A stretch of 64,000 nt of DNA from Acidobacteriota bacterium (lineage in GTDB: Bacteria; Acidobacteriota; Terriglobia; Bryobacterales; Bryobacteraceae): contig JANXMS010000480.1 in NCBI GenBank assembly GCA_025354525.1, forward strand, positions 3,590 to 67,589, given 5' to 3'. The notes beneath the pieces were generated by a model, which made no database searches, had not been told where the DNA came from, and worked only from the letters and a program-made list of their open reading frames with translations. This document shows, piece by piece, positions 1 to 64,000 of the stretch; the first letter of the stretch is position 1, and the number at the start of each line of letters is the position of its first letter. A program made the translations under genes and the position numbers.

Positions 1-869
1 TGGACTTAAAAGCCTATCTGGCCCGCCAGGCCCAACGCTGCGATGCCGCACTCGAACGCTGGGTCCCCAGCGAATCGACCCCGCCCAGCACCATCCATCG
101 CGCCATGCGCTACAGCCTCTTCGCTGGCGGCAAACGCGTCCGCCCCGTTCTCTGTATGGCCGCTTTTGAAGCTATCGGCAGCAACCGCGAAGGAATCGAG
201 GATGCCGCCTGCACCCTCGAAATGATCCATACCTACTCGCTGATCCACGACGATCTCCCCGCCCTCGATAACGACGATCTTCGCCGCGGTCGCCCCACCA
301 ATCACAAAGTCTTCGGCGAAGCCATGGCCATCCTCGCCGGCGATTCGCTCCTTACACTCGCCTTCGAAGTCCTCGGCCGACTGCCCCACGGCGGCCTCCT
401 CGTCGCCGAACTTGCTTCCGCCTCCGGCACCGTCGGCGGCATGATCGGCGGCCAGGTCCACGACATCGAAGGCGAACGCCAAACCCCCACCGCCGAACTC
501 CTCGAACAAATCCACCGCGCCAAAACCGGAGCGCTCCTCCGCTGCTCCCTCCGGCTCGGTGCCATCTACGCCGCGGCCACTCCCGACCAACTCGCCGCCC
601 TCACGGCCTACGGCGAACACGTCGGCCTAGCCTTCCAAATCGTCGACGACATCCTCGATATCGAAGCCTCCCCCGAAGAACTCGGCAAGACCCCCGGCAA
701 GGATCAGGCCCAAGCCAAAATCACCTTCCCGGCCGTCTACGGTCTTGAACAAAGCCGTATCATGGCCGAAGCCGAACGCCAAGCCGCGCATGACGCGCTC
801 ACGATCTTTGACGACAAAGCCGCCCCCCTGCGAGCCCTCGCCGATTTCATCGTCCAGCGGAAGGCTTAA
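1..869 (+). CDS. ispA: Polyprenyl (farnesyl/geranylgeranyl) diphosphate synthase; 5' end lies outside the window
   Basis: The frame is open from the window edge (DLKAYLARQAQRCDAALERWVP precedes the first Met at 105). Motifs FAGGKRVRP, LIHDDLPALDNDDLRRGRPT (first DDxxD) and FQIVDDILD (second). Stop TAA at 867-869. Confidence 0.9.
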   Translation, partial: DLKAYLARQAQRCDAALERWVPSESTPPSTIHRAMRYSLFAGGKRVRPVLCMAAFEAIGSNREGIEDAACTLEMIHTYSLIHDDLPALDNDDLRRGRPTNHKVFGEAMAILAGDSLLTLAFEVLGRLPHGGLLVAELASASGTVGGMIGGQVHDIEGERQTPTAELLEQIHRAKTGALLRCSLRLGAIYAAATPDQLAALTAYGEHVGLAFQIVDDILDIEASPEELGKTPGKDQAQAKITFPAVYGLEQSRIMAEAERQAAHDALTIFDDKAAPLRALADFIVQRKA

Positions 870-872
870 CCC

Positions 873-1604
873 ATGGCGAAGGTCCGCCTCGACCAACTCG
901 TCGTCGAACGCGGCCTAGCTTCCTCTCGCGAAAAAGCTAAGGCCCTCATCCTCGCCGGCCAAGTTCTCCTTGATGGCCAAAAGTCCGACAAAGCCGGCCG
1001 CGAAGTCGCCGAAAACGCAAAAGTCGAACTCCTCGCCCAACCCCGTTTCGTCGGCCGCGGCGGCCTGAAAATGGAAGCCGCCCTCAACCACTGGCAGATC
1101 GACGTCACCGATAAAGTCGGCCTCGACGTCGGCTCCTCCACCGGCGGTTTCACCGACTGCCTCCTCCAACGCGGCGCCCGCATCGTCTACGCCTTCGACG
1201 TCGGCACCAATCAGATGGATTGGAAACTCCGCACCCATCCCCGCGTCGTCCTCCGCGAAAACTTCAACGCTCGCCATCTCCAACCCACCGATATCGCTGA
1301 ACCCGCTCACCTCTTAGTCGCCGACGTCTCCTTCATCTCCATCACCTTGATCCTCCCCGCCGCCGTCGCCCTGTTGCACCCGCACGGCGAACTCGCTATC
1401 CTCGTGAAACCCCAATTCGAAGTCGGTCGTGGGCAAGTGGGCAAGGGCGGCATCGTCCGCGACCCCGCCCTCCATCTCGAAGCGGTGAAGAAAGTCTCCC
1501 AAGCAGTCCATGCTCTCGGCTTCACGACGGACTCGATCGACAGTCCCATCCTCGGTGCCGAAGGCAATAAAGAATTTCTCCTCTATGGCCGAAGAACAGC
1601 GTAG
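873..1604 (+). CDS. tlyA: TlyA-family rRNA 2'-O-methyltransferase (S4 domain + FtsJ-like methyltransferase)
   Basis: N-terminus VRLDQLVVERGLASSREKAKALILAGQVLLDG (S4-like). SAM motif GLDVGSSTGGFTDCLLQRGA. Conserved ispA-tlyA-nadK neighbourhood. Confidence 0.9.
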   Translation: MAKVRLDQLVVERGLASSREKAKALILAGQVLLDGQKSDKAGREVAENAKVELLAQPRFVGRGGLKMEAALNHWQIDVTDKVGLDVGSSTGGFTDCLLQRGARIVYAFDVGTNQMDWKLRTHPRVVLRENFNARHLQPTDIAEPAHLLVADVSFISITLILPAAVALLHPHGELAILVKPQFEVGRGQVGKGGIVRDPALHLEAVKKVSQAVHALGFTTDSIDSPILGAEGNKEFLLYGRRTA

Positions 1605-2451
1605 CATCGGGATCATCGCCAAGCCGGGAATCCCGAACGCCCCCGAACTCCTCACCCAACTTCTCGCCTGGCTAGCCGAGCGCGGAGTCTCCGCCCACTA
1701 CGACGATCAAACGGCCCTCTACCTCGGGCGTACGGACGGACACCCGCGCGAAGAACTCGCCGAAGGGACCCTCTTCGTCATCGTCCTCGGCGGCGACGGC
1801 ACCCTCCTCTCCGCCGCCCGCGCCCTCGGCGGCCGCGACATCCCCATCCTCGCCGTCAACCTCGGCCATCTCGGCTTCCTCTCGTCCATCTCCCTCGACG
1901 AACTCTACCCCGAACTCGAACGCTCCCTCCGCGGCGAACACCGCATCGGCCCCCGCCGCATGCTCCACTGCGAAGTCTTCCGCGACGACCTCTCCATCGC
2001 CCGCTACGAGGCGCTCAACGACGTCGTCCTCACGAAAGCCGCCATCGCCCGCATGATCGATCTCGACTGCTTTGTCGACCGCCACTTCGTCGCTTCCTTC
2101 AAAGCCGACGGCCTCATCATCGCGACGCCCACCGGTTCCACCGCCTACTCCCTCTCCGCCGGCGGCCCCATCATTTTCCCCACCGTGCAAGCGTTGGCCA
2201 TCACGCCAATCTGCCCCCATACATTGACGAATCGACCCGTCATCGTCAATGATGCTAGTGTTATTACGATCCAGGCGAAAAGCGAGGACGAAGGCATCTT
2301 CCTCACTGTCGATGGCCAAGTGGGCCAGCCGCTGAAAAAGGACGACCGTGTAGTCTGCCGCAGCAGTGACAACTACATCAAATTGATTCGACCGCCCAGG
2401 ATGCTCTTCTTCGACGTCCTCCGGGCCAAACTCAAATGGGGTGAACGATGA
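1585..2451 (+). CDS. nadK: NAD+ kinase
   Basis: VIVLGGDGTLLSAARAL (GGDGT motif), NDVVL, ATPTGSTAYSLSAGGPI. ATG at 1585 (MAEEQRSIGIIAK) is preferred over the 1510 ORF start. It overlaps the tlyA end by 20 nt. Confidence 0.9.
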   Translation: MAEEQRSIGIIAKPGIPNAPELLTQLLAWLAERGVSAHYDDQTALYLGRTDGHPREELAEGTLFVIVLGGDGTLLSAARALGGRDIPILAVNLGHLGFLSSISLDELYPELERSLRGEHRIGPRRMLHCEVFRDDLSIARYEALNDVVLTKAAIARMIDLDCFVDRHFVASFKADGLIIATPTGSTAYSLSAGGPIIFPTVQALAITPICPHTLTNRPVIVNDASVITIQAKSEDEGIFLTVDGQVGQPLKKDDRVVCRSSDNYIKLIRPPRMLFFDVLRAKLKWGER

Positions 2452-3671
2452 AGAAGATCTCGCAACCAACCTGGATTTTTATCGCCATGATTGCCGGCAT
2501 CGCGCTCGGCTTTTTTGCGCCCGAGTTCTCGAAAGAGCTTACGCCCATCTACAAGATCTTCATCAACCTTATCAAGAGCATCATCGCCCCCTTGCTCTTC
2601 GCCACGCTCGTATATGGCATCGCCAGCTCCGGCAATGTGAATACCATGGGCCGCATCGGCGGCAAGGCCATCCTCTACTTTGAATTCGCCACCACCCTCG
2701 CTCTCATCGTCGGTCTCGTCGCCGTCAATTGGATCCAACCCGGCGTCGGCCAGCACATTGATGCCGCCAAAGTTGCCGCCACTAACCTCCCCGGTCAAAA
2801 GGTCCAGACCATCTCGCAGATCATCGAACACGCCTTCCCCGCTAGTGTCATTGACGCGATGGCCAAAGGCGACGTCCTCCAACTCGTCGTCTTCTGCTTC
2901 TTGTTCGGCACCGCCTGCGTCGCCGTCGGGCCCAAAGCCAAGTTCATCGTCGACTGGTGCGAATCGCTCGCGGAGGTGATGTTCAAGTACACGTCTTACG
3001 TCATGTATCTGGCTCCCCTCGCCGTCGGGGCCGCCATCGCGGTAACCGTCGGCACCTATGGAGTCGGCATTCTGAAAACGCTCGGCCTCCTCGTCCTTAC
3101 GGTCTTCGGCTCGCTTATTTTCTTCGTCGTCTTCGTCCTCGGCCCCATCATCTATTTCTGCAAAATTCCGATGGGCCGCTTCATCAGTGCGGTCAAAGAG
3201 CCGTGGCTCATCGCCTTCTCTACGGCATCTTCAGAAGCTGCGCTTCCGAAAGCGCTCGCCAACATGGAAGCCTTCGGCGTCCCTAAGCACATTGTCAGCT
3301 TCGTCCTGCCGACCGGCTATAGCTTCAACCTCGACGGCTCTACGCTCTATCTCGCCGCCGCCAGCATCTTCTGCGCCCAGGTCGTCGGCATGGAACTTTC
3401 CATCGGCACCCAAATCGCACTTATGCTCACGCTCATGCTCACGAGCAAAGGCGTCGCCGGCGTGCCCCGCGCCTCGCTCGTCATTCTCGCTGGCACCATC
3501 GCGGCGTTTAACATCCCCCCGGACGGCATTGCGCTTATCCTCGGCGTGGACGCCATTCTCGACATGGCCCGTACCTCGGTCAACCTCCTCGGCAACTGTC
3601 TCGCTTCCGCCGTCGTCGCCCGTTGGGAAGGCGTCGACTTCAGCAAAGCGCCGGAAGTTGAAATCGCCTGA
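2448..3671 (+). CDS. Dicarboxylate/amino acid:cation symporter (DAACS, GltP/DctA-like)
   Basis: 407 aa, multi-TM. DAACS-like N-terminus and SSEAALP, YSFNLDGSTLY, SKGVAGVPRASLV motifs. ATGA overlap with the nadK stop. Confidence 0.85.
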   Translation: MKKISQPTWIFIAMIAGIALGFFAPEFSKELTPIYKIFINLIKSIIAPLLFATLVYGIASSGNVNTMGRIGGKAILYFEFATTLALIVGLVAVNWIQPGVGQHIDAAKVAATNLPGQKVQTISQIIEHAFPASVIDAMAKGDVLQLVVFCFLFGTACVAVGPKAKFIVDWCESLAEVMFKYTSYVMYLAPLAVGAAIAVTVGTYGVGILKTLGLLVLTVFGSLIFFVVFVLGPIIYFCKIPMGRFISAVKEPWLIAFSTASSEAALPKALANMEAFGVPKHIVSFVLPTGYSFNLDGSTLYLAAASIFCAQVVGMELSIGTQIALMLTLMLTSKGVAGVPRASLVILAGTIAAFNIPPDGIALILGVDAILDMARTSVNLLGNCLASAVVARWEGVDFSKAPEVEIA

Positions 3672-3688
3672 CGAATTCTGCCGAAGCC

Positions 3689-4242
3689 TCACTGTATGTT
3701 CAGGAACCCCGGTTTCCTTCGGCAATCCAGTCCAAGCCCCCCAAGACCAGCTGAGCGCGATCTCGCCGCCGTCGCCTTCTGGCCCGGGCACATCACGGGC
3801 AACAACGCCGCCCCCGCCAGTCCTGCCCAGTTCGTCACAGAACCGCGCCGCACCAGCCAAATTACCCCGACCGAAGACGCCAGCGCCACGTACAACCCCT
3901 CCCGCAAACAGCCCCACCCATCGGCAATAAAAATCTCTGGCATCCAGCGCCACGGAAAAATCATCGCCGCCAGCACTAAAAATCCCACCAATGGCAGCAC
4001 GTTCGCTTACCGCACATTCACCCACACCTTCGATTCCGGCCGTAAACCCTGCGCCGCCGCCAGCCCCAACATCGCCATCATCGTCACGCCCAGCGCGCCC
4101 ATAATCATCACCTGGGCCACCGTCATCGCCAGCATTCCCCGCGACTCCAACGTCAGCCCGCCGCCCACCGTAATCAAACACCGTCAACCCGCACCCGTCG
4201 ATAGCCCCGGCTTCCTTGGCCGAATCTCGCTCTCATCCGCAT
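3689..4242 (-). pseudogene. Decayed membrane protein downstream of the ECF sigma remnant (anti-sigma-like, possibly NrsF/DUF1109-type)
   Basis: ATG at 4242 overlaps the sigma stop, but the frame closes after 22 codons. TM-like stretches lie in two other frames: LTLESRGMLAMTVAQVMIMGALGVTMMAMLGLAAAQGLRPE...*, then the 3689..4000 ORF MLPLVGFLVLAAMIFPWRW.... No continuous ORF. Confidence 0.3.
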
Positions 4243-4594
4243 GACTTCTCTCCCATCAACTGGCGCAGCGTCTCGTACGCCCGAGCTTCACACTCCCCAC
4301 CGTCGATGTAGCGGAAGCACCCGTCGGCCTAGCCTCCGTTGCAAAATTCGCCCCCGCCTCCATCGCCACCTCCCGCCCGGAACTCCGCGCCCGCTTCCGA
4401 AACTGGTTTACCCTCGAATGCCGCGCAATCGCGAAAACTCAAGGCAACACCGGCCGCGCCTTGTGCAGCCGAATCCAACATTCCTGCGCCAAATCATCGG
4501 CCCGCTCGTGCTCGGCCAAACTACTATAAAACCGGGGCAACATCGGGTAGACCTGGTCGCCAAAAGCTCCGCCGCCTAGTATCCGATCATCCAT
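4233..4594 (-). pseudogene. ECF-type sigma-70 factor remnant (nonsense codon, frameshift, internal deletion)
   Basis: From ATG 4594: MDDRILGGGAFGDQVYPMLPRFYSSLAEHERADDLAQECWIRLHKARPVLP-TGA(4439-4441)-VFAIARHSRVNQFRKRAR (region 2-like). The region 4 tail FRYIDGGECEARAYETLRQLMGEK is in another frame and lacks most of the HTH. The whole remnant is about 360 nt against about 550 nt for an intact ECF sigma. Confidence 0.55.
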
Positions 4595-4609
4595 TCGACC
4601 AGCTCTTGT

Positions 4610-5641
4610 CTATCGTCCAACCGTAATCTGTACCAGCCCCGATTCGCTCTCGAGACGGAGTACCCCCCGCGGACAAACCTCCGAGCAAACTCCACAGCCC
4701 ACGCACGACGCCCGCGTGAAGCTCTCGTTCATTTGCGCATACGCCCGCACGTCAATTCCCATCTCGCAGTATTTCGAACATAGCCCGCACGAGATACACA
4801 TATCCTCTTTCACACGAATATGGAAGCGCTTTCCCGCCCTCTGCGTGATCCCCAACAACGCTGCCATCGGGCAAAAGAACCGGCACCAAACCCGCGTCCC
4901 ACCCAACGGATACAGCCCCACACCCACCACGCCAGACAAGACGCTGCCCACAATCAACCCGTACCAACTCTGAAACTCCACCACCACCGGTGCCTTGCTG
5001 CCCGTCGTCCACGAATAAACCAAAATTCCAGTCAACGCCAAACTAATCCCCAGAACACTGTAAACACTCACCTTTTCAAACTTCCAAGCCGCCGTCGACT
5101 TATCGCTTAAATGCCGCCACGGCTCCCCGAACGTATTCGCCAACCCGCCACACCCGCACACCCAGGAACAGTACCACCGCTTGCCGAAAAACGCCCCAGC
5201 CAATGGCACCAGCACGAGGCCCCCCGCGATCGAATACACGATGAACCACATCGGCTGCTGGGCCAGATACTCCGGGTTCCCATAGTCAAACTTTAACGGC
5301 CAGAAATAACTTAGGTACAACTCCGGCTGGTGCATCGCTTTCAGCATCTGCGGAATCGAAAACGCAAATACCACCTGCACGAACATCACGACCGACGTCC
5401 GGATCACTTGGTAGCGGTTATGTCCATACTTCCGCATCACCGCCAACCCACCGCCTACAATCGCCACCGTATACAGCACCCCATACAAATCCCACTTACT
5501 GCTCAGCCCTACCCTCTGCGCCCACGGCGTCAGCGCCTCGGTGAAATACAGCACCACATAGAATGCAGTCAGCAGCGCCGCCATCAACCAACCGGTCACT
5601 CCCCGGTTGGTCATGTCATGGTAAAGCCGATCCCGAATCAT
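4610..5641 (-). CDS. Membrane-bound polyferredoxin (NapH/MauN-like 4Fe-4S binding protein)
   Basis: Several TM helices, CSWVCGCGG motif, and two ferredoxin motifs CISCGLCSKYCE and CVGCGVCSEVCP. ATGA overlap with the upstream oxidoreductase. Confidence 0.8.
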   Translation of the reverse strand: MIRDRLYHDMTNRGVTGWLMAALLTAFYVVLYFTEALTPWAQRVGLSSKWDLYGVLYTVAIVGGGLAVMRKYGHNRYQVIRTSVVMFVQVVFAFSIPQMLKAMHQPELYLSYFWPLKFDYGNPEYLAQQPMWFIVYSIAGGLVLVPLAGAFFGKRWYCSWVCGCGGLANTFGEPWRHLSDKSTAAWKFEKVSVYSVLGISLALTGILVYSWTTGSKAPVVVEFQSWYGLIVGSVLSGVVGVGLYPLGGTRVWCRFFCPMAALLGITQRAGKRFHIRVKEDMCISCGLCSKYCEMGIDVRAYAQMNESFTRASCVGCGVCSEVCPRGVLRLESESGLVQITVGR

Positions 5642-6837
5642 AGTGCCACTCTCCCGAATTCCACGTCATACTGCGCTTCGCTCAGTCGCCCCATCACATC
5701 CTCCGTCTTCCGCCTTTCCTCCAACCACTTCACCAGCACCCGATGGTTCCACCGGCTCCCCAGCATCGAGAATCCAGTCACGATGCCATCCCGTTCCAGC
5801 ACCCGGACGCTGGCATCTCTCCCCGGCAATTTCCGAAACCTCCCCGGCCCCTTCGTCTCCCCCGCGCAAGTCCACTCTAAGTGAAAGAACTTCGCGCTGT
5901 TGTAGTAAGTCGGCGCGCCGTACTCCATCGTCTCCCCCAAAATAGCCCGCGCTACGGCCGCACCTTGCCGCTTCGCCGCATACCACAGCGGTTCAATTTG
6001 GCCATTCACCTCGGCCACGTCACCCGCCGCGAACACATGGGGCAGGGAAGTGCGAAACCCGCCATCGGTCACCACCCCGCGCCCCAACTCCGGCGGAGTC
6101 TTCACCCCGCGCAACCAATCCACATTCGGTTCCACCCCAATCGTCACCCCCACCATCTCACAACCAATCTTGTCCCCCGCCGTCGTCACCACGCCGTTGA
6201 CGCGACCCTCCCCCTCCAAGCTCGCCACCTCCGTAGCCAACCGCAGATCCACCCCCTGCGCCCGAATATGCGCCACCACCATCTCGCCCTCTTCCGGGCT
6301 CAACGCCGCCGGCCAATAGGTGGCCTCACGCACCAAGAATGTCGTCGCCACCCGATGATGCACCAAACACTCCACCAGCTCCACCCCAATCAATCCACCC
6401 CCAGCCACCACCGCCCGCTTCGTCCCCGGCGTCAGCCGCTCACACGCTTCCAGGTCCTGCAGCGTGACGAAGTTCACCACCCCTTCCAGCTTCCGTTCCC
6501 ATTCCGCTCGCCGTCCCCGCGACCCCGTCGCCAGCAGCAGCTTGTCATAGCTGACAGCGACTCCGTCCGCCAAACTCAGGCACCGCCCCTCGGCGTCCAG
6601 ATCGGTCACCCAACCCCGCCGCAACGTGATCCGCTTCTCCCGGAAAACGTGCCGTTCATACGGCTCCAAATCACGCCTCTGCATCTGATCCATGAAGGCG
6701 TACATCAGCGCCGTCCGCGAAAAGAAATATTCTCCCTCTCCGCTGATCACTGTGATCTCCGCCTGCGCATCCTTTGCCCTCACGGCCAGCGCCGCCGTGA
6801 TTCCCGCTACTCCGTTGCCGACGATGACGAGGTGCAT
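5638..6837 (-). CDS. NAD(P)/FAD-dependent pyridine nucleotide-disulfide-family oxidoreductase
   Basis: N-terminal Rossmann motif VIVGNGVAGITAA, second dinucleotide motif AVVAGGGLIGVE, and FAAGDVA near the C-terminal third. Confidence 0.85.
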   Translation of the reverse strand: MHLVIVGNGVAGITAALAVRAKDAQAEITVISGEGEYFFSRTALMYAFMDQMQRRDLEPYERHVFREKRITLRRGWVTDLDAEGRCLSLADGVAVSYDKLLLATGSRGRRAEWERKLEGVVNFVTLQDLEACERLTPGTKRAVVAGGGLIGVELVECLVHHRVATTFLVREATYWPAALSPEEGEMVVAHIRAQGVDLRLATEVASLEGEGRVNGVVTTAGDKIGCEMVGVTIGVEPNVDWLRGVKTPPELGRGVVTDGGFRTSLPHVFAAGDVAEVNGQIEPLWYAAKRQGAAVARAILGETMEYGAPTYYNSAKFFHLEWTCAGETKGPGRFRKLPGRDASVRVLERDGIVTGFSMLGSRWNHRVLVKWLEERRKTEDVMGRLSEAQYDVEFGRVAL

Positions 6838-6876
6838 GGTTCCCTTTCTGCCCTTTCGCTCGCCGCCCCTCCAAAG

Positions 6877-7197
6877 TTACGGCAGCATCGCGAGCGCGCC
6901 TTCCAGCTCGCCTCGCGTGTGCGAATCCCCCGCCTTGGTCGCCGCCTCAATTCCCCGCCGATACATCCCGGCCGCCTCGTCCGGCTGGCCCATCTTCTCG
7001 AGCGTCTGCCCCCCGTGGAAGTACGCCGCGCAATAGTCCGGTTTGCTCGCAATTAAGGCTTCGAACTGCGTCACCGCCCCCGCGAAATCTCCCTGATTGG
7101 CAAACTCCATCGCCAACCCGTAACGCGCAAACGTGTTTGTCGCGTCCAACTCCAACATCCCCTGCAAAATCTCTAGCCGAGAGCTCATACCATCCAT
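6877..7197 (-). CDS. Small tetratricopeptide-repeat protein
   Basis: 106 aa with TPR-like helical repeats (ARYGLAMEFANQGDFAGAVTQFEALIASKPDYCAAYFHGGQTLEKMGQPDEA). Confidence 0.7.
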   Translation of the reverse strand: MDGMSSRLEILQGMLELDATNTFARYGLAMEFANQGDFAGAVTQFEALIASKPDYCAAYFHGGQTLEKMGQPDEAAGMYRRGIEAATKAGDSHTRGELEGALAMLP

Positions 7198-7211
7198 CGT
7201 ACCCTGAGGAT

Positions 7212-7691
7212 ATGCTTCCTGATCAACCGGGCCGCCCGGTCCGCGAATCCGCCTCTGAAATGAGCGAGTTCGCTCTTCCCAACGACGCCAATGTCCTCGG
7301 CACCCTCTTCGGCGGGAAAGTCATGGCCCTCGTCGACCTCGCCGCTTCTCTCGCCGCCGCTCGTCACGCGCGCTGCGCCATCGTCACCGCGTCCATCGAC
7401 CGCATGACGTTCCTTCACCCCATCCATATCGGCCAACTCGTCACGCTCAAATCCAGCGTCAATCGGGTGTTCCGCACTTCCATGGAAGTCGGAGTCAAAG
7501 TCTTCATCGAAGACCTGCACACCCGCGAAGTCAAACACACGTCCTCCGCCTATCTCACCTTCGTCGCGCTCGACAAAGCCGGGCAGAAAATCGCCGTCAC
7601 CCCCGTCCTGCCACAGAGCGAAGCAGAGCTTCGCCGCTACGAAGAGGCCGGCGAACGCCGGGCCCTTCGCTTAGCCCAAAAACCGAAGTAA
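7212..7691 (+). CDS. Acyl-CoA thioesterase (hotdog fold, YciA-like)
   Basis: LPNDANVLGTLFGGKVMALVDLAASLAAARHA is typical of acyl-CoA hydrolases. The start is uncertain: ATG 7212 is chosen, ATG 7260 is possible, and the 7137 GTG would overlap the TPR gene. Confidence 0.8.
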   Translation: MLPDQPGRPVRESASEMSEFALPNDANVLGTLFGGKVMALVDLAASLAAARHARCAIVTASIDRMTFLHPIHIGQLVTLKSSVNRVFRTSMEVGVKVFIEDLHTREVKHTSSAYLTFVALDKAGQKIAVTPVLPQSEAELRRYEEAGERRALRLAQKPK

Positions 7692-7695
7692 TCGC

Positions 7696-7950
7696 TTACT
7701 CCCCGTCTTTGTACATGTATTTGATGTTGTGCTTATACAGCATCAAATTCGGCGCACCATCGCGATTGAATTTCAAGGCGGCTTTGTCGTACCACTCAAT
7801 AATGCCGCGGAGTTCTTCGCCGTCTTTCATCACGATCACCATCGGCGTCTTCGCCTGCATCTGCTTCATGTAGTAGAAGTTTTCGGCGTTGGTCTGATCG
7901 GGAGGAACCGGCTTCTTGGTCGGGGGCGAGCTACGAGTCGGAGGGGGCAT
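7696..7950 (-). CDS. hfq: Hfq/Sm-like RNA chaperone with a Pro-rich N-terminal extension
   Basis: [33 protein letters not shown] aligns by eye with Hfq Sm1 (..P V.I.L.NG..L.G.IE.FD), and [12 protein letters not shown] aligns with Sm2 (YKHAI). Confidence 0.6.
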
Positions 7951-7972
7951 GGAGTTGTTAATTATTATTGCA

Positions 7973-9013
7973 TCATAATTGGATTTTGCCGCGCAGTTCC
8001 AGAACCATCGCGTCCAGCGCGATTCCTTTCTGAATGTTCCGCCGCAGCAAATCCACTAGCTCGTCGGTCTTCCGCACAGCTTTTTGGATCCAATCAAATG
8101 TAATAACGCGCGCCAGCCCCTCAAGTTCCCGCCGAATATCAAAATTTCGTAAAGTTGCGTTCCGCGCCTCGCACCGGATCAGTAACAAGTCTTCCAGCAG
8201 CAGATACAAAACCTTCAAGTGGTTTTCCAGCTTCTCCGACCGGCTCGCGTTCAGCGCCTCCGACGTCTTCGCCCAGTCTCCCCATGGCAACATCCCGCAC
8301 GCCGCCCCCAGCAACGCCAACATCTGCGCCCGCCGCTTGTCGTAGACCGCCAACTCCAAGCTCATCGCCAAACCCGGTGATCCCGCTGCCAGCGCCACTC
8401 GCCGCTCCACGTCCTTCAGCCCCTTCTCCGCCGCAAAGGCCGCCATTTCCGTCTTCGCCAACGGCGTCAAATAAATCGGTACCGACCGCGATCGAATCGT
8501 CGGCAGCAGGTCATAGGCGTTCGTCGCCGTCGCCACGATGATCAAGTAAGGCGGCGGCTCCTCCAGCGTCTTCAGCAGCGAGTTCGCCGCTTGCTCGTTC
8601 GCCCGGTCGATCTGGTCAATTAGGAATACCTTGCGCGGGCCCTTCAGCGGCCCATACTGCGCCCGTTCCTTCAGCGCCCGCATCTGCGGTATCGAAAGCT
8701 GGCGCAGCGGTCCCTCGGGGCAAAAGGTCACGAAATCCGAGTGCGTGTTGAATAGAATCGGATCTTCATTCCGCTTCTCCGCCGTCCACTTTTCCCGCTC
8801 CGCAATCACTTCCTGATTCGCCGGCAAGGACAGATCGTCTTTTTCAATCTGAACCGCGTGGCCCACAATCGCCGCCGCAAACCGCCGCGCCAACGTCGCC
8901 TTTCCAATGCCCTCCGGCCCCGCCAACAGAATCGTCTGCGGCATGCGTTGGCTGGCAATCATTCCCGCCAACACCCGCTGGGCTTCCACATTGCCATGGA
9001 AATTTTCAAACAT
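7973..9013 (-). CDS. holB: DNA polymerase III delta' subunit
   Basis: [21 protein letters not shown] (AAA+ Walker A-like), [30 protein letters not shown] at 9013 (MFENFHG) overlaps the tmk stop by 8 nt. Confidence 0.85.
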
Positions 9014-9656
9014 GCGGCCCCACCTCGCTCCAAATCGCCGCCGCCACCTCGGCGACGCTCTGCCCCGCGTCAATCGTCCGAATCCGCGTTGGCTCTGCCG
9101 CCGCCAACTCTAAGTAGCCCTGCCGCACCCGCGCATGGAACTCCTCGGCCTGCTCGTCCATTCGGGTCTCGTCCGCCATCGCCGCCGCCTCGCGCTCGGC
9201 GTTCCGCGCCCGCGCCCGCGCTAACCCCGCCTTGTAATCGATGTCCAAATAGATCGTCAAATCCGGCAGCACTTCTTGGCACGCGATCCCATGCAACTCC
9301 CGCACCAGACCCGCCGTCAACCCCCGCCCCTCCCCCTGATACGCCAGCGTCGAATCCGTAAACCGGTCGCTCACCACCACCCGCCCCGCCGCCAACGCCG
9401 GTCGAATCCATTCGTCCACGTTCTGCGCCCGGCAGGCAAAATACAGCAACAACTCCGCCCGCGCCGATAGTTCCTCGTTCGCGGAATCCAGCAGAATCTT
9501 TCGAATCTGACGCCCGATCGGCGTCCCTCCCGGCTCCGCCGTCTCCAGCACGTCCAGCCCCATCCCCTTCAGCCGCTCGACGAGAAGCCGCATCTGCGTC
9601 GTCTTCCCGCAGCCGTCGCCACCCTCAAACGAAACGAAAAAGCCCCGCTTAGTCAT
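9006..9656 (-). CDS. tmk: Thymidylate kinase
   Basis: FVSFEGGDGCGKTTQ P-loop, DRFTDSTLAYQG, and typical length (216 aa). Confidence 0.95.
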   Translation of the reverse strand: MTKRGFFVSFEGGDGCGKTTQMRLLVERLKGMGLDVLETAEPGGTPIGRQIRKILLDSANEELSARAELLLYFACRAQNVDEWIRPALAAGRVVVSDRFTDSTLAYQGEGRGLTAGLVRELHGIACQEVLPDLTIYLDIDYKAGLARARARNAEREAAAMADETRMDEQAEEFHARVRQGYLELAAAEPTRIRTIDAGQSVAEVAAAIWSEVGPHV

Positions 9657-10467
9657 AAACGAAATGCAGAACCTTTTTCAGGTCTTCCCACGATTCGCGC
9701 TTCGCGTTCTGGTTATACGGCCGCAGCAAATACGACGGATGATAGGTCACCATCACCGGAATATCCTGCCATTTGTGCCAATTCCCCCGCAGCTTGGTCA
9801 CCCCTTCCTTCGTCCCCAGCAGCGCCTTCGCCGCTGTCGATCCCAACGCGCAAATTGCCTTCGGCTTAATCGCCAGCAACTGCCGAAACAGAAACTGCCC
9901 ACAGATTTCCATCTCGTCCGGCATCGGAGCCCGGTTCTCCGGCGGCCGACACTTCACGACGTTGGCGATGTAAACATCCGGTCGCAGAATCGTGATTCCT
10001 TCCTTCGACGCCGTTCCTTCAATCATCGCCGTCAAAAGCTGCCCGGCCCGGCCCACAAACGGCAACCCACTAGCGTCTTCGTCCGCCCCTGGACCCTCGC
10101 CTACAAACACGAGCCGCGCTCCTTCATTCCCTGATCCAAACACAATCTTATTCCGCGCTTCGCACAGCCGACAGCGCTTGCAGTCGCCAATGTCCTGGCG
10201 GATCGCCTCCATCGAATCGCCTTCCGGCGCTAGCGGCAACAGCTTGGGAACAGTGGTTTTCATAATCGGTGCAGAGGGCGGCATAACGCGTACGGGCATC
10301 GCTCGCGGGGACGCCGCCGGTGCCATCGGCGGCAGTAGCAAGTTCAAATCGTCCACCAACTCCGGCAACGCTTCCGGGGTCGCCAGCGCCGAACCTCGCT
10401 GGTATATCGTCTTCATCCCCAAGTCCTGATAGAACTCAAGAAACTGGCGAATCTCTTCCCGTGTCAT
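9649..10467 (-). CDS. Uracil-DNA glycosylase, family 4, with an N-terminal extension
   Basis: CKRCRLCEARNKIVFGSGNEGARLVFVGEGPGADEDASGLPFVGRAGQLL and HPSYLLR motifs. Confidence 0.85.
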   Translation of the reverse strand: MTREEIRQFLEFYQDLGMKTIYQRGSALATPEALPELVDDLNLLLPPMAPAASPRAMPVRVMPPSAPIMKTTVPKLLPLAPEGDSMEAIRQDIGDCKRCRLCEARNKIVFGSGNEGARLVFVGEGPGADEDASGLPFVGRAGQLLTAMIEGTASKEGITILRPDVYIANVVKCRPPENRAPMPDEMEICGQFLFRQLLAIKPKAICALGSTAAKALLGTKEGVTKLRGNWHKWQDIPVMVTYHPSYLLRPYNQNAKRESWEDLKKVLHFVYD

Positions 10468-11675
10468 TGGCTTGCATGCAGCGACAGCCGGAGCCGTAAC
10501 GCCTGATCAAAAATCTGTCGCGCCACTTCGCGCTTCGACGCCCGTTCAATGTGGCGCGTCTCCCCCGTACTCATCACGAGCGTCACCTCGTTCTCATCCG
10601 CCTCGAACCCCGTCCCCGACTGGTTTACCAAATTCCCCACCACCATATCGGCGTTCTTCGTCGTCATCTTCCGCTTCGCCTCCGCCGCCAAGTTCTGCGT
10701 CTCCGCCGCAAACCCAATCAGCAACCGGTCGCCCTTCTTCGCGCCCACCTCGGCCAGAATATCCGGCGTCGGGTCCAGGTCCAACGCCACCCGCGCCGCC
10801 GTTTTCTTCAGTTTTTGCGGCGCAATCTCCGCCACATAATAATCCGCCACCGCCGCCGCTTTCACGATAATCGAAGCCGCATCCAAATGCGCCATCACCG
10901 CATCCCGCATCTCGCGCGCCGACTGCACCGCCACCATCTCCACGCCCACCGGTGCAGCCAAATGCACGGGCCCGCTCACCAGCACCACCCGCGCTCCCCG
11001 CGCCGCTGCCTCCGCCGCCATCGCGTAGCCCATCTTCCCGCTTGACCGATTCGTGATGTACCGCACCGGGTCAATCGCTTCCTGCGTCGGACCCGCCGTG
11101 ATCAACACCGTTTCCCCCGTCAAGTCCTGCGGGCTCAGCGCCGCGATCACCGCTTCGGCAATCCACTCCGGTTCCGCTAAGCGCCCCGGCCCTACCGTCC
11201 CACACGCCAAGTCTCCGCTATCCGGACCCACGAGCTTATGGCCCCGGCTCCGCAATACGTCCAAGTTCGCCTGCGTCGCCGGATGGTTCCACATGTTCGT
11301 GTTCATCGCCGGAGCCAGCACCACCGGCCCTGTAAACGCCAAATATAGCGTCGACAAAAAATCGTCAGCCAGTCCATGCGTGAACTTCGCGAGCAAGTCG
11401 GCCGTCGCCGGTGCCACCACCAACACGGCATTCTCCTGCGCCACCGCAATGTGCTCCACTGAACTCGCCAGCACCTCGTCGGCACTCCGTGTCCCGAACA
11501 AACCCGTGATCACCTTCCGCCCCGTCAACGCCGCAAACGTGAGGGGCTGGATAAACTCCGTTGCCCCCGCCGTCATCACCGTGCTGACCGTACAACCCCG
11601 CCGCATCAGCACCCGCGCCAATTCCGCCGCCTTGTAAGCGGCGATGCCCGAACCCACTCCCAGGACGACGTTCAT
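10464..11675 (-). CDS. coaBC: Bifunctional phosphopantothenoylcysteine decarboxylase / phosphopantothenate-cysteine ligase
   Basis: MNVVLGVGSGIAAYKA start at 11675, PAMNTNMW, ITAGPTQEAIDPVRYITNRSSGKMG. The longer ORF to 11726 would overlap rpoZ. Confidence 0.95.
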   Translation of the reverse strand: MNVVLGVGSGIAAYKAAELARVLMRRGCTVSTVMTAGATEFIQPLTFAALTGRKVITGLFGTRSADEVLASSVEHIAVAQENAVLVVAPATADLLAKFTHGLADDFLSTLYLAFTGPVVLAPAMNTNMWNHPATQANLDVLRSRGHKLVGPDSGDLACGTVGPGRLAEPEWIAEAVIAALSPQDLTGETVLITAGPTQEAIDPVRYITNRSSGKMGYAMAAEAAARGARVVLVSGPVHLAAPVGVEMVAVQSAREMRDAVMAHLDAASIIVKAAAVADYYVAEIAPQKLKKTAARVALDLDPTPDILAEVGAKKGDRLLIGFAAETQNLAAEAKRKMTTKNADMVVGNLVNQSGTGFEADENEVTLVMSTGETRHIERASKREVARQIFDQALRLRLSLHASQ

Positions 11676-11688
11676 GCCGCCCTCGAAC

Positions 11689-11946
11689 TTAGCTACGTCT
11701 CGAAGCGATCTCAGCCAAATTCGCATCGCGAATCGGGTCTTCGTATTGAATCAAGCCCCGGCGGACCTCTTCGAGCGCCGTCACGGTCGGCTTCCGCGTC
11801 GTGGTCGGCAGAAACGACCGGCTACCAGCCTGCAATTGCCGAGCCCGCTTGGCAGCGACAATGATGAAACGGTAGGTGCTCGATTCAGGATCGTCAGGGA
11901 TCGCGAAATTGATATTGCGGGGAGTGTTCTCGGCCATAGAATTCAA
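11689..11946 (-). CDS. rpoZ: DNA-directed RNA polymerase subunit omega
   Basis: 85 aa, RFIIVAAKRARQLQAG motif, conserved gmk-rpoZ-coaBC context. Confidence 0.9.
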   Translation of the reverse strand: MNSMAENTPRNINFAIPDDPESSTYRFIIVAAKRARQLQAGSRSFLPTTTRKPTVTALEEVRRGLIQYEDPIRDANLAEIASRRS

Positions 11947-11951
11947 TGCCT

Positions 11952-12554
11952 CTAAAACGAACCCAACACTCGCTGTACCGGCCCTTCCATCCGCTTCCGG
12001 CGTAAACGCTCGGCCCGGATAATACTGCGAAGGTCCGCCACAGCGGCGTCCAGCTCATCGTTAATCAAAATGTAGTCGTAAATATCGTACTGAGTAGTCT
12101 CGGCTTTCGCTTCCCGCAGTCGGCGTTCTATCGCTTCTGGATGATCCTGCGATCGTGCCCGTAAGCGTCGCTCCAACTCGGTCCGGTCCGGCGGCAAAAC
12201 AAAAATCAGGACGGCGTCAACAACTCGCTTCTGTAATTGTCTCGCACCCTGCACGTCGATGTCCATGACCAGGTCGCACCCCGCCGCCGCCGCCCGTTCA
12301 ATCTCGCTCTCGTGCGTCCCATAATAATTCCCAAACACGGTCGCATGTTCCAAAAACTCGCCCGCCGCCACCCGACGCTCGAAGTCTTCCTTCGTCGTGA
12401 AATGATAGTCCACCCCGTCCCGCTCCGGGCCGCGCGGAGCCCGCGTCGTATAACTGCGTGAAAACGCCAGTTGCGAATCCGTCCGCCGCGCATCGCGCAG
12501 AATCGTCGATTTTCCCGTTCCCGAAGGAGCCGAAATCACAAACAAAATGCTCAT
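11952..12554 (-). CDS. gmk: Guanylate kinase
   Basis: ISAPSGTGKSTI P-loop, YTTRAPRGPERDGVDYHF, LERRL. Confidence 0.95.
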   Translation of the reverse strand: MSILFVISAPSGTGKSTILRDARRTDSQLAFSRSYTTRAPRGPERDGVDYHFTTKEDFERRVAAGEFLEHATVFGNYYGTHESEIERAAAAGCDLVMDIDVQGARQLQKRVVDAVLIFVLPPDRTELERRLRARSQDHPEAIERRLREAKAETTQYDIYDYILINDELDAAVADLRSIIRAERLRRKRMEGPVQRVLGSF

Positions 12555-13444
12555 TCCAGATTCAACGATTGTTCACGGATCTTTTCAATATCAGCCTTGA
12601 TCCCCAGTCCCACTTCTGTCAGAACCAGCCCCTGCTCGCCAATTCCGTTCGTCTTCGAAAGCATCGTGTTCGCTTCCCGGTTCATCTCCTGCAACAAAAA
12701 GTCCATCTTCTTGCCCACTTCGCCGCCCTTCTGCAACATCTGGTCGAGCTGCTCGGAATGAATCTCCAAGCGCGCAATCTCTTCCCCAATGTCGCTCCGG
12801 TCGGCCAGAATCGCCGCTTCCTGCACCAACCGCTGCGGCTCAATCCCGGCCCCGCCCAGCAATTCTCCTAGCCGGTCCCGCAGCCGCTGCTGAAAGGCCG
12901 GCATCGCGCGGGTCCGAATCTCCCGCACCTGTCCCACGGCTGACCGAATGGACTTCGTCCGTTCGGCGAGCACCGCCGCCGTCTCCGCCCCCTCCCGCTC
13001 CCGCACTTTGTTCATCTCGGTCAGCACGTCTTCCAGCAGCGTTAATAAAAACGTCTGCAGCTCGGCTTCGGGCTCCTGGTCCGCTGCCGGTTCGAACATC
13101 CCCGGCACCCGCAGCGCCACGTTCAAGTCGCATTCGGCCACCGTCCCGGTGCGACGCGTCGCTTGGCGAAACGCAGCCAAATACGAGTCGAGCAGTTCAG
13201 CATTCAGGCTTGCCACGGCATCGCTCTTGTTCCGATGGTATTGCACTCGGATCTCGATATGTCCGCGCGACATCATCTTCCGGATCAAAGCCCGCATTGC
13301 GGTCTCATAGGGGTCCAGGGCTCCGGGCATCTGGAAATGGAGATCCAGCCCCCGGTGGTTGACACCCTTCACCGTAATCACCGTCTCGCCGTCGGGGCTC
13401 TGCCGCCGCAACCGCGCAAATCCCGTCATGCTGCGTATACTCAT
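12551..13444 (-). CDS. yicC: YicC-family stress-induced protein (DUF1732)
   Basis: MSIRSMTGFAR N-terminus (ATG 13444). C-terminal KKMDFLLQEMNREANTMLSKT and IKADIEKIREQSLNLE. Confidence 0.9.
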   Translation of the reverse strand: MSIRSMTGFARLRRQSPDGETVITVKGVNHRGLDLHFQMPGALDPYETAMRALIRKMMSRGHIEIRVQYHRNKSDAVASLNAELLDSYLAAFRQATRRTGTVAECDLNVALRVPGMFEPAADQEPEAELQTFLLTLLEDVLTEMNKVREREGAETAAVLAERTKSIRSAVGQVREIRTRAMPAFQQRLRDRLGELLGGAGIEPQRLVQEAAILADRSDIGEEIARLEIHSEQLDQMLQKGGEVGKKMDFLLQEMNREANTMLSKTNGIGEQGLVLTEVGLGIKADIEKIREQSLNLE

Positions 13445-13508
13445 GAGCCTTCCATTATGCAGAAGCCAAGGCCCCCTATTCAAGGAACTGTTATCTTCGA
13501 GCAAACTG

Positions 13509-14261
13509 ATGCGGTTTCTCTACTACTCGCTCTTCCGCCTTGTCCTCCGGCTCCGCTGCGCCATCCACGACCAAATCGGCCCCGCGGCCCCACTCCCTCC
13601 GGCCCTTTTCCGATACCGCGTCAGCGAATCGCTCTCAGTCCCCGTCTTCCTTTTGATCGGGGAACGCTGCGCCCAACTCATCTCGACCCACTTGGGCCCC
13701 CAACTCCACTCCGACTGCCAGGTCCTCGATTTCGGATGCGGCTGCGGAAGAACCCTCCGCTGGCTTCTCCCCGCCTATCCCGACGTCCACTTTCACGGCC
13801 TCGATGTTGACCCCGAAGCCATCACCTGGTGCCAAGCGAATTTCTCTGCCGCGAGCTTCTCAATCGATCCCCCCGCCAGCAAATTCGACGCCATCTACTG
13901 CCTCTCCGTCTTCACCCACCTCGACGAAGCCGCCCAGGACCACTGCCTCGCGATGCTCCACGGACTCCTAAAGCCGAACGGCGTGCTGCTCTTCACCGTC
14001 CACGGACCCAACGCCACCCGGAACCTCCGCCCCGCCCAGCAAAAGGAACTCCAGTCCACCGGCTTTCTGCATCTGACCTCGACCAAGCTTCGCGGCATCG
14101 TCCCCCCGAACTACCACACGACTTGGCATACGCAGTGCTACGTCGCGACCCGCTTAGCTCCCCTATTTCCCCGCGTCGAATATCACCCTGTCGTCGATGG
14201 CGTCCAAGATGTCGTCCTCGCCTACAAATCGACCCCCGCCGAATCGCAAACCCCGTCATGA
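13509..14261 (+). CDS. Class I SAM-dependent methyltransferase
   Basis: VLDFGCGCGRTLRWLL (motif I), FDAIYCLSVFTHLD, LKPNGVLLFTV. ATG at 13509 (MRFLYYS) is chosen downstream of the divergent yicC start. Confidence 0.75.
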   Translation: MRFLYYSLFRLVLRLRCAIHDQIGPAAPLPPALFRYRVSESLSVPVFLLIGERCAQLISTHLGPQLHSDCQVLDFGCGCGRTLRWLLPAYPDVHFHGLDVDPEAITWCQANFSAASFSIDPPASKFDAIYCLSVFTHLDEAAQDHCLAMLHGLLKPNGVLLFTVHGPNATRNLRPAQQKELQSTGFLHLTSTKLRGIVPPNYHTTWHTQCYVATRLAPLFPRVEYHPVVDGVQDVVLAYKSTPAESQTPS

Positions 14262-14364
14262 AAACTACAATCCACCTCATTTGCCCCCAATCGTTCGATG
14301 AGCCGGTCGATCACGCCGAAATCAGCAGAACCCGCTCGTCGTCACCGGGAGTGCCGCAACTTCG

Positions 14365-14684
14365 TTAGACCAGCTCGAGCCTGATTTCACGGTCTATTGC
14401 CGCCGCTGCTTTTTGCAGTGTGCTAAGCGTAACCGAAACGTTGGCGGGGTCCAGCAATCAATCAAGCGAGGCGCGGCTCGTTCGCATGCGCTTGGCCCTT
14501 TCAGCCGTCGTTACGTTCTGCTCTTTCATCGTCGGCGTTTCCGTACAGACCTTGCTCAACTGTCCCGCCTTAACTACTTTTCAACAGCGCATACATGAGA
14601 CTCCGTCAATTTACGGACTGCACTTCCACGGGGCCAGACGCCCTTTGAGCCAGTACGGGGTCACTGATGGCTATCGGACGCATA
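14365..14684 (-). pseudogene. XRE/Fis-type HTH antitoxin-like gene, multiply disrupted
   Basis: Minus strand: MRPIAISDPVLAQRASGPVEVQSVN-TGA(14607-14609)-RSLMYALLK, then a frameshift, then MKEQNVTTAERAKRMRTSRASLD-TGA(14459-14461)-LLDPANVSVTLSTLQKAAA, then a 1-nt indel near 14400, then IDREIRLELV-TAA. This resembles antitoxins ending ..TSRAxLDRLLDPxNxSVTLxTLxxAAxAxGxxLxxELV (recalled from memory). Confidence 0.5.
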
Positions 14685-14940
14685 CGGCAGTCCGAGCCTG
14701 TTGGAGTGCACGTGGCGGCCGACCAGAGGCTCTGCCGAGTTTCCACCTTGGCCGGTTGTCCCGCCGTGAACCCAGACACCCCGTGTCCGTTGCTTGTTTT
14801 GATGGGTTGGTGGCTTCAATGGCCGTGCCACTTGCTGCCTTAGCGCATGGCGTCGCCGACGGAGGTCTCTCACGCGGTGTCAATGAATAGGTCACCCGAA
14901 CAATCGCGACACGGCACCTTTCGGATACACTACTAAGCAT

Positions 14941-15642
14941 ATGAGTCGACTTCCCGCTCTGTTCCTCGGGTCCTCGTCGGAGGGTCTGAACGTTGCACGG
15001 GCCATTCAAACCCAGCTCCAAACGGATAGCGAGGTGACCGTTTGGAACGAAGGAGCTTTTCCTCTGGGGCAAACGACCTTGGAAGGCTGAGTGAACGCTC
15101 TTGACCGCTTCGATTTTGCCGTCCTCGTCCTTACACCAGACGATACGGTCGTAAGCAGAGCTTCGGAGCACTTGGCCCCTCGCGACAATCTCCTTTTCGA
15201 ACTGGGACTGTTTATGGGACGGCTCGGAAGGTCGAGGACCTTCGTCGTGTGTGAGAACTCCACGCGGATGAAGCTACCCTCGGACCTTGCTGGTGTGACG
15301 GTGGCTAGGTTCACGCAAGAGCGAACAGATCGAAACTTAATCGCGGCTGTAGGTCCAGCCTGCAACCAGATTCGCCAAACCGTCAGAGACCTCGGTCTGA
15401 CTGATGGTCGGACGAGCCAGCGCTTGCAATCGGCTACCGCTGACATGGAGCAAGTTACACAGACGATGGCCCACCTTATACATCTGTTGGCGCGATCGCG
15501 AGTAGTCGAACTTGATATCGTCAATCAGCAACTGGGTGGCATGATTCGTTCGGACTTCTTGGACCAGTTACGCAAGGATATAGAAGATCTGGCCAAGGCG
15601 ACTAAGGAAACAAATTCAAAGTTGCCTCCGATTGATTTGTGA
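14941..15642 (+). pseudogene. TIR-like domain protein (PF10137 / CAP12-Pycsar-effector-type TIR-like) + C-terminal helical region, interrupted by one in-frame TGA
   Basis: ATG 14941: MSRLPALFLGSSSEGLNVARAIQTQLQTDSEVTVWNEGAFPLGQTTLEG-TGA(15088-15090)-VNALDRFDFAVLVLTPDDTVVSRASEHLAPRDNLLFELGLFMGRLGRSRTFVVCE..KLPSDLAGVT. Both halves are in the same frame. The track ORF 15091..15642 starts at the GTG right after the stop. Confidence 0.65.
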
Positions 15643-15679
15643 CGCCGCCAACGGCCAAAGGATAAAAACTCTCATCCCC

Positions 15680-17404
15680 CTACGAATCCACCCCCTCCGA
15701 AAACTGCAACTCATACAACCGCTGATACATTCCCCCCGCCCCCACCAACTCCTCGTGTCGCCCCGTCTCCACAATCCGCCCCTTCTCTAACACCACAATC
15801 CGATCCGCCCGCCGAACCGTCGACAACCGATGCGCAATCACAATCACCGTCCGCCCCTGCATCAAATTCCCTAGCGCCCCCTGCACCAGCACCTCGCTCT
15901 CGGTATCCAAATGCGAAGTCGCCTCGTCCAACACCAGAATCGGTGCGTTCTTTAGCAACGCCCGCGCAATCGAAATTCGCTGCCGCTGCCCCCCCGAAAG
16001 CCTCGTCCCCCGCTCCCCAATCATCGTCTCGAATCCCTGCGGCAACTCCTCAATAAACTCCAGCGCTAACGCATTCCGTGCCGCCTCCCGAACCTCCCCT
16101 TCCGAAGCCTCCGGCCGTCCATAACGCAAGTTATTCGCTACCGTATCGTTGAACAAAAACGTATCCTGCGCCACCGTCCCAATCAACTTCCGCAGGCTCT
16201 CCAGCGTCAACTCCCGCACGTTCACCCCGTCGATCTCGATCCCTCCCGACTCCGGATCGTAGAACCGCGGCAGCAACGAAGCCAACGTCGATTTACCCGC
16301 GCCGCTCGGCCCCACCAGCGCCACAATCTCTCCGGCCTTCACCCGCAGCGAAAGATCCGTCAACACCGGCCCCTCGCTCGTCGGATACCGGAACGTCAAA
16401 TGTTCTATAGCTATCTCCCGCGTGAACCCCTTTACCGTAACGCGTCCCGGCTCCACCGTCGTCGGCCGATCCAAATACTCAAACACCTTCTGCGACGCCC
16501 CCAGCGCCTGTTGGAAAATGTTGTGAATCCCCACGAGCCGCTTCATCGGCTCGTACAGCAGCAGCAGCGTCACCACAAAACTCGTGAACTCCCCCGTCGT
16601 CATCACCCCAGTCCGAATCTCGCTCCGCGCATAAATCAGCAGCCCCACAATCGTCAACGCGCCCATAAACTCAATCAACGGCGACGCAATTGCCTGCTGC
16701 ATCACATACTTCAAATTACTCCGCCGCAACCGCCGCCCCGCCTCGCGGAATCGCGCCGACTCCATCACCTCGGAACCAAACGACTTCACCACCTGGTGCC
16801 CGCTCAATGTCTCCTGCAGAATCTGATTCACCTCGGCCGTATCGTCCTGCGCCTTCCGCGTCGACCGCCGAATCCGCCGCCCCAACTGCGCCGTCGGCAA
16901 CATCACAATCGGAATCACCGTCACGCTGAACAACGCCAGTTTCCACGACGTTTGAAAAATCACAAACAACAGCGAAACCGCCACAAAAGTCTGCCGCAGC
17001 CAATCCGCCAGAATGTGCGACGTCGCCACCTGAATCTTGTCGATGTCGTTCATGATCGACGACATCAACCGCCCCGTTGAAGTCGTTTCAAAAAACTGCG
17101 CATCCTGCCGCAGCACCCGTTCAAACACCGCCTGCCTTAAGTCCGTCACCGCCGAAATCCCCGCCCGGTTCACCAAGTAATTGCCGAAATAATCGGCCAC
17201 TCCGCGGAGCAAAAATGCGGCCACCACCACCAGCATCACGCCCGACACCACCGAATCCGTGCCCTGCGGGTTCAGCACCTGGTCGAAGATCGGCTTGATC
17301 AAATACGCAATCAAGCCCTGCGCCCCGCCGGCCAGCGCCATAAGAAATACCGACGCGAAAAGCCACCCAGCATACGGCCGCACATAACTCAAAATCCGCT
17401 TCAT
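15680..17404 (-). CDS. msbA: ABC transporter permease/ATP-binding protein (MsbA-like lipid exporter)
   Basis: Six-TM ABC exporter domain, Walker A GPSGAGKST, signature LSGGQRQRISIARA, Walker B ILVLDEATS. ATG 17404 (MKRILSYVRPY) forms an ATGA overlap with the GT9 gene. Confidence 0.85.
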   Translation of the reverse strand: MKRILSYVRPYAGWLFASVFLMALAGGAQGLIAYLIKPIFDQVLNPQGTDSVVSGVMLVVVAAFLLRGVADYFGNYLVNRAGISAVTDLRQAVFERVLRQDAQFFETTSTGRLMSSIMNDIDKIQVATSHILADWLRQTFVAVSLLFVIFQTSWKLALFSVTVIPIVMLPTAQLGRRIRRSTRKAQDDTAEVNQILQETLSGHQVVKSFGSEVMESARFREAGRRLRRSNLKYVMQQAIASPLIEFMGALTIVGLLIYARSEIRTGVMTTGEFTSFVVTLLLLYEPMKRLVGIHNIFQQALGASQKVFEYLDRPTTVEPGRVTVKGFTREIAIEHLTFRYPTSEGPVLTDLSLRVKAGEIVALVGPSGAGKSTLASLLPRFYDPESGGIEIDGVNVRELTLESLRKLIGTVAQDTFLFNDTVANNLRYGRPEASEGEVREAARNALALEFIEELPQGFETMIGERGTRLSGGQRQRISIARALLKNAPILVLDEATSHLDTESEVLVQGALGNLMQGRTVIVIAHRLSTVRRADRIVVLEKGRIVETGRHEELVGAGGMYQRLYELQFSEGVDS

Positions 17405-18291
17405 AGCCGGTCCACCGCCGCCAGCACCTCGGCCACCGTCACGTTCGCCATAGTCCCTCGCCCACCAACCACCTCCGCCCGCACCCGCCAAGGCGCCCAA
17501 GTCACCGCGTCCGAAGGCCCAAAGATCACGACCTGAGGAATTCCCATCGCCGCCGCCATATGCGCCGGTCCACTATCATTACCGACGAACAACGACGCCC
17601 CCTGCAACAAACTCATCGTCTCTTCCAGCGGCTCTCCCACCACCGTTCTAAACTTCGCGAACGCCGACAAATCATCCCCCGGCCCGCCGATAAACACCGG
17701 CTCCATCCCCTGCAAATGCTTGGCCACGGCCAAGAACCCATCCGCCCGCCAAGTCTTGTCCCCCGCCGACGCCACCGGGTGAATAACCGCATACGGCCGC
17801 TCAGCCACGCTCGTCCGCGCGAACAACCGCGCCGCCGGAACCTCGCTCCGCGGTACGCCCAGGTAAAACATTCCTGATGCTAAATGTTCCGCCGTATGCA
17901 CTGCCCGCTCCACGCTCAGAATCTCCTGCGCCCGCGGCATCTTCACGTTATAAATCGCCTGCCCCACGAAGTGCTGAAACCCCGCCCGTCGCCCCGCCAG
18001 CGCCAGCGCCGTCAGCCAGATGCTCCGCGTGCCGCCGTGGAAGTTGATCACCAGTTTCGGGCTCCAAATGGTCAACTCCCCCATCGCAGGAGACAGCACC
18101 GCATCCACATCCGGGTTCCCCCGAAACACAGCCGCGAACCGATCTTCCACCACCACCCCGATCTTCAAATCCGGCCGATAGCTCTTCAGCAAGTGGATCG
18201 CCGGAGTCGTCAAAACGCAGTCGCCCAACGAGCGCAGCCGGATGATTCCCACCTTCGCGCCCGTCGGCAATTGCTCCAGCACTGTCTTCAA
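17401..18291 (-). CDS. Glycosyltransferase family 9 (LPS heptosyltransferase-like)
   Basis: IIRLRSLGDCVLTTPAI N-terminus, VIHPVASAGDKTW, GNDSGPAHMAAAMG. The start appears to be TTG at 18291. Confidence 0.85.
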   Translation of the reverse strand: MKTVLEQLPTGAKVGIIRLRSLGDCVLTTPAIHLLKSYRPDLKIGVVVEDRFAAVFRGNPDVDAVLSPAMGELTIWSPKLVINFHGGTRSIWLTALALAGRRAGFQHFVGQAIYNVKMPRAQEILSVERAVHTAEHLASGMFYLGVPRSEVPAARLFARTSVAERPYAVIHPVASAGDKTWRADGFLAVAKHLQGMEPVFIGGPGDDLSAFAKFRTVVGEPLEETMSLLQGASLFVGNDSGPAHMAAAMGIPQVVIFGPSDAVTWAPWRVRAEVVGGRGTMANVTVAEVLAAVDRL

Positions 18292-18458
18292 TCTTCGACT
18301 TTCGCTTCGTCGATCAGCATCACCGGAATCTCATCCCGAATCGGATACACCCGGTGACACTGCACGCATTTCAACCCGTTCCCGCTCGGCGTCAGGTTGA
18401 CGGTGGTCTTGCACAGCGGGCACACCAAAATCTCCAAAAGCTCTTTGCTAACCGCCAT
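18288..18458 (-). CDS. Trm112/UPF0434 family zinc-ribbon protein (56 aa; below the ORF-track cutoff)
   Basis: Hand translation: MAVSKELLEILVCPLCKTTVNLTPSGNGLKCVQCHRVYPIRDEIPVMLIDEAKVED. CPxC...CxxC and YPIRDxIPVML are hallmarks of the family. It fills the gap between eda and GT9. Confidence 0.8.
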   Translation of the reverse strand: MAVSKELLEILVCPLCKTTVNLTPSGNGLKCVQCHRVYPIRDEIPVMLIDEAKVED

Positions 18459-18459
18459 G

Positions 18460-19110
18460 TTATTGACCTCTCGCCTTTTTCACCGCGGCCAAAAACTGCT
18501 TCGCCCGCTCGGTAAATACGTCATATTTTCCGGTCTTGATCGTCTCATTGTCGATCAATTCGCTCCCTACCGCCACGGCCGATGCCCCAGCCTGTAAGAA
18601 GTCCCCGATCGTGTCCAGGTTCACCCCGCCCGTCGGGATCATCAGCACGTGCGGCAGCGGTGCCTTCACTGCCTTTATGTACTTCGCCCCGCCGACGTTC
18701 GAGCACGGGAACACTTTCACAAAGTCCGCCCCCGCCTCCCACGCCGTCAAAATCTCGGTAGGTGTCAACGCCCCGGGGCAGATCACGACCGAGTAGCGCC
18801 GCGCCATTTCGATCGTCGCCACCTTCAACGCCGGGGTCACCAAAAACCGTGCGCCGGCCAGAATCGTGGCGCGGGCGGTCTCTGGATCCAGCACCGTCCC
18901 CGCGCCCAAAATCATCTTGTCGCCGAAGGCATCGGCCAACTTTTCAAGCGCTTTGATCGCCCCGGGCGTCGTCATCGTAATTTCAGCCGAGCGGATTCCG
19001 CCCTCATAGACGGCTTCAATCGACTTGATCGCCGCCTCTGCCGAGTTCACTCGGATGATCGGGACGATCCCGATCTCGAGCATGCTGGATACGATTTCTT
19101 GTTTTGTCAT
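18460..19110 (-). CDS. eda: KDPG / 4-hydroxy-2-oxoglutarate aldolase
   Basis: IVPIIRV, GIRSAEITMTTPGA, GAGTVL, VKVFP (Schiff-base Lys context), IPTGGV. Confidence 0.9.
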   Translation of the reverse strand: MTKQEIVSSMLEIGIVPIIRVNSAEAAIKSIEAVYEGGIRSAEITMTTPGAIKALEKLADAFGDKMILGAGTVLDPETARATILAGARFLVTPALKVATIEMARRYSVVICPGALTPTEILTAWEAGADFVKVFPCSNVGGAKYIKAVKAPLPHVLMIPTGGVNLDTIGDFLQAGASAVAVGSELIDNETIKTGKYDVFTERAKQFLAAVKKARGQ

Positions 19111-19122
19111 GAAACGACTAGG

Positions 19123-20334
19123 TTACCAATCCACCACCGAGCCGTCATCCGCGTCATAGCTTTCCTGATTCCGCCAGTCATGGCCAATCTTGTCCGCCAT
19201 CGCGTTCTCATCCAGTTCAATCCCCAGCCCCGGCCCGGTCGGCAATTCCAAATAGCCTTCCTTCACCGTGAACGGCTTTTTGATGTAGCCTTCGCCCAAA
19301 CTCACCTGCTCTTGAATCAGGAAGTTGGGAATTGAAGCCGCCAAGTGCACTCCCGCCGCCAGCGAAATTGGCCCCAGCGGATTATGCGGCGCTATCGTCG
19401 CATAGTAAGCCTCGGCCATCCCCGCAATTAATCGCACTTCCGTGATCCCTCCCGCGTGGCACATATCCGGCTGCAGAATCGTCGCGGCCCGCTTCTCCAG
19501 CACTTCGCGGAAGCCCCATTTCGTAAACACGCGCTCCCCCGTCGCAATCGGCAAATGCGTGCCCCGCGCAATCTCCGCCATGATGTCGTGGTTCTGCGCC
19601 TGGCACGGCTCCTCAATGAACATGGGGTTATACGGCTCCAGGCCCTTAATCAGCATCTTGGCATGCGCCGGCGAAATCGCCCCGTGGAAGTCCACGCCGA
19701 TATCGACGTTGTCGCCCACCGCCGCCCGCAACTCGGCAAACTTCTCCACCGCATATTTCACTTCGGCCGGCGTCTCAATGTACCGCGCCGGACGCCGCTT
19801 CGCCGGCCCCGTCTTGAACGCCGTGAAGCCCTTCTTCATATCGGCCTTCATCGATTCCGGCGTCCGCGAATGCGCATACACCCGAATCTTGTTCCGCGTC
19901 GGCCCACCCAAAAGCTCGTACACCGGCACGCCCAAAGCCTTGCCCTTAATGTCCCACAACGCTTGGTCAATCCCGCTCAACGCGCTCGTCAATACCGGCC
20001 CACCCCGATAGAACGCATGACGATAAATCGCCTGCCAATGATGCGTCACCGCCCGCGGATCTTTCCCCACCAAATACGGCGCGATCTCCTCAATCGCTGT
20101 TCGGCAAGTCAGCGCCCGGCCTTCCACCACCGGCTCGCCCAACCCGATAATCCCGGCGTTCGTATGAATCTTCAGAAACAGCCAACGCGGCTTCACCAGA
20201 ATCGTTTCCAGCTTCGTGATCCGTAGCTTGTCCTTGGCCGCAATCGGCGCGTTCTGCGCTAGCGCCGGATTCTCCTTAAACAGCGTGGTCAATCCAGCCG
20301 CGCCCAGCCAATTTCTGCGTGAAAAGATACTCAT
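19123..20334 (-). CDS. Enolase-superfamily dehydratase (D-galactonate dehydratase family) with a twin-arginine-type N-terminus
   Basis: ATG 20334: MSIFSRRNWLGAAGLTTLFKENPALAQ (SRRxWL Tat-like motif), then ITKLETILVKPRWLFLKIHTNAGIIGLGEP, SGIDQALWDIKGKALGVPVYELLGG, FIEEP, HNPLGPIS. Confidence 0.85.
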   Translation of the reverse strand: MSIFSRRNWLGAAGLTTLFKENPALAQNAPIAAKDKLRITKLETILVKPRWLFLKIHTNAGIIGLGEPVVEGRALTCRTAIEEIAPYLVGKDPRAVTHHWQAIYRHAFYRGGPVLTSALSGIDQALWDIKGKALGVPVYELLGGPTRNKIRVYAHSRTPESMKADMKKGFTAFKTGPAKRRPARYIETPAEVKYAVEKFAELRAAVGDNVDIGVDFHGAISPAHAKMLIKGLEPYNPMFIEEPCQAQNHDIMAEIARGTHLPIATGERVFTKWGFREVLEKRAATILQPDMCHAGGITEVRLIAGMAEAYYATIAPHNPLGPISLAAGVHLAASIPNFLIQEQVSLGEGYIKKPFTVKEGYLELPTGPGLGIELDENAMADKIGHDWRNQESYDADDGSVVDW

Positions 20335-20350
20335 ATCGCCTGCCACTCTA

Positions 20351-21910
20351 TCAGGAAAAATGAACCCATAGGCCACCCACTGCCGCCAGAATCGCCACCG
20401 TCGCCGCCACCTCCATTCGACTTCCCCGCAAATGCGCAAAATCCATCGTCAACTCCTCCACGCCCAGCTTCACCGCCGACCCCTTCGACACCACCACCAT
20501 CAACAACACACACAGCGCAAACACCCCCACACTGAAGTTTAGAAAGCTGATCGAAACCACGTCATTCCACACTCCCAGGTCCATCTTGAAGGCGTTCCGC
20601 AAAACGTCCAGCAGGAATCGCCCGCCCCCAATCACGCCCCCCACAATCAGCGTCGTGATCGCCGCCGTCGGCGTCGCCCCCTTCCACAAAATCCCCGTCA
20701 AAAACGTCGCCGCAATAGGCGCGCCCACGTAGGCCTGCACACTTTGTAAATATTGATAAACCTGATCGTTCAAGTTCCGTATAAATGGAATCCAGACCAC
20801 GGACAGCACCACGATACCCACCGTCGACCAACGTCCGAAATTCACGAGTTGCCGGTCCGTCGCTCGCGGCCTCCAGGGTTTATAAATGTCCATCGTCATC
20901 AGCGTCGAACACGAATTAAAAACGCTCGAAAGCGAACTCATCAACGCCGCCAATAACGCCGCCACCATCAGCCCCTTAATCCCCGGCGGCAACAACCGCA
21001 TCACGAGCAGGGGATACGCGTTGTCCCCGGTCACCTCAGTCGGCCACAGCGCCTTCGCGATCAACCCCGGCAGCACCAAAATAAAGACCGGCAAAATCTT
21101 CAACGCCGCGCAGAACAGCGTCCCATACCGCGCCTGCTGCAAGTTCCGCGCCGAAAGCGTCTTCTGCACAATCACCTGATCCGTACACCAGTACCAGGTC
21201 CCCAAAATGAGCGTGCCGAAAATCGTCCCCACCCACGGGTAGTTCGGGTCGCTCGCCGGCTTCACCATGCGGAAAAAGTCTGGCGGCAGCGCCGTCCGCA
21301 GCGCTTGAAATCCACCCACCTCATTCAGCCCGATCAGCGTCAGGACCACCGCCCCCACCACCAGCAACACGGCCTGAAACACATCCGTGTAGATCACCGC
21401 CGCCAACCCGCCGAAGATCGTATAGACCCCCGTCGCCACCACCAGCAAAATCGCCGAAGTCATGTAGTCCCAACCGACAATCTCCCGAATCAAAATGCCG
21501 CCCGCAAACAGCGAAACCGAAATCTTCGTGAAAACATAGGCGAATAGCGACACGCCTGTCAGGTACCACCGGCACCCCGGCGAGAACCGTTTCTCTAAAA
21601 ACTCCGGCATCGTGAACACCTTGCTCTGCAAATAGTGCGGCACAAAAAGCCAACCCAGCAACAACAAACAAATCGACGCTGACCACTCGTAGCAACCCAC
21701 CGCCAGCCCCGTCGAAGCCCCGCTCCCCGCCAGCCCAATGAAGTGTTCGCTCGATATGTTCGTCGCAAACAGCGACGCCCCCACGGCGAACCAACCCACG
21801 TTGTTTCCCGCTAGAAAATACTCTGAAGCGCTGCGCTCTTTCCGTGAATGATAAAAACCAATCCCGAACACAATCACGAAATAGACGGCTATGATGGACC
21901 AATCAAGCAT
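20351..21910 (-). CDS. Sodium:solute symporter (SSS family)
   Basis: ATG 21910: MLDWSIIAVYFVIVFGIGFYHSRKERSASEYFLAGNNVGWF, a typical SSS N-terminus. About 13 TM segments. Confidence 0.85.
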   Translation of the reverse strand: MLDWSIIAVYFVIVFGIGFYHSRKERSASEYFLAGNNVGWFAVGASLFATNISSEHFIGLAGSGASTGLAVGCYEWSASICLLLLGWLFVPHYLQSKVFTMPEFLEKRFSPGCRWYLTGVSLFAYVFTKISVSLFAGGILIREIVGWDYMTSAILLVVATGVYTIFGGLAAVIYTDVFQAVLLVVGAVVLTLIGLNEVGGFQALRTALPPDFFRMVKPASDPNYPWVGTIFGTLILGTWYWCTDQVIVQKTLSARNLQQARYGTLFCAALKILPVFILVLPGLIAKALWPTEVTGDNAYPLLVMRLLPPGIKGLMVAALLAALMSSLSSVFNSCSTLMTMDIYKPWRPRATDRQLVNFGRWSTVGIVVLSVVWIPFIRNLNDQVYQYLQSVQAYVGAPIAATFLTGILWKGATPTAAITTLIVGGVIGGGRFLLDVLRNAFKMDLGVWNDVVSISFLNFSVGVFALCVLLMVVVSKGSAVKLGVEELTMDFAHLRGSRMEVAATVAILAAVGGLWVHFS

Positions 21911-23225
21911 GGGCCATAGTCTACAGAACCGCCGCCAATTCCTCCACTCCCTCTTTCCGCAGCAGCGTCCGCCGAACGTCGTTTTCATCATGGCCGACGA
22001 CCTCGGCTACGGTGATCTCGGCTGTTACGGCCAAAAGCGCATCAAAACGCCCCACCTTGATCGCCTCGCCGCCGAAGGCATCCGCTTCACCCAGGCCTAC
22101 GCCGGATGCACCGTCTGCGCTCCCTCCCGCTCCGCCTTCATGACCGGTTATCACACCGGCCACACCCGCGTCCGTGGCAATGGCCCCAACGAGAAAGTGC
22201 TACGAGCATCTGATTTCGTGCTACCAGAGCTCTTCAAAAAAGCGGGCTACACAACCGGCATGTTCGGCAAGTGGGGCCTCGGCGGCGTCGGCTATCCGGG
22301 CTACCCTACCAAGAAAGGTTGGGACACATTCTTCGGCTTCTTTAGCCAGTCGCAGGCGCACCTGTACTACCCCGACATGCTCCTCGACGGCGACCATGCC
22401 GTCGAACTCACTGGCAACTGGGGCGGCAAAAAGAAGCAGTACGCCCCCGATCTCTTCCTCGACCGGTCCCTCAAATTCCTCGACGCCAATCAAGCCAAGC
22501 CGTTCTTCCTCTACTTCGCCTCCACCATCCCCCACGCCAACAACGAACTCGGCCGCGACTCGGGCGACGGCATCGAAATCGCTGACGACGCCCCGTACTC
22601 CGGCGAACCTTGGCCACACCTCGAACGCAAATTCGCCGCCACCATCACACGCCTAGACCGCGACGTCGGCCGCCTCCTCGATAAGCTCAAGCAACTTGGG
22701 CTCGACAGCAACACGCTCGTCTTCTTCAGCTCCGACAACGGCCCCCACCAGGAAGGCGGCCACGATCCCAAATACTTTCAATCCTCCGGCCCCCTCCGCG
22801 GCACCAAACGCAGCCTCACCGAAGGCGGCATCCGCGTCCCGTTCCTCGCCCGCTGGCCCGGCAAAATCAATCCCGGCCAAGTCTCCGATCATCCCTTCGC
22901 CTTTTGGGACATGATGGCCACCTGCGCCGAACTCACAAACCAAGCCGCCCCGAAAGATACCGACGGCCTCTCCATCCTCCCGGCCTTGACCGGCGGCAAA
23001 CCCAAGGTCCACGATTTCTTTTATTGGGAGTTCCACGAAGGCGGTTTCAAACAAGCCCTCCGCGTCGGCAACTGGAAGTACGTCAAGCCCGCTCTCTACG
23101 ATCTCTCCCAAGACGTAAGCGAAACGACAGACCTAGCCAAACAATTCCCCGAAATCGTCAGCCGCATGGAGACTCTCCTCCTCTCCGTCCGCACCGAATC
23201 CCTTGATTTCCCCGTCCGTCGCTAA
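21909..23225 (+). CDS. Arylsulfatase-family sulfatase (formylglycine type)
   Basis: PNVVFIMADDLGYGDLGCYG and CTVCAPSRSAFMTGY (C-x-P-x-R signature). Start at ATG 21909 (MGHSLQNRRQFLHSL) or ATG 21891. Either choice overlaps the divergent SSS start. Confidence 0.9.
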   Translation: MGHSLQNRRQFLHSLFPQQRPPNVVFIMADDLGYGDLGCYGQKRIKTPHLDRLAAEGIRFTQAYAGCTVCAPSRSAFMTGYHTGHTRVRGNGPNEKVLRASDFVLPELFKKAGYTTGMFGKWGLGGVGYPGYPTKKGWDTFFGFFSQSQAHLYYPDMLLDGDHAVELTGNWGGKKKQYAPDLFLDRSLKFLDANQAKPFFLYFASTIPHANNELGRDSGDGIEIADDAPYSGEPWPHLERKFAATITRLDRDVGRLLDKLKQLGLDSNTLVFFSSDNGPHQEGGHDPKYFQSSGPLRGTKRSLTEGGIRVPFLARWPGKINPGQVSDHPFAFWDMMATCAELTNQAAPKDTDGLSILPALTGGKPKVHDFFYWEFHEGGFKQALRVGNWKYVKPALYDLSQDVSETTDLAKQFPEIVSRMETLLLSVRTESLDFPVRR

Positions 23226-23241
23226 TCGTTACACCGAAAAA

Positions 23242-23281
23242 GGCGGAGGCCGCGGGAAACATTCTCCCCGCGGCCTCCGCC
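23242..23281. terminator. GC-rich perfect inverted repeat between convergent genes (likely bidirectional terminator)
   Basis: ggcggaggccgcggg (23242-23256) pairs with cccgcggcctccgcc (23267-23281) across a 10-nt loop. It lies between the sulfatase stop (23225) and the S8 protease stop (23306). Confidence 0.6.
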
Positions 23282-23305
23282 CCTCTTTACTGCCTGAAGC
23301 TTTAC

Positions 23306-25324
23306 TTACTCAGCAGTACCGTACACCTTGATTTTCACCGCACCCAACGTTCCGGCCGCGCCATTCGCGCGGTTGTCGGCGACAACCACTTTCCACGTTC
23401 CAGCCGCCGATTCACCCCAAAAATGCGGAGTGGTAAAGGTATAGTCGGTGAAGTCGGCGTTATCGTCGTTCGGTCGGCTTCCCGCTTCAGCGATGTATCC
23501 ACTCGGAGAAAGAATCCCGAGAGACAAATCGCCCCGCTTGGCATGCTTTATCGTTACCGTAACTTCCACGTGTTCCACCCGGATCTTGGCGGTCGCCAAG
23601 TTGAGGGATACCTCGGCCAACTTACCGTCGTCGGGGATGGCCCCGCCAGTAGCAGTGGCTTCCACACTGACCAGCGGACCAGCAACTTTCCAGTCAGGGG
23701 CAAGCTCCAAGGCCGCCGCCACGTTGAGAAGGCCCGCCCCGAAGGCGTTGCTGAAGAAAAAGCCGCCCTTGTTCGCTACGAATTTGTCCGTGCCTTCCAG
23801 CCCTTCGCGGTTCGCTGATTTCATAAGAATTTCCTTGACGTCGCGGTAGCTGAGATTGGGGTTCTTCTCCAGCAGCAGTGCCGCCGCGCCAGAGACCTGA
23901 GGTGCCGCGGAGGAGGTGCCGTTTGCCGTGTCGGTGTAGTTGAGCGGCGCTTCGGTAGTCGGGTAGTTCTCGGCTTTGTTTTTGAACGCCTCCTCACCGG
24001 AAACGTTGGCGCTCCAAAGTACCGATGGCGGTTGGAATTCGCCGCCAAACGCGGCGATGGCCACCGACATACCGCTTTCGGAGTAGGAACTCTGCTTTCC
24101 ATCCCGTCCCACCGCGCCCACGGCGATACCGAACCGGGTGCCCGAGGCGGCATCGTAGCTCGCATCGTCGCCGTCACCGCGGCCATTGCCACAAGAGATG
24201 GAGTAAACGGTGCCCAAGCCGTTGCGGTTGGTCGTCGCGCCTTTCTCCACACCCGCCAAGTGCAGAGCACTCACGCGGCCGTCGTCCTTGCCGTCATCCG
24301 ACGGACCCCAACTGTTGCTGGAGACGTGGGTGATGATGCCTTCCGGCTGCCACGCCAGAGCGATCCCCGCCGCTTCCTCTGAAACCGCGCCGCCCACAAA
24401 CCGCAGGCCCATCACTCGCGCTTCCGGAGCCACGCCTGTAACGCCCGTATTGTTGAATCCCGCCGCGGCGGCCAGTCCGCCACAATAGGTGCCATGGTTC
24501 TCCTTCGCATTCATCGGCGAAGGATCGTTGGGCGCGCCGTCTGGCTTGAAATTGCGATGATAGCCGGATTCCAGCGGATACGCGTTCGTGAAATCCTCAT
24601 GCTTGATCTCCAGGGCATCGTCGATTACGGCCATGTTGATCCCCTTACCCGTAACCTGATCCCAGGCATTCTTCATGCCGATGTTGAACGGGGACTTATC
24701 GTCGAGATGCCACTGTTTCGGATAGAGCGGATCGCTCACCTCGCGCTTCAACGTTTGACGTACAAACGATTCGCGGGCGAACACCGGAGTGAACTCCCAA
24801 CCGCCTTGTTTAACCATCCAATCGGCAGCATCCAGCGCCGCGAAGGCGTCCGGATAAGCCACCAGCATCCAGCCTTTCACCATGCTCGCCTCGGCGGCAA
24901 TGGGCTGGCTGGCCGCGAGTTCGCTGTACCGGGCCGCATCCATGTGGACCAGCAGTTTGGCCGTCATCAGACGGCGGGCGCCGTCTTTACGCTTGGCCCG
25001 CTCAGCGGGGGTCAAGCCGGCGAGTATCTCCGCCGAGGGCAGGTTGGCCTTGTCGTAGAAGACCGGGATGATGCTGCTGCGGTTCGAACGGGCAGCGCGT
25101 AGCTTGTTTACTGCTTTCGGCGAATCAAGCTGGAACAGCCTGCCGCCGCCCCAGGACGAAACGCCGCGTGCGGAATTCACAGCGGTCGTGCGGCTAAAAA
25201 CTTCATCCTGCGAAAGCACGTAGCCGGATTTCCGGCCGCCGTCGGAGAAGGAGTAGTCGCTCTGAGCCCAAAGCCCGGTCAGCGCCAAGAGACTCGCGAA
25301 ATAAAATCGAAATAGAAATGGCAT
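23306..25324 (-). CDS. Secreted S8 serine peptidase, kexin/proprotein-convertase-like, with a C-terminal P-domain
   Basis: Signal-like MPFLFRFYFASLLALTGLWAQ. Catalytic triad contexts AVIDDALE (Asp), HGTYCGGLAAA (His), GTSSAAPQVSGAAALL (Ser). P-domain-like VTVTIKHAKRGDLSLGILSPSG. Confidence 0.9.
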   Translation of the reverse strand: MPFLFRFYFASLLALTGLWAQSDYSFSDGGRKSGYVLSQDEVFSRTTAVNSARGVSSWGGGRLFQLDSPKAVNKLRAARSNRSSIIPVFYDKANLPSAEILAGLTPAERAKRKDGARRLMTAKLLVHMDAARYSELAASQPIAAEASMVKGWMLVAYPDAFAALDAADWMVKQGGWEFTPVFARESFVRQTLKREVSDPLYPKQWHLDDKSPFNIGMKNAWDQVTGKGINMAVIDDALEIKHEDFTNAYPLESGYHRNFKPDGAPNDPSPMNAKENHGTYCGGLAAAAGFNNTGVTGVAPEARVMGLRFVGGAVSEEAAGIALAWQPEGIITHVSSNSWGPSDDGKDDGRVSALHLAGVEKGATTNRNGLGTVYSISCGNGRGDGDDASYDAASGTRFGIAVGAVGRDGKQSSYSESGMSVAIAAFGGEFQPPSVLWSANVSGEEAFKNKAENYPTTEAPLNYTDTANGTSSAAPQVSGAAALLLEKNPNLSYRDVKEILMKSANREGLEGTDKFVANKGGFFFSNAFGAGLLNVAAALELAPDWKVAGPLVSVEATATGGAIPDDGKLAEVSLNLATAKIRVEHVEVTVTIKHAKRGDLSLGILSPSGYIAEAGSRPNDDNADFTDYTFTTPHFWGESAAGTWKVVVADNRANGAAGTLGAVKIKVYGTAE

Positions 25325-25420
25325 GATTGGTTCCTATTAAGTCAGGGGCAATCTCTCGCCAAAAGTGTTCATCAGGCAAAAAATAGTTTTGCGCCCCAGT
25401 GCTACCATCGGGTTTTAGCG

Positions 25421-25999
25421 ATGGATTCGTCCGCACCCTCTGATATCACCCGAATGTTGTCCGCTTGGCGCGACGGTGACCCCGAGGCTTTGTCCCGCCT
25501 CACACCCCTCGTGTACGGCGAACTGCACGGTTTGGCCCAGGCCTACCTGGCACGGGAACGGCCTGGACACATTCTGCAACCCAGCGCCCTGGTCAACGAA
25601 GCGTTCCTCCGCCTCCTCGAATGGCAGCCAGACCACTGGCAGAACCGGGCCCATTTTTTTGGAGTTTCGGCCACCCTGATGCGGCGGATTTTGGTGCAGT
25701 CCGCACGGGAACAACACACTCTGAAACGCGGCCAGGGTGCCCTCCGGGTGTCGCTTTCAGAAGCGAGCGACGTGGCGGCGCAACAGCCCGAAGGCGCCGA
25801 TGTCCTTGCGCTCGATAGCGCCTTGGACTCCCTCGAAAAACTCAATCCCCGCCAAGCTCGCACCATCGAACTGCGCTTTTTCGGCGGATTGAGCCTGGAA
25901 GATACCGCGGAAGTGATGGGGACTTCCGTCAGCACCGTGCGCCGCGATTTCCGCATGGCCCAAGCCTGGCTCTATCAACAGTTGAGCCGGCCAGCATGA
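25421..25999 (+). CDS. ECF sigma factor (Sigma70_ECF/PF07638, TIGR02999-like)
   Basis: DITRMLSAWRDGDPEALSRLTPLVYGELHGLAQAYL, and region 4 ELRFFGGLSLEDTAEVMGTSVSTVRRDFRMAQAWL. The stop overlaps the kinase ATG (ATGA at 25996-25999). Confidence 0.85.
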   Translation: MDSSAPSDITRMLSAWRDGDPEALSRLTPLVYGELHGLAQAYLARERPGHILQPSALVNEAFLRLLEWQPDHWQNRAHFFGVSATLMRRILVQSAREQHTLKRGQGALRVSLSEASDVAAQQPEGADVLALDSALDSLEKLNPRQARTIELRFFGGLSLEDTAEVMGTSVSTVRRDFRMAQAWLYQQLSRPA

Positions 26000-28773
26000 C
26001 TCCGGAACGCTACGAACGCATCGGCGAACTCTTCGATGCCGCCCTCGACCTTGCTCCGGATGATCGCGACGGCTACCTGTCACAAGCCTGCGCCGGCGAC
26101 GAAACGCTGCGGGCGGAGGTCGTCCTGTTGCTGGCCAACCACCAACGCGCCAGGAATTTTCTCGCGCCCTCCGAGCCGCTCATCGATTCCATCGGACCCT
26201 ACAAAATCCAGCGCCAACTCGGCGAAGGCGGCATGGGCACCGTCTACCTGGCCCTGCAGGAAACGCCCCTCCGCCGCGAAGTAGCTCTGAAAGTGATAAA
26301 ACCCGGCATGGGCTCGAAAGCCATCATTGCCCGCTTTGAAGGCGAACGCCGGGCGCTTGCCTTGATGGACCATCCGAACATCGCCCATGTGCTGGATGCG
26401 GGAGCCACCGCCCAGGGCCTGCCCTACTTCGTCATGGAGTTCGTCGACGGCTTGCCAGTAACGCGCTACTGCGAGCAGCACAATTTCAGCGTCCGGCAAC
26501 GCATCGAACTCTTCATCCCAATCTGCCAAGCCATCCACCACGCCCACCAGAAGGGTGTCATCCACCGCGACATCAAACCCTCAAACGTCCTGGTGAAACA
26601 GGTGGAGGGCCTCGCGATCCCCAAAGTAATCGACTTCGGTTTGGCCAAGGCGCTCCACCCGGAAACGACCGGCGATACGATGATGACCAACGTCGGAGTC
26701 ATCCTGGGCACCTTGCAATATATGAGCCCGGAACAAGCCCAAACTGGTGGAAGTGATATTGACACCCGAAGCGACGTCTTCTCCCTCGGAGCGCTGCTCT
26801 ACGAACTCCTCACCGGGTCCACGCCTCTCGATGCCAAACGCCTCGCCCTGGAAAACTATCACGCCTTGCTGGAACGCGTGTGCGACGAAGAGCCCGTCGC
26901 GCCCAGCGTCCGCCGCCGCGAAAGCGCCGCTTCTGCCCTCTCCGGCACGCTTGACCGCGAACTCGACTGGATCCCTCTCAAGGCCCTCGAAAAAGAACGC
27001 GACCGCCGCTATGAATCGGTCAACGGCATGGTCCGCGATCTGGAACGCTATCTGGCCGGCGAGCCCGTCGAAGCCGCGCCCCCGTCCCGTGCCTATCGAG
27101 CCCGCAAGTTTGTCCGCCGCAACCGACTCAGCTTCGCCGTCGCCTCGGCCTTCTTGCTCCTGCTCGTCGCGGCCGTCGTCGTCAGCGCCTCCCTGGCCGT
27201 TCGCGCCCGCCAGGCGGAACAGGAAGCCTCCGCCGTCAACACCTTCCTGCGCAGGGATGTCCTCGCCCAAGCCGATCCCCGCAATCAGGCCAAGCCCAAC
27301 ACCCCCCCGGATGCCAACCTCACCGTACGCACCGCCCTCGACCGGGCCGCCCGCGGCATCGCCGGCAAATTCCCGCGCGAGCCGCTCGTCGACGCCGCCA
27401 TTCGCGACTCGATCGCCCACGCCTACCAAGGCCTGGGCATCTATCCCAAAGCCGAGGAGCAGGCCCAGCGCGCCCTGGAATTGCGGCGCAACACGCTGGG
27501 AGAAAGTCACCGGCTGACGCTCGAAAGCCGGCAAATGCTCGCCATGCTCGTCTCCGTCCAGGGCCGCTATCGGGATTCCGAGCCCATGTTCACGGCTCTG
27601 TTGGCCGATTGCCGCAAAAGCTTGGGGCCGGACGATCCAGACACGCTGGAGGCTTGGGCCGCACTCGCCCGGTCTTATAATTTGCAGGGCAAATTTGAAC
27701 CGGCTCTCGAACAATTCAGGCAAGTAGAAGCGGCTTATTCCCGGGTGCTTGGCGCGGAGCATCCAAGCACGCTCAGCACCATGGAAAGCCGCGGCTCCGT
27801 CTACTTCGCACAAAGAAAATTGGATCAGGCCGAGGCGTTGCAGGCCAAGGTGTTGGCGGCGCGGAAGCGGACTCTTAGCGAGGAGCATCCAGACACCCTA
27901 CGCGCCATGACAAGTCTGGCGGCGACCTATCATGTCCAGGTCCGGTACCCTCTGGCCGAGGAGTTGTACCGCCGCGCTTTGGCGATTCAACGCCGGGTAA
28001 ACGGAGTGCCCCACCCCGAAACGTTGATCACCATGTTCAATTTGGGCACGCTCCTCACCAACCAGGCACGGCATGCCGAAGCGCTCACTTTGCTCGAAGA
28101 AAACCGCGCCGCGCGCGGAGCCGTCTATCCGCCCGATCATCCCCGCACGTTGCGCCTGCTCGTGAACTTGTCCTATCTCTACGGTAGATTGGGGCGGGTC
28201 GCGGACGAATTGCGCATGTTGGAAGAAGCGTACGCCGGGCAACGGCGCGTCCTCGGCCCCGACCATCCAGACACCTTGACGTCGATGGTCTCCCTCGCCG
28301 ATCTCCATGCCAAGTCGCAGCCAGACCGTGCCGAAGCCTTGGCTCGCGACGCCCTGAAAGGGCTGCGCGGACGCTTCGGACCAACGCATCCGGACACTGT
28401 CTCGGCGGTGTGTTCGCTGGCGAAGCTGCTGCAAGCGCGCAAGCAATATGCCGAGGCCGAACGGATCATCCGCGAGTCCCTCGGGGCGCAGCAGGGTCAG
28501 GCCGGAACTCCGGGCTACCGGCTTCGCCTGATGAGCCAACTGGGTGAGGTCCTCGCTGCGCAACCCGACCGTTGGAACGAAGCTGAGCCGCTCCTCCTCG
28601 AAGCGTACGAAGCGATGACACCCGGCAAGAACTTGGAAGAGATTGAGGTTTTCGAGGAAGCGGGTAAGCGCGTGGTGGACTTCTACACCGCCAAAGGCCT
28701 CCCGGCCAAGGCTGCCGAGTGGCGGCGACGCGTGGAAGCGGACGTTCTAAAAAGCAAGACGATTCTTCAATAG
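25996..28773 (+). CDS. Ser/Thr protein kinase with one TM segment and a long TPR region
   Basis: Kinase motifs GEGGMGTVYLA, VALKVIK, HRDIKPSNVL, DFGLAK, YMSPEQ. TM segment LSFAVASAFLLLLVAAVVVSASLAV. More than 10 TPR-like repeats (HPDTL/HPSTL periodicity). Confidence 0.9.
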   Translation: MTPERYERIGELFDAALDLAPDDRDGYLSQACAGDETLRAEVVLLLANHQRARNFLAPSEPLIDSIGPYKIQRQLGEGGMGTVYLALQETPLRREVALKVIKPGMGSKAIIARFEGERRALALMDHPNIAHVLDAGATAQGLPYFVMEFVDGLPVTRYCEQHNFSVRQRIELFIPICQAIHHAHQKGVIHRDIKPSNVLVKQVEGLAIPKVIDFGLAKALHPETTGDTMMTNVGVILGTLQYMSPEQAQTGGSDIDTRSDVFSLGALLYELLTGSTPLDAKRLALENYHALLERVCDEEPVAPSVRRRESAASALSGTLDRELDWIPLKALEKERDRRYESVNGMVRDLERYLAGEPVEAAPPSRAYRARKFVRRNRLSFAVASAFLLLLVAAVVVSASLAVRARQAEQEASAVNTFLRRDVLAQADPRNQAKPNTPPDANLTVRTALDRAARGIAGKFPREPLVDAAIRDSIAHAYQGLGIYPKAEEQAQRALELRRNTLGESHRLTLESRQMLAMLVSVQGRYRDSEPMFTALLADCRKSLGPDDPDTLEAWAALARSYNLQGKFEPALEQFRQVEAAYSRVLGAEHPSTLSTMESRGSVYFAQRKLDQAEALQAKVLAARKRTLSEEHPDTLRAMTSLAATYHVQVRYPLAEELYRRALAIQRRVNGVPHPETLITMFNLGTLLTNQARHAEALTLLEENRAARGAVYPPDHPRTLRLLVNLSYLYGRLGRVADELRMLEEAYAGQRRVLGPDHPDTLTSMVSLADLHAKSQPDRAEALARDALKGLRGRFGPTHPDTVSAVCSLAKLLQARKQYAEAERIIRESLGAQQGQAGTPGYRLRLMSQLGEVLAAQPDRWNEAEPLLLEAYEAMTPGKNLEEIEVFEEAGKRVVDFYTAKGLPAKAAEWRRRVEADVLKSKTILQ

Positions 28774-28839
28774 TTGCGGCGCCCCTCGCATCGGCTGTGG
28801 ATCTTCCCCCAAAACGCGGCTCCCCAGCGAATCGAATCT

Positions 28840-29812
28840 TTGTACTCGGCGTTGACACTCGCCTGCTGCGGCTTGAAAAAATCAAAATGCCCCCATCGAC
28901 ATCAAGGCCGCCGAAGGCATCCGCTTCACCCAGGCTTACGCCGACTGTACCGTCTGCGCCCCCTCCCGCTCCGCCTTCATGACCGGCTATCATAAGGGCC
29001 ACAATGAGAAAGTGCTACGCTCGTCAGATTTCGTGCCACCCGAGCTCTTCAAAATAGCGGGTTACAGAACCGGCATGTTCGGCAAGTGGGGCCTCGGAGG
29101 CGTCGGCTATGGGGGCTACCCCACCCAAAAAGGTTGGGACACCTTCGTCGGCCTCTTCAGCCGGCCGCAGGCCCTCACGTACTACCCCGACATGCTTCTC
29201 GGCGGCGACCTGCCCTCGAACTCCAGGGCAACTGGGGCGGCGAAAAGAAGCCGTGCGCCCCCGCTCTCTACTTCGCCTCCACCATCCCCCACGCCAACAA
29301 CGAGCTCGGCCGCGACTCGGGTGACGGCATCGAAATGCCCCCTACTCCGGATAACCCTGGCCCCGCCGCGACCGCGACATCGCCCGCCTTCTCGATAATC
29401 TCAAGCAACTCGGCCTCGACAACAACACCCTCGTGTTCCTCCGGTCCCTTGCGCGGCACCAAGCGGAGCCTCACCGAAGGCGGCATCCGCGTCCCCTTCC
29501 TCGCCCCGCTGGCCCGGCAAGATCAACCGCAACCTCCTGGGAAATGATGGCCACCTGTGCCGAACTCACAAACCAAGCCGTTCCGAAAGATACTGACGGC
29601 CTCTCGATTCCGCCCGCCCTTGCCGGCGGCAAACCAAAGACTTTTATGGGGAGTTCCACAAAGGCGGTTTCAAACACGCCCTCTTCGATCTCGCGCAGAA
29701 CCTCAACGAAACCACCGATCTAGCCAAGCAATTCCCCGAAATCGCCAGCCGCATGAGGACCCTCCTCCACTCCGTCCGCACTAAGTCCGCCGATTTCCCT
29801 ACTCGCAGATAA
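28840..29812 (+). pseudogene. Decayed paralog of the 21909..23225 sulfatase (5'-truncated, many internal deletions and frameshifts)
   Basis: Long near-identical DNA runs are shared with the intact copy (ctcccgctccgccttcatgaccgg, ggcatgttcggcaagtggggcctcgg, ctacttcgcctccaccatcccccacgccaacaacga, ctcaccgaaggcggcatccgcgtccc). Coding pieces are split over all three + frames. About 970 nt remain against 1317-1335 nt in the intact copy. The start coordinate is approximate. Confidence 0.85.
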
Positions 29813-29826
29813 GCTTGTAACCAAGG

Positions 29827-29937
29827 GCAACTCTATCTCCGCGCCCCGCCCAAATGCAGCTCTTCGATAAGATGGTGCCCCTCAGTTTTTTCGGACCTAC
29901 TGCAAAGGCTATAAGCGCTAAGCGCCCCGGTTGTTTC
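29827..29937 (+). repeat. Degenerate 5' fragment paralogous to the first 36 codons of the gene at 30091
   Basis: ATLSPRPAQMQLFDKMVPLSFFGPTAKAISAKRPGCF versus MLTLRPAQMQVFEAMALQSFLEASAKHIRSRLPGCC (30091-30198). Same reading frame, no start codon at the equivalent position. Confidence 0.6.
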
Positions 29938-30090
29938 GACAACATAATCGCATTCGATGTGCAGCATATTTGCGGCCACACCAGACACCCCCTTCCTCTC
30001 CCGATAGCCCAGCAATATCAACTCTCCGACCATCCCTCCTCGCCGCCGACACCGATACCCCGTCCGCCGAAAACCAGATATACTTTTGAA

Positions 30091-30474
30091 ATGCTGACAC
30101 TCCGGCCTGCCCAAATGCAGGTCTTTGAGGCGATGGCCTTGCAGAGCTTTCTCGAAGCCTCTGCCAAGCACATCCGGTCTCGACTCCCGGGCTGTTGTCT
30201 CCAACTCTCCGAGCCCGCCCTCGTCCAGCTCCTCGAAAAAGCCTTCGAAGAAGCTTCCGCCTTCGGCGTTGACCAACGCGAGGATCTAGTCCCGTTCTTC
30301 GACCTAGTCGCGGCCCACGGTCTGGCCTTCTCCACCACCCCGAACTTGTCCTGGGCCGCCCCCCTCCTCGCCGACCCCGCGCTCTCCGGTGACGTCAAAA
30401 TCGCTTTCCTTTACGAACGCCTCCCCCTCCGCCTCCACCCTTCCACGATCTCCCAAATGGCACCGCCGAAATGA
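30091..30474 (+). CDS. Hypothetical small helical protein (first gene of the orphan operon)
   Basis: 127 aa from ATG 30091 (MLTLRPAQMQVFEAMALQSFLEASAKHIRSRLP...). The ORF is open back to ATG 29854, but that part is the degenerate duplicate plus a Pro-rich linker. No family name recognised. Confidence 0.5.
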   Translation: MLTLRPAQMQVFEAMALQSFLEASAKHIRSRLPGCCLQLSEPALVQLLEKAFEEASAFGVDQREDLVPFFDLVAAHGLAFSTTPNLSWAAPLLADPALSGDVKIAFLYERLPLRLHPSTISQMAPPK

Positions 30475-31766
30475 GTCAAACGCTCGCCGTTAAACGCTGC
30501 GAAAAGATGACCGCCACAGTCAAACTCTGCGCCGAAGCCCTCCGCCCCAATGATCATGGGGAAGACATCATCGGCGTCCCCGGAATCGTCATGGAACTCA
30601 TTCGCAACGGCAATCCCGTCGAATCCATCACCACCACCGCCTCGGGTTTAGTCGCATTCGCCTCCGTCGGCATTACCCCTGCCAACATGGGAAACTACTC
30701 CGTCCGCGCCATCGTCGGCCCCGGTGTCGTGGGTACGTACGCCTTCCGCGTCGATCCCTCCCAGAACGCCGAACGTGGCAACCTGTTCAACAAAACCGGC
30801 AAAGCCTACGTCCATAAAATCAGCTTCTACTTCACCACCGGTTGGGTCGCCGTCCGGGTTCGCAACGCGACCGGGGCCCTTCTCACGGGGGTAACCGTCT
30901 CCCTAACCTCCCCCATCGGCCCCGCCATCCTCAAAACCCTCGCCAAGGCCGACCTCCTCGCCGATGGCTCCTACCGCCTCGAACCCACCCCCGCCGGCAA
31001 CTATCAAATCTCCTTTCCCGATTTCGATCAGGACTCCTGGGCTGTCAACACCGCCCCTCCACCCGTCCGGCCCCTCAACTACTTCGCCCGCCCGAAACAC
31101 GAAGATCCCCCCGGCCCCGGCCATACCGTCGTCGTCGGCGATTGCGCCTGGTCGCTCGCCGTTACTTACGCCGTCACGGAGGACGCGATCTGGGCCCACG
31201 TCCCCAACCAAGCCCTCACCGCCACCTACCCAAACCGATACACCCTCCTTCCCGGCCAGACGGTCCAAATTCCCCGCCGCCCCAAATCTGTTACCTGCGC
31301 GAGCAGCGCCTGTCACGATTTCCTCATTCCTGATCCGCCCACTCGGGAACTCATCGTCCGTCTCGTCGACTGGGGCCAGCCAGCTCCCATCGGCCTAGTC
31401 GGGACTGTCGCAATCACCAATCACCCCGACCTCGCCGTCACCACCGAAGCCGGAGGCGTCCTCAAAATTCCCATCCCCTTCGGTGCCACCGCCGCCAAGC
31501 TCACTCTCCCCGAATTCGGCCTCAAAGAGTACACTCTTCAACTCGGTCATCTCGCCCCTATCGAATCTCCCGAAGGCGTCCGCCAAAGGCTCTCAAACCT
31601 CGGTCTGTTCGTTGATCCTCCGGATGTCCTCGACAGACCCGCCGCCCTCCTCCAAGCGGTTAACGGCTTCCAAAAGCTCAAAACCATTCCCCTGGTCGAC
31701 CCCGATCCCCTCGGCAAAGTCAACTCAGCCACCAGCGATGCCCTAGTCGCCGCCTGCGGATCGTAA
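30471..31766 (+). CDS. Hypothetical protein with a LysM-like motif and a C-terminal peptidoglycan-binding-like domain
   Basis: 431 aa, ATGA overlap with the upstream gene, no signal peptide. Two beta-sandwich-like segments (..GNYSVRAIVGP, ..AGNYQISFPDFD). LysM-like HTVVVGDCAWSLAVTYAVTEDAIWAHVPN..LLPGQTVQIP. PG_binding_1-like EGVRQRLSNLGLFVD..AVNGFQKL. Confidence 0.6.
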   Translation: MSQTLAVKRCEKMTATVKLCAEALRPNDHGEDIIGVPGIVMELIRNGNPVESITTTASGLVAFASVGITPANMGNYSVRAIVGPGVVGTYAFRVDPSQNAERGNLFNKTGKAYVHKISFYFTTGWVAVRVRNATGALLTGVTVSLTSPIGPAILKTLAKADLLADGSYRLEPTPAGNYQISFPDFDQDSWAVNTAPPPVRPLNYFARPKHEDPPGPGHTVVVGDCAWSLAVTYAVTEDAIWAHVPNQALTATYPNRYTLLPGQTVQIPRRPKSVTCASSACHDFLIPDPPTRELIVRLVDWGQPAPIGLVGTVAITNHPDLAVTTEAGGVLKIPIPFGATAAKLTLPEFGLKEYTLQLGHLAPIESPEGVRQRLSNLGLFVDPPDVLDRPAALLQAVNGFQKLKTIPLVDPDPLGKVNSATSDALVAACGS

Positions 31767-31770
31767 CCGA

Positions 31771-33963
31771 ATGACCTACAAGCTCGACAACGACAACACT
31801 CCCAATAAGTTTTCCGCACTCTACAGCGTATCCATCGCTCGGTTGATCCAACTGAATCCCGTCCACGCCCTCGCCCTCGGCGGGGACCCCGATGGCGAAC
31901 TCGTCGGCATCGACAAACTGGAAGTCGGCGGCGTCGCGATCCTGGGCTTCGGGAAAGCCATCAATCAAGAGCTCCTGGATAAATACGGCGTCAACACCAT
32001 TGCCGCCTTTAAAGACCTGAACGACCGTCATGCCGACGTCCTTCAACGCTGTTTCGACGCTCCCAGGGCGATGGGCAAGCGGGCTCCCTACGATGTCAAA
32101 AACCTTATCGTCGTTCACGACGGCACCCCGCCCGTCGTTGTTCCCCTCGGTCCTGTCAGCGACCCCAACCCCACGTTCGAATGGCTCTTCTACGAGACCC
32201 GTGCCAACGCCACGGTCTACCAGAAAGAACCCCTCGTGCTCGCCTACGGCCTCTACGCTGCCCCTCTCGACCACCGCGCCGAAGTCGTCGCCTCTCGCGA
32301 ACTACCCAAGATTCTCGCCGATGCGTTCTTCCCCGGAATGTCCGTCTCCGAAGTCCAAGCCTTCTCCGATCAATCCTGCCGCTGGCGAGTTCTCAACGCC
32401 GCCGCGCCCATCCCCCTCTCCCCTCCCAACTCGCCCGCCTCCCAACTAATCTCTCGCACCGAAGCCGTCATCCATTCCCCCCAGATGGTCGTGTTCCCGT
32501 ATAACTATTTCGCCAACGATACCTTAACTCACTCCATCGGCACCACCGTCGAAACCGACATCGTGCCCGGTCCGGCCTACCGTCTCAAAAAATGCTGGCC
32601 GCTCTGGGAAACCGCTTCCCGCTCCAGCGTCTCCATCCTTGAACCCACTGCCATCGCCGATCTCGCTCCGTCCAAACGCCTCGATACCCAGTGGCCGTTC
32701 CGCTCGAAACTCCCGGTTCCTGGCGGAGCCATCCCCGCCAAATTCGTCGGTGAAATCTTCGACTTCGCTGGCTTTAAAAACGACAACTGCTACTCCGTCA
32801 AAACCGGCGTCCGCTGGCTTGGCAATAAGCCCCAAGGCCACAAGGATAGCTCCGATAAAGACGTTCTCGAATCCAACGCCCTCCTCGCCAGCATGAGGAG
32901 CGACTGGGCCGAATACGTCGAAGAACAAATCGGCCCTTCTCCGTTTCTCATCGTCCTGCGTGAACTCCTCACCGTCACGTACAAGAACGCCACGCCCGGC
33001 AGAGACTACCGCGACGGCTTCCAAATCCGCGACCTTCGCCCCCTCACCACCGACAAAAGTTACTTTCCCCCCCTCAGCATCCCCTTCGGCGGTCAGGAGT
33101 TCTTTACCAAATTCCAGTCCCTCAACCCCCAATCCATCCATACCTACGAATCGTTCTGGGGCGAACACTACGCCGCCGCTCTCGGTCGCGCCAAAGCCGA
33201 ATTCCTCCTCCGCTACGGCCTCCAACTCACCACCCCTAACGCCCAGAACATGCTCATCGAGTTCGACCGGGCTACCTTCATCCCCACCGGCCGCATCGTC
33301 ATCCGCGACATCGGCGATGCCAAACTCCACTCCGAAGTCATCGCCCGCCTCGGCACGGGCCAACCCGTCATCGAATACGAACTCCGCAACCCCGCCCGTC
33401 CCGGCTACCTCCCCGCCCAAACCAACAACGCTGACCGCGCTCTCGACGACAAACCGCATGACCGCCTCAGCATGTACCCCCTCGATACCCGCACCCACTG
33501 GCACCAGTACTCCTCCTTCGGGGAACAATACGGTCGCCTCCAACTCCCTGACAAGACCATGACCACCGTCCGCTGGGGCCGCGCCCACTTCACCGCCTAT
33601 GTCGACCACCTCGCTACCGTCCTTGAAGAACCCGACTTGCGCGTCCCCGTCTTCGGCCAGGAAGCCTGGGATAATCTCCTCGCCCCCTCCCACCCCATCA
33701 ATCCAAAAGTGGAAACCTACCTCCTCAAGGACTACCGCGCCAGGGCGCTACAACTACGAGACAACGCCATTCCCTCCTACGTCGCCACCGTGGCCGAAAT
33801 CACCCCAGCCATCCTCGACCGCATGATCCAAGACAAAGTCATCGACGACAACGCCGCCGGCATCGTCGAGCGAACCCTCGAAGCCTTCACCGACGAAATC
33901 CTCCACGCTAAGCTTTGCGCGACCACCGTGCTCGACAAAATCAAAACGAAGTGGGTCCGTTAA
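31771..33963 (+). CDS. Hypothetical 730-aa protein (LysM-like N-terminus; C-terminal half with a kinase/NIS-synthetase-like loop pair)
   Basis: It starts 4 nt after the previous stop and has no signal peptide. YKLDNDNTPNKFSALYSVSIARLIQLNP..LEVGGVAIL (LysM-like). LLRYGLQLTTPNAQNMLIEFD..TGRIVIRDIGDAKLH. No other signature recognised. Confidence 0.6.
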   Translation: MTYKLDNDNTPNKFSALYSVSIARLIQLNPVHALALGGDPDGELVGIDKLEVGGVAILGFGKAINQELLDKYGVNTIAAFKDLNDRHADVLQRCFDAPRAMGKRAPYDVKNLIVVHDGTPPVVVPLGPVSDPNPTFEWLFYETRANATVYQKEPLVLAYGLYAAPLDHRAEVVASRELPKILADAFFPGMSVSEVQAFSDQSCRWRVLNAAAPIPLSPPNSPASQLISRTEAVIHSPQMVVFPYNYFANDTLTHSIGTTVETDIVPGPAYRLKKCWPLWETASRSSVSILEPTAIADLAPSKRLDTQWPFRSKLPVPGGAIPAKFVGEIFDFAGFKNDNCYSVKTGVRWLGNKPQGHKDSSDKDVLESNALLASMRSDWAEYVEEQIGPSPFLIVLRELLTVTYKNATPGRDYRDGFQIRDLRPLTTDKSYFPPLSIPFGGQEFFTKFQSLNPQSIHTYESFWGEHYAAALGRAKAEFLLRYGLQLTTPNAQNMLIEFDRATFIPTGRIVIRDIGDAKLHSEVIARLGTGQPVIEYELRNPARPGYLPAQTNNADRALDDKPHDRLSMYPLDTRTHWHQYSSFGEQYGRLQLPDKTMTTVRWGRAHFTAYVDHLATVLEEPDLRVPVFGQEAWDNLLAPSHPINPKVETYLLKDYRARALQLRDNAIPSYVATVAEITPAILDRMIQDKVIDDNAAGIVERTLEAFTDEILHAKLCATTVLDKIKTKWVR

Positions 33964-33984
33964 CTTCCCTGTATACTGTCCGCG

Positions 33985-35856
33985 ATGCACAAACTCGGCA
34001 TGGCTTCACTCATCCTTGGCCTCACCGGGAGCGCCTTCGCCCAGCGCGGCACCACCCTCTACACAACCGCCTGCGCCGGCTGCCACGGCTCTGATCTAAC
34101 CAACGGCACAGCGCCCCCCCTCGCCGGCGCCGCCTTCCTCCACAAATGGAGCGCCTCGCCCCCCGCCGCCCTCCTCGCCGCCGTCCGCCAAATGCCCCCC
34201 CGCGCCGCGGGCACCCTTCCCGCCGAAACCTACACCGAAATCACCGCCTTCCTCCTCGAAAAAAACAACCTCTCCTCCACGCTCACCTCTAAACCCGCTG
34301 CCCTCCCGCCCCCCGATTTCATCTCCGGTGCCCCCGCCCCCACTGGCCTCGGCCCCACCCAAGCCGAACTCACCGCCGCCTACTCCTCCAAGAAAGACTG
34401 GCTCTATCACACCCACGACTACTCCGGTGCCCGCTACGTTCAATCCTCCCAAATCACCCCCGCCAACGCCCCCCAACTCCGCGTCTCCTGCGCCTTCCAA
34501 CTCGGCGAACAAAGCAACTTCCAAACCGGCCCCCTCGTCTACAACGGCCGTATGATCCTCACCGGCGTCCGCTCCACCGCCGTCATCGACGCCCAAACCT
34601 GCGCCCTCCTCTGGAAACACGAATGGGCCCCCAAAGCCAAAGAAAGCTGGCTCAACAACCGCGGAGCCGCCATCAAAGACGGCTACCTCATCCGCGGCAC
34701 CTCCGACGGCTATCTCCTCGCCTTGAATCTCGACTCCGGCAAATTGCTCTGGGCCCGCCGCGCCGCCGACACCTCCATCGGCGAAGCCTTCACCATGGCC
34801 CCGTTGATCTTCGAAGACAAAATTCTCATCGGACCAGCCGGCGGTGAAAACGGTATCGCCGGCTGGGTCGGCGCCTTCCGCCTCTCCGACGGCCAACCCC
34901 TCTGGCGCTTCCGCACCGTCACGCCCGAACGCTGGCTCAACCCCAAAAACATCAAGCTCGGCGGCGGTGCCGTCTGGACCCCCTTCTCCCTCGACCCCGA
35001 AAAAGCCGAACTCTTCATCGCCGTAACCAACCCCGCACCCGACCTCCCCTCCCACCTCCGCCCCGGCGACAACCTCTATACCAACTCCATCGTCGCCCTC
35101 GACGCCCGCACCGGTGCCCTCCGCTGGCACAAGCAAATGGTCTCCAACGACTCCCACGACTGGGATCTTACGCAAGTCAGCCCCCTGTTCCAAGGCAACG
35201 TCGGCGGCCGCGATGTCAGCCTGGTCGCCACCGTCGGCAAAGACGGCATGCTTCGCACGCTAGACCGCGAAACCAAAAAGCCCCTCTACGAAACCCCCAT
35301 CACGACCATCGAAAATCATACCGCCCCAGTCACCACCAAACCCACCCACGCCTGCCCCGGCATCTTCGGCGGAGTCCAATGGAACGGCCCCGCGTACAAC
35401 CCCAACACCCGCATGTTGTACACCCCCGCCGTCGACTGGTGCGCCACGTTCACCGCCAGCCCCGATGAAGCCATCACCCTCGCCCCCGGTGGCATGTACC
35501 TCGGTGGCACCGCCCGCCCCGACGCCCAAAAGCAAGGCTGGATCTCCGCCGTCGACGCCGTTTCCGGAGAGCCCCGCTGGAAGTACAAGTCCCCCCAACC
35601 GGTCGTCGCCGCCGTCACCACCACCGCCGGAGGCGTCGTCTTCGCCGGAGAACTCACCGGCCACTTCCTCGCTCTCGACGCCCAGACCGGCCAAGTCCTC
35701 CACCGCTTCCAAACCGGCGGACCCATCGGCGGCGGCGTCATCTCCTACGAAATCGCTGGCAAACAACACGTCGCCGTCATGTCCGGCCGCCCCTCCGCCT
35801 TCTGGTGGGGAGGCCACGCCGGCTCCCCCACCGTCTTCATCTTCACGCTTCCCTGA
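33985..35856 (+). CDS. PQQ-dependent dehydrogenase (8-bladed beta-propeller) with an N-terminal cytochrome c module
   Basis: Signal peptide MHKLGMASLILGLTGSAFAQ, heme motif CAGCHG, and PQQ-propeller repeats (ALDARTGALRWHKQMVSNDSHDWD, LALDAQTGQVLHRF). Confidence 0.85.
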   Translation: MHKLGMASLILGLTGSAFAQRGTTLYTTACAGCHGSDLTNGTAPPLAGAAFLHKWSASPPAALLAAVRQMPPRAAGTLPAETYTEITAFLLEKNNLSSTLTSKPAALPPPDFISGAPAPTGLGPTQAELTAAYSSKKDWLYHTHDYSGARYVQSSQITPANAPQLRVSCAFQLGEQSNFQTGPLVYNGRMILTGVRSTAVIDAQTCALLWKHEWAPKAKESWLNNRGAAIKDGYLIRGTSDGYLLALNLDSGKLLWARRAADTSIGEAFTMAPLIFEDKILIGPAGGENGIAGWVGAFRLSDGQPLWRFRTVTPERWLNPKNIKLGGGAVWTPFSLDPEKAELFIAVTNPAPDLPSHLRPGDNLYTNSIVALDARTGALRWHKQMVSNDSHDWDLTQVSPLFQGNVGGRDVSLVATVGKDGMLRTLDRETKKPLYETPITTIENHTAPVTTKPTHACPGIFGGVQWNGPAYNPNTRMLYTPAVDWCATFTASPDEAITLAPGGMYLGGTARPDAQKQGWISAVDAVSGEPRWKYKSPQPVVAAVTTTAGGVVFAGELTGHFLALDAQTGQVLHRFQTGGPIGGGVISYEIAGKQHVAVMSGRPSAFWWGGHAGSPTVFIFTLP

Positions 35857-35899
35857 AGCTTCTTCCGAGACCCTTCCATCGCAAAGCCCCCGATTCGCT

Positions 35900-36558
35900 C
35901 TAGCAAGGACCAAGCGAGATTCGCGACCTCGGGGCCTTGAGCCGTTCAATTCTGAGTCGCACCACTGAGGGGCCAGACGCTCTGTCCAGCGCGAGCAGAC
36001 AGTGGAAGTCCGCGCCGAGTGCGACCGCAGCTGGGAGTTCGAATTGTCACCCATCAGGCAGTCTGGGAGGACGCTCTTCGAAGCGCCAACTGCGATGTCA
36101 GCGCATTCGCTCACGACCTTGCGATGGAGGTCTTCGGCAGTTACGACAGTCGGCTCCGATCGAGCCGCTGCAACGATTATAGCAAGTCTTGACTTAACAG
36201 AGGGTAAATCCGCGACGTATGAAGAGATCCGGAGCAATGTCGGGAGAGAGGAAAGGGGGAGAGAGCCTCGGCGAGATCGACGACAAGCGCATGCATTGAC
36301 GGGGCCCTGAGCTGGGACAAACGTAGTTTGCAGTCCGCCCAATACGGGGCCGGTAGTTCGGGTTTCCAGAACGCCTCCATTTAGGCGGGTATCGCTCTAG
36401 CCAGCTCCGTGAACCATCTCGATACAGGTGAAACAGGCGGCGGGTGGCGCGGGGGCGGTCTAGGCGGGGAGCATGGCGTCCAGGTAAGGCAGGGCCGAGC
36501 TGGTGCCGAGGCCTTGAAGAACGGTGCGGCGCGGGAGGTGCCGTTGGGTGAGGAACAT
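35900..36558 (-). pseudogene. DUF1552-family gene remnant (nonsense codons, frameshifts, 3' truncation)
   Basis: ATG 36558: MFLTQRHLPRRTVLQGLGTSSALPYLDAMLPA-TAG(36460-36462)-TAPAPPAACFTCIEMVHGAG-TAG. This matches the DUF1552 N-terminus pattern (..RRTfLrGlG..aLP.LdaM.P; ..IEMVHGAAG, from memory). Only about 650 nt remain before the PQQ gene. The lower boundary is approximate. Confidence 0.5.
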
Positions 36559-36567
36559 CGCCGCCTC

Positions 36568-37695
36568 CTATCGTATCTCGATCAATTCTGCGCGGAACTG
36601 TTCGAGGGCTTCCGGGACTACTCGCACGCCGAGACCCGGAGTCCGCGGAATGGTGATCGAGCCGTCGGGGCCGAGACGGAAGCCGGTTTCGACGACCGCA
36701 TCGCGGAAGGGGCTTTCGGTTTGATCGAACTCGAAAGTGGCCGGGCAGGCTTCCAGGGCGGGGGTTAACGGGGGAACGGTGGCCATCCATTGTAAGATTG
36801 CGGCGGTCCGAACCGCGGTGCCCCAGTTGTGCGGAACGAGTTGCAGATGGTTCAGCCAGCAGAGCGGGGTGATCCTGCGGGCACCCGTCAGGCCGATGAG
36901 TTCGACTTCGGGCTGGAGGATATCGACGAGCCGCGGCTGGATGTAGTCGCGGATGAGAGCGTCGGCGAGGAGCGTTTCGCCGCCGGCGAGTGGGATGCGG
37001 AGTTGGCCGTGGAGCCGGGCGTAGCCGGAGAGGTCGCTCGCCATGATCGGCTCTTCCCACCAGAGCAGATTGAACTCTTCGAGGCGGCGACCGAGGGCGA
37101 TCGCGTCTCCGACGCTGTACGCGCAGTTGGCGTCGACGGCCAGACCCATGTCCGGGCCGATCGCTTCGCGGACGGCGCGGACGAGGCGGATATCGGTTTC
37201 CGGGGTGTAGCCGATTTTCATTTTCACGGTGCGGAAGCCTTGCTGCTTCCAGGAGAGAGCTTCCTCGCAGAGGCCGGCGGCGAGGTCCGGCCAATCCTTG
37301 CGGTACATTGCGGTGCAGTAGGGCCGCACAGTGGTTCGGTGCTGCTTGCCGAGGAGTTGCGAAACAGGCAGGCCAACGGCTTGGCCGACGACGTCCCACA
37401 GGGCCGTATCGAGGCCGCCGCAGCGAGAGGCTCCGGGCCGTTCCTGGTGACCAGGTCGGCGGCGCAAGTCTTCGTAGATGGCTTCGACTTCGAAGGGGGA
37501 GCGACCGATGACGAGTTCGGGGTTGGCTTAGAGAAGGTCTTCAGCGGCGGTGCCGTCGCCCCAGCCGGTGATGCCGGAGTCGGTGCGGACTTCGACGAGG
37601 GTGGCGGTACGGACGGAGGTCCAGTTGAGGGACCAGCCGAAGCGCTCGCGCAGGGGGGCGGAGAGCTTGTGAATGTGGACGCTGGCGATGCGCAT
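36568..37695 (-). pseudogene. Enolase-superfamily (mandelate racemase/muconate lactonizing enzyme family) gene with an in-frame TAA at codon 56
   Basis: ATG 37695: MRIASVHIHKLSAPLRERFGWSLNWTSVRTATLVEVRTDSGITGWGDGTAAEDLL-TAA(37528-37530)-ANPELVIGRSPFEVEAIYEDL.., continuing in frame into track ORF 36568..37467 (GLDTALWDVVGQAVGLPVSQLLG, KMKIG, AVDAN, WWEEP). 1128 nt = 376 codons. Confidence 0.75.
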
Positions 37696-37714
37696 GGCTG
37701 TCGTTATCGTATCG

Positions 37715-39847
37715 TTAGCGGCGGAGGAGGACGAGGACGCCCGTGGCGAGCAAGCCGAGGAGGAAAAGCGCCGCGCCGAGGTAGACGCTGCCGGGGCGGA
37801 AGCGGAACTCGACTTGATGGGTGCCGGTGGGGACGACGACTCCGCGGATGGCTCCGTAGGCTTCCCAGATTGGCGCGGGGCGGCCGTCGACGGTGGCTTG
37901 CCAACCGGGGTAGTAGGAGTCGGCCAGGATCACCATGCCGGTGCAGCGCATTGCGGCGGCGAGGCGGACGCGGTCCGGGTTTCGGCTCATCAGCTTCACG
38001 TCGTCGCCGTCGCAGGTCTCGAGGGCCGGGGCGTCGCCGAGCAGGACGGCTTGGCGGTGGAAATCGATGGGCTGCACTTGGATGCGGTCGCGGAGGTCGG
38101 GGCCGTCCGAAGCCCGGATGATTTCGTGGACGCTCCAGGCACGGGGCATGGGGTCAGGATTAGCGAAGACCTTCACTCCGCTTCGGCCTTCGAAGAGCGA
38201 GACTTGACCGGCGCGGGCGGGTTGCTTGCCGAGATAGTGGGTGACCGCGAAAAGAGACTGCGAACGGTCGGTATGCAGTTCGGCGCGGAGGAGATTCACG
38301 GGGGCACCGGCGACGTAGCCTTGGATGGCGTCGACGCCATGATAGTCGCCGTAGTTGATGGGAACATCATCTTCTTTGACGGCGATGCGGACGGGGGAGA
38401 CGCGTTCGGCGGCACGGAGGAAGTCGGCGATATCCTTGTTTTCTTCGAGACGTTTGAGGAAGCGGTTCTGGTCGTCTCGATAGCGAGAGGAATACGTTGC
38501 GGTCGTGACGCCGTGGAGTTCGGTGAGAGCTACTGTGATCCAGACAGCCGCCAGGGCGGTGGGGGTTAGCTTCGCGGATAGAGAGGCGGCTAGGGCTAGA
38601 GCGAGGAAGCCGGAGAGGAGCAGGCGGTCGTCGAGGGCGGGGTGGCCGATGGCCCAGCCGGTGATGAGAATGCCTACGAGAAGGAGACCTCGCTGGAGGA
38701 GGGGCGGGAAGGGACGAGAACGGAGTTCATCCCAGCCGTAAGCGGCGAGGAGGCAGAGGCCGAGGTTGAATAAATGCAGAGCGCGGACGGGGACGCGGGC
38801 CTTGCCGAGGCCGGGGAGGAGCGAGTACAGCGTGCCGTGGAAAGGGGTGGCCGCGCCAAGGGCGAAGAGGAGCGAGACGGCGGTGGCGACGGCGATCCAG
38901 CGGACGCGGGGCGTTTGGTTAGCGGTCGATAAACCGACGAGCGCGAGGGCAACGATAGCGAGGCCGAGGAAGGGGGCGCAGTCGGCGTAGCGGTCGGCGC
39001 TGGGGAGGAAAGTGGTTAGAAGGCCGCGGGCAGGAAGGGAGTAGACGGTGGCGATGGTGTAGGGGATTCTATCGTCCCAGCCGACGGGCTCGGCGGTGCC
39101 GACCCACCGCTGGGAGAGGCGGCCGAATTCGACGGTGGGCAGCACTTGGAGGGCGGCGACGAGGCCGGCGATCAGAACGGCTATGAACGCGAGCGGGAGG
39201 GCGGCTCTGCGATGCCAGATGGCGATGGCCCAGATGGTCAGGAAGAGAAACGAGACGAGAAGGGGGATTTCGTGATGGCCGCTGAGCCAGGCGAGGCCGA
39301 GGAAGAGACCGGCGCAGGCGGCGCTGGCGTAGGGGCGGCGGCCTTCGAGGGCACGTGAAAGGTAGAGCAGGACGAGGGGCGTGAAGATGGCTCCGGCGGC
39401 GACGTCGAGCCAGGCGACAGTGCCGAGGAAGCCGCCGCAGCCGAAGCCGATGGCGGCGAGGAGGGCACCGGTTCGGCTGAGGCCCCAATCGCGGCAGAGG
39501 GCGTAGCAGGCGAGGGCGGCGAGGGCGTGGAGGAGGACCCAGTAGCCGTTGAGATAGGCGTATTGGAGGTAGCCGTGGTCGAGGGGGAGGAGGAGGAAGA
39601 GGAAGGTTAGGGGGAAGAGGGGGCCGGGTTGGGTCTGGCCGATGAGCGATTGGCCGGCCCAGATAGAGGGGTCCCAAAGGGGGAAGTGGCCGAGGTGGAA
39701 TTCGCGGGCCTGGAACTGGAGGCGAGGAATTTCGAGGTAACACATGTCTGGATGATCGAACCAGACAAATTCGTTCGTCAGGGTGAGCTTCCAGAAGAAG
39801 ACGAGGACGAGAAGGAAGAGCCCTGCGGGGACCAGTTTGTTTTTCAT
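37715..39847 (-). CDS. YfhO-family polytopic membrane protein (putative glycosyl/lipid-linked transferase)
   Basis: 710 aa, more than 12 TM helices plus a C-terminal soluble domain. N-terminus FWKLTLTNEFVWFDHPDMCYLEIPRLQFQAREFHLGHFPLWDPSIWAGQSL is YfhO-like. Confidence 0.7.
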   Translation of the reverse strand: MKNKLVPAGLFLLVLVFFWKLTLTNEFVWFDHPDMCYLEIPRLQFQAREFHLGHFPLWDPSIWAGQSLIGQTQPGPLFPLTFLFLLLPLDHGYLQYAYLNGYWVLLHALAALACYALCRDWGLSRTGALLAAIGFGCGGFLGTVAWLDVAAGAIFTPLVLLYLSRALEGRRPYASAACAGLFLGLAWLSGHHEIPLLVSFLFLTIWAIAIWHRRAALPLAFIAVLIAGLVAALQVLPTVEFGRLSQRWVGTAEPVGWDDRIPYTIATVYSLPARGLLTTFLPSADRYADCAPFLGLAIVALALVGLSTANQTPRVRWIAVATAVSLLFALGAATPFHGTLYSLLPGLGKARVPVRALHLFNLGLCLLAAYGWDELRSRPFPPLLQRGLLLVGILITGWAIGHPALDDRLLLSGFLALALAASLSAKLTPTALAAVWITVALTELHGVTTATYSSRYRDDQNRFLKRLEENKDIADFLRAAERVSPVRIAVKEDDVPINYGDYHGVDAIQGYVAGAPVNLLRAELHTDRSQSLFAVTHYLGKQPARAGQVSLFEGRSGVKVFANPDPMPRAWSVHEIIRASDGPDLRDRIQVQPIDFHRQAVLLGDAPALETCDGDDVKLMSRNPDRVRLAAAMRCTGMVILADSYYPGWQATVDGRPAPIWEAYGAIRGVVVPTGTHQVEFRFRPGSVYLGAALFLLGLLATGVLVLLRR

Positions 39848-39938
39848 CCTAGCGGGAGCAGGTCGTTGTAACCGCGACGAATACCAAAGTCAGGACGGGA
39901 GGCTGCATGAAGTTTTATTTTACGCGAAGGTAATTCTG

Positions 39939-40661
39939 ATGAGTCGAACGATTTTTCACATTTGGGGGCTGTTTGCGGTGGCCCATGCGGGTTGGGCCGG
40001 ACAGATTTTGGCGACCATTGATTTTTCGAGTTCGTTTTCGACGGCAGCGCCGGGTGTGACCTTTACCGCGGCGACGCCGAGCATGAGCACGTTGACCGAT
40101 ATGGGCGCGTCGCTGGGACCGAGTATCACTTTTAACACCTTCACGGCGACAGCCACAGATTTGTCTACCACGATCGGGGGCGGGGGGCAGATGAACGTTC
40201 AGGTGGGGGCGGGCTCATCAGTGACAGGCCTGAAGACGGAGGCGTGGTCGGGCGCGGTTCGCGTCAGCAATTCGGGAGCGAGTTCGGTCACGTATTCGCG
40301 CAATCAGAGCTTGCTGTATGCCGTGGAGACGTCGGGAATGGGTATGGAGTCCGTATCAATGTTTGCCTATATTGAACGAATTAACGTCGGTACCGGCACT
40401 TGGCAGATCATCGGGGCCACTTCGTTTGGGATCGGCGACGACGGGACAAACGCCGCGTGCTCGCCGGCTTGTACGGGTTCGTCCAGCTACAACATTGCGG
40501 CCCAGAGCTTTGCTGATCTGCGGCTGCATACGCAGTTGGCGGGGCAGTTAAGCCAGGCAGCGAGCGTTGGCGGCACAGTGCCGGAGCCGACGTCGATAGC
40601 CTGTGTGGCGACGGGGCTGGGGATGGTTTTGTTGCTGGGCCGTCGTCGCCGGGGCAAGTGA
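39939..40661 (+). CDS. PEP-CTERM sorting-domain secreted protein
   Basis: Signal peptide MSRTIFHIWGLFAVAHAGWAGQ and the C-terminal sorting motif VPEPTSIACVATGLGMVLLLGRRRRGK. Confidence 0.8.
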   Translation: MSRTIFHIWGLFAVAHAGWAGQILATIDFSSSFSTAAPGVTFTAATPSMSTLTDMGASLGPSITFNTFTATATDLSTTIGGGGQMNVQVGAGSSVTGLKTEAWSGAVRVSNSGASSVTYSRNQSLLYAVETSGMGMESVSMFAYIERINVGTGTWQIIGATSFGIGDDGTNAACSPACTGSSSYNIAAQSFADLRLHTQLAGQLSQAASVGGTVPEPTSIACVATGLGMVLLLGRRRRGK

Positions 40662-40879
40662 AAAGATGGCAAAACTACTTGGTCGGATGTTCGTGTTGAG
40701 CGGGTCGTAATTGAATAGCGGTCCCCCTCTCAATCGAGTGGATGGTTTCCGTAGCGCCCTCCGAGCCTGTAGCCTGATTTCGAGCGACCCTCCGCAGCAC
40801 AAATCCCCAAAACGCTAGGAAATCGGGCAGGGGCTACTGATTTGGAAAATGAGTACGGCTCTGACGGAGTGTTGAGTGT

Positions 40880-41529
40880 ATGCGATTGTTTGGACGGTTA
40901 GGCCTTCTAGGTGTCGGGAGGCTGACGGCGCAGAGCGACCCATTGCTCGGACGGATGAACGAGAGGCGACGATCGCGGCGATTCGGGATCGGGCGGGGGC
41001 GGAGCAGCGGAAGCAAGCGGTGAGGGCGAAGTTGCTCGCGATCTTGGGCGGGCTTCCGGACTATGCGGGGCCGTTGCTGGCGGCGACGCTGTAAGTGGTG
41101 GTGGAGGAGAAGCGATTGCCGGTGCCGTTGTTTGTGCAACGGAGCCAGTCGACGGGCGACCGCTTTTGGGCAACTGGTTGGCGAATAAGCGGGCGGACTT
41201 GGTGAGTCGGAACTTGGCGGCGATGCGGGCGCATGACATCGTGCGGGAGGGGGGATTTATTGGCCAGTCGGCGGGAGGTGGACCCAGAAGCGATCCGTGG
41301 TTATGAACGCGGGGTGAAGGGGTATTGGCTGGGGATGGCGGCGGCGGTGGATCCGCGGTTGACGCGGATTTGGGTGGATCGGATGCCGTGGAGTTTGCTG
41401 GACGCGTTCGAGGCACCGATGACGAATAGCCTGTTCGAGGTGATGATTCCCGGGTTTGCGCGGCATTGGGATTTCGGCGATCTGTGGCGGGCGATGCGGA
41501 CGGACTCTGGTTCCGCGATCGGGTGGTGA
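40880..41529 (+). pseudogene. Alpha/beta-hydrolase (acetylxylan esterase/dienelactone hydrolase-like) ghost gene
   Basis: The pieces sit in different frames: MRLFGRLGLLGVGRLTAQSDPLLGRMNE; EATIAAIRDRAGAEQRKQAVRAKLLAILGGLPDYAGPLLAATL*; LAAMRAHDIVR..; LLASRREVDPEAIRGYERGVKGYWLGMAAAVDPRLTRIWVD. The nucleophile-elbow position reads GYERGVKG, so the G-x-S-x-G motif is lost. Confidence 0.4.
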
Positions 41530-41612
41530 GGGAGGGAGCGAGAGCGTTGGTGGAGGAGTTTTTACGTTGACCTTTTTCGGAATTTGAAAGGGGAGAGCTT
41601 ACACTGAACAGC

Positions 41613-43208
41613 ATGAGGCTCGTACTGATTGGATTGTGGACGGCTGCGCTATGGGCGCAGGCCGAGATCTCTGGCGCGCGGATTCGCGAGCACGTGAAGT
41701 TCCTGGCGAGCGACTTGCTTGAAGGACGCGGCGTGGGAACGCGGGGAGGGGACTTGGCGACAGCCTATTTGGCGTCGCAATTGGCTTTGGCGGGCGTCGA
41801 GCCAGCCGGAGACAACGGCACGTTCTTCCAACGGGTGGACCTAGTTGGGGTGGAACCGCAGTCTTCGGCGAAACTGACCCTGGGGTCGGCCGAGTTGACG
41901 TGGGCCGTCGACTTTGTTGGGAACACGATGCAGCAGAAGAGCATGGCCGAGTTTGGAGCGGAGGCGGTGTTTGTGGGGCATGGGATTACGGCACCGGAGT
42001 TCGGCTGGGACGACTACGCCGGGGTGGACGTGAAAGGAAAAGTGGTGGTGCTGTTTACGAACGAGCCGCCTAGCGACGACCCGCAGTTTTTCGGCGGGAA
42101 GGCGCTGACCTACTACGGGCGGTGGACGTACAAGTATGAAGAGGCGGCGCGGCGGGGCGCGGTGGGCTGTCTGATTCTGCATACTTCGCCGACGGCCGGT
42201 TATGGCTGGGAGGTGGTGAGGAGTTCGTGGGGCAAGGAAGATCCGCAGGTGAAGCTGGAAGCGGGGGCGCAGGCGCTGGCGTTTGCGGGTTGGGTAACGC
42301 GGGGGGCGGCGGAGAAAGCGCTGGGCAAGAATCTGGATGAACTGTTGGCGCAAGCGAACACGAAGGGCTTTCGGGCGATGCCGCTCGGGATGGCCGTGAA
42401 GGGTGCGATTCCGACGAAATTGCGGGCGATTCGGGCAGCGAATGTGGCGGGGATTGTTCGCGGGAGCGATCCGGAGTTGCGCAAGCAGGCGGTGGTTTTT
42501 AGCGCCCACTGGGATCATCTGGGGATGGGAGCGGAGAAGGGAAGCGATGCGATTTACAACGGCGCGGTGGACAACGCGACCGGTTGCGGCATTTTGATTG
42601 AGGCGGCGCGGGCGTGGGCGGCGCTGCAACAAAGACCCAAACGGTCAGCGATTTTCCTGGCGGTGACGGCGGAGGAGAGCGGACTGCGGGGCGCGGAGTT
42701 TTACGCGGCGAAGCCGATCATCGCGGCCGGGAAGACGATGCTGAATGTGAACTTCGACTCGTTCTATCCATTCGGCGCGGTGAAGGACGTAGTGGTGATC
42801 GGAGCGGAGCGGACGAGCGTTTATCCCACCGTTGCAGCGACGGCGAAGCGGTTCAACCTGAAGATCAAGGCCGACCCGCATCCGGAACAGGGCCACTACT
42901 ACCGGTCAGACCATTTCGCGTTTGCGCGCGCGGGGGTGCCGGCGTTTTCGGTGAATATGGGTACGGAGTATTGGGGCAAAGATGAGACGTTCGGCGACAA
43001 CATCATCTACGAGTACAACGCGAAGCACTATCATCAACCGTCGGATGAGTACAAAGAAAGCTGGGACTTTGCGGGGATGGAGCAGATGGGGCGCTTCGGG
43101 TGGACGATCGGGTTGACCATCGCCAACTCCAGCGGGGTCACTACTTGGCGGGCCGGCGATGAGTTTTTGCCCGCGCGGCAGAAGAGCCTCAGCGGGCCAG
43201 CGCAGTAA
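41613..43208 (+). CDS. M28-family aminopeptidase with a PA domain
   Basis: FSAHWDHLGMG, YNGAVDNATGCGILIEAARAW, FLAVTAEESGLRGAEFY, SDHFAFARAGVPAF. Confidence 0.9.
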   Translation: MRLVLIGLWTAALWAQAEISGARIREHVKFLASDLLEGRGVGTRGGDLATAYLASQLALAGVEPAGDNGTFFQRVDLVGVEPQSSAKLTLGSAELTWAVDFVGNTMQQKSMAEFGAEAVFVGHGITAPEFGWDDYAGVDVKGKVVVLFTNEPPSDDPQFFGGKALTYYGRWTYKYEEAARRGAVGCLILHTSPTAGYGWEVVRSSWGKEDPQVKLEAGAQALAFAGWVTRGAAEKALGKNLDELLAQANTKGFRAMPLGMAVKGAIPTKLRAIRAANVAGIVRGSDPELRKQAVVFSAHWDHLGMGAEKGSDAIYNGAVDNATGCGILIEAARAWAALQQRPKRSAIFLAVTAEESGLRGAEFYAAKPIIAAGKTMLNVNFDSFYPFGAVKDVVVIGAERTSVYPTVAATAKRFNLKIKADPHPEQGHYYRSDHFAFARAGVPAFSVNMGTEYWGKDETFGDNIIYEYNAKHYHQPSDEYKESWDFAGMEQMGRFGWTIGLTIANSSGVTTWRAGDEFLPARQKSLSGPAQ

Positions 43209-44526
43209 CTTTAATGCCGTTCTTCGAGCGCAGGGTGATCAATGCCTTGCGCTCGACGACGTGGCCGGGGACGAGCCGAAAGCGCCACTGTTGGGCGATC
43301 ACGGCGAGCAGCAGCACGCCTTCCATCCAGGCAAATCGTTCCCCGACACAGATGCGCGGCCCACCGCCGAAGGGGAAGTAAGTAAAGTCGCGTTTATAGA
43401 AGTCGCCGTCGGCCCAGCGGGCGGGTTCGAACTGATTCGGATTCGGCCAGTACTTCGCGTTGTGGTGGATGAGGTAGGGGCTCATGATCAAGATCGACTT
43501 AGTGGGCAGGGTGTAGCCCGCGAGCTCGAGCGGCTCGCGCGCCATGCGACCGAGGGCCCAGGCGGGGGGATACAGGCGCATGGACTCGGCGAAGACCTGC
43601 TGGGTATAGCGGAGTTGGGGGAGGTCGTCGAACGTAGGCAGGCGGCCGTTGAGGACCGAATCGAGTTCGGCGTGGAGGGCGGCTTCGACTTCGGTGTGCT
43701 GGGCGAGGAGGTACCAGGTCCAGGCGAGGGCGGTGGCGGTGGTTTCATGGCCGGCAAGAAACAGGGTGAGGGCTTCGTCGCGGACCTGCTTATCGGACAT
43801 GGCTGAATGGTCGCCTTCGGCGTCGCGAGCGGCCATGAGCATCGACAGTAAATCGCCGGGGTTTTCGCCCGACGCCCGACGCTCGTTGATGATGCGGTAG
43901 ATGGTTGCTTCGACGAGTTTGGCGGCGCGGAGGTAACGGCGCGTGGCGGGGAGCGGCACGTACTCGATGAACTGCGACCCGGGCAGCATGAGCAACGGCA
44001 TGATGGCGACGAGAGCGTTCATCGCTTCGCCGACTTGAGGCGCTTCGTGTTCGACATCGGCGCTGAAGAGTGTTTGGCCGACGATGGCGAGCGTGAGCCG
44101 CATCATCTCTTGGTCGATGTCGAGAATGGCTTCGTTTTTCCAACGGCGGCGGAACTGGTCGGCAAGGGCAACCATTTGCGCGCCATAGCCAACCAGGTGG
44201 TCGCGGTAGAAGGCAGGCTGCACCATGCGGCGTTGCTTGATATGGGACGCGCCTTCGTTCGTCAGAAGCCCTTCGCCGAGCAGCGTTTTGGCGCGCTGGA
44301 GAATACGGCTTTTGGTGAACAGCGCATTGCGCGTGACGAGCACGTCGCGGATGAGTTCAGGCTCGTTGACCAGGTAGATGTGCTGGTGCCCAGCGCGGAA
44401 GTAGGCGAGTGGCCCGAAGTCTGCCGCGACCTTTTCGATGTAGCTGAGTGGATCCTTCCGGAACGCGAAGAGCCCTCCAGAAAAAAGCCCACTGGGCGGG
44501 CCAGGCGGTCTGACGACGTCCGGCAT
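43189..44526 (-). CDS. Cytochrome P450
   Basis: Heme-binding loop FPFGGGPRICVGERFA, I-helix LAGHETTA, ESMRLYPP (ExxR). ATG 44526 (MPDVVRPPGPP) lies 6 nt after the upstream stop. Its 3' end overlaps M28 convergently by 20 nt. Confidence 0.9.
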   Translation of the reverse strand: MPDVVRPPGPPSGLFSGGLFAFRKDPLSYIEKVAADFGPLAYFRAGHQHIYLVNEPELIRDVLVTRNALFTKSRILQRAKTLLGEGLLTNEGASHIKQRRMVQPAFYRDHLVGYGAQMVALADQFRRRWKNEAILDIDQEMMRLTLAIVGQTLFSADVEHEAPQVGEAMNALVAIMPLLMLPGSQFIEYVPLPATRRYLRAAKLVEATIYRIINERRASGENPGDLLSMLMAARDAEGDHSAMSDKQVRDEALTLFLAGHETTATALAWTWYLLAQHTEVEAALHAELDSVLNGRLPTFDDLPQLRYTQQVFAESMRLYPPAWALGRMAREPLELAGYTLPTKSILIMSPYLIHHNAKYWPNPNQFEPARWADGDFYKRDFTYFPFGGGPRICVGERFAWMEGVLLLAVIAQQWRFRLVPGHVVERKALITLRSKNGIKVTALAR

Positions 44527-44531
44527 GAGCG

Positions 44532-45797
44532 TTAGATCGGCATGTTGAACGGCACGATGTTTTCGCGGTCGAAGGTCACGCCAAGAAAACCGAGGCACAT
44601 TTCGTCTTCCGTGCCTTCACCCCAACGCACGACTTTCAGCGGGTTGCTGGGGTTCTTCGGGTTTTTCTCCGAATTGTCGAAGGTACAGGTGGCGCGGAGG
44701 CGATCAAACGCGCTCAGACGGATGGGCTGTTGGTACTTATAGAAGCCTTGCCAATTGAAGTCCCAATCGTCGATTTGAATTAGCGACTCCGTCATCCCAT
44801 TAATCTTGATTTTTTCGAGTTTGAACTTTTTGCCCAGCAGGTGCATGTGCGGGGCGACGAGATAGGCAGTGGCATCGAAGAGCGGAGGAATCGGAAAGGT
44901 GGCGACCACGTCATGGCTCTCCGCGCCGGCCGGGATGCGGAAGCTCGTATTGACGACAGGTAGGTAGACGAGGCGCTTGTTCACTTCCTTCTTAGAGAAG
45001 TAAAGGCCTACTTTGGTCTGGTCTTCCTGGTTGGTTCGGCCACCGGGGTAATAGTGGATTTGCATGATGACATCGACGCCTTTCGGCAGTAGCGTGCCGA
45101 TGCCTTCGGGAAGACGAGCGGCTCTCGTGCCGGGGACCCAACCGCCCGCCATGCTCGAAAGAGTCAGCGGAATGCCGTCGCCGGGCCCGCCGAAGCAGTC
45201 GTAACCGGGGTTGCCGTCTTTACCATCCATTTGACGAGCCTTGCCGGAGGTGTCGAGATATAGGATCACGTGATGAACCACTTGGCGATTGCCGGGGACG
45301 ACTTGGATCGCGTCGGTATAGCGGTCGGTTCCGAAATCGGTGGGGATCACGAAGCAGCGATAGATGTCGCCGCGACGGTTGATGGAGTAGGTCTGGGGCA
45401 TCGTCAGGACGGCGTCGGGATCGCCCAGTTGAAACTCGCCGGTTTGGATGGTCGGCTCGGAACGGTCGCGGACGTCCCCTTCCGGAGCGCCGCCGCGATA
45501 CCAGTTCAGAATGAGGTCGCGTTGTTCGTCCGACAGGCCGAAGTTGTTTTGAAACTCGCCGTGGCCGGGGATCGGTTTCCACGGGGGCATCTGCTTGGTT
45601 TCAACCACGCGCTGAATGTCCTCGCCCCAACTCATCGCCGCTTCGTAAGAGTCAAGCGCAAACGGGCCGATGTCGCCTTCGCGATGGCAGCCTTGGCACT
45701 TTTCCTGGAAGATACGGGAGACCTCGCGCGTGTAAGTCACCTGACCAAACGCACATGAGGCAAGAACGGCAAAGGACAGCGCAAGTTTCACAGACAC
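44532..45797 (-). CDS. Secreted PHM/DBH-like copper type II monooxygenase-fold protein with an N-terminal CxxCH module
   Basis: Signal peptide MSVKLALSFAVLASCAFGQ. CQGCH..MPPW (cytochrome c-like). Candidate copper ligand contexts VVHHVILY, IMQIHYYP, APHMHLLGK, EDEMCLGF, in the order of the PHM CuH and CuM sites. Confidence 0.7.
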   Translation of the reverse strand: MSVKLALSFAVLASCAFGQVTYTREVSRIFQEKCQGCHREGDIGPFALDSYEAAMSWGEDIQRVVETKQMPPWKPIPGHGEFQNNFGLSDEQRDLILNWYRGGAPEGDVRDRSEPTIQTGEFQLGDPDAVLTMPQTYSINRRGDIYRCFVIPTDFGTDRYTDAIQVVPGNRQVVHHVILYLDTSGKARQMDGKDGNPGYDCFGGPGDGIPLTLSSMAGGWVPGTRAARLPEGIGTLLPKGVDVIMQIHYYPGGRTNQEDQTKVGLYFSKKEVNKRLVYLPVVNTSFRIPAGAESHDVVATFPIPPLFDATAYLVAPHMHLLGKKFKLEKIKINGMTESLIQIDDWDFNWQGFYKYQQPIRLSAFDRLRATCTFDNSEKNPKNPSNPLKVVRWGEGTEDEMCLGFLGVTFDRENIVPFNMPI

Positions 45798-45800
45798 CTT

Positions 45801-46292
45801 CTACGTTTCAGTATGACGCAGGATGGTGACGATCGCTTGGGCCTCGGCCGACAGTTCCTGGCCAACGGGGCCGACCTTCTCGGCGGTCTTGAACTTGACG
45901 TTAACGCGATCAGCGGGCAGACCGACCAGCGCCGCCAAGTTCGAACGGATCTTCTCGCGATAATCCTTGAGTTTGGGCCGCTGCAAGATGACGGTGGTAT
46001 CGACGTTGGAGAGTTCGAATCCACGCTCACTCACGAGGGCCAGAGCGTGTTGAACAAACCGATCCGACGAGGCACCTCGCCACTGCGGATCCGTGTCGGG
46101 GAAGTGCATGCCGATGTCGCCGAGGGCAACAGCGCCCAGCAACGCATCGGTGACGGCATGCAGCAGAATGTCTCCGTCCGAATGGGCTTCGAAGCCGGTT
46201 TCGTGGGGAATTACGACCCCGGCAAGGATCAGCACCCGCCCTGGAGCGAGGCGATGGTTATCCCAGCCGAGCCCGGTGCGGTACTCGGTCAT
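45801..46292 (-). CDS. ispF: 2-C-methyl-D-erythritol 2,4-cyclodiphosphate synthase
   Basis: GLGWDNHRL, GFEAHSDGDILLHAVTDALLGA, FPDTDPQWRGASS. Confidence 0.95.
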   Translation of the reverse strand: MTEYRTGLGWDNHRLAPGRVLILAGVVIPHETGFEAHSDGDILLHAVTDALLGAVALGDIGMHFPDTDPQWRGASSDRFVQHALALVSERGFELSNVDTTVILQRPKLKDYREKIRSNLAALVGLPADRVNVKFKTAEKVGPVGQELSAEAQAIVTILRHTET

Positions 46293-47008
46293 GGCTGTTT
46301 CCGCGCCCCCTCTTCGGCCAGGAAAGCTTTGGCAAGTTCCAGGTCTGTAGGCTTAGTGATTTTGATATTCCGATCACTGCCGGGGACGACGTGGACATCG
46401 ACGTCTTCGAGGCGTTCGACCAGCGAGGATTCGTCGGTTCCGGTGAAGTCGTCGGCGGTGGCTTGTGCGAACGCCCTCCGCAGCAGAGCAAGGCGAAACA
46501 CCTGCGGCGTCTGCGCCAGAACGAGGCGCTCCCGAGGTATCGTGGTTTCGATGCGATGGCGTGCGACGCGCTTCACGGTATCGACCGGTACGACGCCGAG
46601 TATGGCGGCACCGCAACTGGCGGCCTCGGCGATCACGGCTTCGATCTGTTCGAGGCTGACGAAGGGGCGTACCGCGTCGTGCACGGCGACTAATTCTACG
46701 GACTCATCAAGCGCGGCGAGGGCATGTTCGACGGACTCTTGCCGCGAGTCGCCACCGACCACTAGGCGGACCGGCATCGCGAGCGATTCCTTATCCAGAA
46801 GCTCTTGGAACCAACCGATGTCGTCGCCGCGCAGGGCTACGACGATTTCGGCGACCGCCGCGCATCGTGCGAACTTGCGGATGGTGTGCAGCAGAATGGG
46901 CGAGCCTTCAAGCACCAAAAACTGCTTGCGGCTGTGGACGGCGTCTGGCTGGGACTTGGCCATGCGGGTGCCGAGGCCCGCCGCTGGAAGGATGACAGCA
47001 ACTTTCAT
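46289..47008 (-). CDS. ispD: 2-C-methyl-D-erythritol 4-phosphate cytidylyltransferase
   Basis: VAVILPAAGLGTRM, VHDAVRPF, QTPQVF. ATGA-type overlap with ispF. Confidence 0.95.
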   Translation of the reverse strand: MKVAVILPAAGLGTRMAKSQPDAVHSRKQFLVLEGSPILLHTIRKFARCAAVAEIVVALRGDDIGWFQELLDKESLAMPVRLVVGGDSRQESVEHALAALDESVELVAVHDAVRPFVSLEQIEAVIAEAASCGAAILGVVPVDTVKRVARHRIETTIPRERLVLAQTPQVFRLALLRRAFAQATADDFTGTDESSLVERLEDVDVHVVPGSDRNIKITKPTDLELAKAFLAEEGARKQP

Positions 47009-47019
47009 GGTAAGGGATT

Positions 47020-48063
47020 TCAGTGTAGCGCGGCGGTAACCTTTTCGGCGGTATGAACGCGTTCGTCGAAGCGGCCAAAGATCATTTTGCCGGCCGTGGT
47101 TTGCAGGACGCTGGTCACGGAGATCTCAATTGTCTTCGAAATCATCTTGCGGGCGTTGTCGACGACGACCATCGTCCCGTCATCCAGGTAGGCGATGCCT
47201 TGGCTTTGCTCCTTGCCTTCTTTCAGAATGAACACTTTCATCACTTCACCCGGCAGCACGACCGACCGAAGCGAGTTGGCGAGTTCATTGATATTCAGCA
47301 CTTCAACCCCGTGGATCTGAGCGACTTTATTCAGGTTGAAGTCGTTGGTGACCACCTTGCCATGGATGAGCTTGGCGAGTTCCAACAGCTTCATGTCAAC
47401 GTCGCGGACGTGGGGGAAATCCTCCTCCACAATTCGAATGTGCAGTTCGGGGTTCTTTTGCATCCGGCTGAGAATGTCGAGGCCACGGCGACCGCGGTTG
47501 CGTTTGAGCGAGTCTGAGGAATCAGCCACCAGTTGCAACTCGCGAAGGACGAACTGGGGAATGATGAAGGTCCCGTCGATGAAGCCGGTCTCGGCGATGT
47601 CGGCGATGCGGCCGTCGATGATGACGCTGGTATCGAGAATTTTCAGGTCTTCTTTCGGTATGGCGATTTCGCTGCCAAACATGCCGCCCAACGCTTTCAG
47701 GTTTAGCATTTCGCCTTTGTTGGCACCGATGACCATGCCGCAGTAACTCATCCAAAGCAGGATCATGACTTGTAGAAAAGGCACGGTGTCGCGATTCGTG
47801 GGGAAGGCTTGGGCGAGGACGAGAGTCATCAGATAGGCCCCGAGAATCGCAAAGACACTGCCGACGGCGGCACCCAGCAGACGCTGCAGCGTGACGCGGC
47901 GCACGCGCAACTCGAAGGCGACGATAATGCAACCGACGACGGCTCCGGCGGTCGCGGCGGGCCACGGAGGGAGCGCCGCAGGCTGCAAGAAGTAAGCAGC
48001 GGCGGCGATGGTTATGACGAAGACGAGACGAACAACGAAAAGATCATTCACGGAGATTTCCAC
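47020..48063 (-). CDS. PIN/TRAM domain membrane protein (YacL-like)
   Basis: Four N-terminal TM helices, PIN domain ILDTSVIIDGRIADIAETGF, and a C-terminal TRAM-like beta-barrel. Conserved position upstream of ispD. Confidence 0.85.
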   Translation of the reverse strand: MEISVNDLFVVRLVFVITIAAAAYFLQPAALPPWPAATAGAVVGCIIVAFELRVRRVTLQRLLGAAVGSVFAILGAYLMTLVLAQAFPTNRDTVPFLQVMILLWMSYCGMVIGANKGEMLNLKALGGMFGSEIAIPKEDLKILDTSVIIDGRIADIAETGFIDGTFIIPQFVLRELQLVADSSDSLKRNRGRRGLDILSRMQKNPELHIRIVEEDFPHVRDVDMKLLELAKLIHGKVVTNDFNLNKVAQIHGVEVLNINELANSLRSVVLPGEVMKVFILKEGKEQSQGIAYLDDGTMVVVDNARKMISKTIEISVTSVLQTTAGKMIFGRFDERVHTAEKVTAALH

Positions 48064-48120
48064 ACACTGGGCCTGTTTACGCTACCGCAGAACGAGGGCC
48101 CATGCAAGGGGCCTACGGCG

Positions 48121-48519
48121 CTAGTCTTTGACTTTAGGAAATAGATAGCTCGCCACGATTAGAAAAACACCGATCACGCTGGCGGTCGTGCTTCCGATCA
48201 ATGTGATGAGTACACTATCGCTTAGCAAAAACATCGGAAAGCCATTCGCTGCAGACTTCCAGATAATGACCGCGATCCATATGAGCCAAACCACCATGAC
48301 CCAGTACAACCGATTGGCGTAATCCTTGCGTTCGTCTCGGTCTTGGTTCGCCTGATCAATCTTCACCTGAAGATAATCGTTGTTGAGCTTCTGCTCTCTG
48401 CCTTTCTCGTAATGAAGACCCTCATCCCGAACGCTCTGCGCTGATTTCTCCCCGCCATCCGCCGGAGGAGAAATCTCGATGTCTTCAATTCCTGGACTTG
48501 GTTTCTCGTCTGCCAGCAT
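48121..48519 (-). CDS. Hypothetical 2-TM protein; candidate toxin partner (PanT-like) of the upstream Panacea antitoxin
   Basis: 132 aa. The N-terminal 75 residues are charged and coiled. There are two C-terminal TM helices (LYWVMVVWLIWIAVIIW; VLITLIGSTTASVIGVFLIVASYLF). The start overlaps the DUF4065 gene by 35 nt. AT-rich: 42-47% G+C in two 60-nt spot counts. Confidence 0.5.
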   Translation of the reverse strand: MLADEKPSPGIEDIEISPPADGGEKSAQSVRDEGLHYEKGREQKLNNDYLQVKIDQANQDRDERKDYANRLYWVMVVWLIWIAVIIWKSAANGFPMFLLSDSVLITLIGSTTASVIGVFLIVASYLFPKVKD

Positions 48520-49009
48520 TCGCTTTAGCTCTGTCTGTAAAAAACTCTTGGATCAACGTCTTCGGAATGATCTTGTGCTTCTTGTCGGGGTCGTCCTTGA
48601 CGGTGTTCTCCCACGGGCCTCCAGGCTCATGGGACATCTCAGACAATTGGACGGCACTAAGGCCCCCGTATACCTTCCAGATTCGATCCAAGAGTGCAAT
48701 GGACTCAGTGTCACTTGCCGGTACTGCAGGCGTAACCGATTCGAATTCCTCAGTGACTTCCCGTGTCGGTCTTGTGATTGGTAGAGCGCCGAATTCTTTA
48801 AACGCGTGGTATACGATGGGGATCACGGGGCCAAATTTCCACGCTTGGATGTCCTCTGAAATTAGTGGAGTGCTGTTGATCGCGAGATTCCAGCCATGCG
48901 CAAAGTAGATGAGCTTGTGAAGCTGCATCTGCGTCACTGGCCGACAATTCTCGATTCCTTTTTCGATAAAGAAGTTGGCGATGGTAAGTGCCGGGTATTC
49001 GTTCGCCAT
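48485..49009 (-). CDS. Panacea/DUF4065 (SocA-like) antitoxin-domain protein
   Basis: ALTIANFFIEKGIENCRPVTQMQLHKLIYFAHGWNLAINSTPLISEDIQAWKFGPVIPIVYHAFKEFG and SAVQLSEMSHEPGGPW match the DUF4065 pattern (KLqKLlYfa.gw.la..g.pLf.e.f.AW..GPV...vY). Confidence 0.8.
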   Translation of the reverse strand: MANEYPALTIANFFIEKGIENCRPVTQMQLHKLIYFAHGWNLAINSTPLISEDIQAWKFGPVIPIVYHAFKEFGALPITRPTREVTEEFESVTPAVPASDTESIALLDRIWKVYGGLSAVQLSEMSHEPGGPWENTVKDDPDKKHKIIPKTLIQEFFTDRAKANAGRRETKSRN

Positions 49010-49189
49010 TTGTTCGCCTCGCTGTGTTCTATTCTAACGCTACCATTTAGTCGGCAGTTCTGCAAACCTACCTCAAATCGGGTGGATTCAGGATCCAAAG
49101 AGCGTCAAAGGCATGGACACGAACCATCGCGTCGGGATCGGTTTGTTGGCAAGCTCCAACTTCGTCCAATAAGACGACCCGCTTTCTAG

Positions 49190-50107
49190 CTAGGGAATAA
49201 AGTTCTTCAAGTACCGGCCACTCTGCACGAGCGCCGCTTTTCGGTTTTCGAGCGAACCTTCAAAAGCGCGATCTTCGACTTCAATGCAGACCGCTCCGTT
49301 GTAACCAGTCTCCGTCAACACGCTAAAGAATTTGCCCCAGTTCACGTCGCCCATGCCCGGCAGCTTCGGCGTATGGAACAGATTCGGATGAGCAAAGACG
49401 CCCACTTCGTTCAGCTTTTCTTTGTCGATTCGCGCGTCCTTGGCATGCATATGGAAGAGCTTTGGCGCGAACTCGCGCATAGCCTGCAAGTAGTCCATGT
49501 GTTGCAGAATGAAGTGCGACGGATCGAAATTGAGACCGAAATTGTCGCTGGGAATGTCGCTAAAAGCGCGACGCCAAATGGCCGGCGAAGAAAGCAGGTT
49601 TTTGCCGCCTGGCCACTCATCCTTCGTGAACGACATCGGGCAGTTCTCTATACCAACTTTCACGCCCTGGTCTTCGGCGTACTTGATGATCGGTCGCCAA
49701 GTCTTCAAAAAACGGGGCCAATTGTCGTCGACCGAAAGCGTATGATCGCGACCGACGAACGTGTTCATCACTCCGACGCCGAGTAGCTTCGCGGCCTTGA
49801 TGACGGCCTTGATGTGGTTGCAATAGAGCTTCGATTCCTCGGCGTCGGCGGTCAAGGGGTTCGGGTAGTAACCGAGCCCGCTGATGAAAACTCCATACTT
49901 GGCCGTTAACTCTTGAACGCGTTTCGCGTCGGCGGCGGTGAAACCCGCCACGTCGACATGCGTGATGCCCGCATAGCGGCGCTCTGCCTTGCCCTGCGGC
50001 CAGCACATCACTTCCACGGCCGAAAAGCCATTTTGAGCCGCGAAACTCAGCACTTCTTCCAGCGACAGATCCGGCAGAATCGCCGTGACAAATCCGAGAG
50101 TCAACAT
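49190..50107 (-). CDS. Sugar phosphate isomerase/epimerase (xylose isomerase-like TIM barrel)
   Basis: 305 aa, with [43 protein letters not shown] patterns typical of the AP_endonuc_2 family. Confidence 0.85.
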
Positions 50108-50120
50108 GTTCTCTAGTAAA

Positions 50121-51083
50121 TCACGAAAGGTATTGAACTTCCTCTTCGATCACCAAGCCAAACCGATCAAACACCCGCCGCTTAAGTTCGTTCAGGAGGG
50201 TTAGGAGATCAGCCGTTACTCCGCCGCCCGAATTGTAAACAAGGTTCGCGTGGAAGTCCGCCACACTTATGGCACCGACCGCGAAGCCTTTCGCGCCCAC
50301 CTCTTCGAGGAACCAGCCCGCCGGGATTTTGCCTTCGCGGATGACGCTGGCCGGCACTTGAGCCGCAACGGCGGGGGGCAACTCTCGCAGCAATAAGTTT
50401 TTGAAGATGGACCCGGCGCACTGCATGGCGGGCGGAAACTTCGCGTCGCGGGTGGCGCGGATCGAAGCAGACTTGTCCGCCTGGGAAGCCGAATTGCCCC
50501 GTTCGAGCCTCAATCCGGTCGAGAGGATCTGCCACGATTTATTCCGCTTGAAAATGCTCTCCCGATAGCGGAACTCACATTCCTCGCGGTTGAACTGGCG
50601 GACTTCGGCCCCAACGGCGAAACGAACCCAGTCGATGCGCTCGGCGATGGACTGGCCGTAGGCTCCCGCGTTGCCATAAATCGCAGCTCCCACCCAACCT
50701 GGAATCCCCGCCATTGCCTCAAGCCCCGCCAAGCCGTGGGCGTTCGCGAAATCGACGAGATCGTTCAACTCGGCACCCGCCTCCACCCGGACCCCAGGGC
50801 CATCGGCGGTAATTCCCGCCGCCGAGTATTGCAGCACCAGCCCGGGGTACCCGGCGTCGCTGACGATCAAATTTGTCCCCCCCCCGATCGTGGTCCAAGT
50901 AAGATCAGAGCCGGTCAGCACCGCGAGAGCGGAAAGGTAGGCCGCTTCGCTGGTCGTAGAAAGCAACGCTTGACACGGTCCGCCCAAACGGAAGCGGGTA
51001 TAGTTTTGAAGAAGCGCGCCCGGTCGGACGGTCAAGTCAGGGATGGTCTGGAGCCGCTCCAGCGCCGCGAGGGCCAAAGTCAT
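50121..51083 (-). CDS. murB: UDP-N-acetylenolpyruvoylglucosamine reductase
   Basis: [52 protein letters not shown]. Confidence 0.9.
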
Positions 51084-51133
51084 TTTTTTGATTATGGCGA
51101 ACCGAAGCGGTCCGTGTCAGTCAAATCGTTAAA

Positions 51134-51671
51134 ATGCACGAGATTGATCTGGCCGTCGTGAGGCGGGTGCAAGCCGGTGAGGCAGGGGCCTTCGCCGAGT
51201 TGGTGGAGCGCCACAGCCGAAGTCTGTCCCGAGTGGCGTATCGAATCATGGGCAACGAAAACGATGCGGATGAAATCGTGCAGGAGACGTTTATGCGGGC
51301 CTATCGGGAGATCCATCGGTATGAATCGCGGGCGAGTTTCGCGACGTGGATCCATACAATCGCCAGAAATCTGGCCGTCGACACCTTGTGAAAGAACCGA
51401 CCGGGCACGACCGAGCTTGAAGCTGATTTCGAATGCCTCGACGCCGGAGCGCCCCGCCAGTTCGCAACCGCTGGGCGAACGAATCGCCGCAGCGTTGAAC
51501 GGGCTCAGTTGGCACGAACGAGCCGCGTTTACCCCGCCGCACTACGAAGGCGTCCCGCTGCTCGATATCGGCGAAACGCTCGGCCTGAGTGAAAACGCCA
51601 CCAAACAATGCATTTGTCGCGCCGTCAAGAATCTGCGGCGGGCGCTATTGCCCTGGATTACCCTGACATGA
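51134..51671 (+). pseudogene. ECF sigma factor (RpoE-like) with an in-frame TGA and a frameshift between regions 2 and 4
   Basis: Regions 2-3 in frame 2: ..DADEIVQETFMRAYREIHRYESRASFATWIHTIARNLAVDTL-TGA(51389-51391)-KNRPGTTELEADFE... Region 4 in frame 0: LGERIAAALNGLSWHERAAFTPPHYEGVPLLDIGETLGLSENATKQCICRAVKNLRRAL, with its stop at 51669-51671. Confidence 0.65.
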
Positions 51672-52311
51672 ATCATCCAACCGAAGAACAACTGATCCTG
51701 CACTACTACGGCGACGGCGGGCAGGACGACTGGGAGCCTCACTTGGCCGAATGCACCGAATGCCGCGAGATCTATCAAAGGCTGCAACGCGTGTTGAACT
51801 CTCTAGTCGCGGCACCCATGCCGCAGCGCGGGGCCGATGACGGTCAGAAAATCTGGCACAACGTGCAAGCCAGCACGGCACCGCGGCGGTGGTTGTCGTG
51901 GGAGCGTTTTGGGCTGGAACGGCCGTTGAACGAGCGAAGCCAATCGCCATCGCCGATGACCCGCGGGCGAGACTCCTACAAGTAGCGCTCGACGGACATC
52001 TGGCCTCGAGCCTGATGGTGTTAGCCGAAATTGAAAACGCCCGCGGTCAGACGATGGATATTTCCTGGCAGCGCCAATGGGCCGAGCAACTGCTCGACGA
52101 CAACCGGCTCTACACGCAGACCGCGGACGGAGCGAGGAAAGCACCATTCAGCCGGTTATTGAGCGATCTCGAGGAGATTTTGCTTGAAATCGCTGACGGC
52201 CCGGCGAAGCTGAACGGCCTTCGCCCGCTTCGCCCAACGCAGCATCCGGCTGTTCGATGGCCGCATCGTCGAAGAGTCGATGATGCCGATGGCAGCCAAC
52301 GCGTAACCTAG
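51668..52311 (+). pseudogene. zf-HC2-type anti-sigma factor, frameshifted before its TM segment
   Basis: ATG 51668 overlaps the sigma stop: MNHPTEEQLILHYYGDGGQDDWEPHLAECTECREIYQRLQRVL (H..C..C zinc-finger pattern). The TM and C-terminal domain (VVVGAFWAGTAVER..LQVALDGHLASSLMVLAEIENA..NRLYTQTA..LLSDLEEILLEIA) are in a different frame (track ORF 51889..52311). Confidence 0.55.
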
Positions 52312-52315
52312 AGAA

Positions 52316-53026
52316 ATGCCCAAAGTGTTTCGCGGTTTCCCGGAGACCGGCCAGGAATTCCTCCGTGAGTTGAAGGAAAACAATCAACGCGAGTGGTTCC
52401 AGGCGCGGAAGGATGTTTACGACACCGCCGTGAAAGCTCCGATGGCGGAGTTCGTCGAAGCGTTGAACGCCGAATTCGCCCGGTTCGCGCCCGAGTACAT
52501 CACGGACCCGAAGAAAGCGATGCACCGCATCTACCGCGATACCCGCTTCAGCAAAAACAAGACCCCCTACAAGACGAATTCCTCAGCCTCGTTTCACCAA
52601 TCGGTGATCGAAAAGGAGGCGATGGCGGGCTTCTATGTCTCCGTCTCGCCATTTCAGTTGGAAGTCGCCGGCGGCGTCTATTCGCCTGAACCACCCCAAA
52701 TGCTGGCGATCCGGAACTCTCTCGCCGCGGATCTGGACGGCTGGCTGGCTCTCGTCGAAAACAAAAAGCGAATGAAGCTGCTCGGGGAGCTTCAGGGCGA
52801 TTCGCTCACCCGGCCGCCGAAAGGTTTCCCCAAGGACGATCCCGCGGATTTCTGGATTCGAAAGAAGCAGTGGCTATACTTTGATCTCACTCTGGACCCC
52901 GCACTCGCTTTGACCCCGAAGCTGGTCGGCGAAGTCGTTCTGCGGTTTAAGGCGATGTACCCAGTGATTCAGTTCCTCAATGCGGCATTGGCGCAGCGGA
53001 AACCGAACCGTTCGGACTTCTTCTAG
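52316..53026 (+). CDS. DUF2461/TIGR02453 family protein
   Basis: FLRELKENNQREWFQARKDVYDTAVKAPMAEFVEAL, RIYRDTRFSKNKTPYKT, GFYVSVSP, GGVYSP. Confidence 0.8.
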   Translation: MPKVFRGFPETGQEFLRELKENNQREWFQARKDVYDTAVKAPMAEFVEALNAEFARFAPEYITDPKKAMHRIYRDTRFSKNKTPYKTNSSASFHQSVIEKEAMAGFYVSVSPFQLEVAGGVYSPEPPQMLAIRNSLAADLDGWLALVENKKRMKLLGELQGDSLTRPPKGFPKDDPADFWIRKKQWLYFDLTLDPALALTPKLVGEVVLRFKAMYPVIQFLNAALAQRKPNRSDFF

Positions 53027-53127
53027 AACCTTCCGATCCGCTCCGTTGCCATTCGGTTGCAGGCAATTGACCCTACGGAGAAACCCCTGCATTCTGGTAG
53101 GGATTACACTAGAGGGTTGACTCTTCC

Positions 53128-55272
53128 GTGTTGAAAGCTCTCTCCATCGCATTCCTGCTTTCGATAGGCTCCCTGTGGGCCGAGACCCCCCGCGCCGGCC
53201 ATTCCCAACATGGCGAGGCCCTCGATTCCGGGCCGCGGCAAAAGCCTTGGGAGATTAAAGCGATCGGCGACACGCCGTTCCCCATCACCCATAAGAACCC
53301 GGAAGTGCAGAAATGGTTCAATCAGGGCAATGCGCTGTTGCATTCGTTCTGGTACTACGAAGCCGAACGCGCCTTCCGCTGGTGCCTGAAGCTGGAGCCG
53401 GAAAACGCGATGGCTTGGTGGGGCTTGGCCCGCGCGGCGCAGGGCACTCGGGGCAAAGAGTTCCTTCGCGAAGCGGTGAAGCGCAAGGGGACCGTGACCG
53501 AACGGGAACGCTGGTATATCGAGTCTTCGGCCGACGACACGACGCACAATCCGGATGATCCCGGTTACGGAGAAGCGAATCGGAATCAGCACCGCCGCAT
53601 GCTCGAACGGATCGCCATGAAGTACCCGGACGACGTGGAAGCCAGGGCGCTGCTCGCGTTGACCAACATGATGGAAGACCGCTTCGGGACCGAGTTGATG
53701 GTGCAGCAAGTGCTGGCCAAGAACCCCGATCACCCCGGCGCGCATCACTATCGCATTCACAATTGGGACGGGAAAGATCCTGAATTCGCGCTCGAGAGTT
53801 GCCGCCGCTATGGCACCATTGCTCCAGCCATCGGCCACGCTCACCACATGCCCGGCCACATCTATTCCGGCATCGGAATGTGGCACGAGGCCGCCATCGC
53901 CATGGACGCGGCCACTCGCGTCGAAAAGCAGTACATGCGCGAGCGGATGACGCTGCCCTACAACAACTGGAATTACGCCCACAACAAGAACTACCTCGCC
54001 TACATCCAGGGCCAACTCGGGATGTTCGATGCCGCCGTCAGTGCCGGGCGTCAACTCCTAGCCGCGCCGCTCGACCCGAAAGAGAACAAGGCGGAAGCCT
54101 TCGGCCCCCACTACCAAGGCCGTCTCGTCATGAACCGAACTCTGGTTCGTTTCGAGCGTTGGAAGGAAATTCTGGACGGCAAGGCGTTCTATTGGAATGA
54201 CAAGCTTCTGCGGGATAGAGAAGAGCGGGCGTTTCTCGAAGCTCTCGCCCATCTTGGGCTTGGCGACCTTGACAAGGCCCGCAAGAGCACCGAAAAACAT
54301 AAAGCGCTGCAAGCCGAAATCGAAAAAGAAAAGCATGCCAAGCCACGCTGGGAACTCATGCAGGCCGAGCTCAAGGCTAAGCTGTTGCTCGCCGAAGGGC
54401 AGACCCTGGCTGGGCTCACCGCCCTGGGCAACGCGGCCTCTAAGTACGAAACGCTGGTCGAAGGCCAAAACGATCCGCCGTTCTATCCCTCTTCGCTGTA
54501 CGTCGACCTCGGTCGCGCTTACTTGAACGCAAAATCGCCGGCCCTCGCGGTCAAAGCCTTCGAGAAATCGCTCGAACTCACCCGCAACGATGGCTCCGCG
54601 CTCGCCGGCCTAGCCGAAGCGTGGCTCGCGATGGGAGACAAGGCGAAGGCCGCCGAACACTACGCCCGCGTACTCCACGTCTGGTCCGACGCCGACCCCG
54701 GCTTCGCCCCTCTCGCCAAAGCGAAAGCCCTCGGCTTGACCGCCCAACCCAAGGACGTCTCCCCCGCGCCGCAGCGCAACTACGCAAAAACGACTCTCGA
54801 AAGCCTCGGTCCGAATCGCTGGGAAGCCTATGGCGCCCCGGCCTTGGACGCGCTCGATGCGCAGAAAAAGCGCGTCACTCTTGAAGAGTACAAAGGCCGC
54901 AACGTTGTCCTAATTTTCTACCTCGGCCAGGAATGCCCTCACTGCTTGGAACAGTTGCAGGAAGCAGCCAAACGCAACGGCGACTTCGAAAAGCACAACA
55001 CGGCCGTCCTCGCCATTTCAAGCAACGCACCCGAAGACAACGCCGACTCGCTCAAGCTCAAGAAGGTGCCGTTCCGGCTGCTATCCGACACGGGTTTCGC
55101 AAACGCCCGGCGATTCCTTTCCTACGACGATTTCGAGGAGATCGAACTCCATTCCACCATCCTGATTGACGTGAAGGGCCGCGTCCACTGGGCCCGCCAT
55201 GGCGGAGACCCTTTCGAAAATTTTGACTTCCTCTTGAAGGAGATTCAGCGCATTAATAGTCTCGCCGACTAG
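53128..55272 (+). CDS. Secreted TPR-repeat protein fused to a C-terminal thioredoxin-fold peroxiredoxin (AhpC/TSA-redoxin) domain
   Basis: Signal-like MLKALSIAFLLSIGSLWA (GTG/TTG start). TPR-like repeats. C-terminal LEEYKGRNVVLIFYLGQECPHCLEQL..AVLAISSN..FRLLSD. Confidence 0.75.
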   Translation: MLKALSIAFLLSIGSLWAETPRAGHSQHGEALDSGPRQKPWEIKAIGDTPFPITHKNPEVQKWFNQGNALLHSFWYYEAERAFRWCLKLEPENAMAWWGLARAAQGTRGKEFLREAVKRKGTVTERERWYIESSADDTTHNPDDPGYGEANRNQHRRMLERIAMKYPDDVEARALLALTNMMEDRFGTELMVQQVLAKNPDHPGAHHYRIHNWDGKDPEFALESCRRYGTIAPAIGHAHHMPGHIYSGIGMWHEAAIAMDAATRVEKQYMRERMTLPYNNWNYAHNKNYLAYIQGQLGMFDAAVSAGRQLLAAPLDPKENKAEAFGPHYQGRLVMNRTLVRFERWKEILDGKAFYWNDKLLRDREERAFLEALAHLGLGDLDKARKSTEKHKALQAEIEKEKHAKPRWELMQAELKAKLLLAEGQTLAGLTALGNAASKYETLVEGQNDPPFYPSSLYVDLGRAYLNAKSPALAVKAFEKSLELTRNDGSALAGLAEAWLAMGDKAKAAEHYARVLHVWSDADPGFAPLAKAKALGLTAQPKDVSPAPQRNYAKTTLESLGPNRWEAYGAPALDALDAQKKRVTLEEYKGRNVVLIFYLGQECPHCLEQLQEAAKRNGDFEKHNTAVLAISSNAPEDNADSLKLKKVPFRLLSDTGFANARRFLSYDDFEEIELHSTILIDVKGRVHWARHGGDPFENFDFLLKEIQRINSLAD

Positions 55273-55293
55273 TGCGTGAACCCCCGCTGTTCG

Positions 55294-55839
55294 ATGGCTG
55301 AAGAACCAAAACCCGCCAAAGCCCCGGTCGTCATGGCGACCGTCGCCTGGGACGGTGCTATCCCAGAACTCCTCCGTGAACACTTAGGCGGCTCTGTCCT
55401 CGACACCCTTCTTTACCTCGATCAACCCTTCGCCGTCTTGACCTTGGCGGCGATGCTGCCTGCGCTTGATCTGCTCCACGCCGAAGCCGACTTCGATTAC
55501 CTCGTCGACATCACCGCCGTCGACTACCCCAAACGTGAGCCCCGCTTCGAGCTCATCTACATCGTCTACAGCCACTCCCGCAACGAACGCGTCCGCCTCA
55601 AGGCGCAGCTTCCAGTCGACCAAAATCCGCTCTCCGCCGTGCCGATCTTCCTCGGCGCAAACTGGCTCGAACGCGAAGTTTTCGACATGTTCGGGATCGA
55701 ATTCGCCGGACACCCCGACCTGCGTCGCATCCTCATGCCCGAAGAATGGAGCGGCTTCCCGCTGCGCAAAGACTACGGCATCACGCAGATGGACAACCGC
55801 TGGGTGCGGAACAATCTCGGCATCGAGAGCGGCCAATGA
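55294..55839 (+). CDS. nuoC: NADH-quinone oxidoreductase subunit C
   Basis: [55 protein letters not shown] 55294 is preferred over GTG 55276. Confidence 0.9.
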
Positions 55840-56939
55840 CCTCCATCGATTCGAACGAACTCGTCCTCAACATGGGCCCCCAGCACCCGTCCACCCACGG
55901 CGTGCTCCGCATCGTTTTGAAGCTCGACGGCGAGCGAGTCAAAAGCACCGAGTGCGTCATCGGTTACCTTCATCGCGGCGTCGAAAAAATCGCCGAAAAT
56001 CGTACCTACGTCCAGTTCGCCCCTTACGTCGACCGCATGGATTACCTCGCCGCGGTATCCAATGGCCTCGGCTACTGCCTCGCGGTCGAAAAGTTGATGG
56101 CTGCCGTCGCCCCGCCCCGCGCCCAAGCAGTTCGCGTGATTCTCACGGAGCTGAACCGCATCGCCTCGCACCTGCTCTGGCTCGGCACCCACGCCCTCGA
56201 CATCGGTGCCATCACGCCGCTCTTCTATACGCTCCGTGAACGCGAAGAGGTTTTGAAAATCTTCGAAAACTATTGCGGTGCCAGGCTAACCACCCACGCC
56301 TTTCGCATCGGCGGCCTGCAATACGAACTCTACGAAGGCTTCGAACAGCAAGTGAATACCTTCTGTGACCAGTTCCCCGGCAAGATAGACGAGTACGAAG
56401 AGCTCCTAAGCGGTAACCGAATCTGGCGCGAGCGGTTGCGCGGCGTCGGCGTCATCGACGCGGCCACCTGCAAACGCTATGGCGTCACCGGCCCCATGTT
56501 GCGGGCCGCCGGCGTACCCTGGGACTTGCGCAAAGCCCAGCCCTACTCCGGCTACGAACAGTACGAGTTCGACGTGCCCACCCGGACCGGCGGCGACACC
56601 CTCGATCGCTACTTCGTCCGCCTTGATGAGATGCGCCAATCGGTCCGCATCGTTCGCCAAGCCGTCGCGAAGATCCCCACCGGCCCCATCATGGCCAAGA
56701 TCGCCAAGGTCATCAAACCGCCCGTCGGCGAGGCTTACGTCTCCATCGAAGCACCCAAAGGCGAACTCGGCTACTTCATCGTCAGTGACGGAACCACCCA
56801 CCCCTATCGCCTCCGAGTCCGTCCGCCCTCCTTCGTCAACCTGCAGGCCCTCCCCCACATGGCGAAAGGGGCCCTGGTTGCCGACGTCGTCGCCATCATC
56901 GGCACCATCGACATCGTCCTCGGCGAGGTGGACCGATGA
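55836..56939 (+). CDS. nuoD: NADH-quinone oxidoreductase subunit D
   Basis: [59 protein letters not shown] overlap with nuoC. Confidence 0.95.
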
Positions 56940-57391
56940 AGCAGTTCCTCCGCCGGTTCTTCCTCATAGACCTGCTTGAAGGCCTCTGGGTCACCTTTCG
57001 CAACCAGGATCCGAAGCGCATCGTCACCGAGCAATATCCCAGTCAACGGCCGGAAGTCAGCGAGCGCTACCGCGGGGCCCCGCGCCTCAACGTCCATCCG
57101 GAAACCCAGGAAACCCTCTGCATTTCCTGTAATCTGTGCGCCGTCGCCTGCCCGGAAAACTTGATCGTCGTCGGCAGCGTGCGCAACCCCGAAACCAAGC
57201 GGAAGGACCTCGTCACCTTCACCTACGATCTCTCCCGCTGTATGTTCTGCGGCCTCTGCGAAGACGCCTGCCCCGTCGACGCGCTCGAACTTACGCAGGA
57301 TTTCGAAATCGCCAGCTATACTCGCGAAGGCCTCATCTGGGATCGACAAGCCTTGGAGGAAGGGCCACGGCCCACCCAATATCGCCAATGA
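56936..57391 (+). CDS. nuoI: NADH-quinone oxidoreductase subunit I
   Basis: Two 4Fe-4S motifs, [12 protein letters not shown] and [12 protein letters not shown]. Confidence 0.95.
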
Positions 57392-57882
57392 ATTTGGACG
57401 TCTTCTTCTTTTACGCCTTCACTTCGCTCGCCCTGGGCGGTGGCCTCCTCGCCATCACCCGCCGCAGCGCCGTCCACGCGGCCATCGCCCTCATGGTCTC
57501 GCTCCTCGGCGTAGCCGGCCTCTACCTCCTCCTCCAAGCCGAGTTCCTCTTCGTCTCGCAAATCATCGTCTACATCGGCGGCATCCTGCTGTTGTTCTTA
57601 TTCGTCATCATGCTCGTCAACCTTGATGCGGGCAAAGGCCTCCGCCAGTTCCACAAAAACTGGCCGCTGGGTGCAGCCGTCACCGCGCTCGCCGGAATCG
57701 CCCTTGCCGTCCTCCTCAGCCGGGCCCAACTTCCGCCCCCCCAACAAATGCCCGCCACCGGCAACGTGGAACTGGTCGCCGACACGCTCTTCCAGGACTA
57801 CCTCGTCCCCTTTGAAGTCGCGTCGCTCCTCCTCCTAGTCGCCGTCGTCGGCAGCGTTCTCCTCGCCAGGAAACGCGCATGA
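57388..57882 (+). CDS. nuoJ: NADH-quinone oxidoreductase subunit J
   Basis: ATG 57388 ([66 protein letters not shown]), ATGA overlap with nuoI. Confidence 0.9.
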
Positions 57883-58181
57883 TCTCGACCATGCACTATG
57901 TCGCCGTCAGCCTGGCCATGCTCTTGATCGGCACCGTCGGCCTCCTCACCCGCCGCAACATCGTCATCATCCTGATGTCCATCGAACTCATCTTGAATGC
58001 GGTCAACATCAACCTCGTAGCCTTCTCCAAACACCACGGCAACGCCGCTGGGCAAGTCTTCGCCATCTTCGTCATCGCCGTGGCTGTCGCCGAAGCCGCC
58101 GTCGGCCTTGGCATTCTACTCGCTCTTTTCCGCAACCGCGAAACGGTTCAGGTCGACGAAATCGACCTGCTCAAATGGTAA
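57879..58181 (+). CDS. nuoK: NADH-quinone oxidoreductase subunit K
   Basis: 100 aa, three TM segments, [37 protein letters not shown]. Confidence 0.95.
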
Positions 58182-58191
58182 AACCCGCCAG

Positions 58192-60195
58192 ATGAACTTT
58201 CTCGAAACCCTCTGGCTCATCCCCGTCTTCCCGCTCTTCGGCGCGGCGCTAATGCTGCTCCTCGGCCGCTATGAATTCCTCGATCCGCAAGAGGAGTGCG
58301 CCACCCTCGAAAATCGTCATCACCACGACCGCGGCCACGATCAAGACCTCCGCTCCCCCGGCGGCCTGCGCTGGGCCATCGGCCCGCTCTGCTCCGGGTT
58401 CGTTTTGCTCTCGTTCCTCTGGAGCCTCGGTGCCGTTTTCTCCGGACGCACCGAACAGATTCTGTTCACTTGGGTGGCCGGACTGCCCTTTCCCACCTTC
58501 GACGGCCGCCCCGCCGTCCTCGCCGCCGATTGGGGCTACCTCCTCGATCCCCTCAGCGCCGTCATGATCCTAATGGTCACCGGCATCGGCTTCCTCATCC
58601 ATGTCTATTCCATCGCCTACATGGAGCACGACGGCGGCCTCTACCGCTACTTCGGCTGCCTCAATTTGTTCGTCTTCTTCATGTTGATTCTGGTGATGGC
58701 CAACAACTATCTCCTGCTCTTCATCGGCTGGGAAGGCGTCGGCCTCGCCAGCTATCTTCTCATCGGGTTCTACTTCAAACGCAAACCGGCCAGCGACGCC
58801 GCCATGAAGGCGTTCCTCATGAACCGCCTTGGTGACGCCGGCTATCTCATGGCGCTCTTCTTTCTCCTCGGCATCTTCGGCACCCTACGCTTCACGTCCA
58901 TCGAAGCGTCGGCCCACCCCCTGCTCCCCTGGGCCACACTCCTGCTCCTCCTCGCCGCCACCGGCAAAAGCGCGCAAATCCCCCTCTTCACCTGGCTCCC
59001 CGACGCCATGGAAGGCCCCACGCCCGTCTCGGCCCTCATCCACGCCGCCACCATGGTCACCGCCGGCGTCTACCTCATTGTCCGCGCCGCCCCGCTCTTC
59101 TCCCTCACCCCCGAAGTCGCCTCCCTCACTGCCACCATCGGCGCCCTGACCGCCATCATCGCCGCCTCCATCGCCATCGTCCAGCACGACATCAAGAAGG
59201 TCCTCGCCTACTCCACCATCAGCCAGCTCGGCCTAATGTTCATCGCCCTCGGCGTCGGTGCCTATTGGGCCGCCCTCTTCCATGTCGTCACCCACGCTTT
59301 CTTCAAAGCCCAACTTTTCCTCTGCGCCGGCTCAGTCATCCACGCCCTTGATGGCGAACAGGATATCCGCTTCATGGGCGGCCTCCGCCGCCAAATGCCG
59401 CACACCTTTCGAACCATGTTCATCGCCACCTTGGCGCTCGCTGGCTGGCCCGGCCTCGCTGGCTTCTTCTCGAAAGACGCGATCCTCGCAAGCGCCTGGG
59501 TCGCCTCTCCCGCCCTGTTCGGCGCCGGCCTAATCACGGCCCTGCTCACCGCCTTCTACATGGGCCGCCTCTTATTCCTCACCTTCTTCGGCCCCTATCG
59601 CGGCCACGTCGAAATCGAAGAATCGCCCAAGCGGATGACCATTCCGCTCTGGTTCCTCAGCGTCGGCTCCATCGGTGCCGGTTGGTTCGCTTCGCCCTTC
59701 GCCAGTTGGCTCGGTGCCACCCCCGTAGCCCACTCCTGGGGCGTCATGCCCGCCTCCGCCGCCGTTGCCGTTGGTGGCTTGGCCCTCGCCTATCACTTCT
59801 ATCTAAACCGCCCCGGCCTCGCCGATCGCGTCGAGTCCGCCGCCGCCCCCGTCGCCAAACTCCTCCGTGCCCGCTGGTATTTCGACGATCTCTACGAATG
59901 GGCCATCGTCCGTGGCGTCGCCCGCGGCGGCGGCAGCACCCTCGCCAGCCTCGATCAAACAATAATCGACGGCGGAGTCAACGGCCTCGGCTGGCTTACC
60001 CGGCGAACCGGTGCCATCAGCCGTTGGGCCGATACCTGGATCGTCGACGGCACCGTCAATTTCACCGCCCTCACCGTCAAGCTAGCCTCGTTTCCCGTGC
60101 GTTTTCTTCAAACCGGCTTCGCCCAATCCTATGCCCTTGTCATCGTGATGAGTCTCGCCGCGCTCGCCGGTTGGTACATGCTGAGGAGCGCCTAG
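58192..60195 (+). CDS. nuoL: NADH-quinone oxidoreductase subunit L
   Basis: ATG 58192 (MNFLETLWLIPVFPLFGAALMLLLG), WEGVGLASYLLIGF, LPDAMEGPTPVSALIHAATMVTAGVYL, KKVLAYSTISQLG. Confidence 0.95.
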   Translation: MNFLETLWLIPVFPLFGAALMLLLGRYEFLDPQEECATLENRHHHDRGHDQDLRSPGGLRWAIGPLCSGFVLLSFLWSLGAVFSGRTEQILFTWVAGLPFPTFDGRPAVLAADWGYLLDPLSAVMILMVTGIGFLIHVYSIAYMEHDGGLYRYFGCLNLFVFFMLILVMANNYLLLFIGWEGVGLASYLLIGFYFKRKPASDAAMKAFLMNRLGDAGYLMALFFLLGIFGTLRFTSIEASAHPLLPWATLLLLLAATGKSAQIPLFTWLPDAMEGPTPVSALIHAATMVTAGVYLIVRAAPLFSLTPEVASLTATIGALTAIIAASIAIVQHDIKKVLAYSTISQLGLMFIALGVGAYWAALFHVVTHAFFKAQLFLCAGSVIHALDGEQDIRFMGGLRRQMPHTFRTMFIATLALAGWPGLAGFFSKDAILASAWVASPALFGAGLITALLTAFYMGRLLFLTFFGPYRGHVEIEESPKRMTIPLWFLSVGSIGAGWFASPFASWLGATPVAHSWGVMPASAAVAVGGLALAYHFYLNRPGLADRVESAAAPVAKLLRARWYFDDLYEWAIVRGVARGGGSTLASLDQTIIDGGVNGLGWLTRRTGAISRWADTWIVDGTVNFTALTVKLASFPVRFLQTGFAQSYALVIVMSLAALAGWYMLRSA

Positions 60196-60198
60196 CCC

Positions 60199-61674
60199 AT
60201 GCCCTGGCTGTCTTCCCTCTTAGCCCTGCCCCTCCTCGGCGTCGTCGTGCTTCTGTTCATTCCCGGCTCCGCCCGCGGCCTCATCCGCTGGTGGGCCAAC
60301 GGCGTCCTCCTCGCTGGCCTCGCCCTCGCCCTTCCCCTCTGGCAACACTTTGACCGCGCCGTCATCGGCTACCAATTCGTCGAGCGCGTCCCCTGGATCC
60401 CCTCGCTCGGTGCCCAATATCTCCTCGGCCTCGACGGCATCAGCCTCCTGCTCGTCCTGCTCACGGCCCTCCTCGGCCCCCTCGCCTCGCTCGCCTCCTG
60501 GAACGCCATTGAAGACCGAACCAAAGAGTTCTACGCCATGCTCCTGCTGCTCCAAGCCGGTATGATCGGGCTCTTTCTCGCGCTGGATCTGTTGCTCTTC
60601 TTCGTCTTCTTCGAAGTCGTCCTTGTTCCCATGTACTTCCTCATCGGCATCTGGGGTGCCGAACGCCGCCTTTACGCCGCCATCAAATTTTTCCTCTATA
60701 CCCTCGCCGGCAGCGTCATCCTCCTGCTCGGCATCATCGGCCTCTACTGGCTCGGCACCCAACAACTCGCCCACCCCACTTTTGAACTTCCCGAACTGCT
60801 CAAGCTGAAGCTCCCCCTCGACGCCCAACGCTGGCTCTTCTGGGCCTTCTTCGCCGGCTTCGCCATCAAAGTCCCGATGGTGCCCTTCCACACTTGGCTG
60901 CCCGACGCCCACACGGAAGCCCCCACCGCCGGTTCCGTTCTCCTCGCCGGCGTGCTGCTGAAAATGGGCACCTACGGCCTCATCCGTTTCTCCCTGCCGC
61001 TTTTCCCCGAAGCCGCCCGAGAAGCCGCCCCCCTCCTCGCGATACTATCGATCGTCGCCATCCTCTACGGTGCCCTTATCAGCCTCGTCCAGACGGATTG
61101 GAAGCGTCTCGTCGCCTACTCCTCGGTCAGTCACATGGGCTTCTGCACCCTCGGCATCGCCGCCCTCAACGCGAATGGCCTCGCCGGCAGCGTCCTTCAA
61201 CAGATCAACCACGGTATCTCCACCAGCCTCCTGTTCCTCCTCGTCGGCTTCGCGTATGAACGGCGTCACTCGCGGCAAATCGCGGACTACGGCGGCCTCG
61301 CCGTCGTCATGCCCCGCTTCGCGTTCGTCTTCGCCGTCGCCGTTTTCAGCTCCGCCGGCCTACCCCTGCTCAACGGCTTCATCGGCGAATTCGTCATCCT
61401 CCAAGGTGCCTTCACCGCTAACCGAACCTGGGCCGCCTTCGCCGTCCTCGGCATCGTTCTCGGTGCCGCCTATCTTCTCTGGCTCTATCAGCGCACCATG
61501 CTCGGCGATCTCCGCCACGAAGCCAATCGCGGCCTCGCCGATCTCTCCCCCCGTGAATGGGCCACCGTCCTCCCCCTCATCGCCCTCGCCCTCGCCATCG
61601 GCCTCTACCCCCAGCCCTATTTCGCCGTCCTCGAACGCCCCGTCCTCGAACTCGTCGGGAGGCTCGCCCGATGA
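60199..61674 (+). CDS. nuoM: NADH-quinone oxidoreductase subunit M
   Basis: FFEVVLVPMYFLIGIWG, HTWLPDAHTEAPTAGSVLLAGVLLKMGTYG, KRLVAYSSVSHMGF. Confidence 0.95.
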   Translation: MPWLSSLLALPLLGVVVLLFIPGSARGLIRWWANGVLLAGLALALPLWQHFDRAVIGYQFVERVPWIPSLGAQYLLGLDGISLLLVLLTALLGPLASLASWNAIEDRTKEFYAMLLLLQAGMIGLFLALDLLLFFVFFEVVLVPMYFLIGIWGAERRLYAAIKFFLYTLAGSVILLLGIIGLYWLGTQQLAHPTFELPELLKLKLPLDAQRWLFWAFFAGFAIKVPMVPFHTWLPDAHTEAPTAGSVLLAGVLLKMGTYGLIRFSLPLFPEAAREAAPLLAILSIVAILYGALISLVQTDWKRLVAYSSVSHMGFCTLGIAALNANGLAGSVLQQINHGISTSLLFLLVGFAYERRHSRQIADYGGLAVVMPRFAFVFAVAVFSSAGLPLLNGFIGEFVILQGAFTANRTWAAFAVLGIVLGAAYLLWLYQRTMLGDLRHEANRGLADLSPREWATVLPLIALALAIGLYPQPYFAVLERPVLELVGRLAR

Positions 61675-63104
61675 GCCACTTCTATACCGACGTCGACCAC
61701 TTCGCCCTCCTCCCCGCCATCATCCTCGCCCTCTTCGGCTGCGCCATCTTCCTCTTCGATGCCCTCCTCGAAGCCCGCACCCGCCGCTGGCAACTTTGTC
61801 TCGTCCTCCCCGGCCTCGCCATCACTGGCTGGCAACTCTGGAAGCAAGGCCAAGTCGGCCCCTTCACCGCCTTCCACGGCGCGCTAACCATTGATCCCTT
61901 CTCGCTTTTCTTCAACTGGCTCTTCCTCCTCACCGCCGCCCTCGTCGCCCTCATCAGCTACCGCTACCTTGAAATCGAAAACGAGCACCAAGGCGAATAC
62001 TACGGCCTCGTCCTCATGGCCCAAGCCGGCGCTTACTTCCTCGCGACCGGCACCGAACTCATCACCCTCTTCATCGGCCTCGAAACGATGTCCCTCAGCT
62101 TCTACGTCCTCGTCGGCTTCCTTCGCGAAAAGCGCCGCTCGAATGAAGCAGCCTTGAAATACCTCCTCCTCGGAGCCTTCTCCAGCGGCATCCTTGCCTA
62201 CGGCTTCTCCATCCTCTACGGCATCGCCGGCACTACGTACCTCTCTGACATCGCCGTCGCCGTCGCCGCCCGGCCCGCCTTTGACCCGCTCACCCTCATC
62301 GCCATTCTCACCATCGCCACCGGAGTCCTCTTTAAAATCTCCGCCGCCCCCTTCCACATGTGGGCCCCCGATACCTACGAAGGCGCCCCCACCGCCGTCA
62401 CCGCCTTCCTCGCCGTCGGCTCAAAAATCGCCAGCCTCGCCCTGCTCCTCCGCCTCTTCCTCGGCCCGCTCGCCAGCGCCCGGGAAGCCTGGGAACCGCT
62501 CATGGTCCTCGCCGCCGTCGCCAGCCTCACCGTCGGCAACCTCGCCGCCATCACCCAAACCAGCGCGAAGCGTCTGCTCGCCTACAGCTCCATCGCCCAC
62601 GCCGGTTATCTCCTTCTAGGTCTCATCGCCGGCAATTCGACCGGCCTCCAAGGCATCGCCATCTACACCGGCGCCTACGTCTTCATGACGATCGGCGCGT
62701 TCCTCGTTTTGATCGCCGTCCACGGCGACGAGATCGAGGACCTCAACGGCTTCGCCCGCCGCCACCCGGCCTACGCCATCCCCATGGTCGTCTTCCTCCT
62801 CTCGCTCGCCGGCCTTCCGCCCACCGCCGGCTTCCTCGGCAAATACTACATTTTCCTCGCCCTCATCGAAAGCGGTCGCTACACCCTGGCGCTAGTCGGT
62901 GCCGTCTACGTCGCCGTGTCTCTCTTCTACTATTTCCGTTTAGTCCGCTCCATGTTCCTCCTCCCCACCAGCCTAACCGTCCCGCCCGTCCCCACCAGCC
63001 TCGGCCTCCGCATCGCCCTCGGGGCCACCGGTTTCGTCACTCTCGGGGCCGGCCTGTACCCCGAACCCTTCCTCCAACTAGCCGCGAGGTCCTTGCTGAA
63101 ATGA
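61671..63104 (+). CDS. nuoN: NADH-quinone oxidoreductase subunit N
   Basis: ATG 61671 (MSHFYTDVDHFALLPAIILALFG) overlaps the nuoM stop. GLETMSLSFYVLVGF, PFHMWAPDTYEGAPTAVTAFL, KRLLAYSSIAHAGY. Confidence 0.9.
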   Translation: MSHFYTDVDHFALLPAIILALFGCAIFLFDALLEARTRRWQLCLVLPGLAITGWQLWKQGQVGPFTAFHGALTIDPFSLFFNWLFLLTAALVALISYRYLEIENEHQGEYYGLVLMAQAGAYFLATGTELITLFIGLETMSLSFYVLVGFLREKRRSNEAALKYLLLGAFSSGILAYGFSILYGIAGTTYLSDIAVAVAARPAFDPLTLIAILTIATGVLFKISAAPFHMWAPDTYEGAPTAVTAFLAVGSKIASLALLLRLFLGPLASAREAWEPLMVLAAVASLTVGNLAAITQTSAKRLLAYSSIAHAGYLLLGLIAGNSTGLQGIAIYTGAYVFMTIGAFLVLIAVHGDEIEDLNGFARRHPAYAIPMVVFLLSLAGLPPTAGFLGKYYIFLALIESGRYTLALVGAVYVAVSLFYYFRLVRSMFLLPTSLTVPPVPTSLGLRIALGATGFVTLGAGLYPEPFLQLAARSLLK

Positions 63105-64000
63105 TGGAATTCTGGCTCATTCCCATCTCGCTCATGTTGATCATCGTCGGCCTGTTCCCGCCCATCGCCGGCTACATCGTCCTCGTCGAACGCAAGGTCC
63201 TCGCCGACATGCAGGTCCGTCTCGGACCCATGCGCGTCGGCCCCCACGGTCTCCTCCAGCCGCTCGCCGACGCTCTCAAGCTCCTGCTCAAAGAAGACAT
63301 CATTCCTACCGCCGCCGACCGCGGAGTCTTCTACGTCGCGCCCATTCTCTCCATGTTCACGGCCTTCGTCGCCTTTGGCATGGTCCCCTTTTCTGAGAAA
63401 TTCCGCATCGCCGACGTCAACGTCGGCCTGCTCGTCATCAGCGCCGCGGCCAGCATCGGCATTCTCGGCATCGTCCTCGGCGGTTGGTCGTCGAACAGTC
63501 TCTATCCCCTGCTCGGCGCTCTCCGCAGCTCCGCCCAACTCGTCAGCTACGAAGTTGCAATGGCGCTCGGTTTACTCTGCGGAGTCATGTCCGCCGGCAG
63601 CCTCAGCATGGTGCAAATCGTGAAGAATCAGCAAGCCCAGGGGCTCTGGTACGTCTTCGATAACTGGGGCGCGATGATCCCGGCCTTCCTGCTGTTCTTC
63701 ATCGCCGCGGTCGCCGAAACGAACCGCTCCCCGTTCGATCTCCCGGAGGCGGAATCCGAACTTGTTGCCGGGTTCCATACCGAGTACAGCGGCTTCCGTT
63801 GGGCCCTCTACATGATGGCCGAATACGCCAACATCTTCGTCGTCTCCGCCGTCTCGGTAACTCTGTTCTGGGGTGGCTGGCTCCGTCCCTTTCCCAGCGT
63901 CGGCTGGCTCGAAATCCCGCTCAACTATGGCGTGCCCCTGCTCCTCTTCGCCGGGCCCGGCGTGCTTTCTGCCGTCTTCCTAGCACCCAAGCTCAAGTAC
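63101..64000 (+). CDS. nuoH: NADH-quinone oxidoreductase subunit H (3' end outside the window; not in the ORF track because no stop is reached)
   Basis: Hand translation from ATG 63101: MMEFWLIPISLMLIIVGLFPPIAGYIVLVERKVLADMQVRLGPMRVGPHGLLQPLADALKLLLKED... and AETNRSPFDLPEAESELVAGFHTEYSGFRWALYMMAEY. ATGA overlap with nuoN. Confidence 0.9.
   Translation, partial: MMEFWLIPISLMLIIVGLFPPIAGYIVLVERKVLADMQVRLGPMRVGPHGLLQPLADALKLLLKEDIIPTAADRGVFYVAPILSMFTAFVAFGMVPFSEKFRIADVNVGLLVISAAASIGILGIVLGGWSSNSLYPLLGALRSSAQLVSYEVAMALGLLCGVMSAGSLSMVQIVKNQQAQGLWYVFDNWGAMIPAFLLFFIAAVAETNRSPFDLPEAESELVAGFHTEYSGFRWALYMMAEYANIFVVSAVSVTLFWGGWLRPFPSVGWLEIPLNYGVPLLLFAGPGVLSAVFLAPKLKY

Follow-up and report, generated by a model that had tools for sequence, protein, structure and literature searches.

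Gene arrangement

The window, that is the whole 64-kb stretch of DNA analysed here, contains three intact, translationally coupled open reading frames on the plus strand, ORF1, ORF2 and ORF3 (Table 1), all of which have homologs elsewhere. The junctions are exactly as described in the first-pass annotation, with an ATGA overlap of ORF1 and ORF2 at 30471-30474 and a 4-nt gap between ORF2 and ORF3 (TAA+ccga+ATG, 31764-31773). The start of ORF1 at 30091 is supported by R5 and Q8, which are invariant in its family. Because ORF3 has 95 homologs, the ORF1 family comprises 1,316 cluster representatives (phmmer, E<=1e-3), and an ORF2-like gene is found directly upstream of an ORF3-like gene at about 20 loci, the three ORFs are, as judged by their relatives, real genes, and chance ORFs are excluded. 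The earlier view of the genes as orphans needs revision, the ORF1 family being large, unnamed and helical and the ORF3 family spanning several phyla. The sequence pattern given for ORF1 at that stage matches the family consensus.

The suspected remnant of a sulfatase gene upstream of the operon proved to be real: it is a frameshifted paralogue of the intact sulfatase gene at 21891-23225, and occupies the position where relatives have VgrG, a spike gene, and DUF4123, a Tap adaptor gene. VgrG, DUF4123 and type VI secretion (T6SS) core genes are absent from the whole window. No candidate immunity gene was found after ORF3, neither in the window nor in locus L068 of a relative. A YfhO-like gene is located 3.7 kb downstream in the window.

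Table 1. Features of the ORF1-ORF2-ORF3 locus in window coordinates.
Feature	Position	Strand	Size, basis or remark
Frameshifted sulfatase pseudogene	28895..29810	+	tblastn and blastn against intact paralogue 21891-23225
ORF1	30091..30474	+	127 aa
ORF2	30471..31766	+	431 aa
ORF2 residues 1-120, N-terminal module	30471..30830	+	helix with two Cys, then first beta-sandwich
ORF2 residues 125-190, second beta-sandwich, CarboxypepD_reg-like	30843..31040	+	PF13620, E=1.4e-5, sub-threshold
ORF2 residues 218-268, LysM, divergent in window copy	31122..31274	+	Pfam LysM, 15-17 bits; partner alignment
ORF2 residues 290-357, beta-rich middle domain	31338..31541	+	conserved in all aligned partner proteins
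ORF2 residues 363-431, PG_binding_1-type helical bundle	31557..31763	+	partner homologs and alignment
ORF3	31771..33963	+	730 aa
ORF3 residues 1-135, variable N-terminal extension	31771..32175	+	LysM-like or beta-sandwich-like in homologs, degenerate here
ORF3 residues 136-730, enzyme core, NIS-synthetase (IucA/IucC) fold	32176..33963	+	AF2 model and Foldseek
ORF3 TASRS motif, T281-S285	32611..32625	+	S283 and R284 invariant
ORF3 N490-A-Q492-N493	33238..33249	+	hhalign: pairs with IucA H425-Q-Q427-N428, alpha-phosphate/Mg site
ORF3 R512-D513-I-G-D516	33304..33318	+	hhalign: D513 pairs with Mg-binding Asp445 (D445) of IucA

ORF2, a predicted modular cell-wall-binding protein

On the evidence of its sequence relatives, ORF2 is a modular LysM and PG_binding_1 protein. 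Both domains had been proposed from the window copy, and both are clear across the family and below threshold in the window copy. LysM was found in 5/16 ORF2-like partner homologs at E<0.01, minimal partners open with a textbook LysM motif, and the window copy stays below the cut-off (15-17 versus 20.9 bits). PG_binding_1 was found in 15/16 partner homologs (best E=4.3e-14), and the two closest homologs of ORF2 (P0097 and P0098) carry PF01471; the window copy is below detection and aligns throughout. The partner profile matches the solved LysM domains of SafA, YaaH and MltD and, for the PG_binding_1-type bundle, PDB entries of an L,D-transpeptidase, of SleB and of the VgrG3 effector (4nso). 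The structural model of ORF2 is unreliable as a whole, residues 290-357 being the sole segment with a pLDDT of 64-83.

The second beta-sandwich of ORF2 is encoded as a separate gene of 113-134 aa in L004, L033 and L035/L068. Residues 28-89 give a weak SdrD_B match (Pfam), and residues 1-119 are 28% identical (BLASTP, E=3e-10) to residues 1-122 of a 1070-aa protein in L065, which is otherwise unrelated to ORF2 and whose gene also follows an ORF1-family gene. The N-terminal ~120 aa of ORF2 are a shared module travelling with ORF1-family genes, and we propose that they serve as a loading or recognition domain.

As stated in the first-pass annotation, neither ORF2 nor ORF3 has a signal peptide by inspection, and the same holds for ORF1. 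The combination of LysM and PG_binding_1 domains with no signal peptide is characteristic of endolysins, and the C-terminus of the partner matches endolysin PHROGs. That the genes are a lysis or virion-associated cell-wall module of phage origin, combining endolysin-like binding domains with an enzyme, is nevertheless very improbable: the PHROG matches cover the binding domain only, ORF1-3 match no PHROG, a viral structure library yielded only weak protein-kinase matches, and phage genes were absent from all neighbourhoods examined.

ORF3 and the NIS-synthetase fold

The AlphaFold model of ORF3 is confident (pLDDT 83.6, pTM 0.81), with pLDDT below 50 at residues 54-64 and 87-109 of the N-terminal extension. 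Every one of the 43 best Foldseek matches in the PDB is an NIS synthetase (prob 1.0, 500-590 aligned columns), IucA/IucC, DesD and AcsD among others. Of the kinase- or NIS-synthetase-like catalytic domain suspected from the sequence, it is the NIS synthetases alone that the model matches at high probability. Protein-kinase-like enzymes (SelO, YopO and viral Ser/Thr kinases) resemble the nucleotide-binding part far more weakly (E 3e-3 to 2e-2), and ORF3 has no kinase Pfam match and no identified HRD or DFG-type motifs. The LysM segment thought to open ORF3 is undetectable in the window copy; LysM-like motifs clearly open some homologs (P0003, P0004 and P0042), and 2/64 homologs give a LysM match.

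ORF3 shares the overall three-domain fold of the NIS synthetases (IucA, IucC, AcsD, DesD, AsbB, SbnC and NcdF), whereas identity is only 10-14%, with insertions between the ORF3 motifs. The family profile retrieves no NIS synthetase by sequence, and Pfam IucA_IucC matches none of the 64 family members. Ten residues are invariant in the family: S283, R284, K344, K363, R420, N490, Q492, N493, R512 and D516. The two loops flagged in the first-pass annotation, TTPNAQN and RDIGD, contain the last five of these and align with the Mg-ATP motifs of IucA, the core motif Y-G-L-x..x-Q-N...R-D aligning with the Mg/alpha-phosphate site of NIS synthetases. In all NIS synthetases the residues equivalent to H425, Q427, N428 and D445 of IucA are conserved as alpha-phosphate/Mg ligands (PMC9356276). 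D516 is proposed as the counterpart of the second-Mg acidic residue. Further upstream, TASRS resembles TSSRS of IucA and the order of the invariant Lys and Arg residues is that of the NIS phosphate ligands, although neither TASRS nor the other upstream phosphate-binding motifs give a significant sequence alignment with IucA. We propose that TASRS may correspond to the S-x-R-T beta/gamma-phosphate motif of NIS synthetases, and that the invariant Ser, Arg and Lys residues are candidate phosphate ligands. In contrast, the adenine-stacking, catalytic His of NIS synthetases is replaced by an invariant Asn (N490) in the ORF3 family, a change which questions adenine binding by ORF3.

NIS synthetases are cytoplasmic biosynthetic enzymes. 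That ORF3 is an ordinary siderophore biosynthesis gene could be argued from its fold, which matches only NIS synthetases, and from FhuF-domain matches recurring across the family (16/64 members). These matches are all sub-threshold, and the lack of Pfam and profile matches and the loss of the conserved His also speak against this explanation. Siderophore receptor, precursor and export genes are absent from the window and from relatives, and the conserved neighbours are instead LysM/PG_binding_1, DUF4123 and VgrG genes. ORF3 differs further in its N-terminal extension, in the C-terminal Ig-like surface domains of some long homologs, and in belonging to an exported family (Sec or VgrG-linked). 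A siderophore role is thus already largely refuted.

Sec signal peptides are present in 20/25 short ORF3 homologs and in none of the long forms. Since these short relatives are exported, the ORF3 enzyme family is predicted to act outside the cytoplasm of the producer, and ATP-dependent chemistry of ORF3 is in doubt for the same reason. Peptidoglycan binding, like Sec export, suggests the periplasm as the site of action; ATP is not expected in that compartment, which conflicts with NIS-type adenylation.

Gene neighbourhoods of relatives

The loci with an ORF2-like gene directly upstream of a long ORF3 homolog belong to Acidobacteriota, Myxococcota, Bacteroidota, Planctomycetota and Ignavibacteria. 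Nine of these ~20 loci have ORF1-like genes upstream (L001, L004/5, L033, L035, L041, L052, L053 and L054 among them), and in L031 the ORF1-like domain is fused to the ORF2-like partner. DUF4123 is encoded directly upstream of the ORF1-like gene in L033, L035, L041, L052 and L054, and is itself preceded by VgrG (E=1e-120 to VgrG1) in L033, L035/L068, L041 and L054. The arrangement in L068 is TssG-ClpV-VgrG-DUF4123-ORF1-like-134aa-LysM/PGB-ORF3-like, in which the 134-aa gene encodes a stand-alone beta-sandwich. TssG and ClpV adjoin the module in Pyrinomonadales, a Phycisphaerae (Planctomycetota) genome has VgrG directly upstream of the ORF2-like/ORF3-like pair, and in Sorangium the ORF3 homolog is part of a T6SS cluster, where it directly follows an SLT lytic transglycosylase with an N-terminal hydrophobic segment. 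Of the ~20 loci with the pair, only ~7 showed T6SS genes; several of the rest are truncated or have unrelated neighbours. Other ORF3 family members occur in non-T6SS contexts, alone or in a polysaccharide setting, one of them inside a glycosyltransferase/YfhO cluster. A second vgrG island of L068 again encodes LysM and PG_binding_1 proteins, with a different downstream protein.

The ORF1 family is linked to DUF4123 also by fusion proteins (P0219 and P0179), in which the ORF1-like part forms the C-terminus, and by L064 and L065, where DUF4123 and an ORF1-family gene precede unrelated large proteins. In Tap (DUF4123) adaptor proteins the N-lobe binds VgrG, whereas the helical C-lobe binds the effector (PMC11582642). 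We propose that ORF1, for which a helical structure is predicted, is an effector-recognition lobe or co-adaptor. The fusions and the VgrG-DUF4123-ORF1-like gene order uphold the earlier suggestion of a chaperone of a delivered effector; an adaptor lobe looks likelier than the immunity protein suggested alongside it. Delivery by a phage-tail-like, non-Sec route had also been anticipated, and is supported by the position of the module behind VgrG and DUF4123 and beside TssG/ClpV. The polymorphic toxin and the wall-modifying ligase, suggested in the same place, stay hypothetical.

A probable orphan T6SS cargo module

The gene order in relatives, VgrG, DUF4123, ORF1-like, beta-sandwich, LysM/PG_binding_1 and ORF3-like, leads us to interpret ORF1-ORF2-ORF3 as an orphan copy of a conserved T6SS cargo module, with a probability of roughly 0.6. 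From the fusions and the published Tap work, the DUF4123 lobe would bind the C-terminus of VgrG, and ORF1 would be a stand-alone helical lobe recognising the cargo through the N-terminal ~120 residues of ORF2. ORF2 would supply the cell-wall-binding modules (beta-sandwiches, LysM and PG_binding_1), and ORF3 would be the catalytic effector travelling with it. Its putative chemistry would most likely be Mg- and nucleotide- or pyrophosphate-dependent, activating and ligating a carboxylate of some cell-wall-related molecule in the target cell. The window lacks VgrG and DUF4123, and delivery of this copy would need a VgrG and an adaptor encoded at another place in the genome.

It is unlikely that the three proteins form a cytoplasmic housekeeping or accessory system, with ORF3 as an ATP-dependent NIS-type ligase modifying peptidoglycan precursors of the producer itself, or its recycled muropeptides, ORF2 presenting the substrate via LysM/PG_binding_1 and ORF1 as a regulator. 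The NIS fold with its retained candidate Mg/phosphate ligands, the absence of signal peptides from all three proteins, the lack of immunity and T6SS genes in the window, and the YfhO-like genes near ORF3 and one homolog are consistent with such a role. They are countered by the module behind VgrG and DUF4123 and beside TssG/ClpV in several genomes, the fusion or adjacency of the ORF1 family to DUF4123 ahead of unrelated cargo, the Sec export of short homologs and Ig-like surface domains of some long ones, and the patchy, accessory distribution of the module.

Quite unlikely, too, is a T6SS accessory role without toxicity, in which ORF2 and ORF3 would help the apparatus to cross or anchor to the producer's peptidoglycan, or to assemble the spike, leaving target cells unaffected. 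The Sorangium homolog among T6SS core genes next to a lytic transglycosylase, the recurrence of LysM and PG_binding_1 proteins in L068 and the missing immunity gene would suit it. However, the module takes the place of cargo effectors, behind VgrG and Tap (PMC11582642), the only route of these proteins to the producer's periplasm would be the T6SS itself, there are family members that are Sec-exported and independent of a T6SS, and the module also exists as an orphan copy with no T6SS core gene near it.

As a T6SS cargo module, the three genes would resemble the VgrG-DUF4123 (Tap/TEC)-cargo islands of Colautti et al. 2024 (PMC11582642) in gene order, in cargo without signal peptides, and in an all-helical module beside the DUF4123 lobe. 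Points of difference are a helical lobe frequently encoded by a gene of its own, a cargo divided among two to four polypeptides, the failure to find an immunity gene, and a window copy without VgrG and DUF4123. That study names Rhs, Tle, alpha/beta hydrolase, MIX and MATE as effector families, none of them NIS-like (PMC11582642). The NIS-synthetase fold is not known to have been linked to secreted effectors before, and ORF1-ORF2-ORF3 probably represent an effector family new to a known kind of secretion system. A PG_binding_1 domain on a T6SS-delivered protein, as in ORF2, is also found in VgrG3 of Vibrio cholerae, the partner profile matching chain 4nso. VgrG3 combines the binding domain with a glycoside hydrolase within the spike protein, whereas here the binding domains reside on a separate protein without a recognisable hydrolase, and the associated enzyme, ORF3, has a ligase-type fold.

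The operon and its surroundings

All three co-directional genes described in the first-pass annotation were found where it had placed them (Table), and the translational coupling it proposed is exact at both junctions, an ATGA overlap at 30471-30474 and a TAA-ccga-ATG junction at 31764-31773. None of the three reading frames is disrupted, and all residues that are invariant in the ORF3 family are present in the window ORF3. Scans with Pfam, NCBIfam and PADLOC gave no model above threshold on any of the three proteins.

The genes flanking the operon are unrelated; the immediate 3' neighbour of ORF3 encodes a PQQ dehydrogenase, and the sulfatase pseudogene on the other side is spread over three frames, with 77% amino-acid identity in its first block and the first ~55 codons missing. 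VgrG, DUF4123 and T6SS core genes were not found within the 64-kb window. The copy of the module in the window is an orphan.

Coordinates of the operon and of other features in the window and at loci of relatives (L numbers)
Feature	Location	Position	Strand	Length	Remark
ORF1	window	30091-30474	+	127 aa	
ORF2	window	30471-31766	+	431 aa	
ORF3	window	31771-33963	+	730 aa	
Sulfatase pseudogene	window	28895-29810			frameshifted copy of the intact sulfatase at 21891-23225; occupies the slot upstream of ORF1
Ser/Thr protein kinase with TPR repeats	window	25996-28773			
Ser/Thr kinase	L037	4976-6973			
Ser/Thr kinase	L050	6325-7275			
Ser/Thr kinase	L014	7709-7999			
Ser/Thr kinase	L015	2834-3472			
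YfhO-like membrane glycosyltransferase	window	37715-39847			
YfhO-like membrane glycosyltransferase	L055 (Myxococcaceae)	4765-7056			
DUF4123+ORF1-like fusion and PAD_M/PAD genes	L064	10001-12800			
Four-gene string with DUF4123	L065	9044-13591			
Second vgrG island	L068	13359-20460			
Divergent LysM/PG_binding_1 and ORF3-like genes	L032 (Brocadiaceae)	4675-7998			

The module in relatives is part of T6SS vgrG islands

A tblastn search of the loci around ORF3 homologues revealed an ORF2-like gene directly upstream of a long ORF3 homologue in ~20 loci, ending 6-30 nt ahead of the ORF3-like gene or overlapping it. Iterative searches placed an ORF1-like gene upstream of the ORF2-like gene in L001, L004/5, L033, L035, L041, L052, L053 and L054. 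At L033, L035, L041, L052 and L054 a gene for DUF4123, the Tap/TEC adaptor of T6SS, lies immediately upstream of the ORF1-like gene, and the ~730-aa gene upstream of DUF4123 at L033, L035, L041 and L054 encodes VgrG (E = 1.2e-120 to P. aeruginosa VgrG1). L068, a longer stretch of the Pyrinomonadales contig of L035, has the order TssG – ClpV – VgrG – DUF4123 – ORF1-like – 134-aa beta-sandwich protein – LysM/PG_binding_1 – ORF3-like, followed by a 1.1-kb gene-free gap and a second VgrG island. VgrG is encoded directly upstream of the ORF2-like/ORF3-like pair in a Phycisphaerae genome (L038), and the ORF3 homologue of Sorangium cellulosum is located within a T6SS cluster, between DotU/SLT and TssB/TssC. 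Adjacency to VgrG/PAAR and adaptor genes is seen at L033, L035/L068, L041, L052, L054, L038 and the Sorangium cluster, and is absent from the window.

Among the alternatives of the first-pass annotation was an effector delivered by a phage-tail-like or other non-Sec route, which the vgrG islands of relatives support; the NIS-type fold predicted for ORF3 supports the NIS-synthetase-like reading of its loop pair. A phage lysis cassette was considered and rejected, as no phage link was found in PHROGs or the viral fold library. VgrG–Tap–cargo arrangements are known, and the operon is a variant of them; its distinguishing features appear to be an adaptor split over two genes, a cargo made up of several proteins, and a catalytic fold new to effectors. 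Neither the region after ORF3 in the window nor the 1.1-kb gap of L068 was found to contain an immunity gene, which would be compatible with an accessory role without toxicity, or with a target that the producer lacks.

The second vgrG island of L068 has genes for VgrG, for proteins with LysM (202 aa) and PG_binding_1 (174 aa), for a further protein of 409 aa, for two proteins with HEAT repeats and for a PAAR protein. Since this island carries both LysM and PG_binding_1 proteins, such accessories accompany more than one cargo type. At L032 the LysM/PG_binding_1 gene is divergent from the ORF3-like gene, and DUF4123 is found after, not before, the latter; either the module has been rearranged or the assembly may be at fault. 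Neither relatives nor PDB matches were found for the ~500-aa proteins encoded upstream at L001 and L004 and for the upstream genes of L018.

ORF1 and its large family are linked to DUF4123

A word-indexed search with ORF1 retrieved only ORF1 itself. Exhaustive phmmer searching returned 1,316 cluster representatives at E ≤ 1e-3, mostly proteins of ~120 aa or tandem duplications of ~250 aa, and the widespread pattern given in the first-pass annotation proved to be the consensus of this family. Pfam and PDB family searches with ORF1 gave no match, and a DUF4123 lobe was not found in it. Two homologous proteins, P0219 and P0179, are fusions in which DUF4123 is followed by an ORF1-like domain, and ORF1 matches only the part C-terminal to DUF4123. 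Such a fusion lies directly upstream of a peptidyl-arginine-deiminase-like protein at L064, whereas L065-L067 carry a tightly packed DUF4123 gene, an ORF1-family gene (39% identical to ORF1) and a gene for a 1070-aa protein. At L031 the ORF2-like LysM/PG_binding_1 protein itself carries the ORF1-like domain, as an N-terminal fusion.

DUF4123 (Tap) adaptors were shown to be two-lobed, with a conserved alpha/beta N-lobe that binds the C-terminus of VgrG and a variable C-lobe, entirely helical, through which the effector is recognised (Colautti et al. 2024, PMC11582642). Because of the fusions and the gene order, ORF1 fits best as a stand-alone version of this helical effector-binding lobe. A role as toxin-specific immunity protein was rejected, as the ORF1 family precedes three unrelated cargo types.

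The start of ORF1 at 30091 is supported by the invariant R5 and Q8, which precede Met9; its database copy (P0099, 119 aa) apparently starts from Met9 (window 30091-30117). The PAD_M/PAD genes downstream of the L064 fusion make up a candidate deiminase T6SS effector. The four-gene string of L065 consists of a 139-aa gene, DUF4123, the ORF1-family gene and the 1070-aa protein, which has no Pfam domain and is a candidate new cargo effector. P0108 (1312 aa) has 13 ORF1-like stretches, and a Big_12 Ig-like match in the same scan is probably that of P0108.

ORF2 is a putative cell wall-binding partner

ORF2 gave weak Pfam matches to beta-sandwich domains and LysM, and a word-indexed search found two relatives only (P0097 and P0098, 46-49% identity), both with PF13620 and PF01471. 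The minimal partner among the relatives is ~210 aa long and without signal peptide, having a textbook LysM motif at the start, a beta-rich middle domain and PG_binding_1 at the end. A PG_binding_1 (PF01471) match is found in 15 out of 16 partners (best E = 4.3e-14), and the partner family profile matched the PG_binding_1 of SleB in the PDB at 4.6e-6. The window ORF2 is the sole partner without such a match at E<0.01, but its residues 363-431 align throughout with the others. The PG_binding_1-like C-terminus of the first-pass annotation hence holds at the level of the family, although the window copy itself is below detection.

The LysM proposed for ORF2 shows a similar pattern. Residues 218-268 of the window copy score 15-17 bits against a cut-off of 20.9, whereas the motif is evident in the partner alignment and five of the 16 homologues match at E<0.01; compared with solved LysM domains, the partner family profile gave E-values of 0.008-0.16. 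In L004, L033 and L035 the beta-sandwich that forms part of the window ORF2 is encoded upstream, by a gene of its own. The AlphaFold model of ORF2, built from 3 sequences, is unusably poor (pLDDT 47.5).

Homology between ORF2 (residues 1-119) and the 1070-aa protein of L065 (N-terminal 122 residues) begins at residue 1 (28% identity, E = 3e-10), and no relation was found between that protein and ORF3. From this shared sequence we propose that the N-terminal ~120 residues of ORF2 are an adaptor-recognised module, and a candidate loading domain.

ORF3 has the predicted fold of NIS synthetases

We found 95 homologues of ORF3, none of them annotated; they come from Acidobacteriota, Myxococcota and Bdellovibrionota, with scattered members in other phyla. 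When 64 of these were aligned, the invariant columns were S283, R284, K344, K363, R420, P438, G472, G483, N490, Q492, N493, R512 and D516, which include both loops that the first-pass annotation had likened to kinases and NIS synthetases. A confident AlphaFold2 model based on this alignment (pLDDT 83.6, pTM 0.81) has the three-domain NIS fold. In a Foldseek search of the PDB its 43 best matches were exclusively NIS synthetases (IucC, NcdF, DesD, DfoC, AsbB, AcsD, SbnC, IucA), with probability 1.0 over 500-590 aligned columns, TM 0.33-0.43 and 10-14% identity; protein kinases came next, at E > 3e-3. As modelled, ORF3 is thus like a NIS synthetase in fold.

By sequence, this relation is at the edge of detection. 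FhuF is the C-terminal domain of IucA/IucC enzymes. ORF3 matches the first third of FhuF (PF06276) with residues 461-517, at 16.3 bits against a cut-off of 25.2, and 16 of the 64 family members match this domain, all of them below threshold. Pfam IucA_IucC (PF04183) has no match in ORF3, and the family profile gave chance matches only against PDB sequences, with no NIS chain found. In hhalign comparisons with IucA and IucC of pLVPK, taken as genuine references, ORF3 462-521 aligned to IucA 398-451 (E = 0.005), pairing N490 with H425, Q492 with Q427, N493 with N428 and D513 with D445.

These positions of IucA are described as ligands of the alpha-phosphate and Mg that are conserved across all NIS synthetases, the full ATP/Mg set being S-x-R, K, R, R, H-x-E/Q-N and D (DesD structural paper, PMC9356276). 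The x-Q-N and D of this set align in ORF3, and the position of the adenine-stacking His is an invariant Asn. The family has TASRS where IucA has TSSRS, and its invariant Lys/Arg residues follow in the same order as the NIS ligands. As hhalign gave no significant alignment of this upstream ATP-site segment with IucA/IucC, the mapping of the S/R/K/R residues is an inference only. Nucleotide and Mg are probably bound as in NIS synthetases, and ORF3 is apparently a nucleotide-dependent ligase.

Siderophore precursor, receptor and exporter genes were found neither in the window nor in the examined loci of relatives. ORF3 departs from the NIS family both in sequence and in gene context and is therefore not a siderophore synthetase; the siderophore synthesis reading was rejected on these grounds.

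Export and site of action

A crude hydrophobicity rule, used in place of a dedicated predictor, called a Sec-type signal peptide in 20 of the 25 homologues with fewer than 500 aa, most of which belong to Bdellovibrionota, compared to one out of 70 long forms. The N-termini of ORF1, ORF2 and ORF3 lack one, as do the other 69 long homologues. Some long homologues have C-terminal Ig-like domains, and several have LysM-like or beta-sandwich-like N-terminal modules; the LysM that was proposed to open ORF3 is undetectable in the window copy. With Sec-type short forms and long forms in T6SS context, the family seems to be exported one way or another. The short homologues P0047-P0087 have a single conserved Cys 3-4 residues past the predicted cleavage site (AAPAC, ARYAC, LPVC), with no canonical lipobox, and are otherwise nearly cysteine-free.

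Export and the accompanying wall-binding modules suggest that the enzyme acts on another cell, at its envelope. NIS-type chemistry does not fit easily with such a site, as the periplasm is not expected to contain ATP. There are three possible explanations. The T6SS forms may act in the cytoplasm of the target; the retained Mg/phosphate site may bind another phosphorylated ligand, which would fit the loss of the adenine-stacking His; or ATP may be available in the particular setting.

Proposed role

Taken jointly, the ORF3 family may be the first non-siderophore branch of IucA/IucC, an exported envelope attacker with chemistry new for effectors, the ORF1 family and the ORF2 N-terminus being a split adaptor/loading-domain pair. 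We hold this reading tentatively, with a probability of about 0.3. Delivered by T6SS, or through Sec in the predatory Bdellovibrionota, the enzyme would attack the envelope of other cells, guided to the wall by its LysM/PG_binding_1 partners. There it might join an amine to a carboxylate group in peptidoglycan precursors, or act independently of ATP on a wall precursor with a pyrophosphate linkage, for example lipid II. The ORF1 family and the N-terminal module of ORF2 would be an unnamed, widespread pair of this kind for DUF4123-dependent cargo.

Much new enzymology, and many antibacterial mechanisms, come from the study of T6SS effectors. None of the five effector families listed as co-occurring with DUF4123 is NIS-like (Colautti et al. 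2024, PMC11582642), and the searchable literature holds no report of a T6SS effector built on a siderophore-synthetase fold. If true, the proposal would give the IucA/IucC fold a role outside iron metabolism and raise the question of what an apparently nucleotide-dependent ligase does in an ATP-free compartment. It also offers a testable role for three unnamed families, namely ORF1 (1,316 clusters, DUF4123-tied), the ORF2 N-terminal ~120 residues and the LysM–β–PG_binding_1 partner. In little-studied phyla, Acidobacteriota and Myxococcota among them, genomes could be searched for T6SS cargo with these families as markers.

Other genes near ORF3 homologues

A Ser/Thr protein kinase gene is located close to ORF3 in the window, and Ser/Thr kinase genes are also found near ORF3-family genes at four unrelated loci (Table). 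This proximity could be due to chance in kinase-rich phyla, or to a regulatory link. Genes for YfhO-like membrane glycosyltransferases lie less than 4 kb from ORF3-family genes in the window and at the Myxococcaceae locus, where the ORF3 homologue is placed in a glycosyltransferase/epimerase cluster.
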